Shown piece by piece: positions 1 through 64,000 of a stretch of 64,000 bases of DNA (positions are counted from its first letter, which is position 1; each line of letters opens with the position of its first letter). The position numbers were made by a program, and so were the translations under genes. Under the pieces are notes generated by a model that saw nothing but the letters and a program-made list of their open reading frames with translations, did no database searches and was not told the DNA's origin. The stretch spans positions 259,098,001 through 259,162,000 of the forward strand of contig OZ024740.1 of assembly GCA_964016885.1 (NCBI GenBank), given 5' to 3'. This DNA is from Eledone cirrhosa (taxonomy: Eukaryota).

Positions 1-96
1 GAATGGCGCTCATGAGTTCATCCATCTCGTTTGGTGTGGTGAGATTTCGAACTTCCTTACCGTTAATGCGTTTTTGTTTGTAAAGTTCGTTAACTT

Positions 97-2268
97 TTGT
101 GTATGTTGCACAAGGGATGGTGGGTAGTATGTCTACCCACAGATAAGTCTGGTAGGATGTCAATAGAGAGCATGCCGAACTACATCAAGGCTATGCAACC
201 CCACATCACCAACACGAGCGAAATTGTACAGCAAATACATGAGGGGAGAGATTCAATCACCCTCAACGCTCACATGATGATGTCGACCGACATCCTAAAG
301 CCAAGCAGACGCACTGCCAACAACTTCCAGGCGTCCAACAATGGCATACCACCCTTGTATGGGCTCCGCAAAGACCACAAGACAGTCGACGACCCGACAA
401 CAGGACCACCAATAAGACCTGTATGCGGAGCCAATATAGCTAGTAACTACAGGATCTCCTACTTCCTCTCAATGGTTATACGCCCCATAATCAAGATGTC
501 CCCAGCTGTATGTGACAGTACAGAGGATCTCCTCAGCAGAATCAGTGAGTGCAACAAAAACAAAAACCTATCCAACTGCATAATAGGCAGTATGGATGTG
601 GTATCACTGTACCCATCCATTAACATTGATTTTGCTGTGGAAAAATGTGTGGAGATGATCATTGAGAGTGAGGTGGAGATCTGCAACGTCGACACAGACG
701 AACTGGGCCTCCTACTTAGACTTACCTATGACACTGACTACCTAGACAGCCATGACCTTAGACGTTTCTGCCCCAGTAGACCCATAATAGGTAGACCCCT
801 CCCCCCTCCCACCATAACCTCAATGGCAAAAAAGACTCCCATGGGAAGGTGGATTGGGTGGACCAAAGCTATACGGACCCCCCAAAATAATGATCAGGTA
901 AGAAAAATGGTCGCACATGCAATAGGGGCTAGTATCAAAACTACCCCAAAGGGCCACATATTCAAATTCAACGAGAAGATCTACACCCAAAATGAGGGAG
1001 CAGTCATTGGCGTCAGCATAGCTGGTGACGTTGCCAACCTTTTTATGGTATGGTGGGAAAGGAGACTCAAAGATCTTGATGAGAGCTGCATAGACCTCAT
1101 CATGTACTCTCGTTACATAAACGACATCAATATAGTAATAAGGACATCCCACAAGAGAGTACTAACAAGTTTGATTTAGAACGTAGCACAATGGAAAGCA
1201 TCCAGCAGATAGCTAATTCCATATACCAGAGTATAAGTGTAACTATCGACTACCCTTCCAAACACCCTAACAATAGACTACCTGTATTAGACACGGAACT
1301 CTGGATTAACACTATAGACGAGAGAGCCCAAATTCTCCACTCACACTACGCTAAACCCATGGCCTCCAAATACCTGATACTCAAAAACTCAGCAATGTCC
1401 AATAGGGCTAAGTTTAATATTCTGATCGCAGACTTGGTAAGAGTGATGAAAAATGTGTCCTGCATGTGCGACGCAACTGAAATGGAAAGACACATAGAAA
1501 ACTTCATCCATCGCATGCAGTTCTCTGGCTACAACCAAAGAGACAGAAACAGAGTATACAAAGGAGCCACAGAGAAATATAAGATCCTCATAGAAATGGA
1601 CATGAAATGAATTTGCCCATTATACAGGAGCAAATCATGGAATAGCTTAGATAGGACTAGATATAAGATAGGGAAAGCCACCTCATGGTACGACAACCAG
1701 AGATACCAGAGTGTCATGTTTGTGGACGCTACCCCTGGAGGGAAATTAGCTAACCAGTGTAGAAAGGCCCTGAGAAAGACCCACTTAAAGATTAAGGTGG
1801 TAGAAAAGCAAGAAACCACCATAAAATCCATGATCAGCAAAACCTACCTTTTTAAGAAAACCCACTGTACTAATAGGAAATGTATTATATGTAAAGTTAA
1901 CCCCCAGATAAACTGTAAAACTAGAAACGTAGTCTATAGCATAAGATGTACAGAGGGTACGTGCAGAAATATGACAACAACATACATAGGCGAGCCAGCT
2001 CGTAGCATAGGTGAAAGGATAGACCAACACTGGGGGGAACTAAAAGTACGAAAAACGGTTCAGTACTATACGAACATGCCAGCCAACAACACGACGGTAA
2101 CATAGACAACATAGAAATTAAAATAATATCTAAACATAGAAATGACCCAGCAGATAGGCAAATCAGAGAGGCCAGCGAAATAGAACTTAGAAAGCCAAGG
2201 CTAAACAGAAAAAATGAATGGAATAACAACAACACTCAAACAAACAATACTGACCTAAGAGAAGTATA
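97..2268 (+). pseudogene. Disrupted PLE RT-GIY-YIG ORF
   Basis: ORF pieces 97-1179, 1191-1610 and 1716-2105; the last two are in one frame, split only by TGA at 1608-1610. Frameshifts near 1170 and 2035; C-terminus ends at TAA ~2268. Confidence 0.88.
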
Positions 2269-2758
2269 AATAAATAAATAAATAAATACATACACTAACA
2301 CAATAACAACAAACATATATAAACACACACTAGTAAACTAAGATAGAATACAATAACAATACACAGTCACCCAAACACGAACACACATCAAACACTATAC
2401 ACACACGCAAACGCATGCGCAGAGAAGAAGACAAAAATAAATAAATAAATAAAAAAAAACAGATTAAATAAAGATGGCGTAGACATACAATACAACAGGA
2501 GGAAACATAATAGCCCCACTGACGATGTTGTAGATGTGCAACGAAAGAACTTCGTTAGACTATATATATGTGTTTGTGTCTATATTATATCTGTATTTTT
2601 GACCGTTGGTCAGTCAATGATAACAATGAGGACCGAATAAATTAAATTAACTGATATAAAAGATACAGAAGCAAAAACCAACCAAACAGTGAATGTGTTC
2701 TGTTATTAATTCTGGCAATATTATTACACAATTATGACCCTCCCCAAGTATAACAATA
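110..2758 (+). mobile_element. Penelope-like retroelement (PLE), 5'-truncated and decayed; RT + Cys-rich linker + C-terminal GIY-YIG endonuclease, 3' pseudo-LTR with hammerhead motif
   Basis: RT motifs GSMDVVSLYPSI, FKFNEKIYTQNEGAVIG..AGDVANLFM, SRYIND (YIDD decayed), LPVLD; linker HCTNRKCIIC..NC; GIY-YIG NVVYSIRC...YIGEPARSIGERIDQH; after a frameshift RQIREASEI...LNRKNEW. Ends tgaccctccccaagtataacaa, then (TA)n/(TG)n. Confidence 0.92.
2508..2562 (+). ncRNA. Minimal type-I hammerhead ribozyme motif in PLE 3' region (family A)
   Basis: CTGACGA at 2519, stem II gttgta-gatg-tgcaac, GAAA at 2543, short stem III. Homologous copies at 49815 (CTGATGA), 52623 and, more diverged, 4922 (CTGAGGA). Stem I is weak in this copy. 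Confidence 0.7.
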
Positions 2759-2803
2759 TACATATATATATATATATATATGCGTACATATGTGTGTGTG
2801 TGT

Positions 2804-2907
<104 letters not shown>

Positions 2908-3139
2908 GGGGATGTAATAAAAGAAGGATAATTTTTAAAAAGCCAGTACAATGTGGTAGAAAAATATGAAGTCAAATGATAAGAAATAAAACAAAACAAA
3001 GTAATGTTTTACCATATTTCAAAATATTTCAGGGCTAACCCCCTTTTCAAATATGAAGCAGAAAATAGTTCTAAACAAATCGAACGATCTACGTGTTCTT
3101 CCTTAATTGGCCTATGTATCTATTATATATATGATATAT

Positions 3140-3737
<598 letters not shown>

Positions 3738-4481
3738 GATACATATATATATATATTACCCATTTATATATATATTACCATAACGCACCAAAGTACTCAA
3801 TACTTAGGGTAGTAGAGTGGGTAATATATATATATATATACTATATATATATATACATATATAACACCCGTTCTATCAAGTAGCATGGGCGTGACTTGTC
3901 ACAAAGTCAATACATAATTGTAAACTACTCGCCTCCCTGATGGACTAGGGCTGCATGAATCTAGCTTACATACACAGAGTTTACCAGGTGAAACTGGTTG
4001 CACTATGGAGGTTGTAATGTCTTTGACGTAACTCAGCAATCCTCCAGCTGGATGGCTTTCTTATTACCAACCACTATACAGAGCATACTGGGTGCTGTGC
4101 ACTTTATCATGTCACCAACTCACCAACTCAAGAGAGATTCTCATGTCCTTGACACAACACAACTGATTAGTTATTTCGACTATTTTTTGGCAAACTTTCT
4201 GTGGCTGGATGTATTTCCTATCATCACCCATTTTACATAATGTACTATACACATGTTTTCTTGGCACTAACACTATAGATGTTACAATGTCATGACTCAA
4301 GGGCTTTCTCAATCGATCAAATGTTTTCTGTGGCTGGAAGACTTTCCTATCACTAACCACTTTACATGAATGTATATGTGTGTGTGGATTTATACAATTA
4401 ATATATGTCTGTGTCTGGTTGCTTGTGTGTATGTATGTTTGTGTAAGTATATATACATATGAATCTGTCACTCTCTCTCTC

Positions 4482-4514
<33 letters not shown>

Positions 4515-4666
4515 ATTTATATATATATGAGTGTGTGTGTATATATGTGTGTGTATATATATATATGTGTGTGTGTGTGTGCGTACGTGTGTGTGTGTGC
4601 GCGTGTGTGTGCGCGTGTGTGTGCCCGTGTGTCTGTGTACGTGTGTGTGTATGCGTGTGTGTGTGT

Positions 4667-5133
4667 GTTATACTTTGGGAGGATCATGCTGCCAACAAAA
4701 ACAGAGACACATAGAGACACACAAGAACCAAACTAATAAAACAAACCAGACACACAAATAGAACGAACAACCAACTAGTGACAAGTAAATAAACATATAA
4801 ATAAATACATAAATACACACGGATATAACGCATGCGCAAACCAAGTACACACCACTCAACACATAAAAGCAAGATGGTGTAGGACAGAACAAAGGAGAGA
4901 AACAAAATAATTTATCAGTCACTGAGGAAGTCACAGAATGTGTGACAAAAGAGCTTCGACAATATATAAACCTTCCGGTTATTGAACCAGTCAACCGGAA
5001 ATGTGTAATAAATTAAAGTGAAAACCAACAGTTGTGTGTGTTTTATTGCCAGCATGACCCTCCCAAAGTATAACAACATCTGTTTTAACACACGTGTTCA
5101 GATAAGAAATCTTGCAAAACAAATTCAAAAACG

Positions 5134-5137
<4 letters not shown>
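4667..5137 (+). mobile_element. Non-autonomous PLE 3'-end copy with short inverted 5' terminus (related to family A)
   Basis: gttatactttgggaggatcatgctg at the left is the reverse complement of cagcatgaccctcccaaagtataac at ~5051-5075; contains a CTGAGGA-stemII-(A)AAA-gagcttc motif at 4922. Confidence 0.75.
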
Positions 5138-5173
<36 letters not shown>

Positions 5174-5177
<4 letters not shown>

Positions 5178-5395
5178 ATAATAATAAATTTGAAGACTAA
5201 AATTCAAAGAGAGCACGAAAAGGATAAATATATATCCAATATATAAGAACCGTAGAGCAAATATTTATTAAAATAACCGATTAAAGTTTAAGCAAAGAAT
5301 CGCTGCTTTCACCCTTAACGGGATCTTCTGAAGATCCCGTTAAGGGGGAAAGCAGCGATTCTTTGCTTAAACTTTAATCTGTTATTTAAATAAAT
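5174..5395 (-). mobile_element. Fold-back hammerhead-like element, family D (other copies ~6350-6535, 44227-44445; tail at 55289-55375)
   Basis: Palindrome ~5265-5395 centred on gatcttctgaagatc; flanked by (TA)n. Confidence 0.75.
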
Positions 5396-5396
5396 A

Positions 5397-5513
<117 letters not shown>

Positions 5514-6002
5514 TTAGAATGTTGAGAAGTGACACACGAGTTGATATATATTAGGAAAATAAGAAAAACAGTACAAAATGCTAATCAGATTTTCTCATAG
5601 AATAACAAAATATTTATTTCTATCTCTCTCTCTCTCTTTCTCTCTTTATCTCTATCTCTCTCCCTCTCTCTCCCTCCTCCTCCTCCTCCTTGGTGGTTAG
5701 GAATAGAAGTTCCTGTGTTCCTTGTTATTGTCAGACAATAGCAGAGAACGAAGTATAGCCTCGGACAGAAACATGAACTTTCTCTCTCAATATGTATGTA
5801 AAACTAATAATTTTTCTTCTCCATTTTATTATGAAATATGCAACTTAACTGCACTTTGCACTTTCGCTGTTGAAAAAGCATATACTGCTGAAACCGGTAC
5901 CACGATTAAATGCGGAATACCCACTATATAAATAAATGTTTTGATATTATACTGAAAAAATCCCTCCGGCATTTTCTACTGTATTATTTTCCTTTTTACT
6001 AA

Positions 6003-6193
6003 GGGCGGTGGATTGGCAGTATCGGTGGAGGGTCGGACGTCATGCTTTGCAGCATAGTTACGTCCCTTTACGATCTGAGTTCAAATCTCGCCGAGGTTGA
6101 CTTTGCCTTTCATCCTTACGGGGTCGATAAAATAAAGTACCAGTAATGCACTGGGTAATTGCTGGCCTTGTGCCTAAAGTAGAAACAATTATT
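6003..6193 (+). mobile_element. tRNA-derived SINE (octopus-type)
   Basis: A-box-like tggcagtatcgg, B-box gagttcaaatc, conserved core gcctttcatccttacggggtcgataaaataaagtacc, (ATT) tail; about 10 copies in the window. Confidence 0.9.
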
Positions 6194-6218
6194 TTCCTTT
6201 TTACTATTTGTTTATACA

Positions 6219-6529
6219 TCTATACTATAAAGCTGACGGCCGTATGTAAGTAACAAACTTTCCGCCAAGCAGCTGGACCAAACGGCACCCAATTTGCACC
6301 ATAGATGTAACTTTTTCCAAGTAAGAAAGTGAGGGTATTTTTGTGTAACACTTCCGGTTATACGACATTCCTAACGTCTTCACGAACCAAAGTATCATCT
6401 TCATGTTTTCTTTCGGTTGCAACGCTTTTCAAAATATTTACTTCTGCGTTCACAGATTGATTTTTTTAGATTCAGAAGATCCCGTTAAGAGTGAAAGCAG
6501 CGATTCTTTGCTTAAACTTTAATCTGTTA

Positions 6530-6583
<54 letters not shown>

Positions 6584-7947
6584 TATATTCGTGTACAGAT
6601 ATTTGTGCATACACAAAAACAAAATATAAACAAACCTATTTATTTCACAAAAGCACAGACGGCCGATCGTCATTGTTACTGCCGATATGCCACCTAAAAT
6701 GCCCTAGCCTGGCCGCAAGATCAGATTTTCCAGAAGAAAAAATGTTATAACAAACGTATTTATTTTACGAAAGCACAGACGGCTTATCGTCATTGTTACT
6801 GCCGATATGCCACCCCAAAAGTCCTAGCCTGGCCGCAAGATCACATTTTCCAGAAGAAAAAATGTTACGAGAGCAACAGAGAGACTAAGCTTCGTGATTA
6901 CTATCAACAAAGCTCAGGGTCAAACCCTAAAAGTGGCTGGCCTTCATCTGGGAAAACCATGGGCAATTGTATGTAGGATGCTCTAGAGTGAGCTCGCCAA
7001 ACAATCTCTTCATCTTTGCTCGCGCGGGCCGAACAAAAATATTGTGTACTCTGAGGCTCTAACAATGTAATTTATGTAATATTGTTACTTGGAATTTCCA
7101 TTATGATTGTACAAATTATTGTAAAGTTTGTTAAAAAATGTGTTCTCTGTTCAGCCTTTATTGTTGTAACTATCAATTTTCTTTAACGTACTGGCTGAGA
7201 AAAGAAACCTACAATGAAAGAACATCTTAAAGTTTACCCAAGCCAAATGTATTTATTAACATTTCTCTCTGCAGATTCTTAGCAAGCTTACTGGCGCTTT
7301 AGTATGGTATTCAATTCTCATATTGTTTTTGATTGATATGGTGCATATATCGTAGCTATTCATATGTTTTAAACATTAGATAACTATTGCTGATGTATAT
7401 TGTACGACAGAATTAGCTGAAAAATATTTTGAATGAACAAATAAAAGAGATATAAAAGAGGAATGTTTGTTGGTTGGTTCCTTCGCGTATCACACGAAAA
7501 AAACGAAAAGTGACAATCGGAAAGTATGTACAGGATTGGGATAGAGAGTATATCCAGGAAAGTTTATTGTTACTAATTTTATAACACCAAAGAAGAAGAA
7601 AGACATACCACGTATGCTAACCAACCTGACTGCTATTTCTAGCAGGTTGAGAATCAACCATAAGCGATTCTCTCTGCGAGTTCGTTGTCAGTGATGATCG
7701 TGTTTCGCGGCCTATGTCCCCGATTCCAGCGGTGGTTTACACGCACACGCACACACACACGAACACTCACACAGGCACACACACACATATATATATACAC
7801 AAACACACACAAACGCACACACACACACACACACACACGATACACACACACTGTAAACAAGACAATGCATTCAATACAGACATTTTCTCTTCTGCCGGTC
7901 TTCTCTTACCATTTGTTAACCTTGGCGAAGCTGGGTACCTCAGCTAG
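6219..7947 (+). mobile_element. Non-autonomous Helitron candidate
   Basis: A|TCTATACTATAAAG 5' end; 3' hairpin cttggc-gaa-gctggg followed by CTAG|T at 7944-7948. Internal ~120-bp tandem duplication (6636-6868) and a nested family-D element. Pairing of the two ends is inferred. Confidence 0.6.
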
Positions 7948-7965
7948 TATATATATATATATATG

Positions 7966-8446
7966 TGAAGGGTTCATTCTACTAACATGGCTATAAAAAT
8001 GAGGCTTGTTTGTATAATTGCAAATGAATCGAATTTTATTATTAATATTCGAAAAACTCAGATTACATTTATTGTATTCAGTCATGTAGAGCGAAACATT
8101 TTTTTTTTTTTTTAATGTGGCAAAGCCAGCCATTTATCGCACGTATACCGGAAACTGACTGGCCAGTCTGGTGATGTGCAAATCAGGCCGATCAGTCACT
8201 GTATATTTTAGAAAATATCATATATTTTCACTAGCTCTGACAGTTGGCAGGTGACCAGTGAGCTGTACTGATGAAGGGTGAAACCCAGAAACATTAGTGT
8301 CTGCAGTTCTGTTTACATGCCAACACAAGAGTAAGAATGAAGGGTTCGTTCTACTAACATGGCTTTAAAAATGAGGCTTGTTTGTATAATTGCAAACGAA
8401 TCGAATATTGTTATTAATATTCGAAAAACACAGATTACATTTATTA
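7966..8446 (+). mobile_element. Retrozyme-like element, family F: 372-bp monomer plus ~110-bp terminal direct repeat
   Basis: tgaagggttc...cagattacatttatt occurs at 7966 and again at 8338; one hammerhead between; (TA)n on both flanks. Confidence 0.85.
8260..8309 (+). ncRNA. Type-I hammerhead ribozyme (family F)
   Basis: Stem I gagctgta/tgcagttc; CTGATGA 8268; stem II gggt-gaa-accc; GAAA 8288; stem III ACA-ttag-TGT; GUC cleavage site at 8301. Confidence 0.92.
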
Positions 8447-8677
8447 TACACACATATATATATATATATATATAAAAATCTTTACCTGGGTCCTGTATTT
8501 TCGTTGCTCTAGTGATGCGGTCGGACTGCCGACTGTTATATCTAATTTGCTAAGCTGTCTGAACATAATGTTATACTCTGGGGCCTTACCTCATATGAGT
8601 GCTAAAGCTACAAACCGAATAAGCATACACGCTAGCTTGGCCGTATACTAGAGCTTCGTCTATGCTGTACTAAAATT

Positions 8678-8751
<74 letters not shown>

Positions 8752-8957
8752 TTATTCCGGGTTGAATCGGAGGTAACCACAGTAAGTAAGTAAGGTACTC
8801 AATACATAGCAGAGTATAAAAGTTTTAATATAGAAGATATTCTACAGGACTAGAACTGTTTCATTCGTGAGAAATCATCAGTAATCTGAGATTCCTGATG
8901 ATTTCTCACGAATGAAACAGTTCTAGTCCTGTAGAATCTCTTCTATGTTAAAACTAT
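8752..8957 (-). mobile_element. Fold-back hammerhead element, family G (other copies ~29100-29330, 46850-46990, 54950-55085)
   Basis: Inverted repeat ~8821-8955; tail ccgggttgaatcggaggtaaccac is shared with the other copies. Confidence 0.8.
8888..8940 (+). ncRNA. Type-I hammerhead ribozyme (family G)
   Basis: Stem I gagattc/gaatctc; CTGATGA 8895; short stem II; GAAA 8914; stem III ACAG-ttctagtc-CTGT; GUA site. Confidence 0.9.
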
Positions 8958-9448
8958 ATATATATATATATATACATACATGGAAATTATTTCTTACGAA
9001 TGAAACACCTCTAGTCCTGCAAAAGTCATTTCTTTAATAAAAGGAATATATATGTATATATGTTTATATGTATATGCAGCTGTGCACAACTTAAGACCTA
9101 AGTATCCAGCATAGGCATTTCCTACTGAAGAAATGCAATAGCCCGATCGTGTAATATCAGATATTGTGCAGTTCTCTGCATACTGCAGTTTTAATAACTG
9201 TAATATGCGGAATATTGCATAGAAACGGAATCGGCCCATCAGTTACATACGTGAGATATCTTTACCAAAGCACTGCCACTGTACTCACTGAATAACTATA
9301 ATGTGTGCAATTGGAACATTGGGATGCAGTTCACAACCACAAGCTTGTTGTGTCATTCAGTGGGTGACATATGAATTTCGTAAACTGTGTATGTACATAT
9401 ATATAAATATATATATATATATACGTATATATATATAATGCTTCTTGT

Positions 9449-9509
9449 CTCTTTACTTGCCCTGATGAGTCCTTATTAATGGGACGAAACATTGTTGGCT
9501 AATAAAGAC
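9449..9509 (+). ncRNA. Type-I hammerhead ribozyme (family H)
   Basis: gcc-CTGATGA(9462)-gtcct-tattaat-gggac-GAAA(9486)-cattg-TT-ggc; lies in a ~210-bp insert between (TA)n tracts. Confidence 0.85.
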
Positions 9510-9647
9510 TTTTGATGTATTGAAGGCCTCCTTGTTTATTTTTTATAATTTTTCGGCTCTGTTATATTACATTGAGCTATATCTTATACTGTCCTTTCTA
9601 TAATACGACGAGTGTGTTTAACTCCAACGCAGTCTAGTATTTTAATT

Positions 9648-9719
<72 letters not shown>

Positions 9720-9729
9720 TATATATACG

Positions 9730-9846
<117 letters not shown>

Positions 9847-9919
9847 TATATATATATACACACACAAACATATAGTACGAAGGAAAGATGTGGGCCAAAG
9901 TACCTAATACAAGAGAGTT

Positions 9920-9958
<39 letters not shown>

Positions 9959-9962
<4 letters not shown>

Positions 9963-10440
9963 TTTTTCGAATATTAATAATAATATTCGATTCGTTTGCA
10001 ATTTTGACAAAACCGGCTATTAATCGCTCGTATACTTGTATACATGAAACTGACTGGCCTATATGCAAATCAGGCTAATATGCAAATCAGGCCTATCAAT
10101 CACTGTATATTCCAGAAAATACCATATATTTTCACTAGCTCTGACAGTTGGGAGGTAAACAGTATTCGGTACTGATGAAGGGTAATCCCCTAGAAACATT
10201 AGCGTCTGCCGTTCTGTTTACATGCCAACATAAGAGCAAGAGTTACGACCCTTGCCATTCTGAGTTCAAATCCCGCCGATGTTAACTTTGCCTTTCATCT
10301 TTACGGGGTCGATAAAATAAAGTACCAGTAATGCACTGGGTAATTGCTGGCCTTGTGCCAAAAGTAGAAACAATTATTAATATTCGAAAAACTCAGATTA
10401 CATTTCTTGTATTCAGCCATGTAGAACGATAAACTATTTG

Positions 10441-10442
<2 letters not shown>
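9959..10442 (+). mobile_element. Second family-F copy with inverted 5' segment and an embedded SINE 3' part; hammerhead at 10167-10211
   Basis: Homologous to 7966-8446; CTGATGA 10172, GAAA 10193, GUC 10206; SINE segment ~10241-10378. Confidence 0.82.
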
Positions 10443-10503
<61 letters not shown>

Positions 10504-11608
10504 TATGCACATACACGTGCACGTGTGTGAGAGTGGTATTCTGTAAATATATATATCATATCCAATTTATTATTTGTTCTTGTTATTCCTGTTGCTGCTG
10601 TTGTTGTTTGTTGTTGTTGTTGTTTGTGGTGGTGGCGGTGCGGGTCATCGTCATCGTCGTGACGACAGTGATGGTAGTGGTGGTGGTGGTGGTGATAGTG
10701 GTAGTAGTAGTAGTGGAGGTTTATTTATTTGTTTCTACTTTATTCCCCACTCTTCTATACACACATTCGTTAACAAACAGATGTCATTTAGAAGCACCCC
10801 ACCACTCCACTCCTCTCCCTGTCAATCCTGTCCCCCTGCATTGCACCACGCCCTCAGTGGAAGCAATGAAAGGGCAATTACTGGTAGGGAGTCACTGAAG
10901 GAGCAGTTTAGACTATTTGCCTTTACTTTTATTTTTATTTTTCACGCAGAGCAAAGTGCGACGAGATGACAACAAGGAAGGAGTAGACGAGAAGGGGGAC
11001 AAAAGGAGAATTAGGGGGTATTTAATAGACAACATGGTAGCTTGTAGCAAAGAAGGAACCAGCTTGAGCAGTGAGAGGGTTCACTGCTTAATATTACTCA
11101 GCAGGGCTTCAAATTAAGACGAACAAAACAAATGTTTTGTTATGTTGTGTCTATTGTTATTTCGTTTTTCGTTTTCATTAGAAATTAAATGTTTGTAATA
11201 GAGTGGTTACGGAGACAGAAACCACGTGGTGATAGTGAAAGTAGAAATAATTGATCTCAGTCGCTTTCGACGATGATTGTTTCAGTTGTTCATCTACTGA
11301 AGTACAACTAGTTGTTAGATTAACATGTGTATGTGTTACTGACTGTGTATTCAACAGACAGGTATTACCTTAACGTAATTTAGTGTGACACAGTGTGTTT
11401 AACAATACTAGATCATTGAATAAATAAACACAGTCAAACAACGGGCTTTCCCTGCAGTTTTTGTCGAACCAATTTCATTGATAGGGCTTGTATCAACCTG
11501 CGGTTATGGTAAAGCAAATAGACTTGACCAAGGTATCAGGCTATGAGATCAAACACCGGAACCCGGAACACCGGAATTGTGAAGCTTACCTTTTAACCAT
11601 TCGGCTAT

Positions 11609-11676
<68 letters not shown>

Positions 11677-12471
11677 GATCCAGGTCGTGGTAGAAAATCC
11701 AGAAATAGTACATCTCCATTGCTCCAGACCTGTTAACATCCAAACAACCTACTTGTTAAAGAAACATGTCGATGGTTAAGTATTCCACATACACGTGTAC
11801 CCTTAGCACCACTTTCAGAGAGATTAAGTATGATACTGTGTGTTAATGCTTGCTCTTTGAATTACAAGTAGTGTCCGTCTTGTATTATAATGTAAGTAGC
11901 CAAGTATGTCATAAACATGTGTAGCTCTAATGTAATTCTCAGGGAGATTCAACGTAACATAGTGCATCTGACCGACTTCCAAACAATTTCTCCCCCATCC
12001 CTAATTTCTCCAACAGCGCTTGGATCAATCCGAAACGACGATCAAAGATATTTGTCGAAGTTGTGACATAGTGAGATCAAATCTTGCACGCCAAGATTGT
12101 GAAAGGAACCTCTTAACTATTTGTCTCTGTACCTCACAGAAAGAAGTTTCCCTGGTTAATATTACAGAGCCGTGGTTCAAATTAAGACCAACAAACATGT
12201 CTTGTGTTGCGCGTAATTTTTATTTTTGTTTGTTTATTTTCATAAGAAATATATTTCTAATACAGTGGCTAGTGAGAGAAACCACGTGATATATTGGTGC
12301 CACGACGATTTCGACCATGTTTGTTTCAACCGTTTCATCAATATGTAAGTTGAATTTTCTACACGTCTACTCTTAACCTTTCTTGTTTAGAGATTGTGAT
12401 GCACTGTGACAGAAATACAGCATTAAATAGTCACAGCAAGACTAAATATATGTTTATTATGCCTAAATATA

Positions 12472-12692
12472 GGGTAGTAGATTAGCAGTATCGGTAGAGC
12501 ATTGGGCAGCATGCTTTGCGGCATATAGTTATGTTCCTTTATATTCAGAGTTTAAATCGCGCCGAGATTAGCTTTGCCTTTCGATCCTTATGGGGTCGAT
12601 AAAATAAAATACCAGTAACGCACTGGTGTCGATTTAATTGACTCTACCCTCCCCCAAATTGCTGGCCTTGTGCCCAAATCAGAAACCATTAT
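12472..12692 (+). mobile_element. tRNA-derived SINE
   Basis: Diverged copy of the 6003-6193 family. Confidence 0.85.
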
Positions 12693-14158
12693 ACCTAAAT
12701 ATAATGTATAATGGTTCGTATACATATCTGTAATTTTGTCGCTACGGAGAAACCACGCGGTAACAGTGGAAGTAGAAATGATGGGCCCCCGTCACTTTCG
12801 ACGTTGTGTGTTCCAGACATTTGAAGAACTGAATGACCTACTCGTTAAATTAGACTGCAGTGGCTAAGTGTGTCACAGACAAGTGTGCCTTAGTATATGT
12901 TTCAGGGAGATTGAGATACTGTATGATAATAGTGGGCCTAGTCCATCTTGTATTATAGTGTAAGTGGCCAAGTGTGCTACATACAGCTCTATACTTAATG
13001 TAATTTTCAGAGAGATTCAGTGGGATACGTTATGTGACAAAGCTGAATGAATTACAGACAATCCATTTGACAAGCTGCCAAATAGTTTCTGTCTACCTAA
13101 TTTCTCCGATAAATTTTGGATTGATCCAAAGGTAAGGTAAAAAGAAAAAAATTCTTGCATAAGATGGCACGCAAGGAGATCGAACTTCAAACGATGATTG
13201 TTAAGCAAAGAACTTAACCCTACGGCCATGTTTACTACAGTGAAAGAGGATCGATTCGATAAATTAACGTATAACTGGTTGTGTATTCCACAGACGCCTG
13301 TATCTGTTAAGTAATATTCAGAGATTCAGCATGACAGGTTCTGTCTTGACAAGGTTTGGAAAGACCCGAGCTAAAGTAAAACACATTTGCCCAAGATCCC
13401 ATGCAGTGAGAGTGAGATCGAACCTGGAACCGCTTGATTGCGAAGTAAATTTCTTAACCATTCAGTTATGTGTAGCCCGGTTGAAACTACACAGCAAGGT
13501 TTTAAATTAATGCTAAAACATAACAATGTTTTGTTTTTGTTTCTATTTTCATTATAAATTAAATTATTGTAATACAGTGGCTGCGATGGATCATGGCTAA
13601 GTGGTTAGGGTGTTCGGCTCCTGCGTGTAAGTTTGAGTTCAATTTCCGGTCGGTATGTTGTTCTCTTGAGCAAACAACTTTATTTTACGCGCCTCCTCCA
13701 ATCCACTCAAATGGCAAAAATGGCAAAAGGGCTATCTTTGTCACACACGGTTTCACGTTGAATCTCCCTGAGAATTATGTTATGAGTGCATGTGTCTGTG
13801 AAATACTCAACTACTTACACTTGCCTAATACAATAGAGTGGCTACGAAGAAAGAAACCATGTTGTAAGTTAACATTAGTGAAAGTGAAACTAGACAGAAA
13901 TTGACCACCAGTTTGAAAGATACAAAAACATGGATGGTGACTATGTACATAGCTGCCATTCACTACTTGTCTGTACGTACTCACGTGCAAATAGACAGGT
14001 TGATGGTGATGGTTATGTTGCTGATGATAAAGATGATGATGCGAATGATGATGATGATGTATTTTGTAGAAATATTCCATTGCATTTTCCTCTTCCTCTT
14101 TCTCAACTATCACATTTATATATACATGTGTGTGTGTATGTGTGTGTGTATGTGTGTA

Positions 14159-14191
<33 letters not shown>

Positions 14192-14279
14192 CTGTATACA
14201 TATATTTATATATATATATATAGAGAGAGAGAGAGCGAGAGAGAGACAAAAGACAGACAGACAGAGAGAGAGAAAGAGG

Positions 14280-14443
14280 GTGTGGTAAGATACCAGGTGG
14301 ACCATAACGCACCCGAGTACTCAATACTTAGGGTAGTAGAGTGGGTAATAGGAAAAGAGTCAGGACCTCGACGGCTGAGCTCCGGCCTTTTCGACAGCTA
14401 GATCCGAACTCGGATCTAGCCGTCGGGGTTCTGACTCTTTTCC

Positions 14444-14444
<1 letters not shown>
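14280..14444 (-). mobile_element. Fold-back element, family I (copies 28718-28920, 51738-51919, 54190-54380; fragments 3775-3825, 28990-29080, 40620-40680)
   Basis: Shared gagtactcaatacttagggtagtagagtgggtaatagga followed by a terminal palindrome ending in (TA)n. Confidence 0.85.
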
Positions 14445-14517
<73 letters not shown>

Positions 14518-14519
<2 letters not shown>

Positions 14520-14927
14520 CAGAAGGGATATTCAATTTGTTGGTAATTCAACAAATATAAACCCGACAAGTTTTCTGGAGTATAATATTCAATGATATTA
14601 AATAAATAGAAACTATATTTATAAAAGCATATTTATTCTATTATATATATTTCAAGGGTACCAAAACTTTGGTACGCTTTCATCAGATAAAATACAAAGT
14701 GTGTTTTATAAATTTTGACATAGCCAAGGAACATACCTTAACGGTTGGAGCTTTCCTTGGATAGACTATTCAAGGAAAACTTCAACCGTTAAGGTATGTT
14801 CCTTGGCTATGTCAAAATTTATAAAACACACTTTGTATTTTATCTGATGAAAGCGTACCAAAGTTTTGGTACCCTTGAAATATATATAATAGAATGAATA
14901 TGGTTTTATAAATATAGTTTCCATTTA
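14518..14927 (-). mobile_element. Fold-back hammerhead element, family L (second copy ~41012-41190), abutting the tandem array
   Basis: Inverted repeat 14603-14927 centred ~14765; unique tail to (TA)n at 14517. Confidence 0.85.
14837..14895 (+). ncRNA. Type-I hammerhead ribozyme (family L; mirror copy ~14635-14695 on minus)
   Basis: Stem I attttat/atagaat; CTGATGA 14844; stem II aag-c-gtacca-aagttt-tggtac-c-ctt; GAAA 14877; palindromic stem III ATATATAT; AUA site. Confidence 0.88.
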
Positions 14928-17900
14928 AATCGTATGGTTGATTGTAGACTTGTTCTATATGTGACGGTATTTTAACGATAGTTATAGCTCTGATTCATCT
15001 GAATTATTGAGCCCTCTGCCGCTCATATCGGATTTCGTTTTTCGTTAACTCGTGCGCCGATTTTTCGATACTCGATCTTTCTAATATATTTAGCTCTGGA
15101 CATAGCTATCCACCAGTTAATTTTATTGCTCATATTTTGTCGATTCTATTGAGTGATGAATAGCTTTTGTTTTATTTTAACATGTCTATTGAGCACTCTA
15201 ATTCGATATGTGTATTTCCACATTCACTCGAATTTTTTTTCGCGGATATAGGGGTCATCTCCCTTGTCTAATGCCATGTGCGTTTTTCACCGCTAGTTGA
15301 CTCCTTTGCCGCCAGGATAAAACTCGTTGACAACGTAAACTCCATTCCACTTATTCTAGTAGGCTTTTATATATTTATATGTGAGCTGATAGAGTACTGT
15401 CTAAGGATTTACAGAAACCCATGAAGCTAGATTTAACACCTTTCTAGTGGGTCCGGGTATGATTTTACATTCATTTAAATTATTGACGTATTGTTTTATT
15501 GATATTTTTTATCTGTTTGGCCCGAATCTTCCTTTATCGATTTTAAATCGTATGGTTGATTGTAGACTTGTTCTATATGTGACGGTATTTTAACGATAGT
15601 TATAGCTCTGATTCATCTGAATTATTGAGCCCTCTGCCGCTCATATCGGATTTCGTTTTTCGTTAACTCGTGCGCCGATTTTTCGATACTCGATCTTTCT
15701 AATATATTTAGCTCTGGACATAGCTATCCACCAGTTAATTTTATTGCTCATATTTTGTCGATTCTATTGAGTGATGAATAGCTTTTGTTTTATTTTAACA
15801 TGTCTATTGAGCACTCTAATTCGATATGTGTATTTCCACATTCACTCGAATTTTTTTTCGCGGATATAGGGGTCATCTCCCTTGTCTAATGCCATGTGCG
15901 TTTTTCACCGCTAGTTGACTCCTTTGCCGCCAGGATAAAACTCGTTGACAACGTAAACTCCATTCCACTTATTCTAGTAGGCTTTTATATATTTATATGT
16001 GAGCTGATAGAGTACTGTCTAAGGATTTACAGAAACCCATGAAGCTAGATTTAACACCTTTCTAGTGGGTCCGGGTATGATTTTACATTCATTTAAATTA
16101 TTGACGTATTGTTTTATTGATATTTTTTATCTGTTTGGCCCGAATCTTCCTTTATCGATTTTAAATCGTATGGTTGATTGTAGACTTGTTCTATATGTGA
16201 CGGTATTTTAACGATAGTTATAGCTCTGATTCATCTGAATTATTGAGCCCTCTGCCGCTCATATCGGATTTCGTTTTTCGTTAACTCGTGCGCCGATTTT
16301 TCGATACTCGATCTTTCTAATATATTTAGCTCTGGACATAGCTATCCACCAGTTAATTTTATTGCTCATATTTTGTCGATTCTATTGAGTGATGAATAGC
16401 TTTTGTTTTATTTTAACATGTCTATTGAGCACTCTAATTCGATATGTGTATTTCCACATTCACTCGAATTTTTTTTCGCGGATATAGGGGTCATCTCCCT
16501 TGTCTAATGCCATGTGCGTTTTTCACCGCTAGTTGACTCCTTTGCCGCCAGGATAAAACTCGTTGACAACGTAAACTCCATTCCACTTATTCTAGTAGGC
16601 TTTTATATATTTATATGTGAGCTGATAGAGTACTGTCTAAGGATTTACAGAAACCCATGAAGCTAGATTTAACACCTTTCTAGTGGGTCCGGGTATGATT
16701 TTACATTCATTTAAATTATTGACGTATTGTTTTATTGATATTTTTTATCTGTTTGGCCCGAATCTTCCTTTATCGATTTTAAATCGTATGGTTGATTGTA
16801 GACTTGTTCTATATGTGACGGTATTTTAACGATAGTTATAGCTCTGATTCATCTGAATTATTGAGCCCTCTGCCGCTCATATCGGATTTCGTTTTTCGTT
16901 AACTCGTGCGCCGATTTTTCGATACTCGATCTTTCTAATATATTTAGCTCTGGACATAGCTATCCACCAGTTAATTTTATTGCTCATATTTTGTCGATTC
17001 TATTGAGTGATGAATAGCTTTTGTTTTATTTTAACATGTCTATTGAGCACTCTAATTCGATATGTGTATTTCCACATTCACTCGAATTTTTTTTCGCGGA
17101 TATAGGGGTCATCTCCCTTGTCTAATGCCATGTGCGTTTTTCACCGCTAGTTGACTCCTTTGCCGCCAGGATAAAACTCGTTGACAACGTAAACTCCATT
17201 CCACTTATTCTAGTAGGCTTTTATATATTTATATGTGAGCTGATAGAGTACTGTCTAAGGATTTACAGAAACCCATGAAGCTAGATTTAACACCTTTCTA
17301 GTGGGTCCGGGTATGATTTTACATTCATTTAAATTATTGACGTATTGTTTTATTGATATTTTTTATCTGTTTGGCCCGAATCTTCCTTTATCGATTTTAA
17401 ATCGTATGGTTGATTGTAGACTTGTTCTATATGTGACGGTATTTTAACGATAGTTATAGCTCTGATTCATCTGAATTATTGAGCCCTCTGCCGCTCATAT
17501 CGGATTTCGTTTTTCGTTAACTCGTGCGCCGATTTTTCGATACTCGATCTTTCTAATATATTTAGCTCTGGACATAGCTATCCACCAGTTAATTTTATTG
17601 CTCATATTTTGTCGATTCTATTGAGTGATGAATAGCTTTTGTTTTATTTTAACATGTCTATTGAGCACTCTAATTCGATATGTGTATTTCCACATTCACT
17701 CGAATTTTTTTTCGCGGATATAGGGGTCATCTCCCTTGTCTAATGCCATGTGCGTTTTTCACCGCTAGTTGACTCCTTTGCCGCCAGGATAAAACTCGTT
17801 GACAACGTAAACTCCATTCCACTTATTCTAGTAGGCTTTTATATATTTATATGTGAGCTGATAGAGTACTGTCTAAGGATTTACAGAAACCCATGAAGCT

Positions 17901-20900
17901 AGATTTAACACCTTTCTAGTGGGTCCGGGTATGATTTTACATTCATTTAAATTATTGACGTATTGTTTTATTGATATTTTTTATCTGTTTGGCCCGAATC
18001 TTCCTTTATCGATTTTAAATCGTATGGTTGATTGTAGACTTGTTCTATATGTGACGGTATTTTAACGATAGTTATAGCTCTGATTCATCTGAATTATTGA
18101 GCCCTCTGCCGCTCATATCGGATTTCGTTTTTCGTTAACTCGTGCGCCGATTTTTCGATACTCGATCTTTCTAATATATTTAGCTCTGGACATAGCTATC
18201 CACCAGTTAATTTTATTGCTCATATTTTGTCGATTCTATTGAGTGATGAATAGCTTTTGTTTTATTTTAACATGTCTATTGAGCACTCTAATTCGATATG
18301 TGTATTTCCACATTCACTCGAATTTTTTTTTCGCGGATATAGGGGTCATCTCCCTTGTCTAATGCCATGTGCGTTTTTCACCGCTAGTTGACTCCTTTGC
18401 CGCCAGGATAAAACTCGTTGACAACGTAAACTCCATTCCACTTATTCTAGTAGGCTTTTATATATTTATATGTGAGCTGATAGAGTACTGTCTAAGGATT
18501 TACAGAAACCCATGAAGCTAGATTTAACACCTTTCTAGTGGGTCCGGGTATGATTTTACATTCATTTAAATTATTGACGTATTGTTTTATTGATATTTTT
18601 TATCTGTTTGGCCCGAATCTTCCTTTATCGATTTTAAATCGTATGGTTGATTGTAGACTTGTTCTATATGTGACGGTATTTTAACGATAGTTATAGCTCT
18701 GATTCATCTGAATTATTGAGCCCTCTGCCGCTCATATCGGATTTCGTTTTTCGTTAACTCGTGCGCCGATTTTTCGATACTCGATCTTTCTAATATATTT
18801 AGCTCTGGACATAGCTATCCACCAGTTAATTTTATTGCTCATATTTTGTCGATTCTATTGAGTGATGAATAGCTTTTGTTTTATTTTAACATGTCTATTG
18901 AGCACTCTAATTCGATATGTGTATTTCCACATTCACTCGAATTTTTTTTCGCGGATATAGGGGTCATCTCCCTTGTCTAATGCCATGTGCGTTTTTCACC
19001 GCTAGTTGACTCCTTTGCCGCCAGGATAAAACTCGTTGACAACGTAAACTCCATTCCACTTATTCTAGTAGGCTTTTATATATTTATATGTGAGCTGATA
19101 GAGTACTGTCTAAGGATTTACAGAAACCCATGAAGCTAGTTTTAACACCTTTCTAGTGGGTCCGGGTATGATTTTACATTCATTTAAATTATTGACGTAT
19201 TGTTTTATTGATATTTTTTATCTGTTTGGCCCGAATCTTCCTTTATCGATTTTAAATCGTATGGTTGATTGTAGACTTGTTCTATATGTGACGGTATTTT
19301 AACGATAGTTATAGCTCTGATTCATCTGAATTATTGAGCCCTCTGCCGCTCATATCGGATTTCGTTTTTCGTTAACTCGTGCGCCGATTTTTCGATACTC
19401 GATCTTTCTAATATATTTAGCTCTGGACATAGCTATCCACCAGTTAATTTTATTGCTCATATTTTGTCGATTCTATTGAGTGATGAATAGCTTTTGTTTT
19501 ATTTTAACATGTCTATTGAGCACTCTAATTCGATATGTGTATTTCCACATTCACTCGAATTTTTTTTCGCGGATATAGGGGTCATCTCCCTTGTCTAATG
19601 CCATGTGCGTTTTTCACCGCTAGTTGACTCCTTTGCCGCCAGGATAAAACTCGTTGACAACGTAAACTCCATTCCACTTATTCTAGTAGGCTTTTATATA
19701 TTTATATGTGAGCTGATAGAGTACTGTCTAAGGATTTACAGAAACCCATGAAGCTAGATTTAACACCTTTCTAGTGGGTCCGGGTATGATTTTACATTCA
19801 TTTAAATTATTGACGTATTGTTTTATTGATATTTTTTATCTGTTTGGCCCGAATCTTCCTTTATCGATTTTAAATCGTATGGTTGATTGTAGACTTGTTC
19901 TATATGTGACGGTATTTTAACGATAGTTATAGCTCTGATTCATCTGAATTATTGAGCCCTCTGCCGCTCATATCGGATTTCGTTTTTCGTTAACTCGTGC
20001 GCCGATTTTTCGATACTCGATCTTTCTAATATATTTAGCTCTGGACATAGCTATCCACCAGTTAATTTTATTGCTCATATTTTGTCGATTCTATTGAGTG
20101 ATGAATAGCTTTTGTTTTATTTTAACATGTCTATTGAGCACTCTAATTCGATATGTGTATTTCCACATTCACTCGAATTTTTTTTCGCGGATATAGGGGT
20201 CATCTCCCTTGTCTAATGCCATGTGCGTTTTTCACCGCTAGTTGACTCCTTTGCCGCCAGGATAAAACTCGTTGACAACGTAAACTCCATTCCACTTATT
20301 CTAGTAGGCTTTTATATATTTATATGTGAGCTGATAGAGTACTGTCTAAGGATTTACAGAAACCCATGAAGCTAGATTTAACACCTTTCTAGTGGGTCCG
20401 GGTATGATTTTACATTCATTTAAATTATTGACGTATTGTTTTATTGATATTTTTTATCTGTTTGGCCCGAATCTTCCTTTATCGATTTTAAATCGTATGG
20501 TTGATTGTAGACTTGTTCTATATGTGACGGTATTTTAACGATAGTTATAGCTCTGATTCATCTGAATTATTGAGCCCTCTGCCGCTCATATCGGATTTCG
20601 TTTTTCGTTAACTCGTGCGCCGATTTTTCGATACTCGATCTTTCTAATATATTTAGCTCTGGACATAGCTATCCACCAGTTAATTTTATTGCTCATATTT
20701 TGTCGATTCTATTGAGTGATGAATAGCTTTTGTTTTATTTTAACATGTCTATTGAGCACTCTAATTCGATATGTGTATTTCCACATTCACTCGAATTTTT
20801 TTTTCGCGGATATAGGGGTCATCTCCCTTGTCTAATGCCATGTGCGTTTTTCACCGCTAGTTGACTCCTTTGCCGCCAGGATAAAACTCGTTGACAACGT

Positions 20901-23900
20901 AAACTCCATTCCACTTATTCTAGTAGGCTTTTATATATTTATATGTGAGCTGATAGAGTACTGTCTAAGGATTTACAGAAACCCATGAAGCTAGATTTAA
21001 CACCTTTCTAGTGGGTCCGGGTATGATTTTACATTCATTTAAATTATTGACGTATTGTTTTATTGATATTTTTTATCTGTTTGGCCCGAATCTTCCTTTA
21101 TCGATTTTAAATCGTATGGTTGATTGTAGACTTGTTCTATATGTGACGGTATTTTAACGATAGTTATAGCTCTGATTCATCTGAATTATTGAGCCCTCTG
21201 CCGCTCATATCGGATTTCGTTTTTCGTTAACTCGTGCGCCGATTTTTCGATACTCGATCTTTCTAATATATTTAGCTCTGGACATAGCTATCCACCAGTT
21301 AATTTTATTGCTCATATTTTGTCGATTCTATTGAGTGATGAATAGCTTTTGTTTTATTTTAACATGTCTATTGAGCACTCTAATTCGATATGTGTATTTC
21401 CACATTCACTCGAATTTTTTTTCGCGGATATAGGGGTCATCTCCCTTGTCTAATGCCATGTGCGTTTTTCACCGCTAGTTGACTCCTTTGCCGCCAGGAT
21501 AAAACTCGTTGACAACGTAAACTCCATTCCACTTATTCTAGTAGGCTTTTATATATTTATATGTGAGCTGATAGAGTACTGTCTAAGGATTTACAGAAAC
21601 CCATGAAGCTAGATTTAACACCTTTCTAGTGGGTCCGGGTATGATTTTACATTCATTTAAATTATTGACGTATTGTTTTATTGATATTTTTTATCTGTTT
21701 GGCCCGAATCTTCCTTTATCGATTTTAAATCGTATGGTTGATTGTAGACTTGTTCTATATGTGACGGTATTTTAACGATAGTTATAGCTCTGATTCATCT
21801 GAATTATTGAGCCCTCTGCCGCTCATATCGGATTTCGTTTTTCGTTAACTCGTGCGCCGATTTTTCGATACTCGATCTTTCTAATATATTTAGCTCTGGA
21901 CATAGCTATCCACCAGTTAATTTTATTGCTCATATTTTGTCGATTCTATTGAGTGATGAATAGCTTTTGTTTTATTTTAACATGTCTATTGAGCACTCTA
22001 ATTCGATATGTGTATTTCCACATTCACTCGAATTTTTTTTCGCGGATATAGGGGTCATCTCCCTTGTCTAATGCCATGTGCGTTTTTCACCGCTAGTTGA
22101 CTCCTTTGCCGCCAGGATAAAACTCGTTGACAACGTAAACTCCATTCCACTTATTCTAGTAGGCTTTTATATATTTATATGTGAGCTGATAGAGTACTGT
22201 CTAAGGATTTACAGAAACCCATGAAGCTAGATTTAACACCTTTCTAGTGGGTCCGGGTATGATTTTACATTCATTTAAATTATTGACGTATTGTTTTATT
22301 GATATTTTTTATCTGTTTGGCCCGAATCTTCCTTTATCGATTTTAAATCGTATGGTTGATTGTAGACTTGTTCTATATGTGACGGTATTTTAACGATAGT
22401 TATAGCTCTGATTCATCTGAATTATTGAGCCCTCTGCCGCTCATATCGGATTTCGTTTTTCGTTAACTCGTGCGCCGATTTTTCGATACTCGATCTTTCT
22501 AATATATTTAGCTCTGGACATAGCTATCCACCAGTTAATTTTATTGCTCATATTTTGTCGATTCTATTGAGTGATGAATAGCTTTTGTTTTATTTTAACA
22601 TGTCTATTGAGCACTCTAATTCGATATGTGTATTTCCACATTCACTCGAATTTTTTTTCGCGGATATAGGGGTCATCTCCCTTGTCTAATGCCATGTGCG
22701 TTTTTCACCGCTAGTTGACTCCTTTGCCGCCAGGATAAAACTCGTTGACAACGTAAACTCCATTCCACTTATTCTAGTAGGCTTTTATATATTTATATGT
22801 GAGCTGATAGAGTACTGTCTAAGGATTTACAGAAACCCATGAAGCTAGATTTAACACCTTTCTAGTGGGTCCGGGTATGATTTTACATTCATTTAAATTA
22901 TTGACGTATTGTTTTATTGATATTTTTTATCTGTTTGGCCCGAATCTTCCTTTATCGATTTTAAATCGTATGGTTGATTGTAGACTTGTTCTATATGTGA
23001 CGGTATTTTAACGATAGTTATAGCTCTGATTCATCTGAATTATTGAGCCCTCTGCCGCTCATATCGGATTTCGTTTTTCGTTAACTCGTGCGCCGATTTT
23101 TCGATACTCGATCTTTCTAATATATTTAGCTCTGGACATAGCTATCCACCAGTTAATTTTATTGCTCATATTTTGTCGATTCTATTGAGTGATGAATAGC
23201 TTTTGTTTTATTTTAACATGTCTATTGAGCACTCTAATTCGATATGTGTATTTCCACATTCACTCGAATTTTTTTTCGCGGATATAGGGGTCATCTCCCT
23301 TGTCTAATGCCATGTGCGTTTTTCACCGCTAGTTGACTCCTTTGCCGCCAGGATAAAACTCGTTGACAACGTAAACTCCATTCCACTTATTCTAGTAGGC
23401 TTTTATATATTTATATGTGAGCTGATAGAGTACTGTCTAAGGATTTACAGAAACCCATGAAGCTAGATTTAACACCTTTCTAGTGGGTCCGGGTATGATT
23501 TTACATTCATTTAAATTATTGACGTATTGTTTTATTGATATTTTTTATCTGTTTGGCCCGAATCTTCCTTTATCGATTTTAAATCGTATGGTTGATTGTA
23601 GACTTGTTCTATATGTGACGGTATTTTAACGATAGTTATAGCTCTGATTCATCTGAATTATTGAGCCCTCTGCCGCTCATATCGGATTTCGTTTTTCGTT
23701 AACTCGTGCGCCGATTTTTCGATACTCGATCTTTCTAATATATTTAGCTCTGGACATAGCTATCCACCAGTTAATTTTATTGCTCATATTTTGTCGATTC
23801 TATTGAGTGATGAATAGCTTTTGTTTTATTTTAACATGTCTATTGAGCACTCTAATTCGATATGTGTATTTCCACATTCACTCGAATTTTTTTTCGCGGA

Positions 23901-26900
23901 TATAGGGGTCATCTCCCTTGTCTAATGCCATGTGCGTTTTTCACCGCTAGTTGACTCCTTTGCCGCCAGGATAAAACTCGTTGACAACGTAAACTCCATT
24001 CCACTTATTCTAGTAGGCTTTTATATATTTATATGTGAGCTGATAGAGTACTGTCTAAGGATTTACAGAAACCCATGAAGCTAGATTTAACACCTTTCTA
24101 GTGGGTCCGGGTATGATTTTACATTCATTTAAATTATTGACGTATTGTTTTATTGATATTTTTTATCTGTTTGGCCCGAATCTTCCTTTATCGATTTTAA
24201 ATCGTATGGTTGATTGTAGACTTGTTCTATATGTGACGGTATTTTAACGATAGTTATAGCTCTGATTCATCTGAATTATTGAGCCCTCTGCCGCTCATAT
24301 CGGATTTCGTTTTTCGTTAACTCGTGCGCCGATTTTTCGATACTCGATCTTTCTAATATATTTAGCTCTGGACATAGCTATCCACCAGTTAATTTTATTG
24401 CTCATATTTTGTCGATTCTATTGAGTGATGAATAGCTTTTGTTTTATTTTAACATGTCTATTGAGCACTCTAATTCGATATGTGTATTTCCACATTCACT
24501 CGAATTTTTTTTCGCGGATATAGGGGTCATCTCCCTTGTCTAATGCCATGTGCGTTTTTCACCGCTAGTTGACTCCTTTGCCGCCAGGATAAAACTCGTT
24601 GACAACGTAAACTCCATTCCACTTATTCTAGTAGGCTTTTATATATTTATATGTGAGCTGATAGAGTACTGTCTAAGGATTTACAGAAACCCATGAAGCT
24701 AGATTTAACACCTTTCTAGTGGGTCCGGGTATGATTTTACATTCATTTAAATTATTGACGTATTGTTTTATTGATATTTTTTATCTGTTTGGCCCGAATC
24801 TTCCTTTATCGATTTTAAATCGTATGGTTGATTGTAGACTTGTTCTATATGTGACGGTATTTTAACGATAGTTATAGCTCTGATTCATCTGAATTATTGA
24901 GCCCTCTGCCGCTCATATCGGATTTCGTTTTTCGTTAACTCGTGCGCCGATTTTTCGATACTCGATCTTTCTAATATATTTAGCTCTGGACATAGCTATC
25001 CACCAGTTAATTTTATTGCTCATATTTTGTCGATTCTATTGAGTGATGAATAGCTTTTGTTTTATTTTAACATGTCTATTGAGCACTCTAATTCGATATG
25101 TGTATTTCCACATTCACTCGAATTTTTTTTCGCGGATATAGGGGTCATCTCCCTTGTCTAATGCCATGTGCGTTTTTCACCGCTAGTTGACTCCTTTGCC
25201 GCCAGGATAAAACTCGTTGACAACGTAAACTCCATTCCACTTATTCTAGTAGGCTTTTATATATTTATATGTGAGCTGATAGAGTACTGTCTAAGGATTT
25301 ACAGAAACCCATGAAGCTAGATTTAACACCTTTCTAGTGGGTCCGGGTATGATTTTACATTCATTTAAATTATTGACGTATTGTTTTATTGATATTTTTT
25401 ATCTGTTTGGCCCGAATCTTCCTTTATCGATTTTAAATCGTATGGTTGATTGTAGACTTGTTCTATATGTGACGGTATTTTAACGATAGTTATAGCTCTG
25501 ATTCATCTGAATTATTGAGCCCTCTGCCGCTCATATCGGATTTCGTTTTTCGTTAACTCGTGCGCCGATTTTTCGATACTCGATCTTTCTAATATATTTA
25601 GCTCTGGACATAGCTATCCACCAGTTAATTTTATTGCTCATATTTTGTCGATTCTATTGAGTGATGAATAGCTTTTGTTTTATTTTAACATGTCTATTGA
25701 GCACTCTAATTCGATATGTGTATTTCCACATTCACTCGAATTTTTTTTCGCGGATATAGGGGTCATCTCCCTTGTCTAATGCCATGTGCGTTTTTCACCG
25801 CTAGTTGACTCCTTTGCCGCCAGGATAAAACTCGTTGACAACGTAAACTCCATTCCACTTATTCTAGTAGGCTTTTATATATTTATATGTGAGCTGATAG
25901 AGTACTGTCTAAGGATTTACAGAAACCCATGAAGCTAGATTTAACACCTTTCTAGTGGGTCCGGGTATGATTTTACATTCATTTAAATTATTGACGTATT
26001 GTTTTATTGATATTTTTTATCTGTTTGGCCCGAATCTTCCTTTATCGATTTTAAATCGTATGGTTGATTGTAGACTTGTTCTATATGTGACGGTATTTTA
26101 ACGATAGTTATAGCTCTGATTCATCTGAATTATTGAGCCCTCTGCCGCTCATATCGGATTTCGTTTTTCGTTAACTCGTGCGCCGATTTTTCGATACTCG
26201 ATCTTTCTAATATATTTAGCTCTGGACATAGCTATCCACCAGTTAATTTTATTGCTCATATTTTGTCGATTCTATTGAGTGATGAATAGCTTTTGTTTTA
26301 TTTTAACATGTCTATTGAGCACTCTAATTCGATATGTGTATTTCCACATTCACTCGAATTTTTTTTCGCGGATATAGGGGTCATCTCCCTTGTCTAATGC
26401 CATGTGCGTTTTTCACCGCTAGTTGACTCCTTTGCCGCCAGGATAAAACTCGTTGACAACGTAAACTCCATTCCACTTATTCTAGTAGGCTTTTATATAT
26501 TTATATGTGAGCTGATAGAGTACTGTCTAAGGATTTACAGAAACCCATGAAGCTAGATTTAACACCTTTCTAGTGGGTCCGGGTATGATTTTACATTCAT
26601 TTAAATTATTGACGTATTGTTTTATTGATATTTTTTATCTGTTTGGCCCGAATCTTCCTTTATCGATTTTAAACCGTATGGTTGATTGTAGACTTGTTCT
26701 ATATGTGACGGTATTTTAACGATAGTTATAGCTCTGATTCATCTGAATTATTGAGCCCTCTGCCGCTCATATCGGATTTCGTTTTTCGTTAACTCGTGCG
26801 CCGATTTTTCGATACTCGATCTTTCTAATATATTTAGCTCTGGACATAGCTATCCACCAGTTAATTTTATTGCTCATATTTTGTCGATTCTATTGAGTGA

Positions 26901-28676
26901 TGAATAGCTTTTGTTTTATTTTAACATGTCTATTGAGCACTCTAATTCGATATGTGTATTTCCACATTCACTCGAATTTTTTTTCGCGGATATAGGGGTC
27001 ATCTCCCTTGTCTAATGCCATGTGCGTTTTTCACCGCTAGTTGACTCCTTTGCCGCCAGGATAAAACTCGTTGACAACGTAAACTCCATTCCACTTATTC
27101 TAGTAGGCTTTTATATATTTATATGTGAGCTGATAGAGTACTGTCTAAGGATTTACAGAAACCCATGAAGCTAGATTTAACACCTTTCTAGTGGGTCCGG
27201 GTATGATTTTACATTCATTTAAATTATTGACGTATTGTTTTATTGATATTTTTTATCTGTTTGGCCCGAATCTTCCTTTATCGATTTTAAATCGTATGGT
27301 TGATTGTAGACTTGTTCTATATGTGACGGTATTTTAACGATAGTTATAGCTCTGATTCATCTGAATTATTGAGCCCTCTGCCGCTCATATCGGATTTCGT
27401 TTTTCGTTAACTCGTGCGCCGATTTTTCGATACTCGATCTTTCTAATATATTTAGCTCTGGACATAGCTATCCACCAGTTAATTTTATTGCTCATATTTT
27501 GTCGATTCTATTGAGTGATGAATAGCTTTTGTTTTATTTTAACATGTCTATTGAGCACTCTAATTCGATATGTGTATTTCCACATTCACTCGAATTTTTT
27601 TTTCGCGGATATAGGGGTCATCTCCCTTGTCTAATGCCATGTGCGTTTTTCACCGCTAGTTGACTCCTTTGCCGCCAGGATAAAACTCGTTGACAACGTA
27701 AACTCCATTCCACTTATTCTAGTAGGCTTTTATATATTTATATGTGAGCTGATAGAGTACTGTCTAAGGATTTACAGAAACCCATGAAGCTAGATTTAAC
27801 ACCTTTCTAGTGGGTCCGGGTATGATTTTACATTCATTTAAATTATTGACGTATTGTTTTATTGATATTTTTTATCTGTTTGGCCCGAATCTTCCTTTAT
27901 CGATTTTAAATCGTATGGTTGATTGTAGACTTGTTCTATATGTGACGGTATTTTAACGATAGTTATAGCTCTGATTCATCTGAATTATTGAGCCCTCTGC
28001 CGCTCATATCGGATTTCGTTTTTCGTTAACTCGTGCGCCGATTTTTCGATACTCGATCTTTCTAATATATTTAGCTCTGGACATAGCTATCCACCAGTTA
28101 ATTTTATTGCTCATATTTTGTCGATTCTATTGAGTGATGAATAGCTTTTGTTTTATTTTAACATGTCTATTGAGCACTCTAATTCGATATGTGTATTTCC
28201 ACATTCACTCGAATTTTTTTTCGCGGATATAGGGGTCATCTCCCTTGTCTAATGCCATGTGCGTTTTTCACCGCTAGTTGACTCCTTTGCCGCCAGGATA
28301 AAACTCGTTGACAACGTAAACTCCATTCCACTTATTCTAGTAGGCTTTTATATATTTATATGTGAGCTGATAGAGTACTGTCTAAGGATTTACAGAAACC
28401 CATGAAGCTAGATTTAACACCTTTCTAGTGGGTCCGGGTATGATTTTACATTCATTTAAATTATTGACGTATTGTTTTATTGATATTTTTTATCTGTTTG
28501 GCCCGAATCTTCCTTTATCGATTTTAAATCGTATGGTTGATTGTAGACTTGTTCTATATGTGACGGTATTTTAACGATAGTTATAGCTCTGATTCATCTG
28601 AATTATTGAGCCCTCTGCCGCTCATATCGGATTTCGTTTTTCGTTAACTCGTGCGCCGATTTTTCGATACTCGATC

Positions 28677-28688
<12 letters not shown>
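14924..28688. repeat. Tandem array: 22 full copies plus ~160 bp of a 618-bp unit, >99.9% identical
   Basis: cgtatggttg recurs at 14931, 15549, 16167 ... 28530. Only five variants seen by eye: T8>T9 near 18330, 20800 and 27600; A>T at 19140; T>C at 26674. No ORF in the track. Confidence 0.98.
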
Positions 28689-28717
<29 letters not shown>

Positions 28718-28718
<1 letters not shown>

Positions 28719-28916
28719 CGAAGGAAATATGGTAAGGAACCAGGTGGACCATAACGCACCAAAGTACTCAATACTTAGGGTAGTAGAGTGGGTAATAGGA
28801 ACGAGTAGGACCCCGACGGCTGAGCTCAAGCCGTTTCGACGGCTAATTCTGGACGCATTCAGTCCAGAATTAGCCGTCGAAACGGCTTGAGCTCAGCCGT
28901 CGGGGTCCTACTCGTT

Positions 28917-28920
<4 letters not shown>
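28718..28920 (-). mobile_element. Fold-back element, family I
   Basis: Near-perfect palindrome 28796-28920; contains GAAA-cggcttgagctcagccg-TC (hammerhead 3' half) on both arms. Confidence 0.85.
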
Positions 28921-28956
<36 letters not shown>

Positions 28957-29322
28957 AGTTTAAAACTAGTTTGACCATTACTCAACAGAGAACTCGTTAC
29001 TTGGGATATTAGAGTATGGCTGTATTATAATGAGTCGGGACCCGGTGACTGAGCTCTTGCCGTTTTAATGGCTAGTTCCAGTGTGTGGGGGGGTGTAGAT
29101 CCCGAGTAAAATCAGGAGGTAACCATAGTCAAAAGGGGTACTTAGTTCATTAGCAGAGTATAAACATCATGTGCCAATAGTAGAAACAATTATTAAATAT
29201 AGAAATGGCTTTTACTCATACAGGAGTAGAACTGTTTCATTCGTATGAAATCACCGCGAATGCCCCTGGTGATTTCACACGAATGAGATAGTTCTAGTCT
29301 TGTAGAAGCCATTTCTACGATA

Positions 29323-29510
29323 AATAATTGTTTCTACTTTTTGGCACAAGGCCAGCAATTATCCCAGTACATTACTGGTACTTTATTTTATCGACCCCGT
29401 AAGGATGAAAGGCAAAGTTAACCTCGGCGGGAATTGAACTCAGACCGTAAAGAGACGTAACTATGCTGGAAAGCATAATCCAACCCTCTACCGATACTGC
29501 CAATTCACTA
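29323..29510 (-). mobile_element. tRNA-derived SINE
   Basis: Reverse complement of the 6003-6193 family. Confidence 0.88.
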
Positions 29511-29513
29511 ATG

Positions 29514-29678
<165 letters not shown>

Positions 29679-31568
29679 CGTGCGTGTATGCACACGCCGA
29701 CATACACTCCCATGAATACCACTCAGTCACACAAAAATCGCATTAGTTACAACAAATACAATTGCATCAACTCTATTAACAGCAACTACTATAACAACAA
29801 TATTAATGATAGCAACAACACAATTACTATAACAATGAGAGAATAACTATAACAATGAGAGAGCAGCAGTGATGACTTTATTTAACAAGGTCAACAAAAA
29901 CCCTCTTACTCTCCACTTAATCTACTTAATCGTAAAGTACTGTGTGTTGATACCAGTTCTATCTAGTTAAGGGGTGCTGACCTCTGTTGGGGGTCAGTGA
30001 CATTTTCAGTGTCAGTTGAACCATTCAATATCTTTGTGAAACAAGTTCATTATTTTTTTTTTTTTTTTTTACCGCTTCGGCCACAAACCCCAGTTCCACT
30101 GCCCGCAATGTATTCATGTTCAGCTGAGTATACTGTAGCAACATACAATGAAGTTTTCTCAAGAACACAGCGCACAACCCAGTCTAAGAATCGAACCCAC
30201 AACATTATGATCGACACCGTTTGGCTCAGAAACGAGTCACTATATAAATTTAGCCAATTTGACGTGGAATATTCGACATCTATAAACAAATCTTTCATGC
30301 AAATAGAATTAGATTTCACCAAAAATTATATCGTAATAGTCTCCAAATTATCTAATATGTCCTTATCAAGTTATTTTACTTTACAAAAATGTTTATACAA
30401 AAACAAAACACTATTAAAAGGAACAAAAAATGAAGTGAAAGGAAGAAATAGAAAAAAAGAATTAAGCTACAAAATCAAGGAAGAGGGGTAGAGACAGATA
30501 CTACACCCCAGTCTGAGTGGTGCCTCAGCCGCGCCCCACGGACAAAATGGCAAACGCATTTCTACGGAGAATGGCCAGAGACACCCGCTACAACAGCCAC
30601 TCCACTCCCGGGCTCCTTCCTCAAGCGGGCCGGAGTAAATCAGCAGTGCGGGGACTAAGCACACCAGAGGTCTCGACGGAGATCGATACAAAGAGGAAGC
30701 GGTCGGTCAAGCCTCGGTATTTAGCTAGCTTCGCTTCCTATGTAGTAATGCGGGGGACCAGAGACACCAGAAGTCTCGACAGTGTCCGATACAAAGAGAA
30801 ATCAGTCAGCCAGGACCCATTATTTAACTATCTTCCCTTCTGCATTGCGAGCAGTCAAACCGGGGTTTGAGACCGAAGCGATAAAAAAATAATAATTATA
30901 ATAATATATATATATGGACGTGGACGCACAAAGTTGCGTATCCCTTGACCCCAAAGAGTATTTGGAAGGGAGCAAACCTTACAAATTGAAACATGTAACA
31001 TCACAACCCTAACTAGTGGAGAAGGCTAGATGCTACCAGCTAGATATAGTCGATGTTTCTTCAACAAAGTTCCGTGGATAGATGATGGAAACTCCACTAT
31101 TCAGTTGTGGCGCCTGAAGTGACAGTCCTCGTCTGTCACAATGAGAATATATGTATATATGAAATTTAAATTTACAGCTGACACCTATGCAGGTTTCTCT
31201 GTCCTCCTGCATTTTATAGGAGGTTTCTTGGATGTTTTAATGATGGGCACCACAAAGCTATGAAAAAGCGGTATGAAATGAAGCATCAGGCTCACAAACA
31301 CAACGCATCATCCGGTTCACGAATCGAAATTACGAAGTTATGATTTTTAGTCCGATACCCTAACTACTAGGCCATTTGTGTATGCATGTGTGGGGTTCAT
31401 TAATCTATATTATACTTCAGTAACAAAATTAAAAGTAAGACAAAAATGAAGACAGGGAAATGGTACGGAGATAAACTTTTCACACTTGATTGGACATAAT
31501 ATCCCACTCTCCGTAGAAAAACACCCAACGACACCCTCTGCATCAGCCATTAAATATATTATATTAAT

Positions 31569-31790
31569 ATAATGGTTTCTGATATAGGCACAAGGTCAAC
31601 AATTTGGGGCGTGGGGAGAAAGTCGATCAAATCGACCTAGTGTGTCACTGGTACTTTATTTTATCGACCCCATAAGGATGAAAGGCAAAGCTAACCTCAG
31701 CGGGATTTGAAATCAGAACACGAAGGGACGTAACTCTATGCCACGAAGCATGGTGTCCGACGTTCTACTGATACTGCCAATCCACCGCCG
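31569..31790 (-). mobile_element. tRNA-derived SINE
   Basis: Reverse complement of the SINE family. Confidence 0.88.
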
Positions 31791-32169
31791 TACCATAGAT
31801 AAATAATAAGGACGTTATTTATATTACTAAACCCCTCCAAATTCTTGATTATTTTTCAAAATGAATTGGAAATCGGAGGCAATGTCTTTCGTTGGAAATA
31901 TTGTAATAAAAGGGTTAACTTTAAAGTCCCGCCTGAACCTAGGTTAAAGCAAGACTAACCTCAAAAGATGTTAAGATGGATGACATATGGAGGAGAGATG
32001 GAGAGCAAGTAAAGGCGGAGAGGAACTTCTCAAGTTTACACTCTCGTCTTTCATGTTGAGTTCAAGCTGTGAAGCTCCACTTGACAACTACCGCCCCCTG
32101 CTGTCTAATACAATGTTACCTTACAGTCAGTTGATGTCTCACGGCATGTGGCATACGTGTGGTGGGCGA

Positions 32170-33560
32170 GGAGGGAGGCGTTTGTGGGTGGTTGTAGTTG
32201 TGGTGGTGATGGTGATGGTGATGGTGATTTTGGTGGTTGTGAGCGTTGGTGTGTCGTGTACAATGCTGGTAGTGAGGGTGGTAATCGTGGTGGTGGTGGT
32301 GGTTGGTGTGATGGTGTTGGTGACTGTGGTTGTGGGGGTGTAAGGGGTTGTGGTGGTGGTGGTGGCGTATGGGGTTGTGGTGGTGGGTGGTGATAGGGGT
32401 GGTGGTGGATGGTGGATGTGGGTGTGGGGGAGGGGGGTAGTGGTGTTATTGTTGGTGGTGGTGTGATGGTGGTGGTGTAAGGTTTGTGGTGATGGTGTTG
32501 GCGATGGTGGTGATGATGATGATGAATGGTGGTACATAATGATAGTAATTATGTGGTTCTGTGACACGTGGCTGTGGTGGCGTTCATCTTGGGAAAAAAC
32601 ATCGGATGAGTATGTAAATTAAGAGAGCAGTAGTTTGGGGTAATGTAAGTGGTGGTGGTGGTGGTTGTGGCGTTGGTGGTGGTGGTGGTGGTGGGCGTCG
32701 TCGTCTTGATGGTGGTGGTGGTGGTGGAAGTGGTGGTGGTTGTGGCGTTGGTGGTGGTGGTGGTGGTGGTGGTCGTCGTCGTCGTCATCGTCATCGTCGT
32801 GATGGTGGTGGTCGTGGCGTTAGTGGCGGTGGTGGTGATGGTGGTGGTGGTGGTGGTGGTGGTGGTGGTGATGGTGGTGGTGGTGGTGGTGGTGGTGGTG
32901 ATTGTGGTGATGGTGGTGGTCGTCGTCGTCGTCGTCATCGTCGTGATGGTGGTTGTGGTGGTGGTGGTTGTGGCGTTGGTGGCGGTGGTGGTGGTGGTGT
33001 TGGTGGTCGTCGTCGTCGTCATCGTGATGGTGGTGGTCGTGGCGTTAGTGGTGGTGGTGGTGATGGTGGTGGTGGTGATGGTGGTGATGGTGGTCGTGGC
33101 GATGGCGTTGGTGGTGGTGATGGTGGTCGTGGTGGTTGTGGCGTTGTTGTTGTTGTTGGTGGTGGTGGTGGTGGTGGTGGTGGTGGAGGTGCTGCTACTG
33201 TTGCAGAGGTTAGTGGCGGGGATGGTTGTAATGTTGGTGGTGGTTGTGGTGGTGGTTGTGGAGGTGGAGGTGAGTGGCGTATGGTGTTGCTAATTATATT
33301 GAAGGTAGTGGTGCTGGTGTAGATATGCGTTGATGTTGGTGGTGGTGGTGGTGGTAGCGGTACTACCTGTGATGATGGTGGTGGTGATGATGGCGGCGGC
33401 GACCGTGGCAGTAGTCGGGGTGACGTAGGTGATGATGCAGGTCAGTATTCGTGGCGTTGGTAGGCATGGTGGTGGAGGCGTTGCTGGAGGTGGGCGTGAC
33501 ATTGGTGGTGGGGGACGTGTTGGGCGTTGTGGTACTGGTGGTGGTGGAATTGAACTAAAG
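32170..33560. repeat. Degenerate (GGT)n/(GAT)n/(CGT)n low-complexity tract
   Basis: Trinucleotide repeats; the poly-Val and poly-Thr ORFs are artefacts of the repeat. Confidence 0.95.
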
Positions 33561-33859
33561 GTTGGGTGTGTCATTTCATTTTATCGTCGGACATTGGGAG
33601 ATGGCGGTCGTTGCTCCCACTTCTAACTACCAAATCATGTTTCAACGACGTCCAATGTAAAGTTAACATCTAATTGATGTGAAAGGCGAGCTTTAAACAT
33701 TGGGCCACACACTTTACTTATATACTGGTGTGTGGTGTGACAGTGTATATATATATATATATATATGTATATATGCAGCAGTGGTTCAGTGTGTATATAC
33801 ATATATATTCAAAGAGAGAGAGAGAGAGACGTATATATATAGAGAGAGATAGATAGATA

Positions 33860-34362
33860 TGTTTCTTTATTAGCCACAGGGGCACAAAAGAAAGGGACAA
33901 ATACAAAGGGGGGAAGTTTACATACAATAAAAACGTGTAAAATGTTATCACAAATGCAATTTAAAAAGTTAGTCGATTTTCCCCAATAGGGGAGACAGTT
34001 CATATGGGTAACACATACCCCCGAAAAAATGTGCAACCCTCAACTCCAGGAGTACGAAGAGATAGATAGATAACTTTCTTTTTATTTGCCACCAGGGCAT
34101 CAAAAGTGGGACAAGTACAATGGGGGGAGTTTACATAACAAGGCGTCCTCAATATGGAGGAGGCAATAACAAAGTATAAAAATAAAATACAATATAACAA
34201 AATAAATTTTATAACACGAAGAGATAGATAGATAGATATATTTCTTTATTAGCCACAGGGGCACAAAAGAAGGGGACAAATACAAAGGGGGAAGTTTACA
34301 TACAATAAAAACGTGTAAAATGTTATCACAGATGGAATTTAAAAGTTAGATAGATAGATAGA
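33860..34362 (-). mobile_element. Three stacked 3' ends of a non-LTR element with (TATC)n tails
   Basis: Minus strand ...tttgtgcccctgtggctAATAAAgaaa(tatc)n at ~33860, 34072 and 34241, each next to GATA repeats; a fourth copy at ~55453-55660 follows a long (GATA)n. Confidence 0.75.
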
Positions 34363-34614
34363 GCGTTACAGAGACACAGATAGTTATAGATATAGATATT
34401 TACAGGGAGAGAAGAAGAGAAAGAGATGTCTATGCGTGTGTGTGTGTATGTGTTTCAGCGGGCGTGGGGCCACGTCCGTCTGTATGTGTGTGTAGATATG
34501 AATGAATGTGTATATGCATATGTATACATATGTATTTAACAATGTTAATGTTGAATTAAGAGCATAGCAAACACCAGGTGTTCTCAGATCGATAATATTT
34601 TGTTTCTCTCTCTC

Positions 34615-34699
<85 letters not shown>

Positions 34700-34940
34700 T
34701 ACCTGTTGTACTACAGATAAATATTGATATCAATGATCAGTGATCAGTGTCTATAATTCTTTTATTCTTAACTCATGGGTCAACTGCCATGCTGGGGCAC
34801 CGCATTACTTGTATTTATTCAAGTCACCTTACGAGACATAAACAGATACACACACATACATTCATACACATGAACACACAAACACACACATACATATATA
34901 CACACAAACACACGCACAGGCACACTCACACACACGCATA

Positions 34941-37900
34941 CATGATGATGGCCGCCAACTCGTGTTCGCGCATTGCCATCGCCTGATAAAATGCTAAAAA
35001 TTGAGAGGCACGATTGTGGCTCTTTAAACCAGCCAAAGACTTTCACCCTCTGGCACACACATGTCAACCGTAGGCTCCTCTGGGACTTTCCACTGCTTGG
35101 TTCTGACTGTGTGTTCTCGTGTGTCTTTTAAGTCCGCCCATGCTAGCACATTCCTAGCCACATTCCTTACAACTTTTCAGATCATAATCTACATGAGGTC
35201 TACTGATATGACTACTGATATGTCCATGCCTAATCAAACCAGCTTTGCTCAGACAGACTCAACCACAGTGTTGTGTTGACAAACCAGATGTGGCTCAACA
35301 GCAGGCAGTTCAGAACAGTCCCTTTTCCTTACCTTTCTGTTCAGTGTTAGGTGTTCTCTTCAACGAGTTTCAAAGTGTTCGCTTCCTGACTTGATCAAAC
35401 GTCTCCACTTCACCCACTTCTCAGCCATTTTCTCCCACTCGTCAGATGAAATTCCAGCGCAAGCCAAGGTGCTCCTGATACAGTCCCGGTACCGCGTTTT
35501 TGGTTTGTGTGGTGGTCGCCTTCCTTCGCACAATTTACAGTAGTAAAGTTGCTTTGGAATACGATCATCAGACATCCGGACCACATGACCGCACCACCTC
35601 AACCGATGCCGAAAGATCAGGCTCTCTATACTCATGCATCTACTCCATCCAAGAACTTCCAAATCACTGACAAACATTTTCCATCACACCCCAAGTATCT
35701 TACGAAGAGATTGTCGGTGAAACCTCTCCAGTTCCTTGAGGTGCTTTCTGTATGTGACCCACGTTTCACAAGCATAAAGCAAAGAGGAGACGACCCACAA
35801 GTCAGATACAGTTTTACTTTGGTTTCAATAGTGATACCTCGTCTGGCCCATAAAATTTCATTCAGCCGTCGAAAAGCATCACTGGCTTTCTTGATTTTTA
35901 AGGATATCATGAAGTGTGCATGAATTATTCAACGTACTTCCAAGGTAAACAAACTTGTCAGAAACATTTAATCTCTTTCCGTACACGTACACACTTGGTG
36001 GTAGTGTATTCTTTCCCATGTGCTGGATGATACATCACAACAGTCTTTTCCAAGTTTATTGTGAGGCCCAAAGCGCTGCAAGCTTCAGAGAAAGAGTTCA
36101 TAATATGCTGCATGTCACTTTGTGAGTGTGTAAAAAGATCGTAGTCATCTGCATACAAAAACTCTCGTATATGCACCAAAGCGCCTGATGTTGAACAACC
36201 CTCCTGATGTAAACTCCATGCGAACAATTTTTCGTGACCCAAGCCTTCATGTCATCATGAAAAAGACCCAGAATTTTCACAAACTTTGGAGGGCTACCAA
36301 GCTTTTCCAAAATTTTCCACGACGTAGTTCGATTGACGGTCAAAGGCTTTGTCAAGTCAACAAAGACCTGGTAAAAGTCCATATGTAGTTCGATACACTT
36401 TTCTTGCAGCTGCCGAGCAGAAAAGATCATATCTACTGTTCCTCTTTCGTTTCTGAACTCACACTGCCACTCAGGCAACACATTCAGATCAGCCTTTGAG
36501 ATCGATCTATCCATCAAAATTCGACACATCACTTTACCAACTACTGAAAGAAGTGATATGCCACGATAATTGCCACATTTGACTTTCCCACCCTTTCCTT
36601 TATGGAGAATCACCATGAGCGCATCCTTCCAATCTTGTGGGACACCCTCATCTTCCTACACCTTTTTCATGGGGTTAGTCAGGCGCTGCGTGAAGTTTTC
36701 ACCACTGCACTTCAAAACCTCTGCACTCAAACCATCCATACCAGGAGACTTACCACAGTCCCACTTATGCACAGCAGAAGTCACTTCTGCAAGAGAAGGT
36801 ACATCAGCCATTTCATGCTTCACTGGTTCAATAAGAATGGAGCAAATGAAATCATCATCAACCTGGGATGGCTCGTTCAAGAGCTCATCAAAGTGATCTC
36901 TCCATCTGTTCAGTATGTCTTTTGGATCAAAGGGCCATACACTTATCTGAGTAGAGTGTGCAGCAGTTTCACATTGTTGCCATCTGAGGTTGCTTGAACT
37001 TCATCTGCTTTGTTGCTCCACCAGGTATTTTGCATGACCTTGAGTTTCACCTGCACCTCCTTCTTTATCTGTCTATAATGTTCATAATTGTCAACAACAG
37101 AGCTACCACCTTTAAGAATTACATCGAGTGGTTTGTGTTTACTGTCCAGCAGAGCCTTGACCTCCTAGTCATTCTCATCAAACCAGTCCTTCTGTTTTCT
37201 TGTGACAAAGCCAAGAACCTCTGCTGAACCATCATAGACCGAGTTCCTGAAGTCATTCCAGTTATTCTCACAATCAATGTTTTCAAGCCTGCGATGCAGC
37301 TCTTCTTTGACACCCTTATCTTTCATACGATCTATATTCAAGCGCTTTGGAATATGGACACCATTTGCTCTTGTTTGAGGTTTGATCACGAAGTTTTCTT
37401 TGGCTCGCACCAGAGGATTGTCTGTCATGCACTCTGCGCTACGCAGATCACACGTGTTTGATATCCAGCATGTCACGTTTCTTCACAAGAACTTAGACGA
37501 TCAGATGCCACACTTTGAACCCAGGATGCATCCATGTTGTCTTGAACTTATCCTTTTGCTGGAACATCGTGCTTGCAATAAACAAATCTAACTCCACGCA
37601 CATCTGTAGCAAGAGGAGACCATTGTTGTTACATTTCCCTATGCCATGTCTGCCGATCACAATTTTATCTGCTGAAGGAATCTTTTTGACAAGTTCATGT
37701 AAAAGGCGAGTTTCTCGTCTTTATTGGAGTTCATCGTTGGGGCATATACACTGACATTGGTAAGGTAGCGATTGTACATCAGAGGAATTCTCATTGACAT
37801 AAGGCGATCACTGATGCCACTTGGTAACTGGTCAAGTGTCAATACTAAAGACGTTTTCACTGCAAAAGCCACACCTGCCTCCCTTTTGCATCCTGCTGTT

Positions 37901-38324
37901 CTGCCACTCCAGTAAAACGTGTAGCCACTGGACATCTCAGTGATATGACCTTCTTCGAGTAGCCTTGTTTCAAATAAGGCAACAATATCCATATTTTATC
38001 GTCCCAGCTCTTTGGCAATAAGAGCTGATCTTCTTTCTGGTTGTGATTCTGAAGACACCAAATCTAATAAGGTCCGGATGTTCCAGCAACCAATATTCAT
38101 AGGTTTCAACTTATTCTTCGTATTGACAGGATGCCGACCAGGCCCATGCAGCGGTGCCAAAGGGCACCTGCCGGACCAGACCCTTTCACCATCAATTCCA
38201 GAGCCCCCATTGTTATTAATTCGTACATTATCATGGTTCACCATTGAATATTTTTGCCATTTTTGGCTACGACCAGCCACAATGCAACAAATAATTTGTT
38301 TAAATCGATCAGGTGACGTCTGTG

Positions 38325-38327
<3 letters not shown>
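34941..38327 (-). mobile_element. RTE-clade LINE, near full-length, decayed (APE endonuclease + RT)
   Basis: MNIGCWNIRTLLD..ERRSALIAKELGR, DIVALFETRL, SVYAPT, GKSPGMDG, CGNYRGISLLSVVGK, RGTVDMIF..RQLQEK, FVDLTK, EFLYADD, RLRWCGHVVRMSDDRIPKQL; (CAT)n-type tail at ~34941; many stops and frameshifts. Confidence 0.93.
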
Positions 38328-38377
<50 letters not shown>

Positions 38378-38451
38378 TATTGAAGTTTCCGTTGAAAATT
38401 GGAAAAGTCATAGGAGTGAAGAGTGCTCTATGTAAGTACCAGAGCAAAATT

Positions 38452-38740
<289 letters not shown>

Positions 38741-38889
38741 ATAGTAGTAATTTGAATTCGTGCAACTTGAAATCGGGGATTGTGTCAACATACAGTGGTT
38801 TTTGACTCAACATATGAATCGCTTTTCATAGTAGTTCCGTGGTGATCAACCGTAGTTACAATGAAGGTGATTCTCGAAGTATTTATATA

Positions 38890-39162
38890 GAAATTAATAA
38901 ATCACTTGATTACACCAATTTCACAATTGATGGATTAATATTTATTATGTACTTCACATGTGTTTCGTTAATATGCAAGTGAGTACACCTAGAACCGCTA
39001 AACCAATGTAGAAGCAGGATATGGGAATTCGAATTCTACGAAACTATACATTGGATTAACGGTTCTAGGTGTGCTCACTTGCATATTAACGAAACACGTG
39101 TCAGTTACATAATAAATATTAATCAATCAATTACGAAATTGGTATGTTCATGTGATTTATTA

Positions 39163-39168
<6 letters not shown>
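38890..39168. repeat. Diverged inverted repeat with a hammerhead 3' half (GAAA-cacgtg-TC)
   Basis: Arms ~38890-39010 and 39047-39168; palindromic stem III ACACGTGT at ~39094; no CTGANGA found. Confidence 0.7.
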
Positions 39169-39224
<56 letters not shown>

Positions 39225-39233
39225 GTCTCTCTC

Positions 39234-39282
<49 letters not shown>

Positions 39283-39677
39283 CTTTCTCTCTCTTTCTCT
39301 CTCTCTCTCCATGTGCGCTATTTTATGTATTTTATATATAGCCTACTTAGATGTGTCTAGGATACTAATTCATCACCCACTGGTGAGCTTGGATTGGTAT
39401 TTCTATTCACAATTAACTTTGCGAAACAACAACAAGTTGTCTGGGTGATTGGTAGTTACCACAATTCCGGTTTGTATTCGTTTTTCTTTTTTATATTCTA
39501 TTATAATATACGACTCAGAAATATCTCTTTCTTAGACCTATTTTATTGTAAGAGACTATTTTGAGTTCCTAACTCAATATATACCTTTGATATATATACA
39601 TATATGTATGTGTGCATGAGTATACTTTCACCTCCCTCAAATTGTTGGCCTTGTGTCTAAATCAGAAGCCATTATCA

Positions 39678-40153
39678 GTTGGTGAATTGGCAGTATCGGT
39701 AGAAGGTCGGACGCCATGCTTTGACACATAGAGTTACGGTCTGTGTTCAAACACCGCCGAGGTTAACTTTGCCTTTCATCCTTACGGGGTCGATAAACTA
39801 AAGTACCAGTAATGTACTGGAATAATTGCTGGCCTTGTGCCAAAAGTAGAAACAATTATAAGTTGAGTGCCTAATGGTGACAGATTGGCAGTATCAATAG
39901 AGAGTCAGAAATAAAGAACCAGTAACGCACTAGTGTGATTTAATCGACTTCACCCTCCCCTAAAATTGTTGGTCTTGTGCTTAAATCAGAAACCATTATT
40001 ACTTGAGGGTGGTGGAGTTACGTCCCTTTATGGTCTGAGTTCAAATCCCGCCGAGGTTAACTTTGCTTTTCATCCTTACGGGGTCGATGAAATATAGTAC
40101 CAGTAATACACTGGCTAATTGCTGGCCTTGTGCCAAAAGTAGAAACAATTATT
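39678..40153 (+). mobile_element. Cluster of tRNA-SINE copies and fragments
   Basis: Copies at ~39678-39859 and ~40007-40153, with an internally deleted copy between them. Confidence 0.85.
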
Positions 40154-40685
40154 ACTTGAGGGAATAATATCTTTCCGTCAGTTTGGAAACCAGATGGTTA
40201 ATTAATTGTCAAATTCCATTGTCGACCTCTTTCGTCACACATACTATGACCTGTTCAGTGACTATCCTTATTTCACGGTGTCGCCTCTTTGTTTTGACTT
40301 TCTTCTATATAATTCAGCTTGTCCGAAGAGAAAGACAAGTAAGATAAACCACCGTATATCATTTGTGCATTTCTGCTGGACAATTATATGGGGGACATGT
40401 ACGTATAAATATACATACAAACACACACATACATACATCCATACATCCATCCATCCAAACATGCATACATACATGCATACATACATACATATATAAATAG
40501 ATTCATAAATATGTGTGTATCTGCGTGTGTGTATATATGTATATATACATATATACGAGTATATATACATACCTGCATATATATATATGTATGAATAAAT
40601 CAGAATGGATGCTGTAAAAACCAGCTAGATCATTACTCACCAGAGTACTGGATACTTGGGGTAGTAGAGTGAGTAATATGTATGA

Positions 40686-40749
<64 letters not shown>

Positions 40750-41216
40750 AAATACAAGTATTTCTGCTCCTAACAGTAAAGTTTTAGTAGCTGATGATTG
40801 AGTGTTTTATCTTATGGTTCCTGCCATTTCCATTTTCACTCATGATACAGCTATTTAGAATGCCTAAATCTGGGGAATTTACCATTCTTAAGTAAATATT
40901 TTTCTTCGCTATCCGATTTGAAAATAATAGAGATGTTACCATCTATCTAAGCTCTCTGCCTTGCGATCCGACTTTTCTTTCGCAATGCATCTATCTATAT
41001 ATATATATATATCAATGATATTAATAAATGGAAAGTATATTTATAAAACCATATTTATTCTATTATGTATATTTCAAGGGTACCAAAATTTGGTACGCTT
41101 TCATCAGATAAAATACAAAGTTTGATTTATAAGTATTGACATATCCAGGAATGAAACCTTAACGGTTCAAGTTTTACCTAAATATCCCTTTGCTTATATA
41201 TTTATATACATATATA

Positions 41217-41300
<84 letters not shown>

Positions 41301-41304
<4 letters not shown>

Positions 41305-42345
41305 GAAGAGAGAAGAAACATTTAGATATAATTAGTAATAAAATGTATCATACCTAAACTGCTCCTAGATTCCTCGACTACGCAGTTTCGTGGCATAAAC
41401 AAAAACAATACATCATAAAGATATAGTCCCTGCGAGGTCTGCCGACTTATCAAGAGGATACCTCATTTTACTAGTCTCAAGAACGCGTCTACACGACGTG
41501 AGAAAGAATCCCAAAAGGCGGAGGGGGAGATAGTCACGCGATATAACGGTCGAGAATATCTAAATGTTTCTTCTCTCTTCATAATGTAGTTTTAACTCTG
41601 ATACTGGTTCAGTCTAGTTCAACCGGATTGGTCTGTCCCAGTCATTCATTGAGCAACATCGGTGAGGCTGGCACCCTTAACTCACGGTTGGGTGTGGATG
41701 CATTCATGTATATGTGTGTGTCCGCATGTATCTGTGTGTTTCTAAATATATTGTTAATAACTCCCTCTGGTTGAGTAATCTTTGAAGTGTGGTGACTGCT
41801 GGAAAGCTGCCATTACTCATACTCCTCGCCTCCTTCACCACCTCTTCTACGGCTTCGATATAAATACCCCTTCCGCCTCTGTGGTATTTTCTTCGGGGTT
41901 ATAAGAGGCTTAGCTCTGTTTCTCGACCGTTATATCGCGTGACTATCTCCCCCTCCGCCTTTTGGGATTCTTTCTCACGTCGTGTAGACGCGTTCTTGAG
42001 ACTAGTAAAATGAGGTATCCTCTTGATAAGTCGGCAGACCTCGCAGGGACTCTATATCTTTATGATGTATTGTTTTTGTTTATGCCACGAAACTGCGTAG
42101 TCGAGGAATCTAGGAGCAGTTTAGGTATGATACATTTTATTACTAATTATATCTAAATGTTTCTTCTCTCTTCATAATGTAGTTTTAACTCTGATACTGG
42201 TTCAGTCTAGTTCAACCGGATTGGTCTGTCCCAGTCATTCATTGAGCAACATCGGTGAGGCTGGCACCCTTAACTCACGGTTGGGTGTGGATGCATTCAT
42301 GTATATGTGTGTGTCCGCATGTATCTGTGTGTTTCTAAATATATT
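41301..42345 (+). mobile_element. Retrozyme/mini-PLE, family M: 593-bp monomer, ~195-bp direct repeat and 255-bp inverted 5' segment
   Basis: 41557-41752 repeats at 42150-42345; 41301-41556 is the reverse complement of ~41920-42177; (TA)n on both flanks. Confidence 0.88.
42018..42107 (+). ncRNA. Hammerhead ribozyme with U3-A8 variant core
   Basis: Stem I tcctc/gagga; TTGATAA 42023; extended stem II gt(c)ggca.../...tgccac; GAAA 42089; stem III ACTGCGTAGT (self-complementary with G-U); GUC site at 42102. Confidence 0.78.
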
Positions 42346-42364
42346 ATATATATATATATATATT

Positions 42365-42600
42365 CTAGGGCGCGTAAAATTCCCGAGATCCATGGACGAG
42401 TTCTCTCCAGCGGTCTCTGTCCCTCATTATCGCTGCCATGTCCTGCGTCTCCAACAGATCAGTGTCTGTCCTTAGGGCATCAGCATACTTTAACCTTGGT
42501 CTTCCTCTTCCAGTGTGTCCATGTAGGGGCTTCCACAAGAGCACTGAGTGCAATGTCACATTTTTACTTGTGGTATATAAATATTGAGTTATGTTGTAAT
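42365..42600 (-). mobile_element. 3' fragment of an RTE-like LINE
   Basis: VLLWKPLHGHTGRGRPRLKYADALRTDT...MRDRDRWRE, a typical RTE C-terminus. Confidence 0.75.
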
Positions 42601-42662
42601 AAATCACTGCCAAGACTGGAATTGAACCATCAGCATAGTAGAGGTATGTCATGCATCAATGT

Positions 42663-42733
42663 ATGTATTTTATCTGATGAGGACGTACTGAAAAAACAGC
42701 ACAGTACCTCCGAAATATATATAATAAAACATA
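42663..42733 (+). ncRNA. Type-I hammerhead ribozyme (family N)
   Basis: Stem I ttttat/ataaaa; CTGATGA 42674; stem II gga-c-gtactg...cagtac-c-tcc; GAAA 42712; stem III ATATATAT; AUA site. Confidence 0.88.
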
Positions 42734-42872
42734 TATTTTGATTATGTGAATGTATCCATTTATTAATATTTTGAATAATATTAATAACTCCAGAAAACTT
42801 CACTGTTGAATGCTTTTAATCTAGTGTAAAACTATATTCATTGAATAATCAATGAACCTTGTTTAACATTTG

Positions 42873-42925
<53 letters not shown>

Positions 42926-43218
42926 GGAATTTTACCTGCCCTAGATAGAGAGATAGATACATACATATATAAATAGGGAGACACAAAGCAGGCTTTGTTT
43001 AGAAGCGGCTAGCGAAATTGAAAATTAGGTGGTAATATTTGCTTACGCTGTATTTGACTAAATAGAATTAGTCTGTTAGTTGGGATTTTAAAAGGATGAG
43101 TATTGACGTACATGGGACACAAACCCACATCTTTGGTTTGCCGGACCAATGTGTAACCATTACACCAACATACCACCCATGGTTCCCTCCATTCAATTAG
43201 AAGCTATATAACCATAGC

Positions 43219-43310
<92 letters not shown>

Positions 43311-43316
<6 letters not shown>

Positions 43317-43873
43317 CGTAAAATAAGAAAATTATAAAATTAACTTACTTACTAAAATATCACTTCCAACTAATTAGTTTCTGGAATGGAGTAAATATAT
43401 TTTCCGAAGAAGATATTGAGAAACATTCCGTCGTCGGGAAGTCTATTCTCATCTAAGTTTCCAGGCAAAGCGAGGACTCTGGAAACTTATTAAAAAATAA
43501 TTCAGTGGATAGGAAATAGCAAAGCGTGGACTGAATTCCAAGCCATTGAGAAAATCACTGCCTCTGCGTCTGTGGCAAATTCAAAAAGAATCAATCACGT
43601 GACATCGAGGTCAATCAGTGGAAAGTGGTTTGCTAATAAGACAGCGGCCTGCCTACTACCATAGCAGCAGTCATGGCCAATATTGCTCGACAAATAATTT
43701 GGAGATAATTATAAAGAATTAATATCTAGTAACATATATATACATACAGATGCATATCAATGCTAGCAAATATATAGGTTTTGTCTTAGTAACATTGTGG
43801 TTCAATGCATGGGGCTGCAGAACAATAATATGAGAGACGTAAAATAAGAAAATTATAAAATTAACTTACTTAC

Positions 43874-43877
<4 letters not shown>
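43311..43877 (-). mobile_element. Retrozyme-like element, family T: 521-bp monomer plus 46-bp terminal direct repeat, decayed hammerhead at ~43361-43444
   Basis: gagagacgtaaaataag...tactaaa at 43311 and 43832; (TA)n both sides. Minus strand acttcc-CGACGA-ggaatg...cattcc-GAAA-ctaattag-TT-ggaagt (core one base short). Confidence 0.78.
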
Positions 43878-43943
<66 letters not shown>

Positions 43944-44360
43944 TAGACACAAAGCTAACTTTTAGAAACGGCTAACGTTTAGAAACGGCTACAGCTAGCG
44001 AATTTGAAAATTAGATAGTATTTAGATAGTAAAATTAGATAGTATTAGAAAATTAGATAGTATTAGAAAATTAGATAGTATTTGAAAATTAGATTCTATT
44101 TAGTCAAATACGGAGTAAGCACATGTTACTAGCTAAATTTATATATATATATATAACATGTGCTTACCCCATATATATATATGTATGTATGTATATATAT
44201 ATGCATATATATATATATATATATATAGTAATAATAATAAAATTGAAGACTAAAATCCAAAGAGGGCTCGTTCCAGCGAACGTTACCACGAACCAAAGTA
44301 TCGTCTTCCTGTCTTCCTTCGGCTGCAACGTTTTTTGAAATATCCAGTTCTGCGTTTACA

Positions 44361-44430
44361 GATTGACTTTGTTAGTTTCAGAAGATCCCGTTAAGGGTGA
44401 AAGCAGCGATTCTTTGCTTAAACTTTAATC
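44361..44430 (+). ncRNA. Hammerhead-like fold with CAGAAGA core (family D)
   Basis: Stem I agttt/aaact; CAGAAGA 44379; stem II ccc-gttaa-ggg; GAAA 44399; stem III AGCA..TGCT; same core at 6473. Confidence 0.62.
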
Positions 44431-44440
44431 TGTTATTTTA

Positions 44441-44488
<48 letters not shown>

Positions 44489-44592
44489 GTATACAGATAG
44501 TAAGAATCGATCTTATAATATTGCGCCTGTATTATAGTACAAACTCGCATGATGTGGATAAAATTTGTCAAGGCAATATTTACCCTTGGATT

Positions 44593-44638
<46 letters not shown>

Positions 44639-44664
44639 TGTGTGTAATGTGTGCCTACCATAAT

Positions 44665-44855
44665 AATAATTGTTTCTACTTTAGGCACAAGGCCAGCAAT
44701 TACCCAGTGCATTACTGGTACTTTATTTTATCGACCCCGTAAGGATGAAAGGCAAAGTCAACCTCGGCGGGATTTGAACTCAGATCGTAAAGGGACGTAA
44801 CTATGCTGGAAAGTATGGCGTCCGACTCTCTACCGATACTGCCAATCCACCGCCA
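44665..44855 (-). mobile_element. tRNA-derived SINE
   Basis: Full-length reverse-complement copy. Confidence 0.9.
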
Positions 44856-45323
44856 TAACATAATGTATGTAATATATGTGTATGTTTCTCTATATATACA
44901 TACACATATACGTATATATATATATGTTTGTGTGTGTGTGAGCGTAGTGTGTATATATATGTGTGTGAGTGTGTGTGTGTATGACAGAGAGTGTGTGTGG
45001 GTGTCTGTGTGTGTCAATACATAACTACATATATACATACATACATACATACATACATACATACATACATACATACATACATACAAACATACATACATAC
45101 ATACATACATACATACATACATACATACATACATACATACATACAAACATACATACATATGGAATGTGTGTCTGTCTGTAATACAAAGTATTTCTATCGG
45201 AAATGCAAGATGGAGACAATAAAGGATGATGTGGAGCAGAGATAAGAAACATAACCAGAGGCACCAACCCAAGACAGAAATTATGATTATAGGTAAATTT
45301 CAAATAGAATACATATATGTATG

Positions 45324-45405
<82 letters not shown>

Positions 45406-45499
45406 TGTGTGTGTGTGTGTGTGTGTGTATTTGAATATTATAGAAGTGTATACAGGTATAGAAGAATATGAACATATATGCATATGTTCATATATGTTA

Positions 45500-45557
<58 letters not shown>

Positions 45558-45608
45558 ATATATAATATATATACATATTCATACATATATATGCATATAT
45601 ATATATAC

Positions 45609-45654
<46 letters not shown>

Positions 45655-45659
45655 GTATA

Positions 45660-45747
<88 letters not shown>

Positions 45748-46129
45748 TAACATATATGAACATAAGCATATATGTTCATATATGTTCTTCTATACCTGTA
45801 TACACTTCTCTAATATTCAAATAAACATATATACACACCTATAAGAGTGTGTGCGTATATTTATTTACACACACACATATATACATAAATATATATATGT
45901 GCGTATATGTGTGTGTGTGTGTGAAATTCACGATGGTCGCGTACACATATACGCATATTTGTGTATATACTCTCTTACTTATTCACACATATATATAGAC
46001 GTATATACTCACATATATACATACACACATATCTACATACCTTAATATATATGAAGGCACGCGATCATAGATGTTCAGAAAAACACAATCAGAGATAAAT
46101 ACGTATAGAGAACTACACGTATATAGATG

Positions 46130-46231
<102 letters not shown>

Positions 46232-46269
46232 TGTGTATATATGTGTGTATATATATATACACATGTATA

Positions 46270-46319
<50 letters not shown>

Positions 46320-46522
46320 AGCTTTTTTAATCCGTGAGGAAGGAAGGATAAAAAAATAAGGTATTTCTCCATTCACAAGCTGCGATGATCTCAGTCCTGA
46401 TAAGACAAATCCGATCAGAAAAGTTAATATACTCCTCTTGTGTGCCTCTAGCATTTCAGGGGTGGCACTGAGTCACACTAGATGATTCCACAATAATTAA
46501 GTCCTATATCCTGTATATTTGC

Positions 46523-46600
<78 letters not shown>

Positions 46601-46701
46601 TTATATATATATATATATATATAAACACACACACCTACAGATATATACATATATATATATATATATATACATACATATATACATACATTTATATATATAT
46701 T

Positions 46702-46743
<42 letters not shown>

Positions 46744-47029
46744 TTATGTACAACATATGATATACATATTCATATCATATCATATATATGTGTGTGTGTG
46801 TGTATGTATATATAAAGAGATGGGGAATGAGAGAGAGAGAGAAAAAATTGACTATTACAAGACTAGACCTGCATTGTCTCAAATGAAACAGTTGTAATCC
46901 TGTAGAAGTCATTTCTATATAAAATAGAGCTGCCTATACTCAACTAAAGTATTGAGTACCTTTTTAACTGTGATCGCTTCTAGATATCTTTTGAGGAAGC
47001 CACCCATAATTATGTATAAATATATATAC

Positions 47030-47310
47030 AATAAATGTAATCTGAGTTTTTCGAATATTAATAATTGTTTCTACTTTTGGCACAAGACCAGTAAATACCC
47101 AGTGCATTACTGGTACTTTATTTTACCGACCCCGTAAGGATGAAAGGCAAAGTTAACCTCGGCGGGATTTGAACTCAGAATGGCAATGGCCGTAATTCTA
47201 TGCGTCAAAGCATGGCGTCCTACAATAACATTCGATTCGTTTGCAATTTTGCAAACAAGCCTCAATTTTATAGCCATGTCAGTAGAATGAAGTGTTCATT
47301 CTACTCGCTG
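47030..47310 (-). mobile_element. Family-F fragment carrying an embedded SINE
   Basis: F sequence on both sides of SINE 47060-47220. Confidence 0.75.
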
Positions 47311-47425
47311 TAAGGCACCAATCACATTCTTTCTGACTTGACCACTGCCACGTCACAGTTCTTAGCCATTTTGAATTCGTTTCTGGCGGGGATCATTTAA
47401 GAAAAATGTTTGTCCAAGTGAGTTT

Positions 47426-47507
47426 GTTTCCTGATGAGTTCGAAGCTCGAGAATTTATCCTTGATAGGATATTTCCGAAAGCGAACGAGACCCTAAAGGG
47501 TAGAAAC
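47426..47507 (+). ncRNA. Hammerhead fold with GAGA instead of GAAA (family O, probably decayed)
   Basis: Stem I gtttc/gaaac; CTGATGA 47431; long stem II gttcg...cgaac; GAGA 47487; stem III ACCCT-aa-AGGGT; GUA site. Confidence 0.75.
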
Positions 47508-47859
47508 GTAATCCTGGTATGTGTATATGCATTTTTTTCTTCTAAATTTTATAACGTTTATACCTAATTGTGTATGATTGACGGTATATTTAATCGATTT
47601 CCACGTGGTATTGAAATGCTGGGTAAATATTCTATGGCTGTTGATCGCCAATAGATGGCTATCGCTTATTTATCTATTATTTCTTCATAGGTACCCTTTT
47701 AATATTATAACCTGGTTTAATTGGTTTTTTGTGTGGTTGATTATGCTAATTGGGAGAGGAAATGGTGTATATATATTATCAAATGATTCTATGGACATAA
47801 TTTATAGTATATATATATATATATATACCACGATAAATTAATGGAGCCATAGGCCCTCG

Positions 47860-47920
<61 letters not shown>

Positions 47921-49222
47921 TTGAGTGTGTAATTAGAGCAACCGAGAATATAGATGATACTATAACCTGGTCAACACACATACATAAGCTAAATAGCCCG
48001 TCGTTGCCGGGCAATAATCATTAATTAATTGGGTCAATTCATAATGGTGGGTAGATGTATGGATTTGTCTTACTTCCTACGCTTGAACATTCAACGTACA
48101 GCTGACCATGGCTGAAGTAGGTCTCTTCAAATGTAAACCAAAAATGTTTGTTCTTGTTATTTGTTGATGGCATTGGCAAAATTAAATCTCACTGGAAATT
48201 GAAGTCGTTTGAATTGAAATGGGACATCAGGAAAGATAAGAGGAATTCATTGATCAAACACATCCTCCCTCCTACCACATTCTGTTGAAATGGTGGCTTG
48301 AATCACGTGTGGATGCATATTTTTCACAACCAATCGACTGCCGTTGCATAGCCCTTTCTCCGAGCCACTTGTGACTTGCCAACTGATATTCAAGATTAGG
48401 GAACCCTTTTTCTACCACCATGCCTATGGGACTTATATCAATAGCTCCTTTTCTATCTACAGGGAGTCTTAGATTTAGGTAATAACAATAATAGCGTAAC
48501 TCAGTACAACCTGTGATAAGGTCGGGTTGTTGATGACTAAACCGACAACCTCATGGAGTTTGATTGGTGAGGAAGGAGGCTTTTGGACACCATGCGGGAT
48601 GAAAATCTAATTCCGTCAACGGCCATCCAATAGTGTGTAAAAAAACCCGTGGTAGACAGAGCTCGTTAGTTTTGGTTGGCCGTCCCTCTAGAAGGATCAT
48701 TGATTTTCATCTGAGTATACTGGAGCAACATAAATTGAAGTGTTTGGCTGAAGAAGGTAACACACAACCAAGTCCATGAATCGAACCCAGAACATTATGA
48801 TCGTAAGTCTAACACCCTCGCCACTAGGCCACGCGCCTCTATTGATCACGAAAGGCCTGATATAATATATAGGGATATTTATATCCATGACTACTGGCAC
48901 GTCTGATTGTGTTACCAAATAGCCAAGTGGTAATCTCGAAAAGCTGGGTTTATCAGTCACAGCGACAGGTAACACATAATCTCCAAATACAATCCATAAA
49001 CTGAACAGTGGAAATATGGAAGACTTTTTTAAAATTCAACACGCACCTCTTTACTAATGGTGTCAGCTGAATTCCAGTGTTTGTCTTTTAATTACAACCC
49101 GGCTCCTTCTTTATAGGAGGAAATTGTACAGGAAAAGGCAGCACTTCCGCACACACACACAAGAACAGGCGAGCGCGAGCGCGTGCACACGCACACATAT
49201 ATTCACATATATTCACAGACAT

Positions 49223-49314
<92 letters not shown>

Positions 49315-49315
49315 C

Positions 49316-49481
49316 TTTTATGTCTCTGTAGTTAATTTATTTGACAATCAATGTTTATCATTGATTGACCAACGGTTAAAAATACAGATATAAATATATA
49401 TAGTCTATCAAAGTTCTTTGTTGCACATCTGCACTATTATGTTCCCTCCTATTGTATTGTAATGTCTACGCCATTTTTATT

Positions 49482-49528
<47 letters not shown>

Positions 49529-50038
49529 TTCTTGTCTCTGTCTCTGCGCATGCGTTTGTGTGTGTGTATAATGTTTGGTGTGTGAGTTCGCGTTTGAGTG
49601 TATGTGATTTTGTTTTTGTATTCTATCTTTGCTTACTAGTGTGTGTTTATATGTGTTTGTTGTTATTGTGCTTGTGTATATATTTATTTATTTATCTATA
49701 TTTCCCTTAAGGTAAATATAGATAAATAAAGAGACAGAGACAAGAAGAATTAAATAAATAAAATAAAAATGGCGTAGACATTACAATACAATAGAAGGGA
49801 ACATAATAGTACCACTGATGATGTTGCAGATGTGCAACGAAAGAACTTTGATAGACTATATATATATATTTATATCTGTATTTTTAACCGTTGGTCAATC
49901 AATGATAAACATTGATTGCCAAATAAATTAACTATGGAGATATAAAAGATACAGAAGCGAAAACCAACCAAACAGTCAGTGTGTTCTGTTATTATTTCTG
50001 GCAATATTGTTACAACAATATGACCCTCCCCAAGTATA
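49316..50038 (+). mobile_element. Family-A PLE 3' end with inverted arm (fold-back)
   Basis: Both arms match 2255-2750; centre tatttatctatatttcccttaaggtaaatatagataaata at ~49710; hammerhead at 49815. Confidence 0.85.
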
Positions 50039-50264
50039 TCTATATATATATACACATGTATATATATAAACATAGTTGAATTTATGCCAAAGTCTCGAAA
50101 GATGCAAGTGAAACTTTCTTATATTGGTTAGTTTGGCGGGTATCCCTATAAGGAGACTTTGGCATAAGTTAAATTATGTTTATATGTGCCTCTTATTTAG
50201 ATATTTTTAGCTATCGCTTCATTGAAATGTCCCGTATTTTAGCGACAAAAAGTTATTTTTTTCC

Positions 50265-50350
<86 letters not shown>

Positions 50351-50502
50351 GCTCGTTTGTTTGACTGTTTGTCTCCTATGCGATTGAAAACCAGTGGACC
50401 AATCATGTCCAAATTTGCCATGTGAGTTCCTTAGACGCCGAAAATCGGACTCACAAGCTTACGATCGTGAGTCGAATACCCTAATTATAAAGCCCTTCTC
50501 CT

Positions 50503-50569
<67 letters not shown>

Positions 50570-51064
50570 TCACATATATACAGTATATATGACGCTGACC
50601 CTTCTGACCTAAAGGGTTACTTCAAATCCCGTAGGAACTCTCCTCACAATGTACTTCTGGAGGGTAGACTCTTGCATTTTGTGTGTGTGTTTTTTTATGA
50701 TGTATGTATATGTATGTGTGTATATATATGTCTGTGTGTGAGGATGTGTGTATGTATATGTATGTAAGTACGTGTGTGTGTATGTGTATATATATATATG
50801 TACATGTATAATTTCTACGTGTGGGAGTGTATGCATGCGTGCGTGTAGGTATTTTATGCACGTGTGTGAGTATGTTTGTGATCGTACATACGTGGATATA
50901 TTTCTTTATTTATATTCATTACTTTTGTTTTTGTTTATAACTTATTTTCTTGAACTGGTCGGGATACGGGCTTCCGTTGAATTCTAGACCTGTGATTGGT
51001 CATTCTATATGTTTGTTTGTGTCTGGTTGGTTCGTCCACAGATTTGATGTGATTTTTGTTGTGT

Positions 51065-51161
51065 TAATACTGACCTGAGGACCAGGCAGCCTTGTAGTCT
51101 GGTTTAGGGTGCCAACCCATATCACGAGCCAGCTGCTTGAGAAATATTTATAACTAGTATT
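51065..51161 (+). ncRNA. Hammerhead fold with long stem II (family R)
   Basis: aatactg../..tagtatt stem I (imperfect); CTGAGGA 51075; caggcagc/gctgcttg; GAAA 51141; ATATTTAT-A. Confidence 0.65.
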
Positions 51162-51283
51162 GAAGGACAATAAATCTCATATGAAACACCTCCACTTTGT
51201 TCTTATTATATACACTCTGCTCTGCATCGATTGCTGACCTTGGTTCTCTAACCCTTTTTCTTCGGACTTACTGAGTCTTTTGC

Positions 51284-51321
<38 letters not shown>

Positions 51322-51704
51322 GGGATAACAGGTTATCGTTATAGGCAGTCCACTTAGATGTAGTCCAGTTAGAGTACTCCGTGTAGTCGATAGTATTAAC
51401 GTGTGGCTTAGTTAGACTCAACAAGACGTTTCCATAGTGATGCTGCGAGTACGCGGTGATTTCTATGTTGTTTACACTTGGAGTAATAATAATTCAAGAA
51501 AGAAGAGTGACATGGTTCGCTATACAACTGGTTATAAACAAAGTATTGGAGATCGATTGACACAAAATCAGGCGGGTAGCGAACTCTAGACCTACCTGAT
51601 CAAAGAAACAATTGTCAGCAATTATTGTATAGCGAACCATGTCACTCTTCTTTCTTGATTTATATATATCTATATATCTATATATATATATATCTATATA
51701 TATA

Positions 51705-51739
<35 letters not shown>

Positions 51740-51916
51740 CGAAGGAAATGTGGTAAGGAACCAGATGAACCATAATGCACCAAGGTACTCAATACTTAGG
51801 GTAGTAGAGTGGGTAATAGGAACGAGTAGGACCCCGACGGCTGAGCTCAAGCCGTTTCGACGGCTAATTCTGGACTAAATTTAGTCCAGAATTAGCCGTC
51901 GGGGCCCTACTCGTTC

Positions 51917-52002
<86 letters not shown>

Positions 52003-52071
52003 TGAGTTTTTAACCATCCGGATAAGCAGTTTTATTACTCCATTTAATCATAATATTATTATTATTACTAC

Positions 52072-52863
<792 letters not shown>

Positions 52864-52906
52864 ATCTGTTTCGACACACGATTTCATATAAAAAACCTCG
52901 CAAAAC

Positions 52907-52937
<31 letters not shown>

Positions 52938-52938
52938 G

Positions 52939-53132
<194 letters not shown>

Positions 53133-53133
53133 G

Positions 53134-53278
<145 letters not shown>

Positions 53279-53361
53279 TGAGTTTTTAACCATCCGGATA
53301 AGCAGTTTTATTACTCCATTTTTATTACTCCATTTAATCATAATATTATTATTATTACTAC

Positions 53362-53407
<46 letters not shown>

Positions 53408-54954
53408 GTAGTAATAATAATAATATTATGATTAAATGGAGTAATAAAACTGCTTATCCGGATGGTTAAAAACTCAATGCAATGTGGTTCACGCAGAGCT
53501 GTTATATACTAATTTTAAAAATACCAAAGAATAAAGGCATTATCAAACTGACATATGGGTCAGCCCAACTCCTGAAGATCAAGTTATAAAACTATAAAAA
53601 TTTTGTAAAAATGTTTTTTTTTTATTTTGTCTTTTGATTGAAATATCTAAAATTTTGAGTGTTTTTAACTGCAGTTCTATGACCCCGGGACGAAGTTTAA
53701 ATCGGCAGAAACATATGTCAGTTTGACAATGCCTTGATTCTATGGTGTTTTTAAAATTAGTATATATATATAATTGACTGCTTCTTCTCTTCTTCTAGCA
53801 ATGCTATTACTCGCCATCAGTCTACCCTTCACTACCTTTCTCTCTTGATCATAAGCCACGTGATGATTTTCCCATTTGAAATTATTAGTGATGGCGATCA
53901 TTTCAGAAAAAAACTAGTCCTAATTGAAGGAGTCTCTTGAAAAGCTTGTAACCTCATAGCTAAGGTGCAATTGCAACGGAATTGCACATGCTACATTGCA
54001 CAAGCGAAACTGCAGTCAGGACTACGAGGAATAATTCGGTGAACAATAGTGTATTTTTTCTTCACATCTATAATTGTATTTAGCTCGGATTAATTGATTA
54101 TTTATTTAATTAATTTCTCTGGGCTACGAGGAAAAGTTAGCTAAATTTTGTCAGTTTGTTCTACACACTTTTATATATATATATATAATGAACCATAACG
54201 CACCATAACGCACCAGAGTACTCGATACTTTGGGTAGTAGAGTGGGTAATAGGAAAAGAGTCAGGATCCCGATGGCAGAGCTCAAGCCGTTTCGACGGCT
54301 ATTTCTGGACTGCAAACTAGTCCAGAAATAGCCGTCGAAACGGCTTCAGCTCTGCCGTCGGGGTCCTGACTCTTTTCCTATATATATATATGTGGGGGAG
54401 GGAGGACATGGGTATCTGTACATATATGGTTTGGCTACATGTACGAATAGGAGTAGTTGGTGGCTACGTGTACCTAGTAAATCAAACTGGTACATATAAG
54501 TAACCTAATAAAATAACGCTGATAAACCCTAGATATTTTAGTAATTACTTGCTTCCATAGACTTCATAACATTAACACTATATAGATAAAGACTATATAC
54601 TGAGGTTAAATTTGACTATAACTTCAGTAAATACTATTATATTTGCACTAATGAGGGACATAGATTATATTAACAGCAGAGAAGGGGTGCTGGTAATACC
54701 AGGTAGAACAACTATTAAGTTTGCGGCTGGAACATGCTGATACGGACATACACCGATCGGTAATTAAACACTTTTTTATATGTTATATATTGCCTGGGCC
54801 AATACTAGCCGAAACCTCTCAAAGTTATCAAAGATATATATAAATGATCCTGACGATTTCTTTATAAGGGTATTGTAAATAATGTGCATAGTGAATGAAA
54901 CTTCTAAATCAAATAAATAATGTATAAACTGTTGAACTTGGTGACTTATTTGTG

Positions 54955-55006
54955 GGCTTTCCTGATGATTTCCTTCGAATGAAAGAGTTCTAGTCCTGTA
55001 GAAGCC
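54955..55006 (+). ncRNA. Type-I hammerhead ribozyme (family G copy)
   Basis: ggctttc-CTGATGA(54962)...GAAA(54981)...ctGTA-gaagcc; stem I differs from the 8888 copy but still pairs. Confidence 0.8.
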
Positions 55007-55252
55007 ATTCCTATATTAAATATGTATACTCTGCTATGTACTGAGTACCTTACTTATTGTGGTTACCCCCGATTGAACCCGGGACGCACACACACACACA
55101 CACACATTCGTTTCTGAATTTGTTTAGCAAGATTCTTTATCTGAAATCGTGTGTTGAAACCGATATTGTTATACTTTGGGAGGGTCATGTTGCCAATATG
55201 TTGCCAACTGGTGCGTGTGTTTCTTATTGGCAACATGACCCTCCCAAAGTAT

Positions 55253-55292
<40 letters not shown>

Positions 55293-55372
55293 ATAATAAT
55301 AAATTTGAAGACTAAAATCCAAAGAGGATAAGGATAAATATATATCAAATATATAAGAACCGTAGAGCAAAT

Positions 55373-55454
<82 letters not shown>

Positions 55455-55754
55455 TTCTTTATTTGCCACAAGGGCGCACAAGAAAAGGGGACAATACAAG
55501 GACATATGCCGGGGATTTTACATACAATCGTGTAAAAAGAAAAATTTTAACAAACAAATTCAACAATCGAAATCCCCAATAGGGGGGAGGCGTTACAAAT
55601 GGGTTGTTTAATACTCAGTAGATAGAACAACCCTCAACTCCAGGAGCGTGTTGTGCAAGTGCTCCTTTCTTCCTTTTGCTCTCTTCTTCAACCTACAGGT
55701 TTATATATAGAGAAGGCCCAATCACTCGGGCTATTTTTGCTACATTCACCCACC

Positions 55755-55885
<131 letters not shown>

Positions 55886-57159
55886 GAAAATAGCTCATTT
55901 GTTTTTTTTCTGTTTGTCTCCAATGCACTTAAATCATATTCAAAATTGGCAAGTGATTTTTTTAGACTCAAGAATAGGTTTTCCTCACACTTAGACCTAT
56001 ATTCATTTGTTTATATGGTTTTCAATATGTGGTCGTCGTAAGTTATTGTCTTCACTATGATGGAATATGACAGAAAATAGAGAGAATAAAGAAGTGAGAA
56101 TTTGAGAGAAAGCACTGAAAGCCAAAGATGGAACTAAGCAAGTAGGTTAACAATGCATGAACAAAGAAAGAAAGAAACATAAATAAAGCGAAGAAATTGA
56201 GGGACACGCGTTCAACATAGTAGCCGACACTAAAGCAACAAACACGAACTTGTTTCAGTATTGAACGTCCCCTTCGTTTTCTCCTGCATGGAAGGAGGTA
56301 TGACTCAAATAAGTGAGCGAAATGCGTTCAATCAACCTAAAGCAACAACACATGATGTCACACATTCTTTATATCGTTTCCGTGTGTGTATATATGTCAT
56401 ATCTACTTCATATTTAGCCCGTGAACAAAAAGACCTCCATACAGTTTGAGAGCATTGTGTTTCTATATTAATGCGCACTAAAGGGAGAAACTCTGAGTAA
56501 GTCATGTTTTTAGTTGGTGGCGGCGGCGGTGACACTGTTGACATCTCATCGTTGCCATGACTACCAACGATATTTTTCCAAACTCAAGAAAGCTTCTAGA
56601 TATAAGTTTGAAAGCAAAGGCAACGAAGCGGAGTTCCAGCTAGATCCTGTCAACAAAATCTCCATGCGGTTTAATTGACCTGGATGTGGCCCGGGGACGT
56701 AGAGCGTGGGCGGGATGTCCTTTCTGAAGACTTTTGATTTCCAGCTCTCCTGATAGTTTCTTATCTCTATCTGCTTCGCACTTTCCTGTGTGTGTATATA
56801 TGCCACATTTCTTTATATAGCTCCTGTATATATGTGTGAGTCAGCCTCTCATTAAATTTTTGGTTCTTTGTTTGATTTACGGAAACACTACCAAAAATAA
56901 CACATGTGAAACCTGTAATATATTTTGGCATATTCATTTCCGTTAGTTTTTGGTTGCTGTTTCCGAAAAATAAGTGAAAGTTAATGCAATCAGTCCTCAT
57001 TCCACGAAATTTGATTCGGCTTCGATCCATCATTAACAGAAACAAATTTTAGATATATAATAGTGACATTGGAAGCTGCAAGCAAAGAATGCTCCCGAAG
57101 AATGGACCTTAATTTGGAAGAAAGTCTCATAAATCTATGGCAAAGCAGCTACAAAGGGA

Positions 57160-58180
57160 AAATAAAAATGAAGAGCAACGACAAGAAAGACTCCAAAAAC
57201 AAAGAAAAATAACAGCGAAATATAAGCAAAAGGAATCAGAAGAACAAAGGTCAAAAAGGCCTGTTGATGATAGGACAAGGAAAGCAACTTTTCGTCAAGA
57301 GGAATAAGATGTGCTAAACTACAGCACAAAACAGAGAGGATGTATCAGATGCACAAAGATCATCAACAAAGAATAAGTACACAGAATAGACAGGCTTAAT
57401 CAGAGGAACAAAGATCAAAAAGTCTTGCTGGAGATAGGATAATGGAAGCAACTATTCATCAAGAGGAATCAAATGTACGAAAACCATGACGACAGCAAAT
57501 GGAGAAAAATAGAGCAGCTCAAAGGCGACATGAAGAAACTGAAGCTCGAACAACTCAAAGGCTATGTGTATAGAGACCAAAAACAGACGATTTATGATTC
57601 AAAAAGGTTTCCAAGTGGAACTTTGCTGCTTTTAGTTACAATTCACACCAAAACTATGCCCCAGAACCTTTAATTCGAATTTGCTCAATGAACAAAATTT
57701 GTCCAAATTGTGGTACTAAAAATGGGATGTGTCAACTGGATTGTGTTGTTTGAATGGACAGATTAAGTTTAGATTATTACCTGAAACACCAGAACCCTTG
57801 ACGGAACTGTTGATTGGTGCAACAACTGAATCAAAACACTTTCTTCAAAATATCTACAGGTACAATAATGCATTACAAATGACATCATTTGGTGTAAATG
57901 TCATCCGTGAAGGTGCCTTTATACCCACTTTCAAGATCCAATGGCAAATGTACCATAGAATTGGGCCACGTCAGCCACTTTCAGAAGAACCAAAATATTT
58001 ACAATTGTATTTCATCAGTGATATAAAAACCCAAGCACAGACAAAATATGAAAGGAATAATGAAACTAAATATGAAATCATGTTGCAACTAAAAGCTAGA
58101 AGTTTCAAATAAACCATAGACAAATTTTTTAAAGAAATTTCCTTATTTTCTTTAACACGGCCAATGCCGGGTGCTTCTGC

Positions 58181-58182
<2 letters not shown>
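57160..58182 (+). mobile_element. Internally deleted Helitron with RepHel N-terminal remnant
   Basis: CPNCG.K; GLCCLNGQI..LPETPEPLTELL.G...SKHFLQNIYRYNNALQMTSFG...FIPTFKIQ.QMYHRIG (Helitron Rep N-terminal signature); 3' hairpin cggc-caat-gccg then CTA at 58180. Confidence 0.85.

Positions 58183-58247
<65 letters not shown>
58181..58247. repeat. (TAA)n microsatellite, upstream flank of the R4/Dong element
   Basis: Pure TAA tract of ~22 units. Confidence 0.97.
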
Positions 58248-58413
58248 GGGAAGAAGACGCACGAGGTGACGGAGGTCATGAAATCGCTCCCGTAAGTTTT
58301 GAATTTTTAACATATTTAAATCATTTGTGAAATAACAACTCTTAGTACAAATGCTACGTAAAGCACCCGGCTTGAGCCCCAAAAAAATTCGGACCCAAAA
58401 TATATTGTTATAA

Positions 58414-59055
58414 GGCTCAAATATTCAAATATTCAACTTTGTATTGTACACTGTATATCCAAAAAAAAAATGGCTATAAATGGAAGAAGAAGAAACCCCC
58501 CCCCCTCTCCTCTGGCTACACTATATAGGACAGCTAAACTCACCAACACCAGAAACTAGATACACCACCCACCCCATCATCTGTGTACACTAAACACAAC
58601 AGCATTTTCACCTTCACCGCCACCGCTCACTACGGCCATCATTACCACCACTATCCCATCACCGCCGCCACCACCCCTTGACTCCTTCACTGCTGCTGCC
58701 ACCGCTACAGCACCATCACTACAGTAATACGGCTCAAATATTCAAATATTCAACTTTGTATTGTACACTGTATATCCAAAAAAAAATAAAATGGCTATAA
58801 ATGGAAGAAGAAGAACCCCCCCCCCTCCTCTCCTCTGGCTACACTATATAGGACAGCGAAACTCACCAACACCAGAAACTAGATACACCACCCACCCCAT
58901 CATCTGTGTACACTAAACACAACAGCATTTTCACCTTCACCGCCACCGCTCACTACGGCCATCATTACCACCACTATCCCATCACCGCCGCCACCACCCC
59001 CTGACTCCTTCACTGCTGCTGCCACCGCTACAGCACCATCACTACAGTAATACGG
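58414..59055 (+). repeat. ~317-bp tandem duplication in the putative 5' UTR
   Basis: ggctcaaatattcaaatattc at 58414 and 58731; the two copies are nearly identical. Confidence 0.95.
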
Positions 59056-59624
59056 TCGCATCACCGCCACCACTGCCTCGGTATCGACATCACCACCACC
59101 ACTGTCTCAGTATCGCCAACGCCGCCAGTCTCTGCTGGCTACCACTTCCACATTATAGAATTCCTACTACTAACAAAGAGGAAGGCATCAAAATATATAG
59201 ATAGACTCAAAAGAAAAAAGAAAAAACAAACAACAAAAGCAGCACAGCAACAACAGTAAAAAACGAGAAAAACAGAGAAAAACAAAAACAAAAAAAGAAA
59301 CCCCAAAAACGTAAAGAAAATAAGAATGAAGAGAGAAGCAGGCGGACGGACAGAGAAGAGGAGGGAAAAAGTAAAACTTAAAAAACAAAAACTAAGTCAG
59401 ACATTCGAATACTACATTACAATTAAACTTATGCTTATTCATTTTTGGGGCCCTTTCTGCCCGTGTGTTTGTTTGTTTATGTGTGTCCGTATACAGCGTG
59501 GTGATAATGCCACACAAGGGCCAAGTGGGATGGCGGATCCACAGATGGCTATGTAAACATACATTCGCCAATCCTCGATAAGAGTGTTTAAATATCGAAC
59601 ATAAACAGTTCGAATAACGGTGAA

Positions 59625-62600
59625 ATGGAGACTAGAACGTCATGTGACAGACTCTCACCCAACAGGTGCCCCCTGGCTCAGCAGCAGGAACCTGACTGTC
59701 AACCAAATACTGCTGATGTTGGAGGAAGAAGAAGAAGGAAAGGGGCCAGAACCAACTGGACGAAAGAATTGAATAGAACTGTTATGCAATGCTACCTGAA
59801 AAGTAACCCCAAGGAGAGGGGCTACAGGAGACGGATGCATAACATCTGGAACGAGATTGGTTTATTTAAATTAGATGAACAAAAATTGGCCGGGCAGGCT
59901 CGGGTAATAAGAACTAATGGGTGGATAAGCGAGCTGGAACTGGAGGAACTGAGCAGAGAGAATGGCTTGGAGATGGCGGGTGTAGTATGCCAGACAAGCG
60001 AGCCGGCGGGAAATGAAGGTGAGGAGGTCCTGAGAACGGAGGAACCACCCGAAGCAGACAATGATCTGAATACTGAGATAAATAATACCTGGAACAGAGA
60101 TACGGCCACTGAGGAGATGAATGCTGACGGGCTAGGACAAGATTCGGTTGACATCCTAAATTTAGTGGTAGATGAGTTGAACAATGATAGTGGGAGACCT
60201 ATGAACCTAAGATTTGTAGACAGGAAAAAGTTAAAAGAAACAACAGCTAAGGTAAACAAAGTCATCCCATACCTTGAGGCGAGGAGTCTTCACCAGTGCA
60301 ACAATATCCTCAAAGCAACAGCAAATACGGTGAGGAAACTACTTGGTATAAAAGCGAGAGGAAACAACAGACAAGAAAGAGCAGAGCCGTGGTGGAAGAA
60401 GCGACTGAGTGGGCAAATCGGGGAAATGAGAAATGACATAGGAAAGCTTGAGTCACTACTGAATGGGACACTAAAAAACATAGGCACTAAAAATAGACTG
60501 GAAATAAAATACAAAACTAGGAGTAAAAAGCTAAATATTATCATAGAGGAATTGAAGCAACGCATTGTAGCAAAGAGTGCCAAAATCAGGCGATACGAGA
60601 ACAGAGTCAGTCAGTATAAACAGAACCGCATGTTCGACAACAACCAGAAGATGCTGTTTGGACAGCTTGAGGGGAAAGAAAGAGGCAACGACTTGATCCC
60701 TGGGGCGGAACAAGCTAAAACATTCTGGAGAGGAATATGGGAGCAGGATGTTAGACACAATGCCCAGGCAGGGTGGATTGAGACAGTACAGAGGGAGATC
60801 GGTGAGCAGGCACAGCAACAGACTGATTTGAGTATCACAGTTGAAACTCTTAAGGGGCAAGCCAAAAAACTAACCAACTGGAAATCACCAGGCCCAGATG
60901 GTGTGCAGGGGTATTGGATTAAACATTTAACATCCCTCCACCCGAAGCTGACGGCCATGTTCAATGACTGCTTGGTGTCGGGTGAGGTGCCAGAGTGGTT
61001 GACAAAAGGTACCACAGTTCTGATAATGAAAGACCGAATCAAGGGTAATGATGTTACCAACTATAGACCTATCACATGTCTGCCCGTAATGTGGAAACTG
61101 TTGACGAGCATTGTGTCTGAGGAAATCTACCATCACCTCCACACAAACAACTTGTTGCCGGACGAACAGAAAGGATGCCGAAAGAAGTCACGTGGTACAA
61201 AGGACCAGTTGCTTATTGATAAGATGGTAATGGGGAATTGCAGGAGGAGACACACTGATCTTGCCATGGGATGGATAGACTACAGAAAGGCATTTGACAT
61301 GGTGCCTCATTCCTGGATCACCAAAAGCCTGGAGATCTTCAGGGTGGCAGATAACATCAGACAGTTGCTGGGCAGGAGTATGGGGTCCTGGGAGACAGAG
61401 TTGACATCAACTGGAGTATCCTTGGGAAGCGTGAAGATCAAGAGAGGTATCTTCCAGGGAGATAGCCTGTCCCCTCTGTTGTTTGTCCTTGCCCTGATGC
61501 CCTTGACCATTATGCTGCGAAAAGTGAGAGCAGGATACAAGTTGGGAAGGGGAGAGCTTACCATCAATCACCTCCTCTTCATGGACGATCTTAAGCTCTT
61601 CGGGAAAAGTGAGAAGGAGTTGGATGTGCTTGTTGACACTGTCCGTATTTTCAGCAGTGATATATGTATGCAGTTTGGTATTGGTAAATGTGGTGTCATT
61701 GTGATGAGGAGGGGTAGGTTGAGCAGAAGTAACGAGATCCAGATACCAACAGGTGAGATGATAAAGGAAATTGACTCTGAGGAAGGATACAAGTATTTGG
61801 GCGTTCTGGAGGCTGATGGCATAAAGAACAAAAAAATGAAGGAATTGTTAAGAACTGAATACATTCGGAGAGTAAGGAGCGTATTGAAGTCACATCTGAA
61901 CAGCAGAAATGCCATAAGCGCAGTAAATTCCCGAGCTGTGTCTATTATTAGGTACAGTGCGGGAATTCTGAGATGGAATGTTGCTGAACAAAAAGAAATG
62001 GATAGGAAGACTAGGAAGCTATTGACTATCTACAACATGTTCCACAAGAGGAGTGATGTCGATAGACTCTACCTAAGGAGATCTGAGGGTGGAAGAGGTC
62101 TTATCAGCATAGAGGACTGTGTTCAGATGGAGAAAAACAACCTATACAAATACGTGACCTATAGTAAGGAGCCAATGCTCAGAGCTGTACTGAAGGAGGG
62201 GACAGTAGGCCAGGGGATACCCAAGGAGGAAATAACATCAAGGAGGAAGAGCAGCCTTAAGGGAAAATCCCTTCATAGTACCTTCTTTGAGAAAACTGAA
62301 TTTAGAGATCCACAGACATGGAACTGGTTGAGAAGAGGAGACCTCAAAAAGGCTACAGAAGGAATGCTAATGGCTGCGCAGGAGCAGGCCCTCAAAACGA
62401 AGTGGTTGAAGCACCATATCTACAAGGAGGAGGCTAGCCCACTGTGCAGGATCTGTGGAGAGAGAGAGGAGACTGTGGCTCACATTGTGTCCGAGTGTAA
62501 ACACCTAGCCCAGACCCACTATAAGGGCTGGAGACACGATGTGATGGGCAGGGTGATCCACTGGCACCTGTGCAAAGTAAACAATCTACCACATTCTGAG

Positions 62601-63017
62601 AAATGGTATGAGCATAGGCCAGAGGCGGTGATGGAGAACAGTCAGGTGAAGGTGCTGTGGGATTTTAGGATACAGACGGACAAAAAACTGGAACACAATA
62701 GACCTGACCTGGTGGTTGTGGACAAAGAAAAAAGATCGTGCCTGATTGTGGATGTGGCCTGCCCGTTCGACACGAGAGTGCAAGAGAAGGAGAGGGAGAA
62801 AATTAACCGATACCAGGACCTAAAGTGGGAGGTGAAAAGGATTTGGAACAGCCATGAAGTCAAAGTGATCCCGATTGTCATAGGCGCACTGGGGACTATC
62901 TCCAAAGGTTTCCAGGGATGGTTAAAGAAAATCGTCCCCTTCACGCTTTTTGGAACGCTTCAAAAGGCATGCTTGCTTGGAACGGCAAGAACCCTCCGAT
63001 ACGTCGTGAATATCTGA
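59625..63017 (+). CDS. Reverse transcriptase with CCHC zinc knuckle and restriction-like (PD..D) endonuclease, 1130 aa
   Basis: NWTKELN..VMQCY..RGYRRRMH.IW N-terminus; NWKSPGPDG, NYRPITCL, QKGCR..SRGTKDQL, WIDYRKAFD, RGIFQGDSLSPLLF, HLLFMDD, YKYLG; CRIC...ETVAHIVSEC; RHD; RPDLVV...IVDV.CP; K..RY.DL. Confidence 0.96.
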   Translation: METRTSCDRLSPNRCPLAQQQEPDCQPNTADVGGRRRRKGARTNWTKELNRTVMQCYLKSNPKERGYRRRMHNIWNEIGLFKLDEQKLAGQARVIRTNGWISELELEELSRENGLEMAGVVCQTSEPAGNEGEEVLRTEEPPEADNDLNTEINNTWNRDTATEEMNADGLGQDSVDILNLVVDELNNDSGRPMNLRFVDRKKLKETTAKVNKVIPYLEARSLHQCNNILKATANTVRKLLGIKARGNNRQERAEPWWKKRLSGQIGEMRNDIGKLESLLNGTLKNIGTKNRLEIKYKTRSKKLNIIIEELKQRIVAKSAKIRRYENRVSQYKQNRMFDNNQKMLFGQLEGKERGNDLIPGAEQAKTFWRGIWEQDVRHNAQAGWIETVQREIGEQAQQQTDLSITVETLKGQAKKLTNWKSPGPDGVQGYWIKHLTSLHPKLTAMFNDCLVSGEVPEWLTKGTTVLIMKDRIKGNDVTNYRPITCLPVMWKLLTSIVSEEIYHHLHTNNLLPDEQKGCRKKSRGTKDQLLIDKMVMGNCRRRHTDLAMGWIDYRKAFDMVPHSWITKSLEIFRVADNIRQLLGRSMGSWETELTSTGVSLGSVKIKRGIFQGDSLSPLLFVLALMPLTIMLRKVRAGYKLGRGELTINHLLFMDDLKLFGKSEKELDVLVDTVRIFSSDICMQFGIGKCGVIVMRRGRLSRSNEIQIPTGEMIKEIDSEEGYKYLGVLEADGIKNKKMKELLRTEYIRRVRSVLKSHLNSRNAISAVNSRAVSIIRYSAGILRWNVAEQKEMDRKTRKLLTIYNMFHKRSDVDRLYLRRSEGGRGLISIEDCVQMEKNNLYKYVTYSKEPMLRAVLKEGTVGQGIPKEEITSRRKSSLKGKSLHSTFFEKTEFRDPQTWNWLRRGDLKKATEGMLMAAQEQALKTKWLKHHIYKEEASPLCRICGEREETVAHIVSECKHLAQTHYKGWRHDVMGRVIHWHLCKVNNLPHSEKWYEHRPEAVMENSQVKVLWDFRIQTDKKLEHNRPDLVVVDKEKRSCLIVDVACPFDTRVQEKEREKINRYQDLKWEVKRIWNSHEVKVIPIVIGALGTISKGFQGWLKKIVPFTLFGTLQKACLLGTARTLRYVVNI

Positions 63018-63103
63018 GGCTGCAGGTAGTGGCTTGATATTCAATCCAACGGACTTTCCAGTTAACCAACATCAATGACTGAGATTCAAGGAATAACAAT
63101 AAC

Positions 63104-63132
<29 letters not shown>

Positions 63133-63137
<5 letters not shown>

Positions 63138-64000
63138 TCCCTCCACCTGAAACTGACAACCATGTTCAATGACTGCTTGACGTCAGGTGAGGTACCAGAG
63201 TGGTTGACAAAAGGTACCACAGTTCTGATAATGAAAGACCGAATCAAGGGTAATGATGTTACCAACTATAGACCTATCACATGTCTGTCCGTAATGTGGA
63301 AACTGTTGACGAGCATTGTGTCTGAGGAAATCTACCATCACCTCCACACAAATAACTTGTTACCGGACGAACAGAAAGGATGCCGAAAGAAGTCACGTGG
63401 TACAAAGGACCAGTTACTTATTGATAAGATGGTAATGGGGAATTGCAGGAGGAGACACACTGATCTTGCCATGGGATGGATAGAATACAGAAAGGCATTT
63501 GACATGGTGCCTCATTCTTGGATCACCAAAAGCCTGGAGATCTTCAAGGTGGCAAATAACATCAGACAGTTGTTGGGCAAGAGTATGAGGTCCTGGGAAA
63601 CAGAGTTGACATCAACTGGAGAATCCTTGGGAAGCGTGAAGATCAAGAGAGGTATCTTCCAGGGAGATAGCCTGTCCCCTCTGTTGTTTGTCCTTGCCCT
63701 GGTGCCCCTGACCAGTGTACTGCGAAAAGTGAGAGCAGGATACGGGTTGGGAAAGGGAGGGATTACCATCAATCACCTCCTCTTCATGGACGATCATAAG
63801 CTCTTCGGGAAGAGTGAGAAGGAGTTGGATGTGCTTGTTGACACTGTCCGTATTTTCAGCAGTGATATATGTATGCAGTTTGGTATTAGTAAGTGTGGAG
63901 TCATTGTGATGAGGAGGGGTAGGTTGAGCAGAAGTAACGGAATCCAGATACCAACAGGTGAGATGATAAAGGAAATTGACTCTGAGGAAGGATACAAGTA
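63133..64000 (+). pseudogene. 5'-truncated, diverged second R4/Dong copy (runs off the window)
   Basis: Matches the first copy from ~60929 onward; catalytic WIDY>WIEY, plus FMDDL>FMDDH. Confidence 0.93.

What the first reader, a model, noticed from the sequence alone, without database searches (positions are those of the whole stretch)
7966..8446. Family F is a 1.3-mer of a 372-nt monomer with one hammerhead, and its stem I covaries between copies
Seen: terminal direct repeat with period 372, a single hammerhead and no ORF. Stem I is ctgta/tgcag here and cggta/tgccg in the copy at 10167-10211, a compensatory U-A to G-C change; the stem II loop also differs while pairing is kept. Inference: this is the footprint of reverse transcription around a ~372-nt circular RNA, i.e. 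a non-LTR retrozyme under selection for cleavage.
Basis: partly seen in the sequence, partly recalled or inferred. Interest (0 to 1): 0.72.

Follow-up and report, generated by a model that had tools for sequence, protein, structure and literature searches.

The report
Octopus hammerhead repeat spread by Penelope
This is one decayed copy of an abundant, non-coding, ribozyme-carrying repeat that was pasted into TA microsatellites in the pattern Penelope-like retrotransposons leave; it belongs to a known kind ('retrozyme'), and whether its template was a circular RNA is still open.

Summary
In detail: 7966-8445 is 1.29 units of period 372 (ends 102/108 identical), with one type I hammerhead (cut after C8301) and no frame over 56 aa. 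The stem I U-A/G-C swap is real but weak: one event, about 9% by chance, its 3' half under 5% of depth in three laid contig sets, and that copy breaks stem III. Better family-level covariation lies in a hairpin at 8334-8352. Laid contigs show a very abundant family (6951 contigs in one run) whose 3' ends cluster at fixed sites before (TA)n, about 70-175 nt past the cut. The three window copies show partial tandem, an inverted 5' piece, a tail at one end only and 5' truncation: the Penelope-like element (PLE) footprint. Two copies share one SINE insertion, so composite RNAs were re-copied. Best reading: a non-autonomous PLE-mobilised element of the non-LTR retrozyme kind. A circular template is the published hypothesis but is not required, is not shown, and fits copy 2 poorly. 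This single-hammerhead copy cannot excise a monomer. New member of a known kind.

The parts
7948..7964 (.). (TA)n microsatellite, left flank of copy 1
7966..8073 (+). 5' overlap: partial upstream unit, 5'-truncated 36 nt short of the upstream cut site
   Evidence: 102/108 identical to 8338-8445
8074..8337 (+). single-copy body of the 372-nt unit (T run, variable hairpin module 8162-8196, hammerhead)
8244..8323 (+). extended stem I domain with internal loop enclosing the hammerhead
   Evidence: folds z -3.4 in both copies; family variants 8255A, 8314C, 8315G keep or restore pairs
8263..8306 (+). type I hammerhead: stem I 8263-8267/8302-8306, core 8268-8274, stem II 8276-8279/8283-8286 on an A8275.A8287 mismatch, GAAA 8288-8291, palindromic stem III 8291-8300, cut after C8301
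   Evidence: no Rfam match
8334..8352 (+). 8-bp hairpin with variable 3-nt loop, 33-51 nt past the cut; A8341-T8345 to G-C covariation in the family
   Evidence: X4: both changes at depth 665.8 in 3 contigs; X8: 17%/15% and 46%/46%; pairs
8338..8445 (+). 3' overlap ending at the family's main 3' end (inferred RT start region)
   Evidence: 67 X1 contigs go loose into (AT)n behind the equivalent place 8072, 27 behind 8077
8446..8474 (.). CA/TA microsatellite, right flank of copy 1
9960..10011 (-). copy 2: inverted 5' piece (equivalent to 8009-8060), no SINE, facing (TA)n
10005..10241 (+). copy 2: forward body (equivalent to 8118-8336) with hammerhead 10167-10211; overlaps the inverted piece by about 7 nt
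   Evidence: core at 10172, C17 at 10206
10239..10378 (+). copy 2: 5'-truncated SINE inside the element
10373..10439 (+). copy 2: 3' end with tail (equivalent to 8038 to about 8095-8104), then (TA)n
47224..47306 (-). copy 3: 5'-truncated part (equivalent to 8329-8415), no hammerhead
47060..47223 (-). copy 3: SINE at the same site as in copy 2
47026..47065 (-). copy 3: 3' end (equivalent to 8038-8077), then TA-rich flank

Best explanation
Family F is a high-copy, non-autonomous element of the non-LTR retrozyme kind that borrows the RT-endonuclease of a Penelope-like element. Steps: (1) source loci of more than one unit are transcribed (inferred). (2) The PLE protein binds the RNA past the hammerhead, nicks a TA microsatellite and starts reverse transcription at one of a few fixed internal sites about 70-175 nt 3' of the cut site (fixed ends and TA targets shown; enzyme inferred). 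(3) cDNA runs back a variable distance: under one unit (copy 3), 1.29 units (copy 1), or with a second priming one unit upstream that gives an inverted 5' piece (copy 2) (structures shown; route inferred). (4) The hammerhead is predicted to sit in an inactive fold as a monomer, its core paired to loop III, and to cut as a double hammerhead through its palindromic stem III, so uncut more-than-unit RNA can serve as template (folding computed; activity not tested). The copy at 7966-8445 is a dead-end product with one ribozyme, about 4% drifted from the family majority. The template was most likely a linear more-than-unit RNA; a circle is possible but not needed.
For: Partial tandem 1.29 units. 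Fixed 3' ends into (AT)n: behind 8072 in 67 X1, 3 X4 and 1 X5 contigs; behind 8077 in 27 X1 contigs (21 loose-end rows shown, 686 hidden); copy 1 ends at the first, copy 3 at the second. Copy 2 has both ends facing out into (TA)n, an inverted 5' piece, and ends differing by about 35-44 nt, matching the inverted copy and 30-40-bp one-sided tail of PLEs (PMC8557442; PMC11167929). 6951 X1 contigs laid; summed depth 2.2-3.3e5 over the hammerhead against 3.5-13.7 for the 8 longest contigs (order of magnitude only). Copies 2 and 3 carry a SINE at the same site sharing a variant absent from 7 of 7 other aligned SINE copies, yet have different 3' ends and flanks. A broken PLE ORF with its own hammerhead lies at 94-2105. 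Stem III pairing probability 7e-5, core/loop III pairing 0.998. bioRxiv 10.64898/2026.07.22.740005 links animal retrozymes to PLE pLTRs.
Against: No sequence link to an autonomous partner: F does not match the pLTR of the PLE at 94-2700 or four other hammerhead loci (best E 0.08). No whole genome is held, so tandem source arrays were not seen; the unit junction was shown only in 2 X1 contigs and 98+114 X8 reads at 2 and 3 starts. The distribution of 5' ends rests on 3 window copies. Rfam does not recognise the hammerhead, stem II sits on an A.A mismatch, and one X8 group of 830 reads shows T at core position A9. Both overlaps of copy 1 share A at 7984/8356 where 98% of X1 depth has G, which a circle also predicts.
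Confidence: 0.62

Rival explanations
1. Circle template: tandem loci give monomers by hammerhead cutting, a host ligase closes them, and a PLE RT starts at the fixed internal site and runs more than once round the circle; copy 1 is 1.29 turns.
For: Model proposed in PMC4209133 and PMC7229834; mussel retrozymes of 350-390 bp make abundant circRNA. Copy 1's overlaps share a rare allele (7984/8356) and differ by 6/108, about what 4% drift per copy gives. The unit folds well as a circle (z -3.7 and -5.4 vs 40 shuffles). Fixed 3' ends do not exclude a circle.
Against: Linear folds score as well (z -4.2, -6.0) and the opposite strand also scores -3.1, so folding does not favour a circle. Copy 2's inverted piece lacks the SINE of its downstream unit. 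Copy 1's overlaps differ at 7993/8365, where both alleles segregate (X1 9% A, X8 70% A). No array beyond 1.29 units among 3 window copies. PAc uses unprocessed RNA and showed no reads ending at the cut.
Confidence: 0.25
2. F is the terminal repeat (pLTR) region of an unseen autonomous PLE, and the 372-nt unit is an internally deleted or truncated derivative copied from it.
For: Same geometry as PAc (hammerhead, then RT start about 85-125 nt later, my arithmetic). Extra A after A9 as in PLE hammerheads. 9 X1 contigs join 8244 from a different upstream sequence. Depth is highest over the 3' terminal 50 nt.
Against: The unit closes on itself at 372 nt with no frame over 56 aa; copy 2 independently holds 8118-8336; stems I-III are canonical in size rather than the minimal PLE type; no match to the window's PLE.
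Confidence: 0.1
3. Local DNA duplication of 108 nt in a dispersed repeat, or LINE-driven SINE-type retroposition, with the hammerhead inert.
For: LINE RT ORF at 59592-63017; no Rfam hammerhead match; single compensatory pair is within chance.
Against: The duplicate lies 372 nt away, not adjacent; the junction also occurs in X8 reads; inverted piece, tail and TA targeting are PLE traits; only 1 of 40 shown variant rows falls in 8256-8313, in loop II.
Confidence: 0.03

Closest known systems
Non-LTR retrozymes of animals (Cervera & de la Pena 2020, PMC7229834; Li, Clavereau & Pollet 2026, bioRxiv 10.64898/2026.07.22.740005); nearest in size the Mytilus 350-390-bp repeats
   Same: Non-coding unit of 150-450 bp, GC under 50%, one type I hammerhead per unit with short palindromic stem III, high copy number, co-occurs with PLEs; monomer copies are common.
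   Different: This locus has one hammerhead, so it fails Li's 'active' rule of two complete units; predicted fold blocks the ribozyme, whereas most metazoan retrozyme circles are predicted to leave it free; A.A at the base of stem II (axolotl HHR_Amex2 has U.U); circRNA not shown.
EN+ Penelope-like elements, PAc/Poseidon and Neptune/Naiad insertion structure (PMC11167929, PMC8557442, PMC4209133)
   Same: Partial tandem, inverted 5'-truncated copy, one-sided 30-40-bp tail, AT-rich or (TA)n targets, hammerhead upstream of a fixed internal RT start, extra base after A9.
   Different: No ORF; unit 372 nt instead of 3-4 kb; hammerhead canonical-sized rather than minimal; no partner identified.
MRC1 and other non-autonomous Chlamys PLEs (PMC8557442, passage)
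   Same: Non-autonomous, forms pLTR-like partial tandems and head-to-tail insertions.
   Different: Chlamys mostly lack canonical hammerheads and resemble their autonomous partners at the 3' end; no such partner found here.

Membership tests
Non-LTR retrozyme | Type I hammerhead with conserved core boxes | tested here: met
   CTGATGA 8268-8274, GAAA 8288-8291, GTC 8299-8301, stems I-III; Rfam models do not match
Non-LTR retrozyme | G10.1-C11.1 pair closing stem II next to the core | tested here: inconclusive
   A8275 faces A8287; the G-C pair follows one step out. A mismatch here has precedent in axolotl HHR_Amex2; effect on cutting untested
Non-LTR retrozyme | Unit of 150-450 bp, GC under 50%, non-coding | tested here: met
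   372 nt, GC 0.36, longest frame 56 aa
Non-LTR retrozyme | [quoted passage not shown] 'active') | tested here: not met
   One core in copy 1, one in copy 2, none in copy 3. Holds for these loci only
Non-LTR retrozyme | Tandem arrays somewhere in the family | tested here: inconclusive
   Unit junction in 2 X1 contigs and 98+114 X8 reads; short contigs cannot show arrays; no genome held
Non-LTR retrozyme | Highly self-paired monomer | tested here: met
   61-65% paired, z -3.7 and -5.4 as circle, but equally as linear
Non-LTR retrozyme | Self-cleavage in vitro | not testable with these tools
   Folding predicts an inactive monomer and a possible dimer
Non-LTR retrozyme | Accumulates as circular RNA | not testable with these tools
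   Needs RNase R and Northern or long-read RNA
Non-LTR retrozyme | No PBS or PPT | not tested
   Not searched for
PLE-type insertion | Partial tandem with 5' truncation | tested here: met
   Copy 1 1.29 units; copy 3 starts at the equivalent of 8329
PLE-type insertion | Inverted 5'-truncated copy next to the 5' end | tested here: met
   1 of 3 window copies: 9960-10011 minus strand
PLE-type insertion | Discrete 3' ends with an optional 30-40-bp tail | tested here: met
   Ends at equivalents of 8060, 8072-8073, 8077, about 8095-8104; copy 2's two ends differ by about 35-44 nt
PLE-type insertion | AT-rich or microsatellite targets | tested here: met
   4 of 4 outward 3' ends in the window meet TA runs or a TA-rich flank; 67+27 X1 contigs
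Autonomous PLE | ORF with RT and GIY-YIG endonuclease | tested here: not met
   No frame over 56 aa
Non-autonomous PLE | Terminal homology to an autonomous PLE's pLTR | tested here: inconclusive
   No match to the one PLE 3' region in the window (2050-2700); rest of genome not available

The most novel reading that the evidence does not exclude
F copies are a genomic record of a PLE reverse transcriptase starting at a fixed internal site and running more than one turn round a hammerhead-made circular RNA, in a family of order 10^4 copies that carries natural markers (a SINE passenger, subfamily alleles). Comparing the two overlaps of many more-than-unit copies would then give the first direct genomic test of circle-templated PLE retrotransposition, and the SINE-bearing subfamily would show a SINE moved by PLE rather than LINE machinery.
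Probability: 0.25. Interest if true: 0.7.

Novelty: new member of a known kind. Interest (0 to 1): 0.36.

Why it matters
How retrozymes and PLEs regenerate more-than-unit copies is open: the circle model (PMC4209133, PMC7229834) is a hypothesis, and the one in vitro PLE system uses uncut linear RNA (PMC11167929). An abundant family with fixed 3' ends and marker-bearing units lets a single assembly decide between them. It also extends the retrozyme-PLE link, argued mainly from vertebrates, to an octopus-like genome; my searches found no description of such a family there, only 235 unanalysed Rfam hammerhead hits in giant squid. As a class it is known.

Tried and rejected
Whole genome: none held. 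Rfam: no hammerhead at 8268. Exact hammerhead pattern: 0 matches in metagenome contigs and viral contigs, so no viroid-like or microbial relative found. The look-up of sequencing runs: no RNA holder listed; this says nothing on expression. X8 'begin/end' peaks at 8316, 8319 and 8114 were rejected as biology: they fall on restriction-like sites created by variants 8315G and 8117T in a RAD library (enzyme identity is my inference), so X8 allele shares are biased. Loose ends before 8162, 8177, 8244, 8283 read as subfamily variants, not insertion points. The strict hammerhead scan missed both F ribozymes because of the A.A mismatch; the loose scan found them. A two-strand fold did not return the double hammerhead (the program cannot draw it), so dimer activity rests on the palindrome alone. 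Circular folding does not discriminate. F as pLTR of the PLE at 94-2700: no similarity. Pfam found nothing on the three PLE ORF pieces. Bacterial promoter scan is irrelevant for an animal. Earlier findings by sequence and by place: none. PMC5785218 not held.

Full report
Observation. The stretch is a direct repeat of period 372 (best of 400 periods tried, 102/109). The exact limits are 7966-8073 and 8338-8445, 102/108 identical: 1.29 units, set in TA/CA microsatellite on both sides. It holds one type I hammerhead: stem I 8263-8267/8302-8306, core 8268-8274, stem II 8276-8279/8283-8286, GAAA 8288-8291, GTC 8299-8301, inside a longer stem from 8244 to 8323 (z -3.4 in both copies). No frame exceeds 56 aa and GC is 0.36. 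Rfam does not match it at gathering score or at E<=10, probably because A8275 faces A8287 at the base of stem II.

Covariation claim. T8264-A8305 corresponds to G10168-C10210 in copy 2. At the copies' divergence (21/165 aligned sites) the chance of at least one such double change among 15 pairs is 0.087. Copy 2 also breaks a stem III pair (C10203; self-duplex -3.7 vs -10.2 kcal/mol). In laid contigs no A>C site reaches 5% in X1, X4 or X5 (X8 has two, places not shown), and the 32 X1 contigs with copy 2's loop II carry copy 1's stem I arm. So this swap is rare and is not evidence of selection. Family-level signs are better but modest: 8341 A>G travels with 8345 T>C in a hairpin at 8334-8352 (X4 depth 665.8 for both, 3 contigs each; X8 17%/15% and 46%/46%; X1 9%/10%), 8314C and 8315G keep pairs, and only 1 of the 40 variant rows shown (of 90) lies in 8256-8313, in loop II (6 expected if uniform; by hand P about 0.015, about 0.05 without the 11 T-run rows). 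Against: one X4 contig breaks the hairpin at 8338, and 830 X8 reads show T at A9. Copy 1 differs from 80% or more of X1 depth at 16 of 372 places, two of which weaken pairs (8255, 8348), so it is a drifting copy.

Family. No genome is held. I laid 4 of 10 listed runs on 8020-8391. X1 gave 6951 contigs with summed depth 2.2-3.3e5 over the hammerhead against 3.5-13.7 for its 8 longest contigs: of order 10^4 copies, though the tool warns this is no copy number. X5, a different organism label, gave 36 contigs with the same majority alleles. 3' ends cluster: 67 X1, 3 X4 and 1 X5 contigs go into (AT)n behind 8072, 27 X1 contigs behind 8077; 2182 X8 reads go loose behind 8370 into mixed AT-rich sequence (21 rows shown, 686 hidden). 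No shown row marks 5' ends at the cut site. The unit junction appears in 2 X1 contigs (one may be this locus) and 98+114 X8 reads. Unit length varies (extra 30-66 nt at 8162-8196). The best homologue of the ORF at 94-1176 is an Octopus vulgaris protein at 71%, so the genome is octopus-like.

Window copies. Copy 2 is: (TA)n, inverted piece 9960-10011 (equivalent to 8009-8060), forward body 10005-10241 (8118-8336), SINE 10239-10378, 3' end 10373-10439 (8038 to about 8095-8104), (TA)n. Copy 3 on the minus strand is 47306-47224 (8329-8415), SINE, 47065-47026 (8038-8077). Of 10 SINE hits in the window (2 of them the composites' own), only these 2 continue into F; they share a variant absent from 7 of 7 other aligned copies (one 28-nt hit not aligned) but have different 3' ends and flanks. 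I infer one SINE insertion into F followed by re-copying of the composite RNA; a SINE subfamily hitting the same ATT site twice is the weaker alternative. Copy 2's inverted piece crosses that site without the SINE, and its forward piece begins just past the upstream unit's 3'-end zone with about 7 nt of overlap. That is the geometry of two primings, one unit apart, on one RNA whose units differ (twin priming is recalled from L1 work; one search found no paper joining it with PLE hammerheads). A single monomeric circle does not give this, unless two RNAs were used or the SINE came later.

Mechanism. Partial tandems, an inverted 5' copy, a 30-40-bp tail at one end and microsatellite targets are the PLE footprint (PMC8557442, 12 of 17 passages). 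PAc nicks AT-rich DNA on both strands, starts at two internal sites past its hammerhead that define the tail, and uses uncut RNA (PMC11167929, parts 1-2 of 4). F's ends lie 69 and 131-176 nt past the cut. In F the core pairs with loop III (probability 0.998; stem III 7e-5), while 8291-8300 is a full palindrome with G-U pairs (-8.8 kcal/mol), the design described for hammerheads that cut as dimers (PMC4209133, parts 1-2 of 4). So a monomer should cut poorly, which lets more-than-unit linear RNA persist; and this locus, with one ribozyme, cannot release a monomer. A broken PLE ORF (RT motifs, CxxC and GIY-YIG-like motif read by eye) with its own hammerhead at 2519 lies in the window, but its 3' region does not match F: the partner is unknown.

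Circle or line. For a circle: the published model (PMC4209133; PMC7229834 parts 2-4 of 6; PMC7761336, 10 passages), mussel circles of like size, and an allele shared by both overlaps of copy 1 (A at 7984/8356; 98% of X1 depth has G). Against: copy 2's discordant units, one overlap difference at a segregating site (7993/8365), and no folding preference (circular z -3.7, -5.4; linear -4.2, -6.0; opposite strand -3.1; 40 shuffles). Each is one site or one locus. I put linear at about 0.6, circle at 0.25.

Known and new. Li et al. (bioRxiv 10.64898/2026.07.22.740005, parts 1-3 of 5; supplements closed and may list more families) already argue that animal retrozymes are non-autonomous PLE derivatives and that monomer copies are common. 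F fits that kind, though these three loci fail the two-hammerhead rule. Searches found no account of this family; the giant squid paper (2 passages) lists 235 hammerhead hits without analysis; Repbase could not be checked, nor supplements of the cited papers read.

Noticed in passing
window 94-2700 (+): Broken PLE ORF in three pieces (RT motifs, C-terminal CxxC and GIY-YIG-like motif), 71% to an Octopus vulgaris protein, with a hammerhead at 2519 in its 3' region; Pfam misses it. Related ends at 49312-49986 and an inverted pair at 52284-52525/52540-52809.
   Followed up: partly
window 3261-3604, 14603-14941, 41025-41184, 42674, 9462: At least three further hammerhead families; two loci are head-to-head inverted pairs typical of PLE ends. 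About 13 hammerhead-like cores in 64 kb counting F.
   Followed up: partly
window 14924-28822: 23-copy tandem array of a 618-bp unit, near 100% identical, beginning right after the hammerhead pLTR at 14844; no frame over 62 aa. Possibly a PLE-started array or an assembly expansion.
   Followed up: partly
window 59592-63017 (+): Open 1141-aa frame with RVT_1 and zf-RVT: a LINE, possibly young. A second RT fragment at 36101-36655 (-).
   Followed up: no
window 10239-10378 and 47060-47223: Same SINE insertion inside two F copies with different ends and flanks: a composite apparently re-copied as RNA.
   Followed up: yes
run X4, record 14 (laid on 8264-8375): A 321-nt contig at depth 644 in a small run of unrecorded kind holds a diverged hammerhead and hairpin with different flanks; could be a related family or an expressed copy.
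   Followed up: no
window 8810-8966: Long near-perfect inverted repeat (MITE-like) giving sub-threshold miRNA matches; related pieces near 54962 and 29200.
   Followed up: no
window 47431 (+): A CTGATGA...GAAA candidate with a long stem II and GC-rich flanking pairs just outside copy 3; not analysed.
   Followed up: no
window 43104-43174 (-): tRNA-like Rfam match (40.1 bits), probably a SINE head.
   Followed up: no

Follow-up and report, generated by a model that had tools for sequence, protein, structure and literature searches.

The 618-nt repeat array in the window (the whole 64-kb stretch of DNA analysed here) is probably one 5′-truncated insertion of a dispersed non-coding family, made when the enzyme of a Penelope-like element (PLE), primed at the target, reverse-transcribed a single circular + strand RNA of 618 nt in rolling-circle fashion, and the element is best read as a large variant of the non-LTR retrozymes (Table 1). 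The array amounts to 22.26 units, with 3 of the 22 full units being 619 nt long and the rest 618 nt, and it deviates from its majority unit at five places, namely three cases of one extra T within the same T run plus two substitutions, a substitution load of 2 in 13.6 kb. The copy number of 22 is the figure of the assembly, and the head-to-tail joint of the unit is also present in an independent sequencing run. These measurements confirm what an earlier sequence-only reading had observed, that is, 22 copies of 618 nt with five differences, an exit at 28682 into (TA)n, and a unit found nowhere else in the window; the interpretation attached to that observation is partly supported. The array contains no stop-to-stop frame of at least 120 aa, and its GC content of about 0.36 lies below the 45% used as a criterion for retrozymes. 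Folding the unit as a whole circle gives modest stability at most for both strands (z about -2.2 with 30 shuffles), for which reason a viroid-like rod was rejected.

Table 1. Coordinates of the array, element L and the predicted ribozyme features in the window.
Feature	Position	Strand	Basis or remark
(TA)n tract at 3′ end of L long arm	14444..14517	.	sequence
Element L, long arm, minimal type I hammerhead	14518..14764	-	core at 14686
Element L, inverted short arm	14766..14927	+	core at 14844; stops 14 nt before end seen in other L copies
TTTA, 4-nt microhomology of truncated array 5′ end to element L	14924..14927	+	sequence
618-nt repeat array, read as one insertion	14924..28681	+	159-nt partial unit at truncated 5′ end, then 22 full units
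First of 22 predicted type I hammerhead variants	15322..15458	+	RNAalifold on 21 monomers; unconstrained fold of window's copy
Hammerhead stem I	15322-15326/15454-15458	+	RNAalifold
Hammerhead core UUGACAA plus one extra nt	15327-15334	+	
Hammerhead stem II, long branched	15335-15412	+	
Hammerhead extra A	15413	+	then GAAA 15414-15417
Hammerhead stem III with inserted hairpin		+	GUC 15451-15453
Predicted self-cleavage/ligation site after GUC	15453..15454	+	recurs every 618 nt up to 28434
Fixed 3′ end of family, putative priming site of reverse transcription	28664..28688	+	unit ends 28681; following 7 nt common to unit and TA tract
(TA)n target tract at array 3′ end	28682..28717	.	sequence

The array had earlier been read as a new satellite, perhaps from a passenger circle; instead it belongs to a mobile family with thousands of insertions, dispersed genome-wide as tandem, head-to-tail units of 615-618 nt (582-624 nt in the sister subfamilies). 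Exact junctions between the unit end and (TA)n occur 752 times in the genome against 0 for the control, and 1,472 and 223 times in the sister subfamilies. Throughout the family and its sister subfamilies the right end is fixed and the left ends vary: 16 of 17 other arrays end at the same base as that of the window and the 17th runs into an assembly gap, the one-fixed-end result being defined by these 16 usable arrays, since the later sample of 92 insertions was selected on that end. In this sample, otherwise unselected, lengths run continuously from 40 nt to 26.6 units, the latter longer than the array described here, with more than one unit in 54/92 insertions and 10 units reached in 9/92. 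A fixed internal 3′ start, 5′ truncation and a microsatellite target, the features by which PLE-type insertion is recognized, are all present, and the PLE-type junctions noted earlier are likewise supported; the start site of subfamily B has little similarity to the TA target. Because the right end is fixed genome-wide it would be the priming end, and the combination of fixed right and variable left ends implies that copying began there on a + strand template. The error spectrum (below) also indicates the + strand as template and not the minus strand that had been proposed. Four sequencing runs yielded low-depth fragments or short look-alikes, which are uninformative on horizontal transfer.

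Each unit is predicted to carry a type I hammerhead variant with a U3-A8 core and a long branched stem II. On 21 monomers RNAalifold arranges three stems about the core as in type I hammerheads, and the window's copy, folded without constraints, forms the three-way junction. The core residues U4 G5 A6, A9 and G12 A13 A14, the A15.1-U16.1 pair and GUC as the NUH triplet are all present; UGA, GAAA and GUC each occur in 21/21 sequences of alignment A1, which was not selected on these motifs, and A9 is kept in 39/39 distinct cores with intact stem I. Position 3-8 is U3-A8 in the window's copy and in 25 of the 39 distinct cores, with U3.G8 in 11 and C3.A8 in 3. The closing pair of stem II is not next to G12, as the extra A ahead of G12 stands in a mismatch (A.A or C.A) at the foot of the stem, preceding an invariant G-C pair. 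Pairing holds in 94.7% of cells and two-sided changes number 41 against 15.2 in shuffles, counts that were made on the same alignment that yielded the structure; pairs with a two-sided change (7 against 6.1) are not above the shuffles, stem I varies on one side only, and stem III has no alternative pair. Ribozyme activity may be weak, the extra A before G12 and the cores other than U3-A8 being counted against it.

The earlier statement that the unit has no canonical hammerhead is literally true, since the CUGANGA core is absent from it and no ribozyme family came up when the whole window, the segment 14500-16400 and six diverged loci were scanned with Rfam, but a non-canonical hammerhead is predicted in each unit, which supports the accompanying guess of an unrecognised ribozyme. 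Its U3-A8 core, the mismatch at the base of stem II, the branched stem II of ~80 nt and the long stem III distinguish it from the hammerheads of retrozymes and explain why descriptors based on CUGANGA miss it. Other structures were tried and rejected. A hammerhead reading that uses the CUGAUAGA stretch inside stem II failed because that stretch is not conserved, and HDV-like look-alikes, for which the criterion is a nested P1-P4 pseudoknot, failed hand comparison across subfamilies. So did motif look-alikes of the hairpin ribozyme, judged by the invariant G8/A9 and the order of loop B as given in excerpts of PMC8216279. With GUA following the cut site, an origin from a splice donor or a lariat was considered as well and was unsupported, as branch-type, spliced and micro-exon-duplicated junctions were not found among the loci examined, and 6/8 matches to the AG|GU pattern were unrelated DNA or a point variant.

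The grouping of left ends after GUC is an indirect sign that points to self-cleavage. With the cut site placed by hammerhead numbering, 16/89 5′ ends in this subfamily lie 0-24 nt downstream of GUC (p 5e-7 versus uniform), and the adjacent bin, which is richer in TA trimers, holds 0. Subfamily B has 5/29-30 of its 5′ ends at 0-24 nt after GUC, and in subfamily C the size of the cluster depends on the method, with 13/30 by BLAST, 4/30 by a strict k-mer walk and about 8 by hand. Two further bins are rich in ends, 11 at +125 with TATA microhomology and 8 at +200 that are unexplained.

The arrays are clonal. The 306 units of 35 arrays hold 42 private substitutions in total, with 10 columns shared, and arrays differ from the window's unit at up to 41 columns. 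One majority haplotype is common to 16 arrays, with array-restricted changes only, and each of ten substitutions is carried by every unit compared (the last six at most) at one locus and by none at the remaining 69. The longest arrays carry the fewest changes, those of 26, 18 and 16 units having 0 private substitutions. In element orientation the private changes include 13 T>C against 0 A>G (p 0.003), and this T>C bias, present on both genome strands (5 and 8), fits wobble errors on a single-stranded + template; marks of A-to-I editing gave no signal, A>G being 1/10 of array-fixed private changes. Counted in laps from the priming end, L092 reads A for 19 laps and then T in 5 of the last 7, L046 reads G for four laps and then T in 5/9, one site in L031 reads A,C,T,T and one in L232 reads T,T,T,C,C; in L140 three states are scattered over 13 units, and scattered multi-state sites are restricted to single arrays. 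Late-lap changes at one site suggest that one damaged template was re-read repeatedly. Together with the clonality of the arrays, such lap-wise sites are an indirect sign of a circular RNA. Three shared variants in older arrays occupy adjacent units (L094 twice, L086), which fits later duplication at the DNA level and counts against the best explanation.

Element L, which adjoins the left end of the array, is best read as an older, separate insertion to which the array was later joined via microhomology, on account of its divergence. Each arm of L bears a CUGAUGA...GAAA minimal hammerhead. The fold-back pair described earlier does exist as inverted arms, but these are not identical and mismatch at 6/160 positions; from the majority sequence of 19 further L copies they deviate by 2.0% and 1.2%, a ~100-fold higher divergence than the array's, which is about 0.015%. 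L was joined to the left end of 0 of the 17 + 92 (=109) other insertions. The seamless switch from L into the array over 4 nt of microhomology was found as described. Among the contig pieces listed none bridges the L-array junction, which carries no weight either way.

A course of events that would produce such insertions begins with transcription of genomic arrays. The predicted hammerhead variant in each unit would then cut after GUC and the monomer would be ligated into a circle, after which a PLE endonuclease/RT would nick (TA)n and start cDNA at a fixed internal site, the observed start end being fixed genome-wide at 247 nt past the predicted cut site. On linear monomers the RT would run off at the cut site, giving the common 223-243-nt inserts, and on circles it would lap once to more than 26 times; the length distribution and the 5′-end cluster behind this step are observed and the cause is proposed. 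The cDNA end is attached to its target through a few nucleotides of microhomology, most often TA, and here it would have joined the older fold-back L beside the TA tract, the short arm of L losing its last 14 nt. One array, L038, folds back on itself at a hairpin, the single inversion in 109 insertions. The earlier proposal of one-step formation by repeated reverse transcription of a one-unit template is supported. More broadly, and with somewhat better than even odds in our judgement, ~600-nt circular RNAs closed by a hammerhead that descriptors miss would be copied in vivo by true rolling-circle target-primed reverse transcription, and long arrays would be lap records of one RNA, including its damage; as part of this view, L092 would have met chemical damage picked up mid-reaction, after lap 19 of 26.

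The partner enzyme would be a PLE, and active PLEs with intact ORFs ending in (TA)n are present in the genome, with intact proteins of 777 aa and 714 aa among them. Local alignment of the unit with five UTR stretches from three PLE families, the scope of the search for the kinship with a PLE pLTR that is expected of a retrozyme, gave no convincing match; in three of the 15 unit-UTR comparisons the score was equalled or bettered in 1, 4 and 7 of 200 shuffles, and a 7-mer just after the priming site is common with the 714-aa PLE family, which is not significant. In the available text of a PLE study, hammerhead cleavage is dispensable for insertion in vitro (PMC11167929), a point counted against the best explanation.

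The same enzyme and priming could have acted on a linear template, whether a long RNA reading through a genomic array or a single cleaved monomer with the RT jumping time after time from its 5′ end back to its 3′ end, and this we consider unlikely. Cut-site 5′ ends also occur after at least one lap (L073, L233, L122 and L146), as linear multimers would give, yet such a multimer would transmit the unit-to-unit pattern of its source array, whereas 16 arrays share the one haplotype and the scattered multi-state sites stay within single arrays. On one monomer, repeated jumps would bring the RT back to a lesion as well. Template jumps of non-LTR RTs usually leave scars at junctions, yet 306/306 units keep an intact stretch of 17 nt around the cut site. 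Unprocessed RNA as the main substrate of the anole PLE in vitro, as stated in excerpts of PMC11167929, favours a linear template. Very unlikely is the possibility that only about one unit was retrotransposed and the array then expanded at the DNA level, through unequal crossover, slippage or a circle of extrachromosomal DNA, in-place growth being discussed in the accessible part of bioRxiv 10.64898/2026.07.22.740005. Expansion of one inserted copy would likewise yield array-fixed private variants, and the adjacent shared variants of older arrays agree with it, but length is greatest in the youngest arrays, changes inside an array are for the most part private and strand-biased, a pattern that turnover of double-stranded DNA would not produce, the L031 site has three states in four units, and the late-lap polarity matches the direction of cDNA synthesis.

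The sequence-only reading had proposed priming at the left TA tract, copying of L, fold-back, a jump to a minus-strand circle and an exit on the right, all in a single priming event. The seamless junction of L and the array speaks for it, as do some other 5′ junctions that adjoin non-TA sequence, but the right end is the fixed end of the family, the arms of L differ from each other and carry ~100-fold more private change than the array, the + arm is 14 nt short and 0/109 insertions are joined to L, which makes this course highly improbable. HUH elements with one fixed end and tandem run-on are known, and the family resembles them in both; a non-autonomous rolling-circle DNA transposon of Helitron or Replitron type is nevertheless scarcely credible, as the covarying hammerhead fold, the cut-site 5′ ends, the wobble-type strand bias and the snap-back inversion all indicate an RNA template.

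Copying of an RNA circle, our preferred reading, places the family next to the metazoan non-LTR retrozymes, reported from coral, mussel and axolotl (PMC7229834, in part) and in a vertebrate survey (excerpts of bioRxiv 10.64898/2026.07.22.740005), which likewise are tandem repeats of low GC without coding capacity, have a single type I hammerhead in each unit (here predicted) and occur together with PLEs. Retrozyme monomers typically measure 150-450 bp in these excerpts, a range that 615-618 nt exceeds; hammerhead-derived circles overall span 150 to over 1000 nt (Discussion of PMC7229834), so that the present monomer marks a variant. A fixed internal 3′ end, a cut-site stop and lap-by-lap errors were not found in the parts of the retrozyme literature at hand. 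Cercyon PLEs of Schistosoma also have hammerheads with a U3-A8 core, described in excerpts of PMC4209133 as minimal, dimer-type, located in pLTRs and mostly single, whereas here the hammerhead recurs in all units of long arrays and has a stable stem III and an additional A ahead of G12. The anole Poseidon TPRT likewise uses an AT-rich target and starts at a fixed position within the RNA (PMC11167929, in part). It differs in that the present family lacks an ORF, shows a single fixed end in the 16 usable arrays where two adjacent ones would be expected, and has rare mirrored two-arm insertions (1/109). MRC1 and other non-autonomous PLEs of Chlamys resemble their autonomous partner at the 3′ end and are without canonical hammerheads, according to the available sections of PMC8557442, whereas similarity to a partner was not found here among three PLE families.

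The origin of tandem ribozyme repeats is unsettled. It has been proposed for metazoan retrozymes that a PLE RT copies primed circles into tandem cDNA (PMC7229834, in part), and the vertebrate survey discusses local unequal crossover and, in the text available, calls the mechanism still to be elucidated (bioRxiv 10.64898/2026.07.22.740005); a demonstration of the proposed step from circle to tandem DNA was not found in the papers retrieved. The family described here carries features that separate primed-circle copying from local unequal crossover and defines, to the base, which strand served as template, where copying starts and where the RNA is likely cut, and a stable monomer-type hammerhead variant is predicted in thousands of copies that pattern searches and Rfam miss. 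If our reading is true, the arrays would attest the proposed circle-to-DNA step directly in the genome and would serve as an in vivo read-out of the processivity (over 16 kb) and fidelity (about 1e-4) of a PLE RT, and cryptic retrozymes would be under-counted in animal genomes.

The genome-wide search for the 618-nt unit (615-618 nt) proposed by the sequence-only reading was run and uncovered a dispersed family with a fixed right end. It returned 557 candidates from the animal's own genome; near-identical units were present at 17 of 17 scored loci, and the right end lay at the window's base in 16 of them, the seventeenth meeting an assembly gap, while left ends varied. The exact junction between the unit end and (TA)n had 752 genome matches against 0 for the control. 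Two sister subfamilies, B and C (about 79% identical and more distant), possess their own fixed ends in the homologous place (1,472 and 223 matches), and a core motif common to the subfamilies matched 3,682 times, compared to 27 in the control. Insert lengths were sampled at 92 junctions, taken from the first 100 in the list after the window's own, four loci sampled before and the final three had been set aside. They are continuous from 40 nt to 26.6 units with a median of about 690 nt; two inserts are open-ended, 38 measure at most one unit, 54 are longer, 29 reach at least two units and 9 at least ten. Left ends often share a few bases with the adjoining (TA)n (17 scored and 92 sampled loci). 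Since one fixed end facing ragged ones is what target-primed reverse transcription (TPRT) leaves, the right end would be the start and the cDNA would have run leftwards, reversing the left-to-right copying earlier proposed. At four loci (L031, L032, L115 and L073) the truncated 5' end directly adjoins short pieces of non-TA sequence, a few of them derived from other small repeats; these pieces could be either template-switch captures or older neighbours.

Coordinates of features in the window and, with contig label, of individual genomic loci
Feature	Position	Strand	Remarks
Array	14924-28681	+	159-nt partial unit, then 22 full 618-nt units
Element L, inverted pair	14518-14764; 14766-14927	-; +	Immediately left of array
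Splice-donor look	15457-15461		Three bases past predicted cut; YAG 8-9 nt upstream
Small hammerhead-bearing inserts	2519, 3361/3499, 5328, 5870, 8268, 8881/8895, 9462, 10172		UUGAAAA core at 5870
Small hammerhead-bearing inserts, right part	41107, 42674, 49815, 52470/52623, 54962		
Broken PLE-like ORF	94-2260		Then canonical hammerhead core at 2519 (+)
tRNA-like sequence	43104-43174	-	Exceeds Rfam gathering score
Short ORF	57720-58112		Presumably Helitron-protein-like fragment; no Pfam match
323-bp tandem duplication	58410-59055		
Non-LTR-type RT ORF	59592-63017	+	Uninterrupted 1,141 aa; Pfam RVT_1, zf-RVT
Inverted partial copy of 1,141-aa RT ORF	63066-63998	-	
777-aa PLE locus L316	C4:119553000-119562900		
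777-aa PLE locus L317	C9:16453000-16462900		
Unit locus L038	C4:374053567-374055350		Array folds back at natural hairpin inside stem II; then ~1.4 units on opposite strand
Subfamily B locus L220	C2:185073500-185083000		3.9-kb segmental tandem duplication enclosing the insertion; short repeats stutter at the insertion's 5' end

Comparison within 35 arrays of at least three units (306 units, assembled sequence) revealed 42 private substitutions and 10 shared columns, and between arrays the haplotype differs from the window's unit in up to 41 columns. Ten substitutions are locus-fixed, carried by every unit compared at a single locus (at most its last six) and by 0 of 69 other loci, and the cleanest arrays, with 0 private substitutions, are the longest (26, 18 and 16 units). 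Judging from these sequences, each array most probably had one template. In element orientation, the private changes include 13 T>C but 0 A>G (p = 0.003) and 7 G>A but 2 C>T (p = 0.07), the T>C changes being split 5 and 8 over the genome strands. Later mutation of double-stranded DNA is expected to be symmetric, and wobble mispairing by RT on a + strand template, an established polymerase behaviour, gives the T>C-type direction; the bias therefore argues for a + strand RT template and disfavours both later double-stranded mutation and the minus-strand template previously supposed.

A single site changes recurrently in five arrays. Read from the priming end of each array in the assembled sequence, it is A in the first 19 units, T appearing in 5 of the final 7 (L092); A, C, T, T (L031); G in the first four units, followed by T in 5 of 9, where one unit also has an adjacent change (L046); T, T, T, C, C (L232); and three states scattered across 13 units (L140). 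A template with an abasic site would be expected to give A>T, and one with 8-oxoG to give G>T, and in four of the five arrays, where clean laps (RT passes round the unit) precede the change, it is as if the template molecule had been damaged during copying. Counting against lap-wise damage, adjacent units share three variants in two older arrays, which would fit later duplication, and the shared site in the window array itself comes from slippage in a homopolymer run. Repeated template jumping could also be imagined as the source of tandem units; however, none of the 306 units shows a change in the 17 nt spanning the predicted cut site, so that a ligated circle fits better. The rolling-circle idea of the sequence-only reading gains support from clonal arrays, lap-wise sites and this intact joint.

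Rfam scans of the unit and its relatives matched no ribozyme family, in agreement with the earlier failure to find a canonical hammerhead. RNAalifold, given 21 full monomers of three subfamilies, returned a three-way junction on the + strand. In order, it consists of a 5-bp stem I, UUGAN(A/G)A with one base added, a long branched stem II, an extra A, GAAA, a stem III that opens A-U then C-G and holds an inserted hairpin, GUC, and the other strand of stem I. The junction is predicted to be a type I hammerhead with U3-A8 replacing C3-G8, and the unit would accordingly not lack a hammerhead as first read. Unconstrained folding of the window's own copy gave the same junction, and a descriptor composed after the motif was seen matched the + strand of the unit once, the - strand never and 0 of 2,000 shuffles. 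In the structure's own source alignment, whose sequences form three related groups, 94.7% of cells are paired and two-sided changes occupy 41 cells compared to 15.2 in shuffles; the variation in stem I is one-sided, no alternative pair occurs in stem III, and covarying pairs are unexceptional (7 vs. 6.1 in shuffles). All 39 distinct cores with intact stem I, of 49 found, have A9, and their 3-8 pair is U-A in 25, U.G in 11 and C.A in 3. Hammerheads of Penelope-like elements (PLEs) are on record with U3-A8 cores and with an additional base where stem II begins (PMC4209133, in part); the hammerhead literature searched yielded no description of an A inserted ahead of G12. Donor-like strings (GUAUG, GUAAG, GUAAA) occupy homologous sites across subfamilies, and no spliced or lariat-type copies were found among the loci examined.

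In the main subfamily, 16 of 89 closed 5' ends lie 0-24 nt past GUC (p = 5e-7 vs. uniform; 17 of 90 before one end at an assembly gap was excluded), one of them exactly at the predicted cut and away from any TA tract, and the following 25-nt bin has zero ends despite more TA trimers. First-lap stops just past GUC were seen in 12 of 83 insertions at risk, other bins mostly giving 0-5%. Subfamily B has 5 of 29-30 ends there (p = 0.007), and the count for subfamily C (n = 30) varies with method: BLAST gives 13, a strict walk 4 and manual inspection about 8. Two further bins are enriched, with 11 and 8 ends; the latter (8/90) spans about +200 to +224 of the unit past GUC, near the 3' hairpin, with zero TA trimers. 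Linear monomers cut at GUC would yield precisely the 223-243-nt inserts seen here, although RT stalling at the folded junction should leave a similar picture; the cluster may be taken as an independent sign that the GUC site matters.

The array in the window is as originally described, with its 159-nt partial and 22 full units, five departures from the majority unit (three single-T additions, two substitutions), a shared TTTA at the joint to element L (a fold-back hammerhead element), and a (TA)n exit on the right. The single event proposed to join the two is not supported: the L arms, each with a minimal type I hammerhead, differ from one another at 6 of 160 sites and from the majority of 19 other L copies (best hits, one badly aligned) by 2.0% and 1.2%, against 2 substitutions per 13.6 kb in the array, and the joint to L is absent from 109 of 109 other unit insertions inspected, two of which have an L copy nearby (about 500 nt and 6 kb off). 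At five loci (L051, L054, L059, L201, L275) the L arm extends 12-14 nt beyond the window's before reaching (TA)n. By sequence comparison, element L appears to be a bystander, and the simplest history would be later insertion into a TA tract beside it, in a microsatellite-rich genome of 3.0 Gb, microhomology having sealed the insertion's 5' end. Among independent sequencing runs, X3 has L and the unit each represented by contigs in the thousands, and its coverage of the head-to-tail joint is deep; X1 and X9 contain the joint at low depth. These data are evidence for a tandem arrangement as such, and not for a copy number of 22.

Two PLE-like families have many near-identical intact ORFs, of 777 and 714 aa. 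The 777-aa protein has Pfam matches to RT and GIY-YIG; the 714-aa protein (L318, L319) has none, and we take its family to be PLE-like from its motifs. Of 18 copies of the 777-aa family, 7 end in (TA)n at one site, 7 do so at another some 35 nt away, and 4 read through; the family also carries a UUGAAAA...GAAA...GUC hammerhead (U3-A8); because of these two features it is the first candidate for the unit's partner enzyme. No UTR similarity was found between the unit and the PLE families examined. The 777-aa family is very young, with dozens of identical ORFs, an upstream 427-aa frame and a microsatellite-filled spacer, and the 714-aa family is a second active one, with 4.2-4.3-kb tandems and a canonical hammerhead. 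The broken ORF at the window's left presumably comprises an RT region, a CxxxxCxxC linker and a GIY-YIG-like part; it has no Pfam match, and its C-terminal part has 26,858 genome candidates. Several of the window's small hammerhead inserts are fold-back pairs between (TA)n tracts. An anole PLE initiates internally at AT-rich targets in vitro, according to the portion of that work covered (PMC11167929).

Tandem cDNA from primed circles has been proposed for metazoan retrozymes (PMC7229834, in part), and local amplification is discussed with the mechanism left open in the portion covered of a recent preprint (bioRxiv 10.64898/2026.07.22.740005). Neither cephalopod retrozymes nor lap-wise errors in genomic arrays were found in the openly accessible literature searched, and the portion covered of an octopus repeat annotation does not mention retrozymes (PMC13282606). 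Overall, the array is confirmed and rolling-circle copying, which we consider fairly probable, is supported, with the single event involving L, the direction, the strand and the absence of a ribozyme unsupported. Compared with the metazoan non-LTR retrozyme as far as described in the part covered (PMC7229834), the unit agrees in the testable features except typical size and canonical core, and is hence filed as a variant; by this analogy, the unit family seems to work like a metazoan non-LTR retrozyme in variant form.

Follow-up and report, generated by a model that had tools for sequence, protein, structure and literature searches.

In the Cercyon-type PLEs of Schistosoma mansoni, a dedicated descriptor returned about 1,300 matches to hammerhead ribozymes with a U3-A8 core (Cervera and De la Pena 2014, PMC4209133). 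As described there, these ribozymes have a type I fold, a short helix I and a palindromic helix III for dimer cleavage, one group of them (the family 3 row of the alignment) reads UUGAUAA, and opposite-strand pairs occur 100-700 bp apart. The short palindromic helix III is given as a dimer hallmark of PLE hammerheads (PMC4209133, PMC6765202). The C3-G8 pair has been confirmed for the hammerhead (PMC3884650), and U3-A8 is listed as a natural covariation of it for which earlier in vitro activity is cited (PMC3088659); the three mollusc rows in the alignment of PMC4209133 are all C3-G8. Stem I/stem II pseudoknots are reported in about 40% of hammerheads (PMC3088659).

Retrozymes form a second point of reference. 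Metazoan non-LTR retrozymes are non-coding tandem units with a type I hammerhead, a GC content below 50% and a structured RNA; they coexist with PLEs, whose proteins are proposed as mobilisers (PMC7229834; bioRxiv 2026.07.22.740005). One proposal derives them from PLEs as non-autonomous elements and gives a unit size of 51-972 bp (bioRxiv 2026.07.22.740005), and most of their RNA circles are predicted to leave the ribozyme free, some mussel ones excepted (PMC7229834). In plant LTR retrozymes and hammerhead viroids the ribozyme is instead described as blocked in a long hairpin by a complementary strand (Cervera et al. 2016, PMC4918200); the plant monomers measure 600-800 nt, are GC-rich, and come with type III hammerheads in LTRs, PBS/PPT and 4-bp target duplications.

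Insertions of endonuclease-bearing PLEs (Penelope/Poseidon, Neptune, Hydra and Naiad, and PAc of Anolis) combine a partial tandem with a 5' inverted truncated copy, lie in AT-rich or (TA)n targets, and have two 3' ends and a hammerhead upstream of the priming region. The tandem plus inverted 5'-truncated copy and the (TA)n bias are described in bioRxiv 2021.04.23.441226 and PMC3846280, as is a 30-40-nt tail between the two 3' ends, which PMC3846280 treats as optional; self-priming on an antisense template is described as another route to head-to-head repeats (PMC3846280). In Anolis, the PLE protein nicks AT-rich DNA on both strands and extends both, reverse transcription begins at internal RNA sites downstream of the hammerhead, the ribozyme is protein-assisted, and hammerhead mutants were without effect on insertion in vitro (PMC11167929).

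The 64-kb stretch of Eledone cirrhosa DNA analysed here (the window) is AT-rich, microsatellite-laden animal DNA, and it holds a recently inserted, non-coding, Penelope-style insertion with a 593-nt unit (Table 1). The insertion consists of 1.33 direct copies (41556-42345) and a head-to-head inverted arm (41300-41556). The direct repeat is exact over 197 nt (41556-41752 = 42149-42345; 100% identity, period 593), and the inverted arm is the reverse complement of 41920-42178, the sole difference being two nucleotides (CT) inserted or deleted in the extension of helix II; the inverted arms are 363 nt apart. With 0 substitutions in 454 compared bases, divergence between the repeats is bounded at 0.66% (95%), which bears out the first-pass annotation's reading of a young 593-nt element. 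Because the arms of two other hammerhead palindromes in the window are 97.9% and 96.0% identical, decay of such arms evidently happens in this genome, and the 593-nt insertion is the youngest of the three. Both outer ends lie inside (AT)n, a microsatellite in which a target duplication is unreadable. Relative to the cut site the breakpoints fall at -183, +47, +76 and +243; none coincides with the cut, and both arms cross it.

The annotation had also called the Penelope architecture full. The tandem plus inverted layout is indeed there, but the upstream direct repeat has no hammerhead, and the direct array thus contains one sense ribozyme in 1.33 units, short of the two consecutive tandem units, each with a complete hammerhead, by which a retrozyme is counted as active (Li, Clavereau and Pollet, bioRxiv 2026.07.22.740005). 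Blastn found no copies of the unit in the 64-kb window besides the element's own repeats, a search of the window for a 14-nt motif with up to 3 mismatches returned the element's own two exact occurrences plus two others no better than chance, and no relatives of the unit occur among 50,697 phage and 72,556 plasmid records. The proposed check of core conservation on other genomic copies was confined to the window, where no other copy of the family was found.

Table 1. Features of the 593-nt element and its surroundings (window coordinates; offsets are relative to the cleavage site).
Feature	Position	Strand	Remarks
(AT)n tract, left target flank	41195..41301	.	overlaps the element's first bases
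Inverted 5'-truncated arm	41300..41556	-	spans -183 to +76; 2-nt deletion
Second U3-A8 hammerhead copy	41371..41458	-	core 41447-41453, C17 at 41376
Upstream partial direct repeat	41556..41752	+	+47 to +243 of the preceding unit; without hammerhead
Complete 593-nt unit	41753..42345	+	43% GC
TATAAA, sole occurrence in the direct array	41859..41864	+	possible internal promoter, judged from sequence
Type I hammerhead	42018..42107	+	helices I-III, core U3-A8, predicted cut after C42102
Structured domain 3' of the cut	42103..42345	+	contains both apparent priming sites
(AT)n tract, right target flank	42339..42363	.	first bases overlap the element's 3' end
ACTC box near apparent insertion ends	41760, 42188, 3604, 42787, about 14580 (-)		three hammerhead families

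The core reads TTGATAA at 42023-42029 (+), as the annotation had it, and again at 41447-41453 (-). The second occurrence had been offered as the same variant in the inverted arm, which is correct, but it does not amount to evidence of conservation, since both copies belong to one insertion. Helix I has 5 bp (42018-22 with 42103-07). Helix II occupies 59 nt with an internal loop (42030-88) and comprises the G10.1-C11.1 pair (G42030-C42088) and one further pair, a bulged C, 4 bp and a long extension. GAAA stands at 42089-92, helix III (42092-42101) has 3 bp and a 4-nt loop, and U42101 is followed by C42102, where the GUC cleavage triplet ends. G12-A13-A14, A15.1-U16.1, H17 and G10.1-C11.1, by which type I is recognised, are all present; the strict C3-G8 consensus is replaced by a Watson-Crick-compensated 3-8 pair. 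The helix III segment pairs with itself over 10 of 10 nt, two of them as G-U (-12.9 kcal/mol), so that helix III is, on predicted pairing, of the self-complementary dimer type found in dimer-cleaving PLE hammerheads.

A type I descriptor run on 3000 dinucleotide shuffles of the unit gave 4 loose matches and none at the strictness of the real motif, the strict thresholds having been set after the motif was seen. Over the whole window it gave 8 real matches, 6 with C3-G8 and 2 with U3-A8, whereas among block-shuffled windows 11 of 30 had one loose match, none had more and none had a strict one. An unpaired 3-8 position was found in none of the 8 window hammerheads, although the descriptor allowed one, and the descriptor found no hammerhead on the unit's minus strand. 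Two random core substitutions produce a Watson-Crick 3-8 pair in only 0.4-0.9% of cases; this compensated double change and the intact rest of the motif make up the case for selection. CpG decay as the origin of C3U and G8A was ruled out, as neither site is in a CpG context, and the permuted hammerheads described in PMC10085705 were found not to apply to the motif. No hammerhead family of Rfam matched anywhere in the window at the gathering threshold, and in 40500-43500 even a cut-off of E 10 brought up none. The expectation that standard searches would overlook this core was accordingly right for Rfam, but the 6 canonical-core hammerheads of the window are missed as well, and the miss is therefore not due to U3-A8 alone.

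Against the described systems the element is a composite. With the S. mansoni Cercyon-type hammerheads it shares the type I fold, the U3-A8 core of family 3, the short helix I, the palindromic helix III and the presence of an opposite-strand pair (PMC4209133). With some 1,300 of these on record, U3-A8, a rare core variant, is not new in a PLE setting. The annotation's description of it as a functional natural covariant agrees with PMC3088659, and its C3-G8 pair with PMC3884650. Unlike them, the element has G10.1 directly after A9, without the extra nucleotide, which is missing also from a few of the PLE-linked rows in PMC4209133; it also has the 59-nt helix II with internal loop and a 10-nt helix III palindrome. 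Of the non-LTR retrozyme traits it shows a unit within the 51-972 bp range, 43% GC, a non-coding sequence and a type I hammerhead, and a PLE remnant lies in the same window; it departs from metazoan retrozymes in its 593 nt, against the usual 150-450, in its single sense ribozyme, in its non-canonical core and in a predicted self-blocked state. The blocking strand, as a prediction only, and the size recall plant LTR retrozymes, but the hammerhead is of type I order rather than type III in LTRs, GC is 43% and the layout is that of a PLE. Endonuclease-bearing PLE insertions are matched in the head-to-head layout, the AT-rich/(TA)n target, the two 3' ends and the hammerhead upstream of the priming region; the element differs from them in having no RT or GIY-YIG frame, no ribozyme in the upstream repeat, and a 167-nt 3' offset in place of the 30-40-nt tail. 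Viewed as a whole, the locus operates in the manner of a non-LTR retrozyme placed there by PLE machinery.

Other hammerhead elements share the window. A palindromic insertion at 3261-3687, with arms 97.9% identical, carries two canonical-core type I hammerheads with a long helix II (3361 -, 3499 +) and ends at about +46 and +133 in (AT)n. A second family with canonical cores occupies 14517-14927, 41002-41184 and 42655-42877; it includes the palindrome 14603-14927 (96.0%), and its single copies at 41107 (-) and 42674 (+) closely flank the 593-nt element. About 22 head-to-tail copies of a 618-nt unit (14924-28691, 99.9% identity) start inside the right arm of that palindrome and end in (AT)n; this unit gave no hammerhead with the type I descriptor, no Rfam match and no 100-aa frame, and may be a PLE-mobilised array that lacks a ribozyme, or else a young satellite. 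Among the remaining repeats, an open frame of 1141 codons that contains RVT_1 and, towards its C-terminus, a zinc/nuclease-like region (59592-63017; partial second copy at 63133-64000, 95.6%) belongs to what we take to be an R4/Dong-type non-LTR element. Broken LINE pieces with RT similarity lie at 35360-38400 (-) and about 42363-42560 (-), presumably RTE-like by their motifs, the latter ending in the same (AT)n tract that borders the 593-nt element on its right. A tRNA-like Rfam match (43104-43174 (-), 40.1 bits) is probably a SINE head or pseudogene, and a 130-codon frame at 57720-58112, without a Pfam match, presumably corresponds by motif to the start of a Helitron Rep protein. Dispersed SINE-like repeats of 140-200 nt, 80-97% identical, are found at 6004-6193, 10239-10412, 29315-29516, 39673-39859, 44655-44854 and 47026-47223.

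Folding predictions set the ribozyme in an unusual context. A strand at 42146-42186 (+), here called the lock, is predicted to pair with 42089-42131 through 36 pairs, 9 of them G-U, in a duplex that covers GAAA, helix III, the cleavage site and the 3' strand of helix I. The duplex reaches -33.1 kcal/mol, a value that none of 500 shuffles attained, whereas the opposite strand gives -7.3; the predicted probabilities of its pairs are 0.70-1.0. The G sits on the ribozyme side in all 9 G-U pairs, and 9 of the 10 transition differences between the lock arms retain pairing as G-U (p=0.011), so that the lock may be an old fold-back copy whose strands have stayed paired as RNA while wobble pairs softened the duplex. 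The upstream direct repeat (41556-41752) contains most of a further lock strand, there without its partner. At three canonical hammerheads of the window a comparable lock was not found (94, 329 and 49 of 500 shuffles as good, against 0 of 500 for the U3-A8 element); the idea that hammerheads in the window generally have a lock is thus unsupported. An antisense hammerhead in the lock region was likewise rejected, 379 of 500 shuffles equalling its complementarity to the ribozyme's 5' half. Such a lock over the ribozyme would be unusual for animal elements.

A possible 5-bp Watson-Crick pseudoknot would join 42012-16 to 42038-42042 in the helix II internal loop (+); it was spotted post hoc, and one as good is available to 0.45% of window 10-mers and to 6 of 583 unit 10-mers. 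The same 42012-16 segment could alternatively lengthen helix I, or pair with 42019-42022 into a hairpin that blocks the ribozyme. As a circle the unit has 62% of its bases paired and, against 40 shuffles, a z score of -4.3 on the plus strand and -0.1 on the minus strand. The segment 3' of the cut (42103-42345) folds beyond shuffles on the plus strand (z -4.8; +0.4 on the minus), and the signal lies neither in the hammerhead region alone (z -0.7) nor in the upstream part (z -1.1). In an isolated 92-mer the hammerhead fold comes to within 1.3 kcal/mol of the optimum. For the monomer in longer transcripts the gap to the best fold is 5.1-8.0 kcal/mol as long as the lock is incomplete and 9.2-10.8 once it has formed, and in two other fragments 3.0 and 8.7 kcal/mol, in energies that give no credit for pseudoknots or dimers; helix I has a predicted probability of about 0 in context. 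In a transcript through the whole locus the ribozyme is predicted to be buried in a duplex with the inverted arm. The monomer hammerhead is thus not the predicted ground state, and the ribozyme may be weak or silent, or may never form. The description of all three stems as intact holds as far as the capacity to pair goes, with the qualifications that helix III is of the dimer type and that the monomer fold is not favoured; similarly, 'active non-coding' is right as to non-coding, while 'active' draws no support from a single sense ribozyme, breakpoints that all lie away from the cut and a predicted fold that blocks the ribozyme.

The two 3' ends of the element, +76 for the inverted arm and +243 for the direct arm, suggest two priming sites, and their 167-nt offset greatly exceeds the 30-40 nt published for the PLE tail. 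A short and a long end at (AT)n recur in other hammerhead elements of the window, at about +44 to +46 and +133 in one family and at +52, +125 and +154 in the other. An ACTC box follows both ends of the 593-nt element, 8-10 nt on, and the short ends of the two other families at 5-10 nt; the motif was picked post hoc, with a chance of 0.7% at both element ends, and is a candidate priming signal. In the predicted lock fold the +76 site lies opposite the centre of helix III. The structured 3' domain, 42103-42345, is a candidate binding region for a mobilising protein.

The element offers no protein of its own. Its longest Met-started frame is 48 aa, a frame with RT and GIY-YIG of the kind that would make it an autonomous PLE is absent from the unit, and a homolog search with a 64-aa minus frame yielded 14 candidates, none at E up to 1. 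A 49-aa frame at 41864-42010 has a faint likeness to PLE RT motifs and one match to a 759-aa protein (E 9.8e-9 summed over 6 stretches, 32% identity), probably by chance, and a sigma-70 promoter scan of the DNA was at chance level and irrelevant to an animal. A frameshifted PLE remnant does occur in the window at 94-2560. It was missed by Pfam and shows RT, a CxxxxCxxC linker and a GIY-YIG-like end, with a decayed hammerhead-like motif near 2519; among named proteins, the best relative of its broken RT/endonuclease frame (94-2105) comes from Octopus vulgaris and is 71% identical. Blastn detected no DNA similarity between this remnant and the 593-nt unit.

The explanation that we favour, and consider probable, is that the element is a non-autonomous, retrozyme-like PLE derivative, copied from uncut or circular RNA into a nicked (AT)n tract and bearing a gated ribozyme. 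From the layout, youth, lack of coding capacity and hammerhead pattern observed at this one locus we infer the following course. A source array elsewhere would be transcribed into multimeric or circular 593-nt RNA, and a PLE reverse transcriptase/GIY-YIG protein acting in trans would nick both strands of the (AT)n tract, whereupon cDNA would be primed from both ends at two internal RNA sites. The direct arm would start at +243 and extend for 790 nt, more than one unit, before halting at +47; the inverted arm would start at +76 on the opposite strand and halt at -183; and the two 5'-truncated cDNAs would be joined head to head. Such overlapping, two-primed arms resemble LINE-1 twin priming. The arms overlap by 30 nt, as would be expected had one multimeric or circular template served both, and since no breakpoint falls at the cut and both cDNAs would cross the scissile bond, that template was presumably uncut or re-ligated; the 2-nt indel between the ribozyme copies is slightly easier to explain by a linear multimer, or by slippage at a later time, than by a single circle. 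The U3-A8 hammerhead would probably be competent but gated, requiring a partner ribozyme for the 10-bp helix III and perhaps helped by the 5-bp pseudoknot or a protein, until the lock strand, made 40-80 nt later, shuts it, which would protect multimers or circles. The 593-nt copy itself is probably a dead end for ribozyme processing, given its one sense ribozyme and the perfect read-through duplex with the inverted arm. In favour of this explanation are the PLE-like layout, the short and long ends shared with other hammerhead elements of the window, the PLE remnant in the same window, the self-pairing helix III, the lock and the strand-specific folding. Against it stand the folding of the hammerhead region alone, no better than shuffles, the energetic cost of the monomer hammerhead, the post hoc choice of the pseudoknot, the lack of DNA similarity to the PLE remnant, the long 3' offset, the lack of effect of Anolis hammerhead mutants on insertion in vitro (PMC11167929) and the report that only 1 of 9 predicted Xenopus retrozyme dimers cleaved (bioRxiv 2026.07.22.740005).

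The crossing of the cut site by both arms would also fit an element that is mobile with its ribozyme as a passenger, copied by way of the structured 3' domain while the U3-A8 motif is silent or irrelevant. The out-competed hammerhead fold, with its near-zero helix I probability, points the same way, as do the dispensability of cleavage for Anolis PLE insertion in vitro (PMC11167929) and the good proliferation of hammerhead-less Naiads (bioRxiv 2021.04.23.441226). Against this, the double change is compensatory, the other core positions, G10.1-C11.1 and the palindromic helix III are all intact, and a lock without an active ribozyme would be pointless; we regard this reading as unlikely, if still one to be reckoned with. 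The absence of coding capacity bears on a further possibility, that the locus is a one-off: either an autonomous PLE copy that has lost its interior, or a fragment of terminal repeat that was locally duplicated and inverted as DNA within the (AT)n tract. PLE microhomology deletions are published (PMC3846280), the locus is single in 64 kb, and a borderline RT-like alignment of 41828-41986 to PLE proteins scores 27.7 bits, reached by none of 60 shuffles, the best of which scored 27.3. But a young deletion should keep open frames, and the longest stop-free stretch here is 80 codons, while none of the 7 small frames examined matches Pfam with an E below 0.09; the best score in a profile HMM RT test falls on the opposite strand and is equalled by 8 of 300 shuffles, and the strand-specific structure is of an RNA-level kind. 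A one-off origin is accordingly improbable.

A blocked ribozyme in a circle with most of its bases paired is the pattern of viroids and plant retrozymes (PMC7229834, PMC4918200), and the unit could on that basis be a circular RNA of viroid type that cleaves freely and multiplies as RNA, and that the reverse transcriptase of a PLE captured on a single occasion. Yet its minus strand has no hammerhead and folds no better than shuffles, the complementarity stops short of the ribozyme's 5' half, and the layout is PLE-like, which together make such an origin very unlikely. Near-perfect inverted and direct repeats beside long microsatellites also invite suspicion of an assembly or sequencing artefact such as a fold-back read; the arms, however, are 363 nt apart and differ by an indel, the two other hammerhead palindromes have diverged arms, and both ends lie in (AT)n as expected of PLE targets, leaving an artefact scarcely credible.

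Within the favoured reading of a gated, retrozyme-like PLE derivative, a bolder proposal, speculative and by our estimate unlikely to be right in full, is a viroid-style switch in a cephalopod retrozyme lineage: a pseudoknot-assisted, dimer-type U3-A8 hammerhead would cut only during a brief interval or once a Penelope protein had opened the G-U-tuned lock, and the hairpin would position the +76 start, making gating and priming one device. The core variant and the tandem-plus-inverted layout are already published; the lock over the ribozyme's 3' half, the possible 5-bp pseudoknot and the two priming sites suggested by the 3' ends are new here, as predictions only. The literature searched contained no cephalopod case in which U3-A8 and the PLE layout go together with a long helix II, a possible pseudoknot and a self-lock, nor, by title and with few subscription journals covered, was a study of a cephalopod hammerhead ribozyme or retrozyme, which suggests that cephalopod hammerhead elements are undescribed.

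The 593-nt element is a compact, young and intact test case, even though its headline features are in print. In one unit it unites a core with a compensated 3-8 pair, a dimer-type helix III, a possible pseudoknot, a predicted lock and two priming sites that can be read from its ends, and it lends itself to an in vitro test of cleavage gating and to asking whether uncut or circular RNA is the template. The role of the hammerhead in endonuclease-bearing PLEs has been described as unclear (bioRxiv 2021.04.23.441226). If the coupled gating and priming switch is real, the element would provide a direct test of hammerhead function in Penelope transposition and of the origin of head-to-head insertions.
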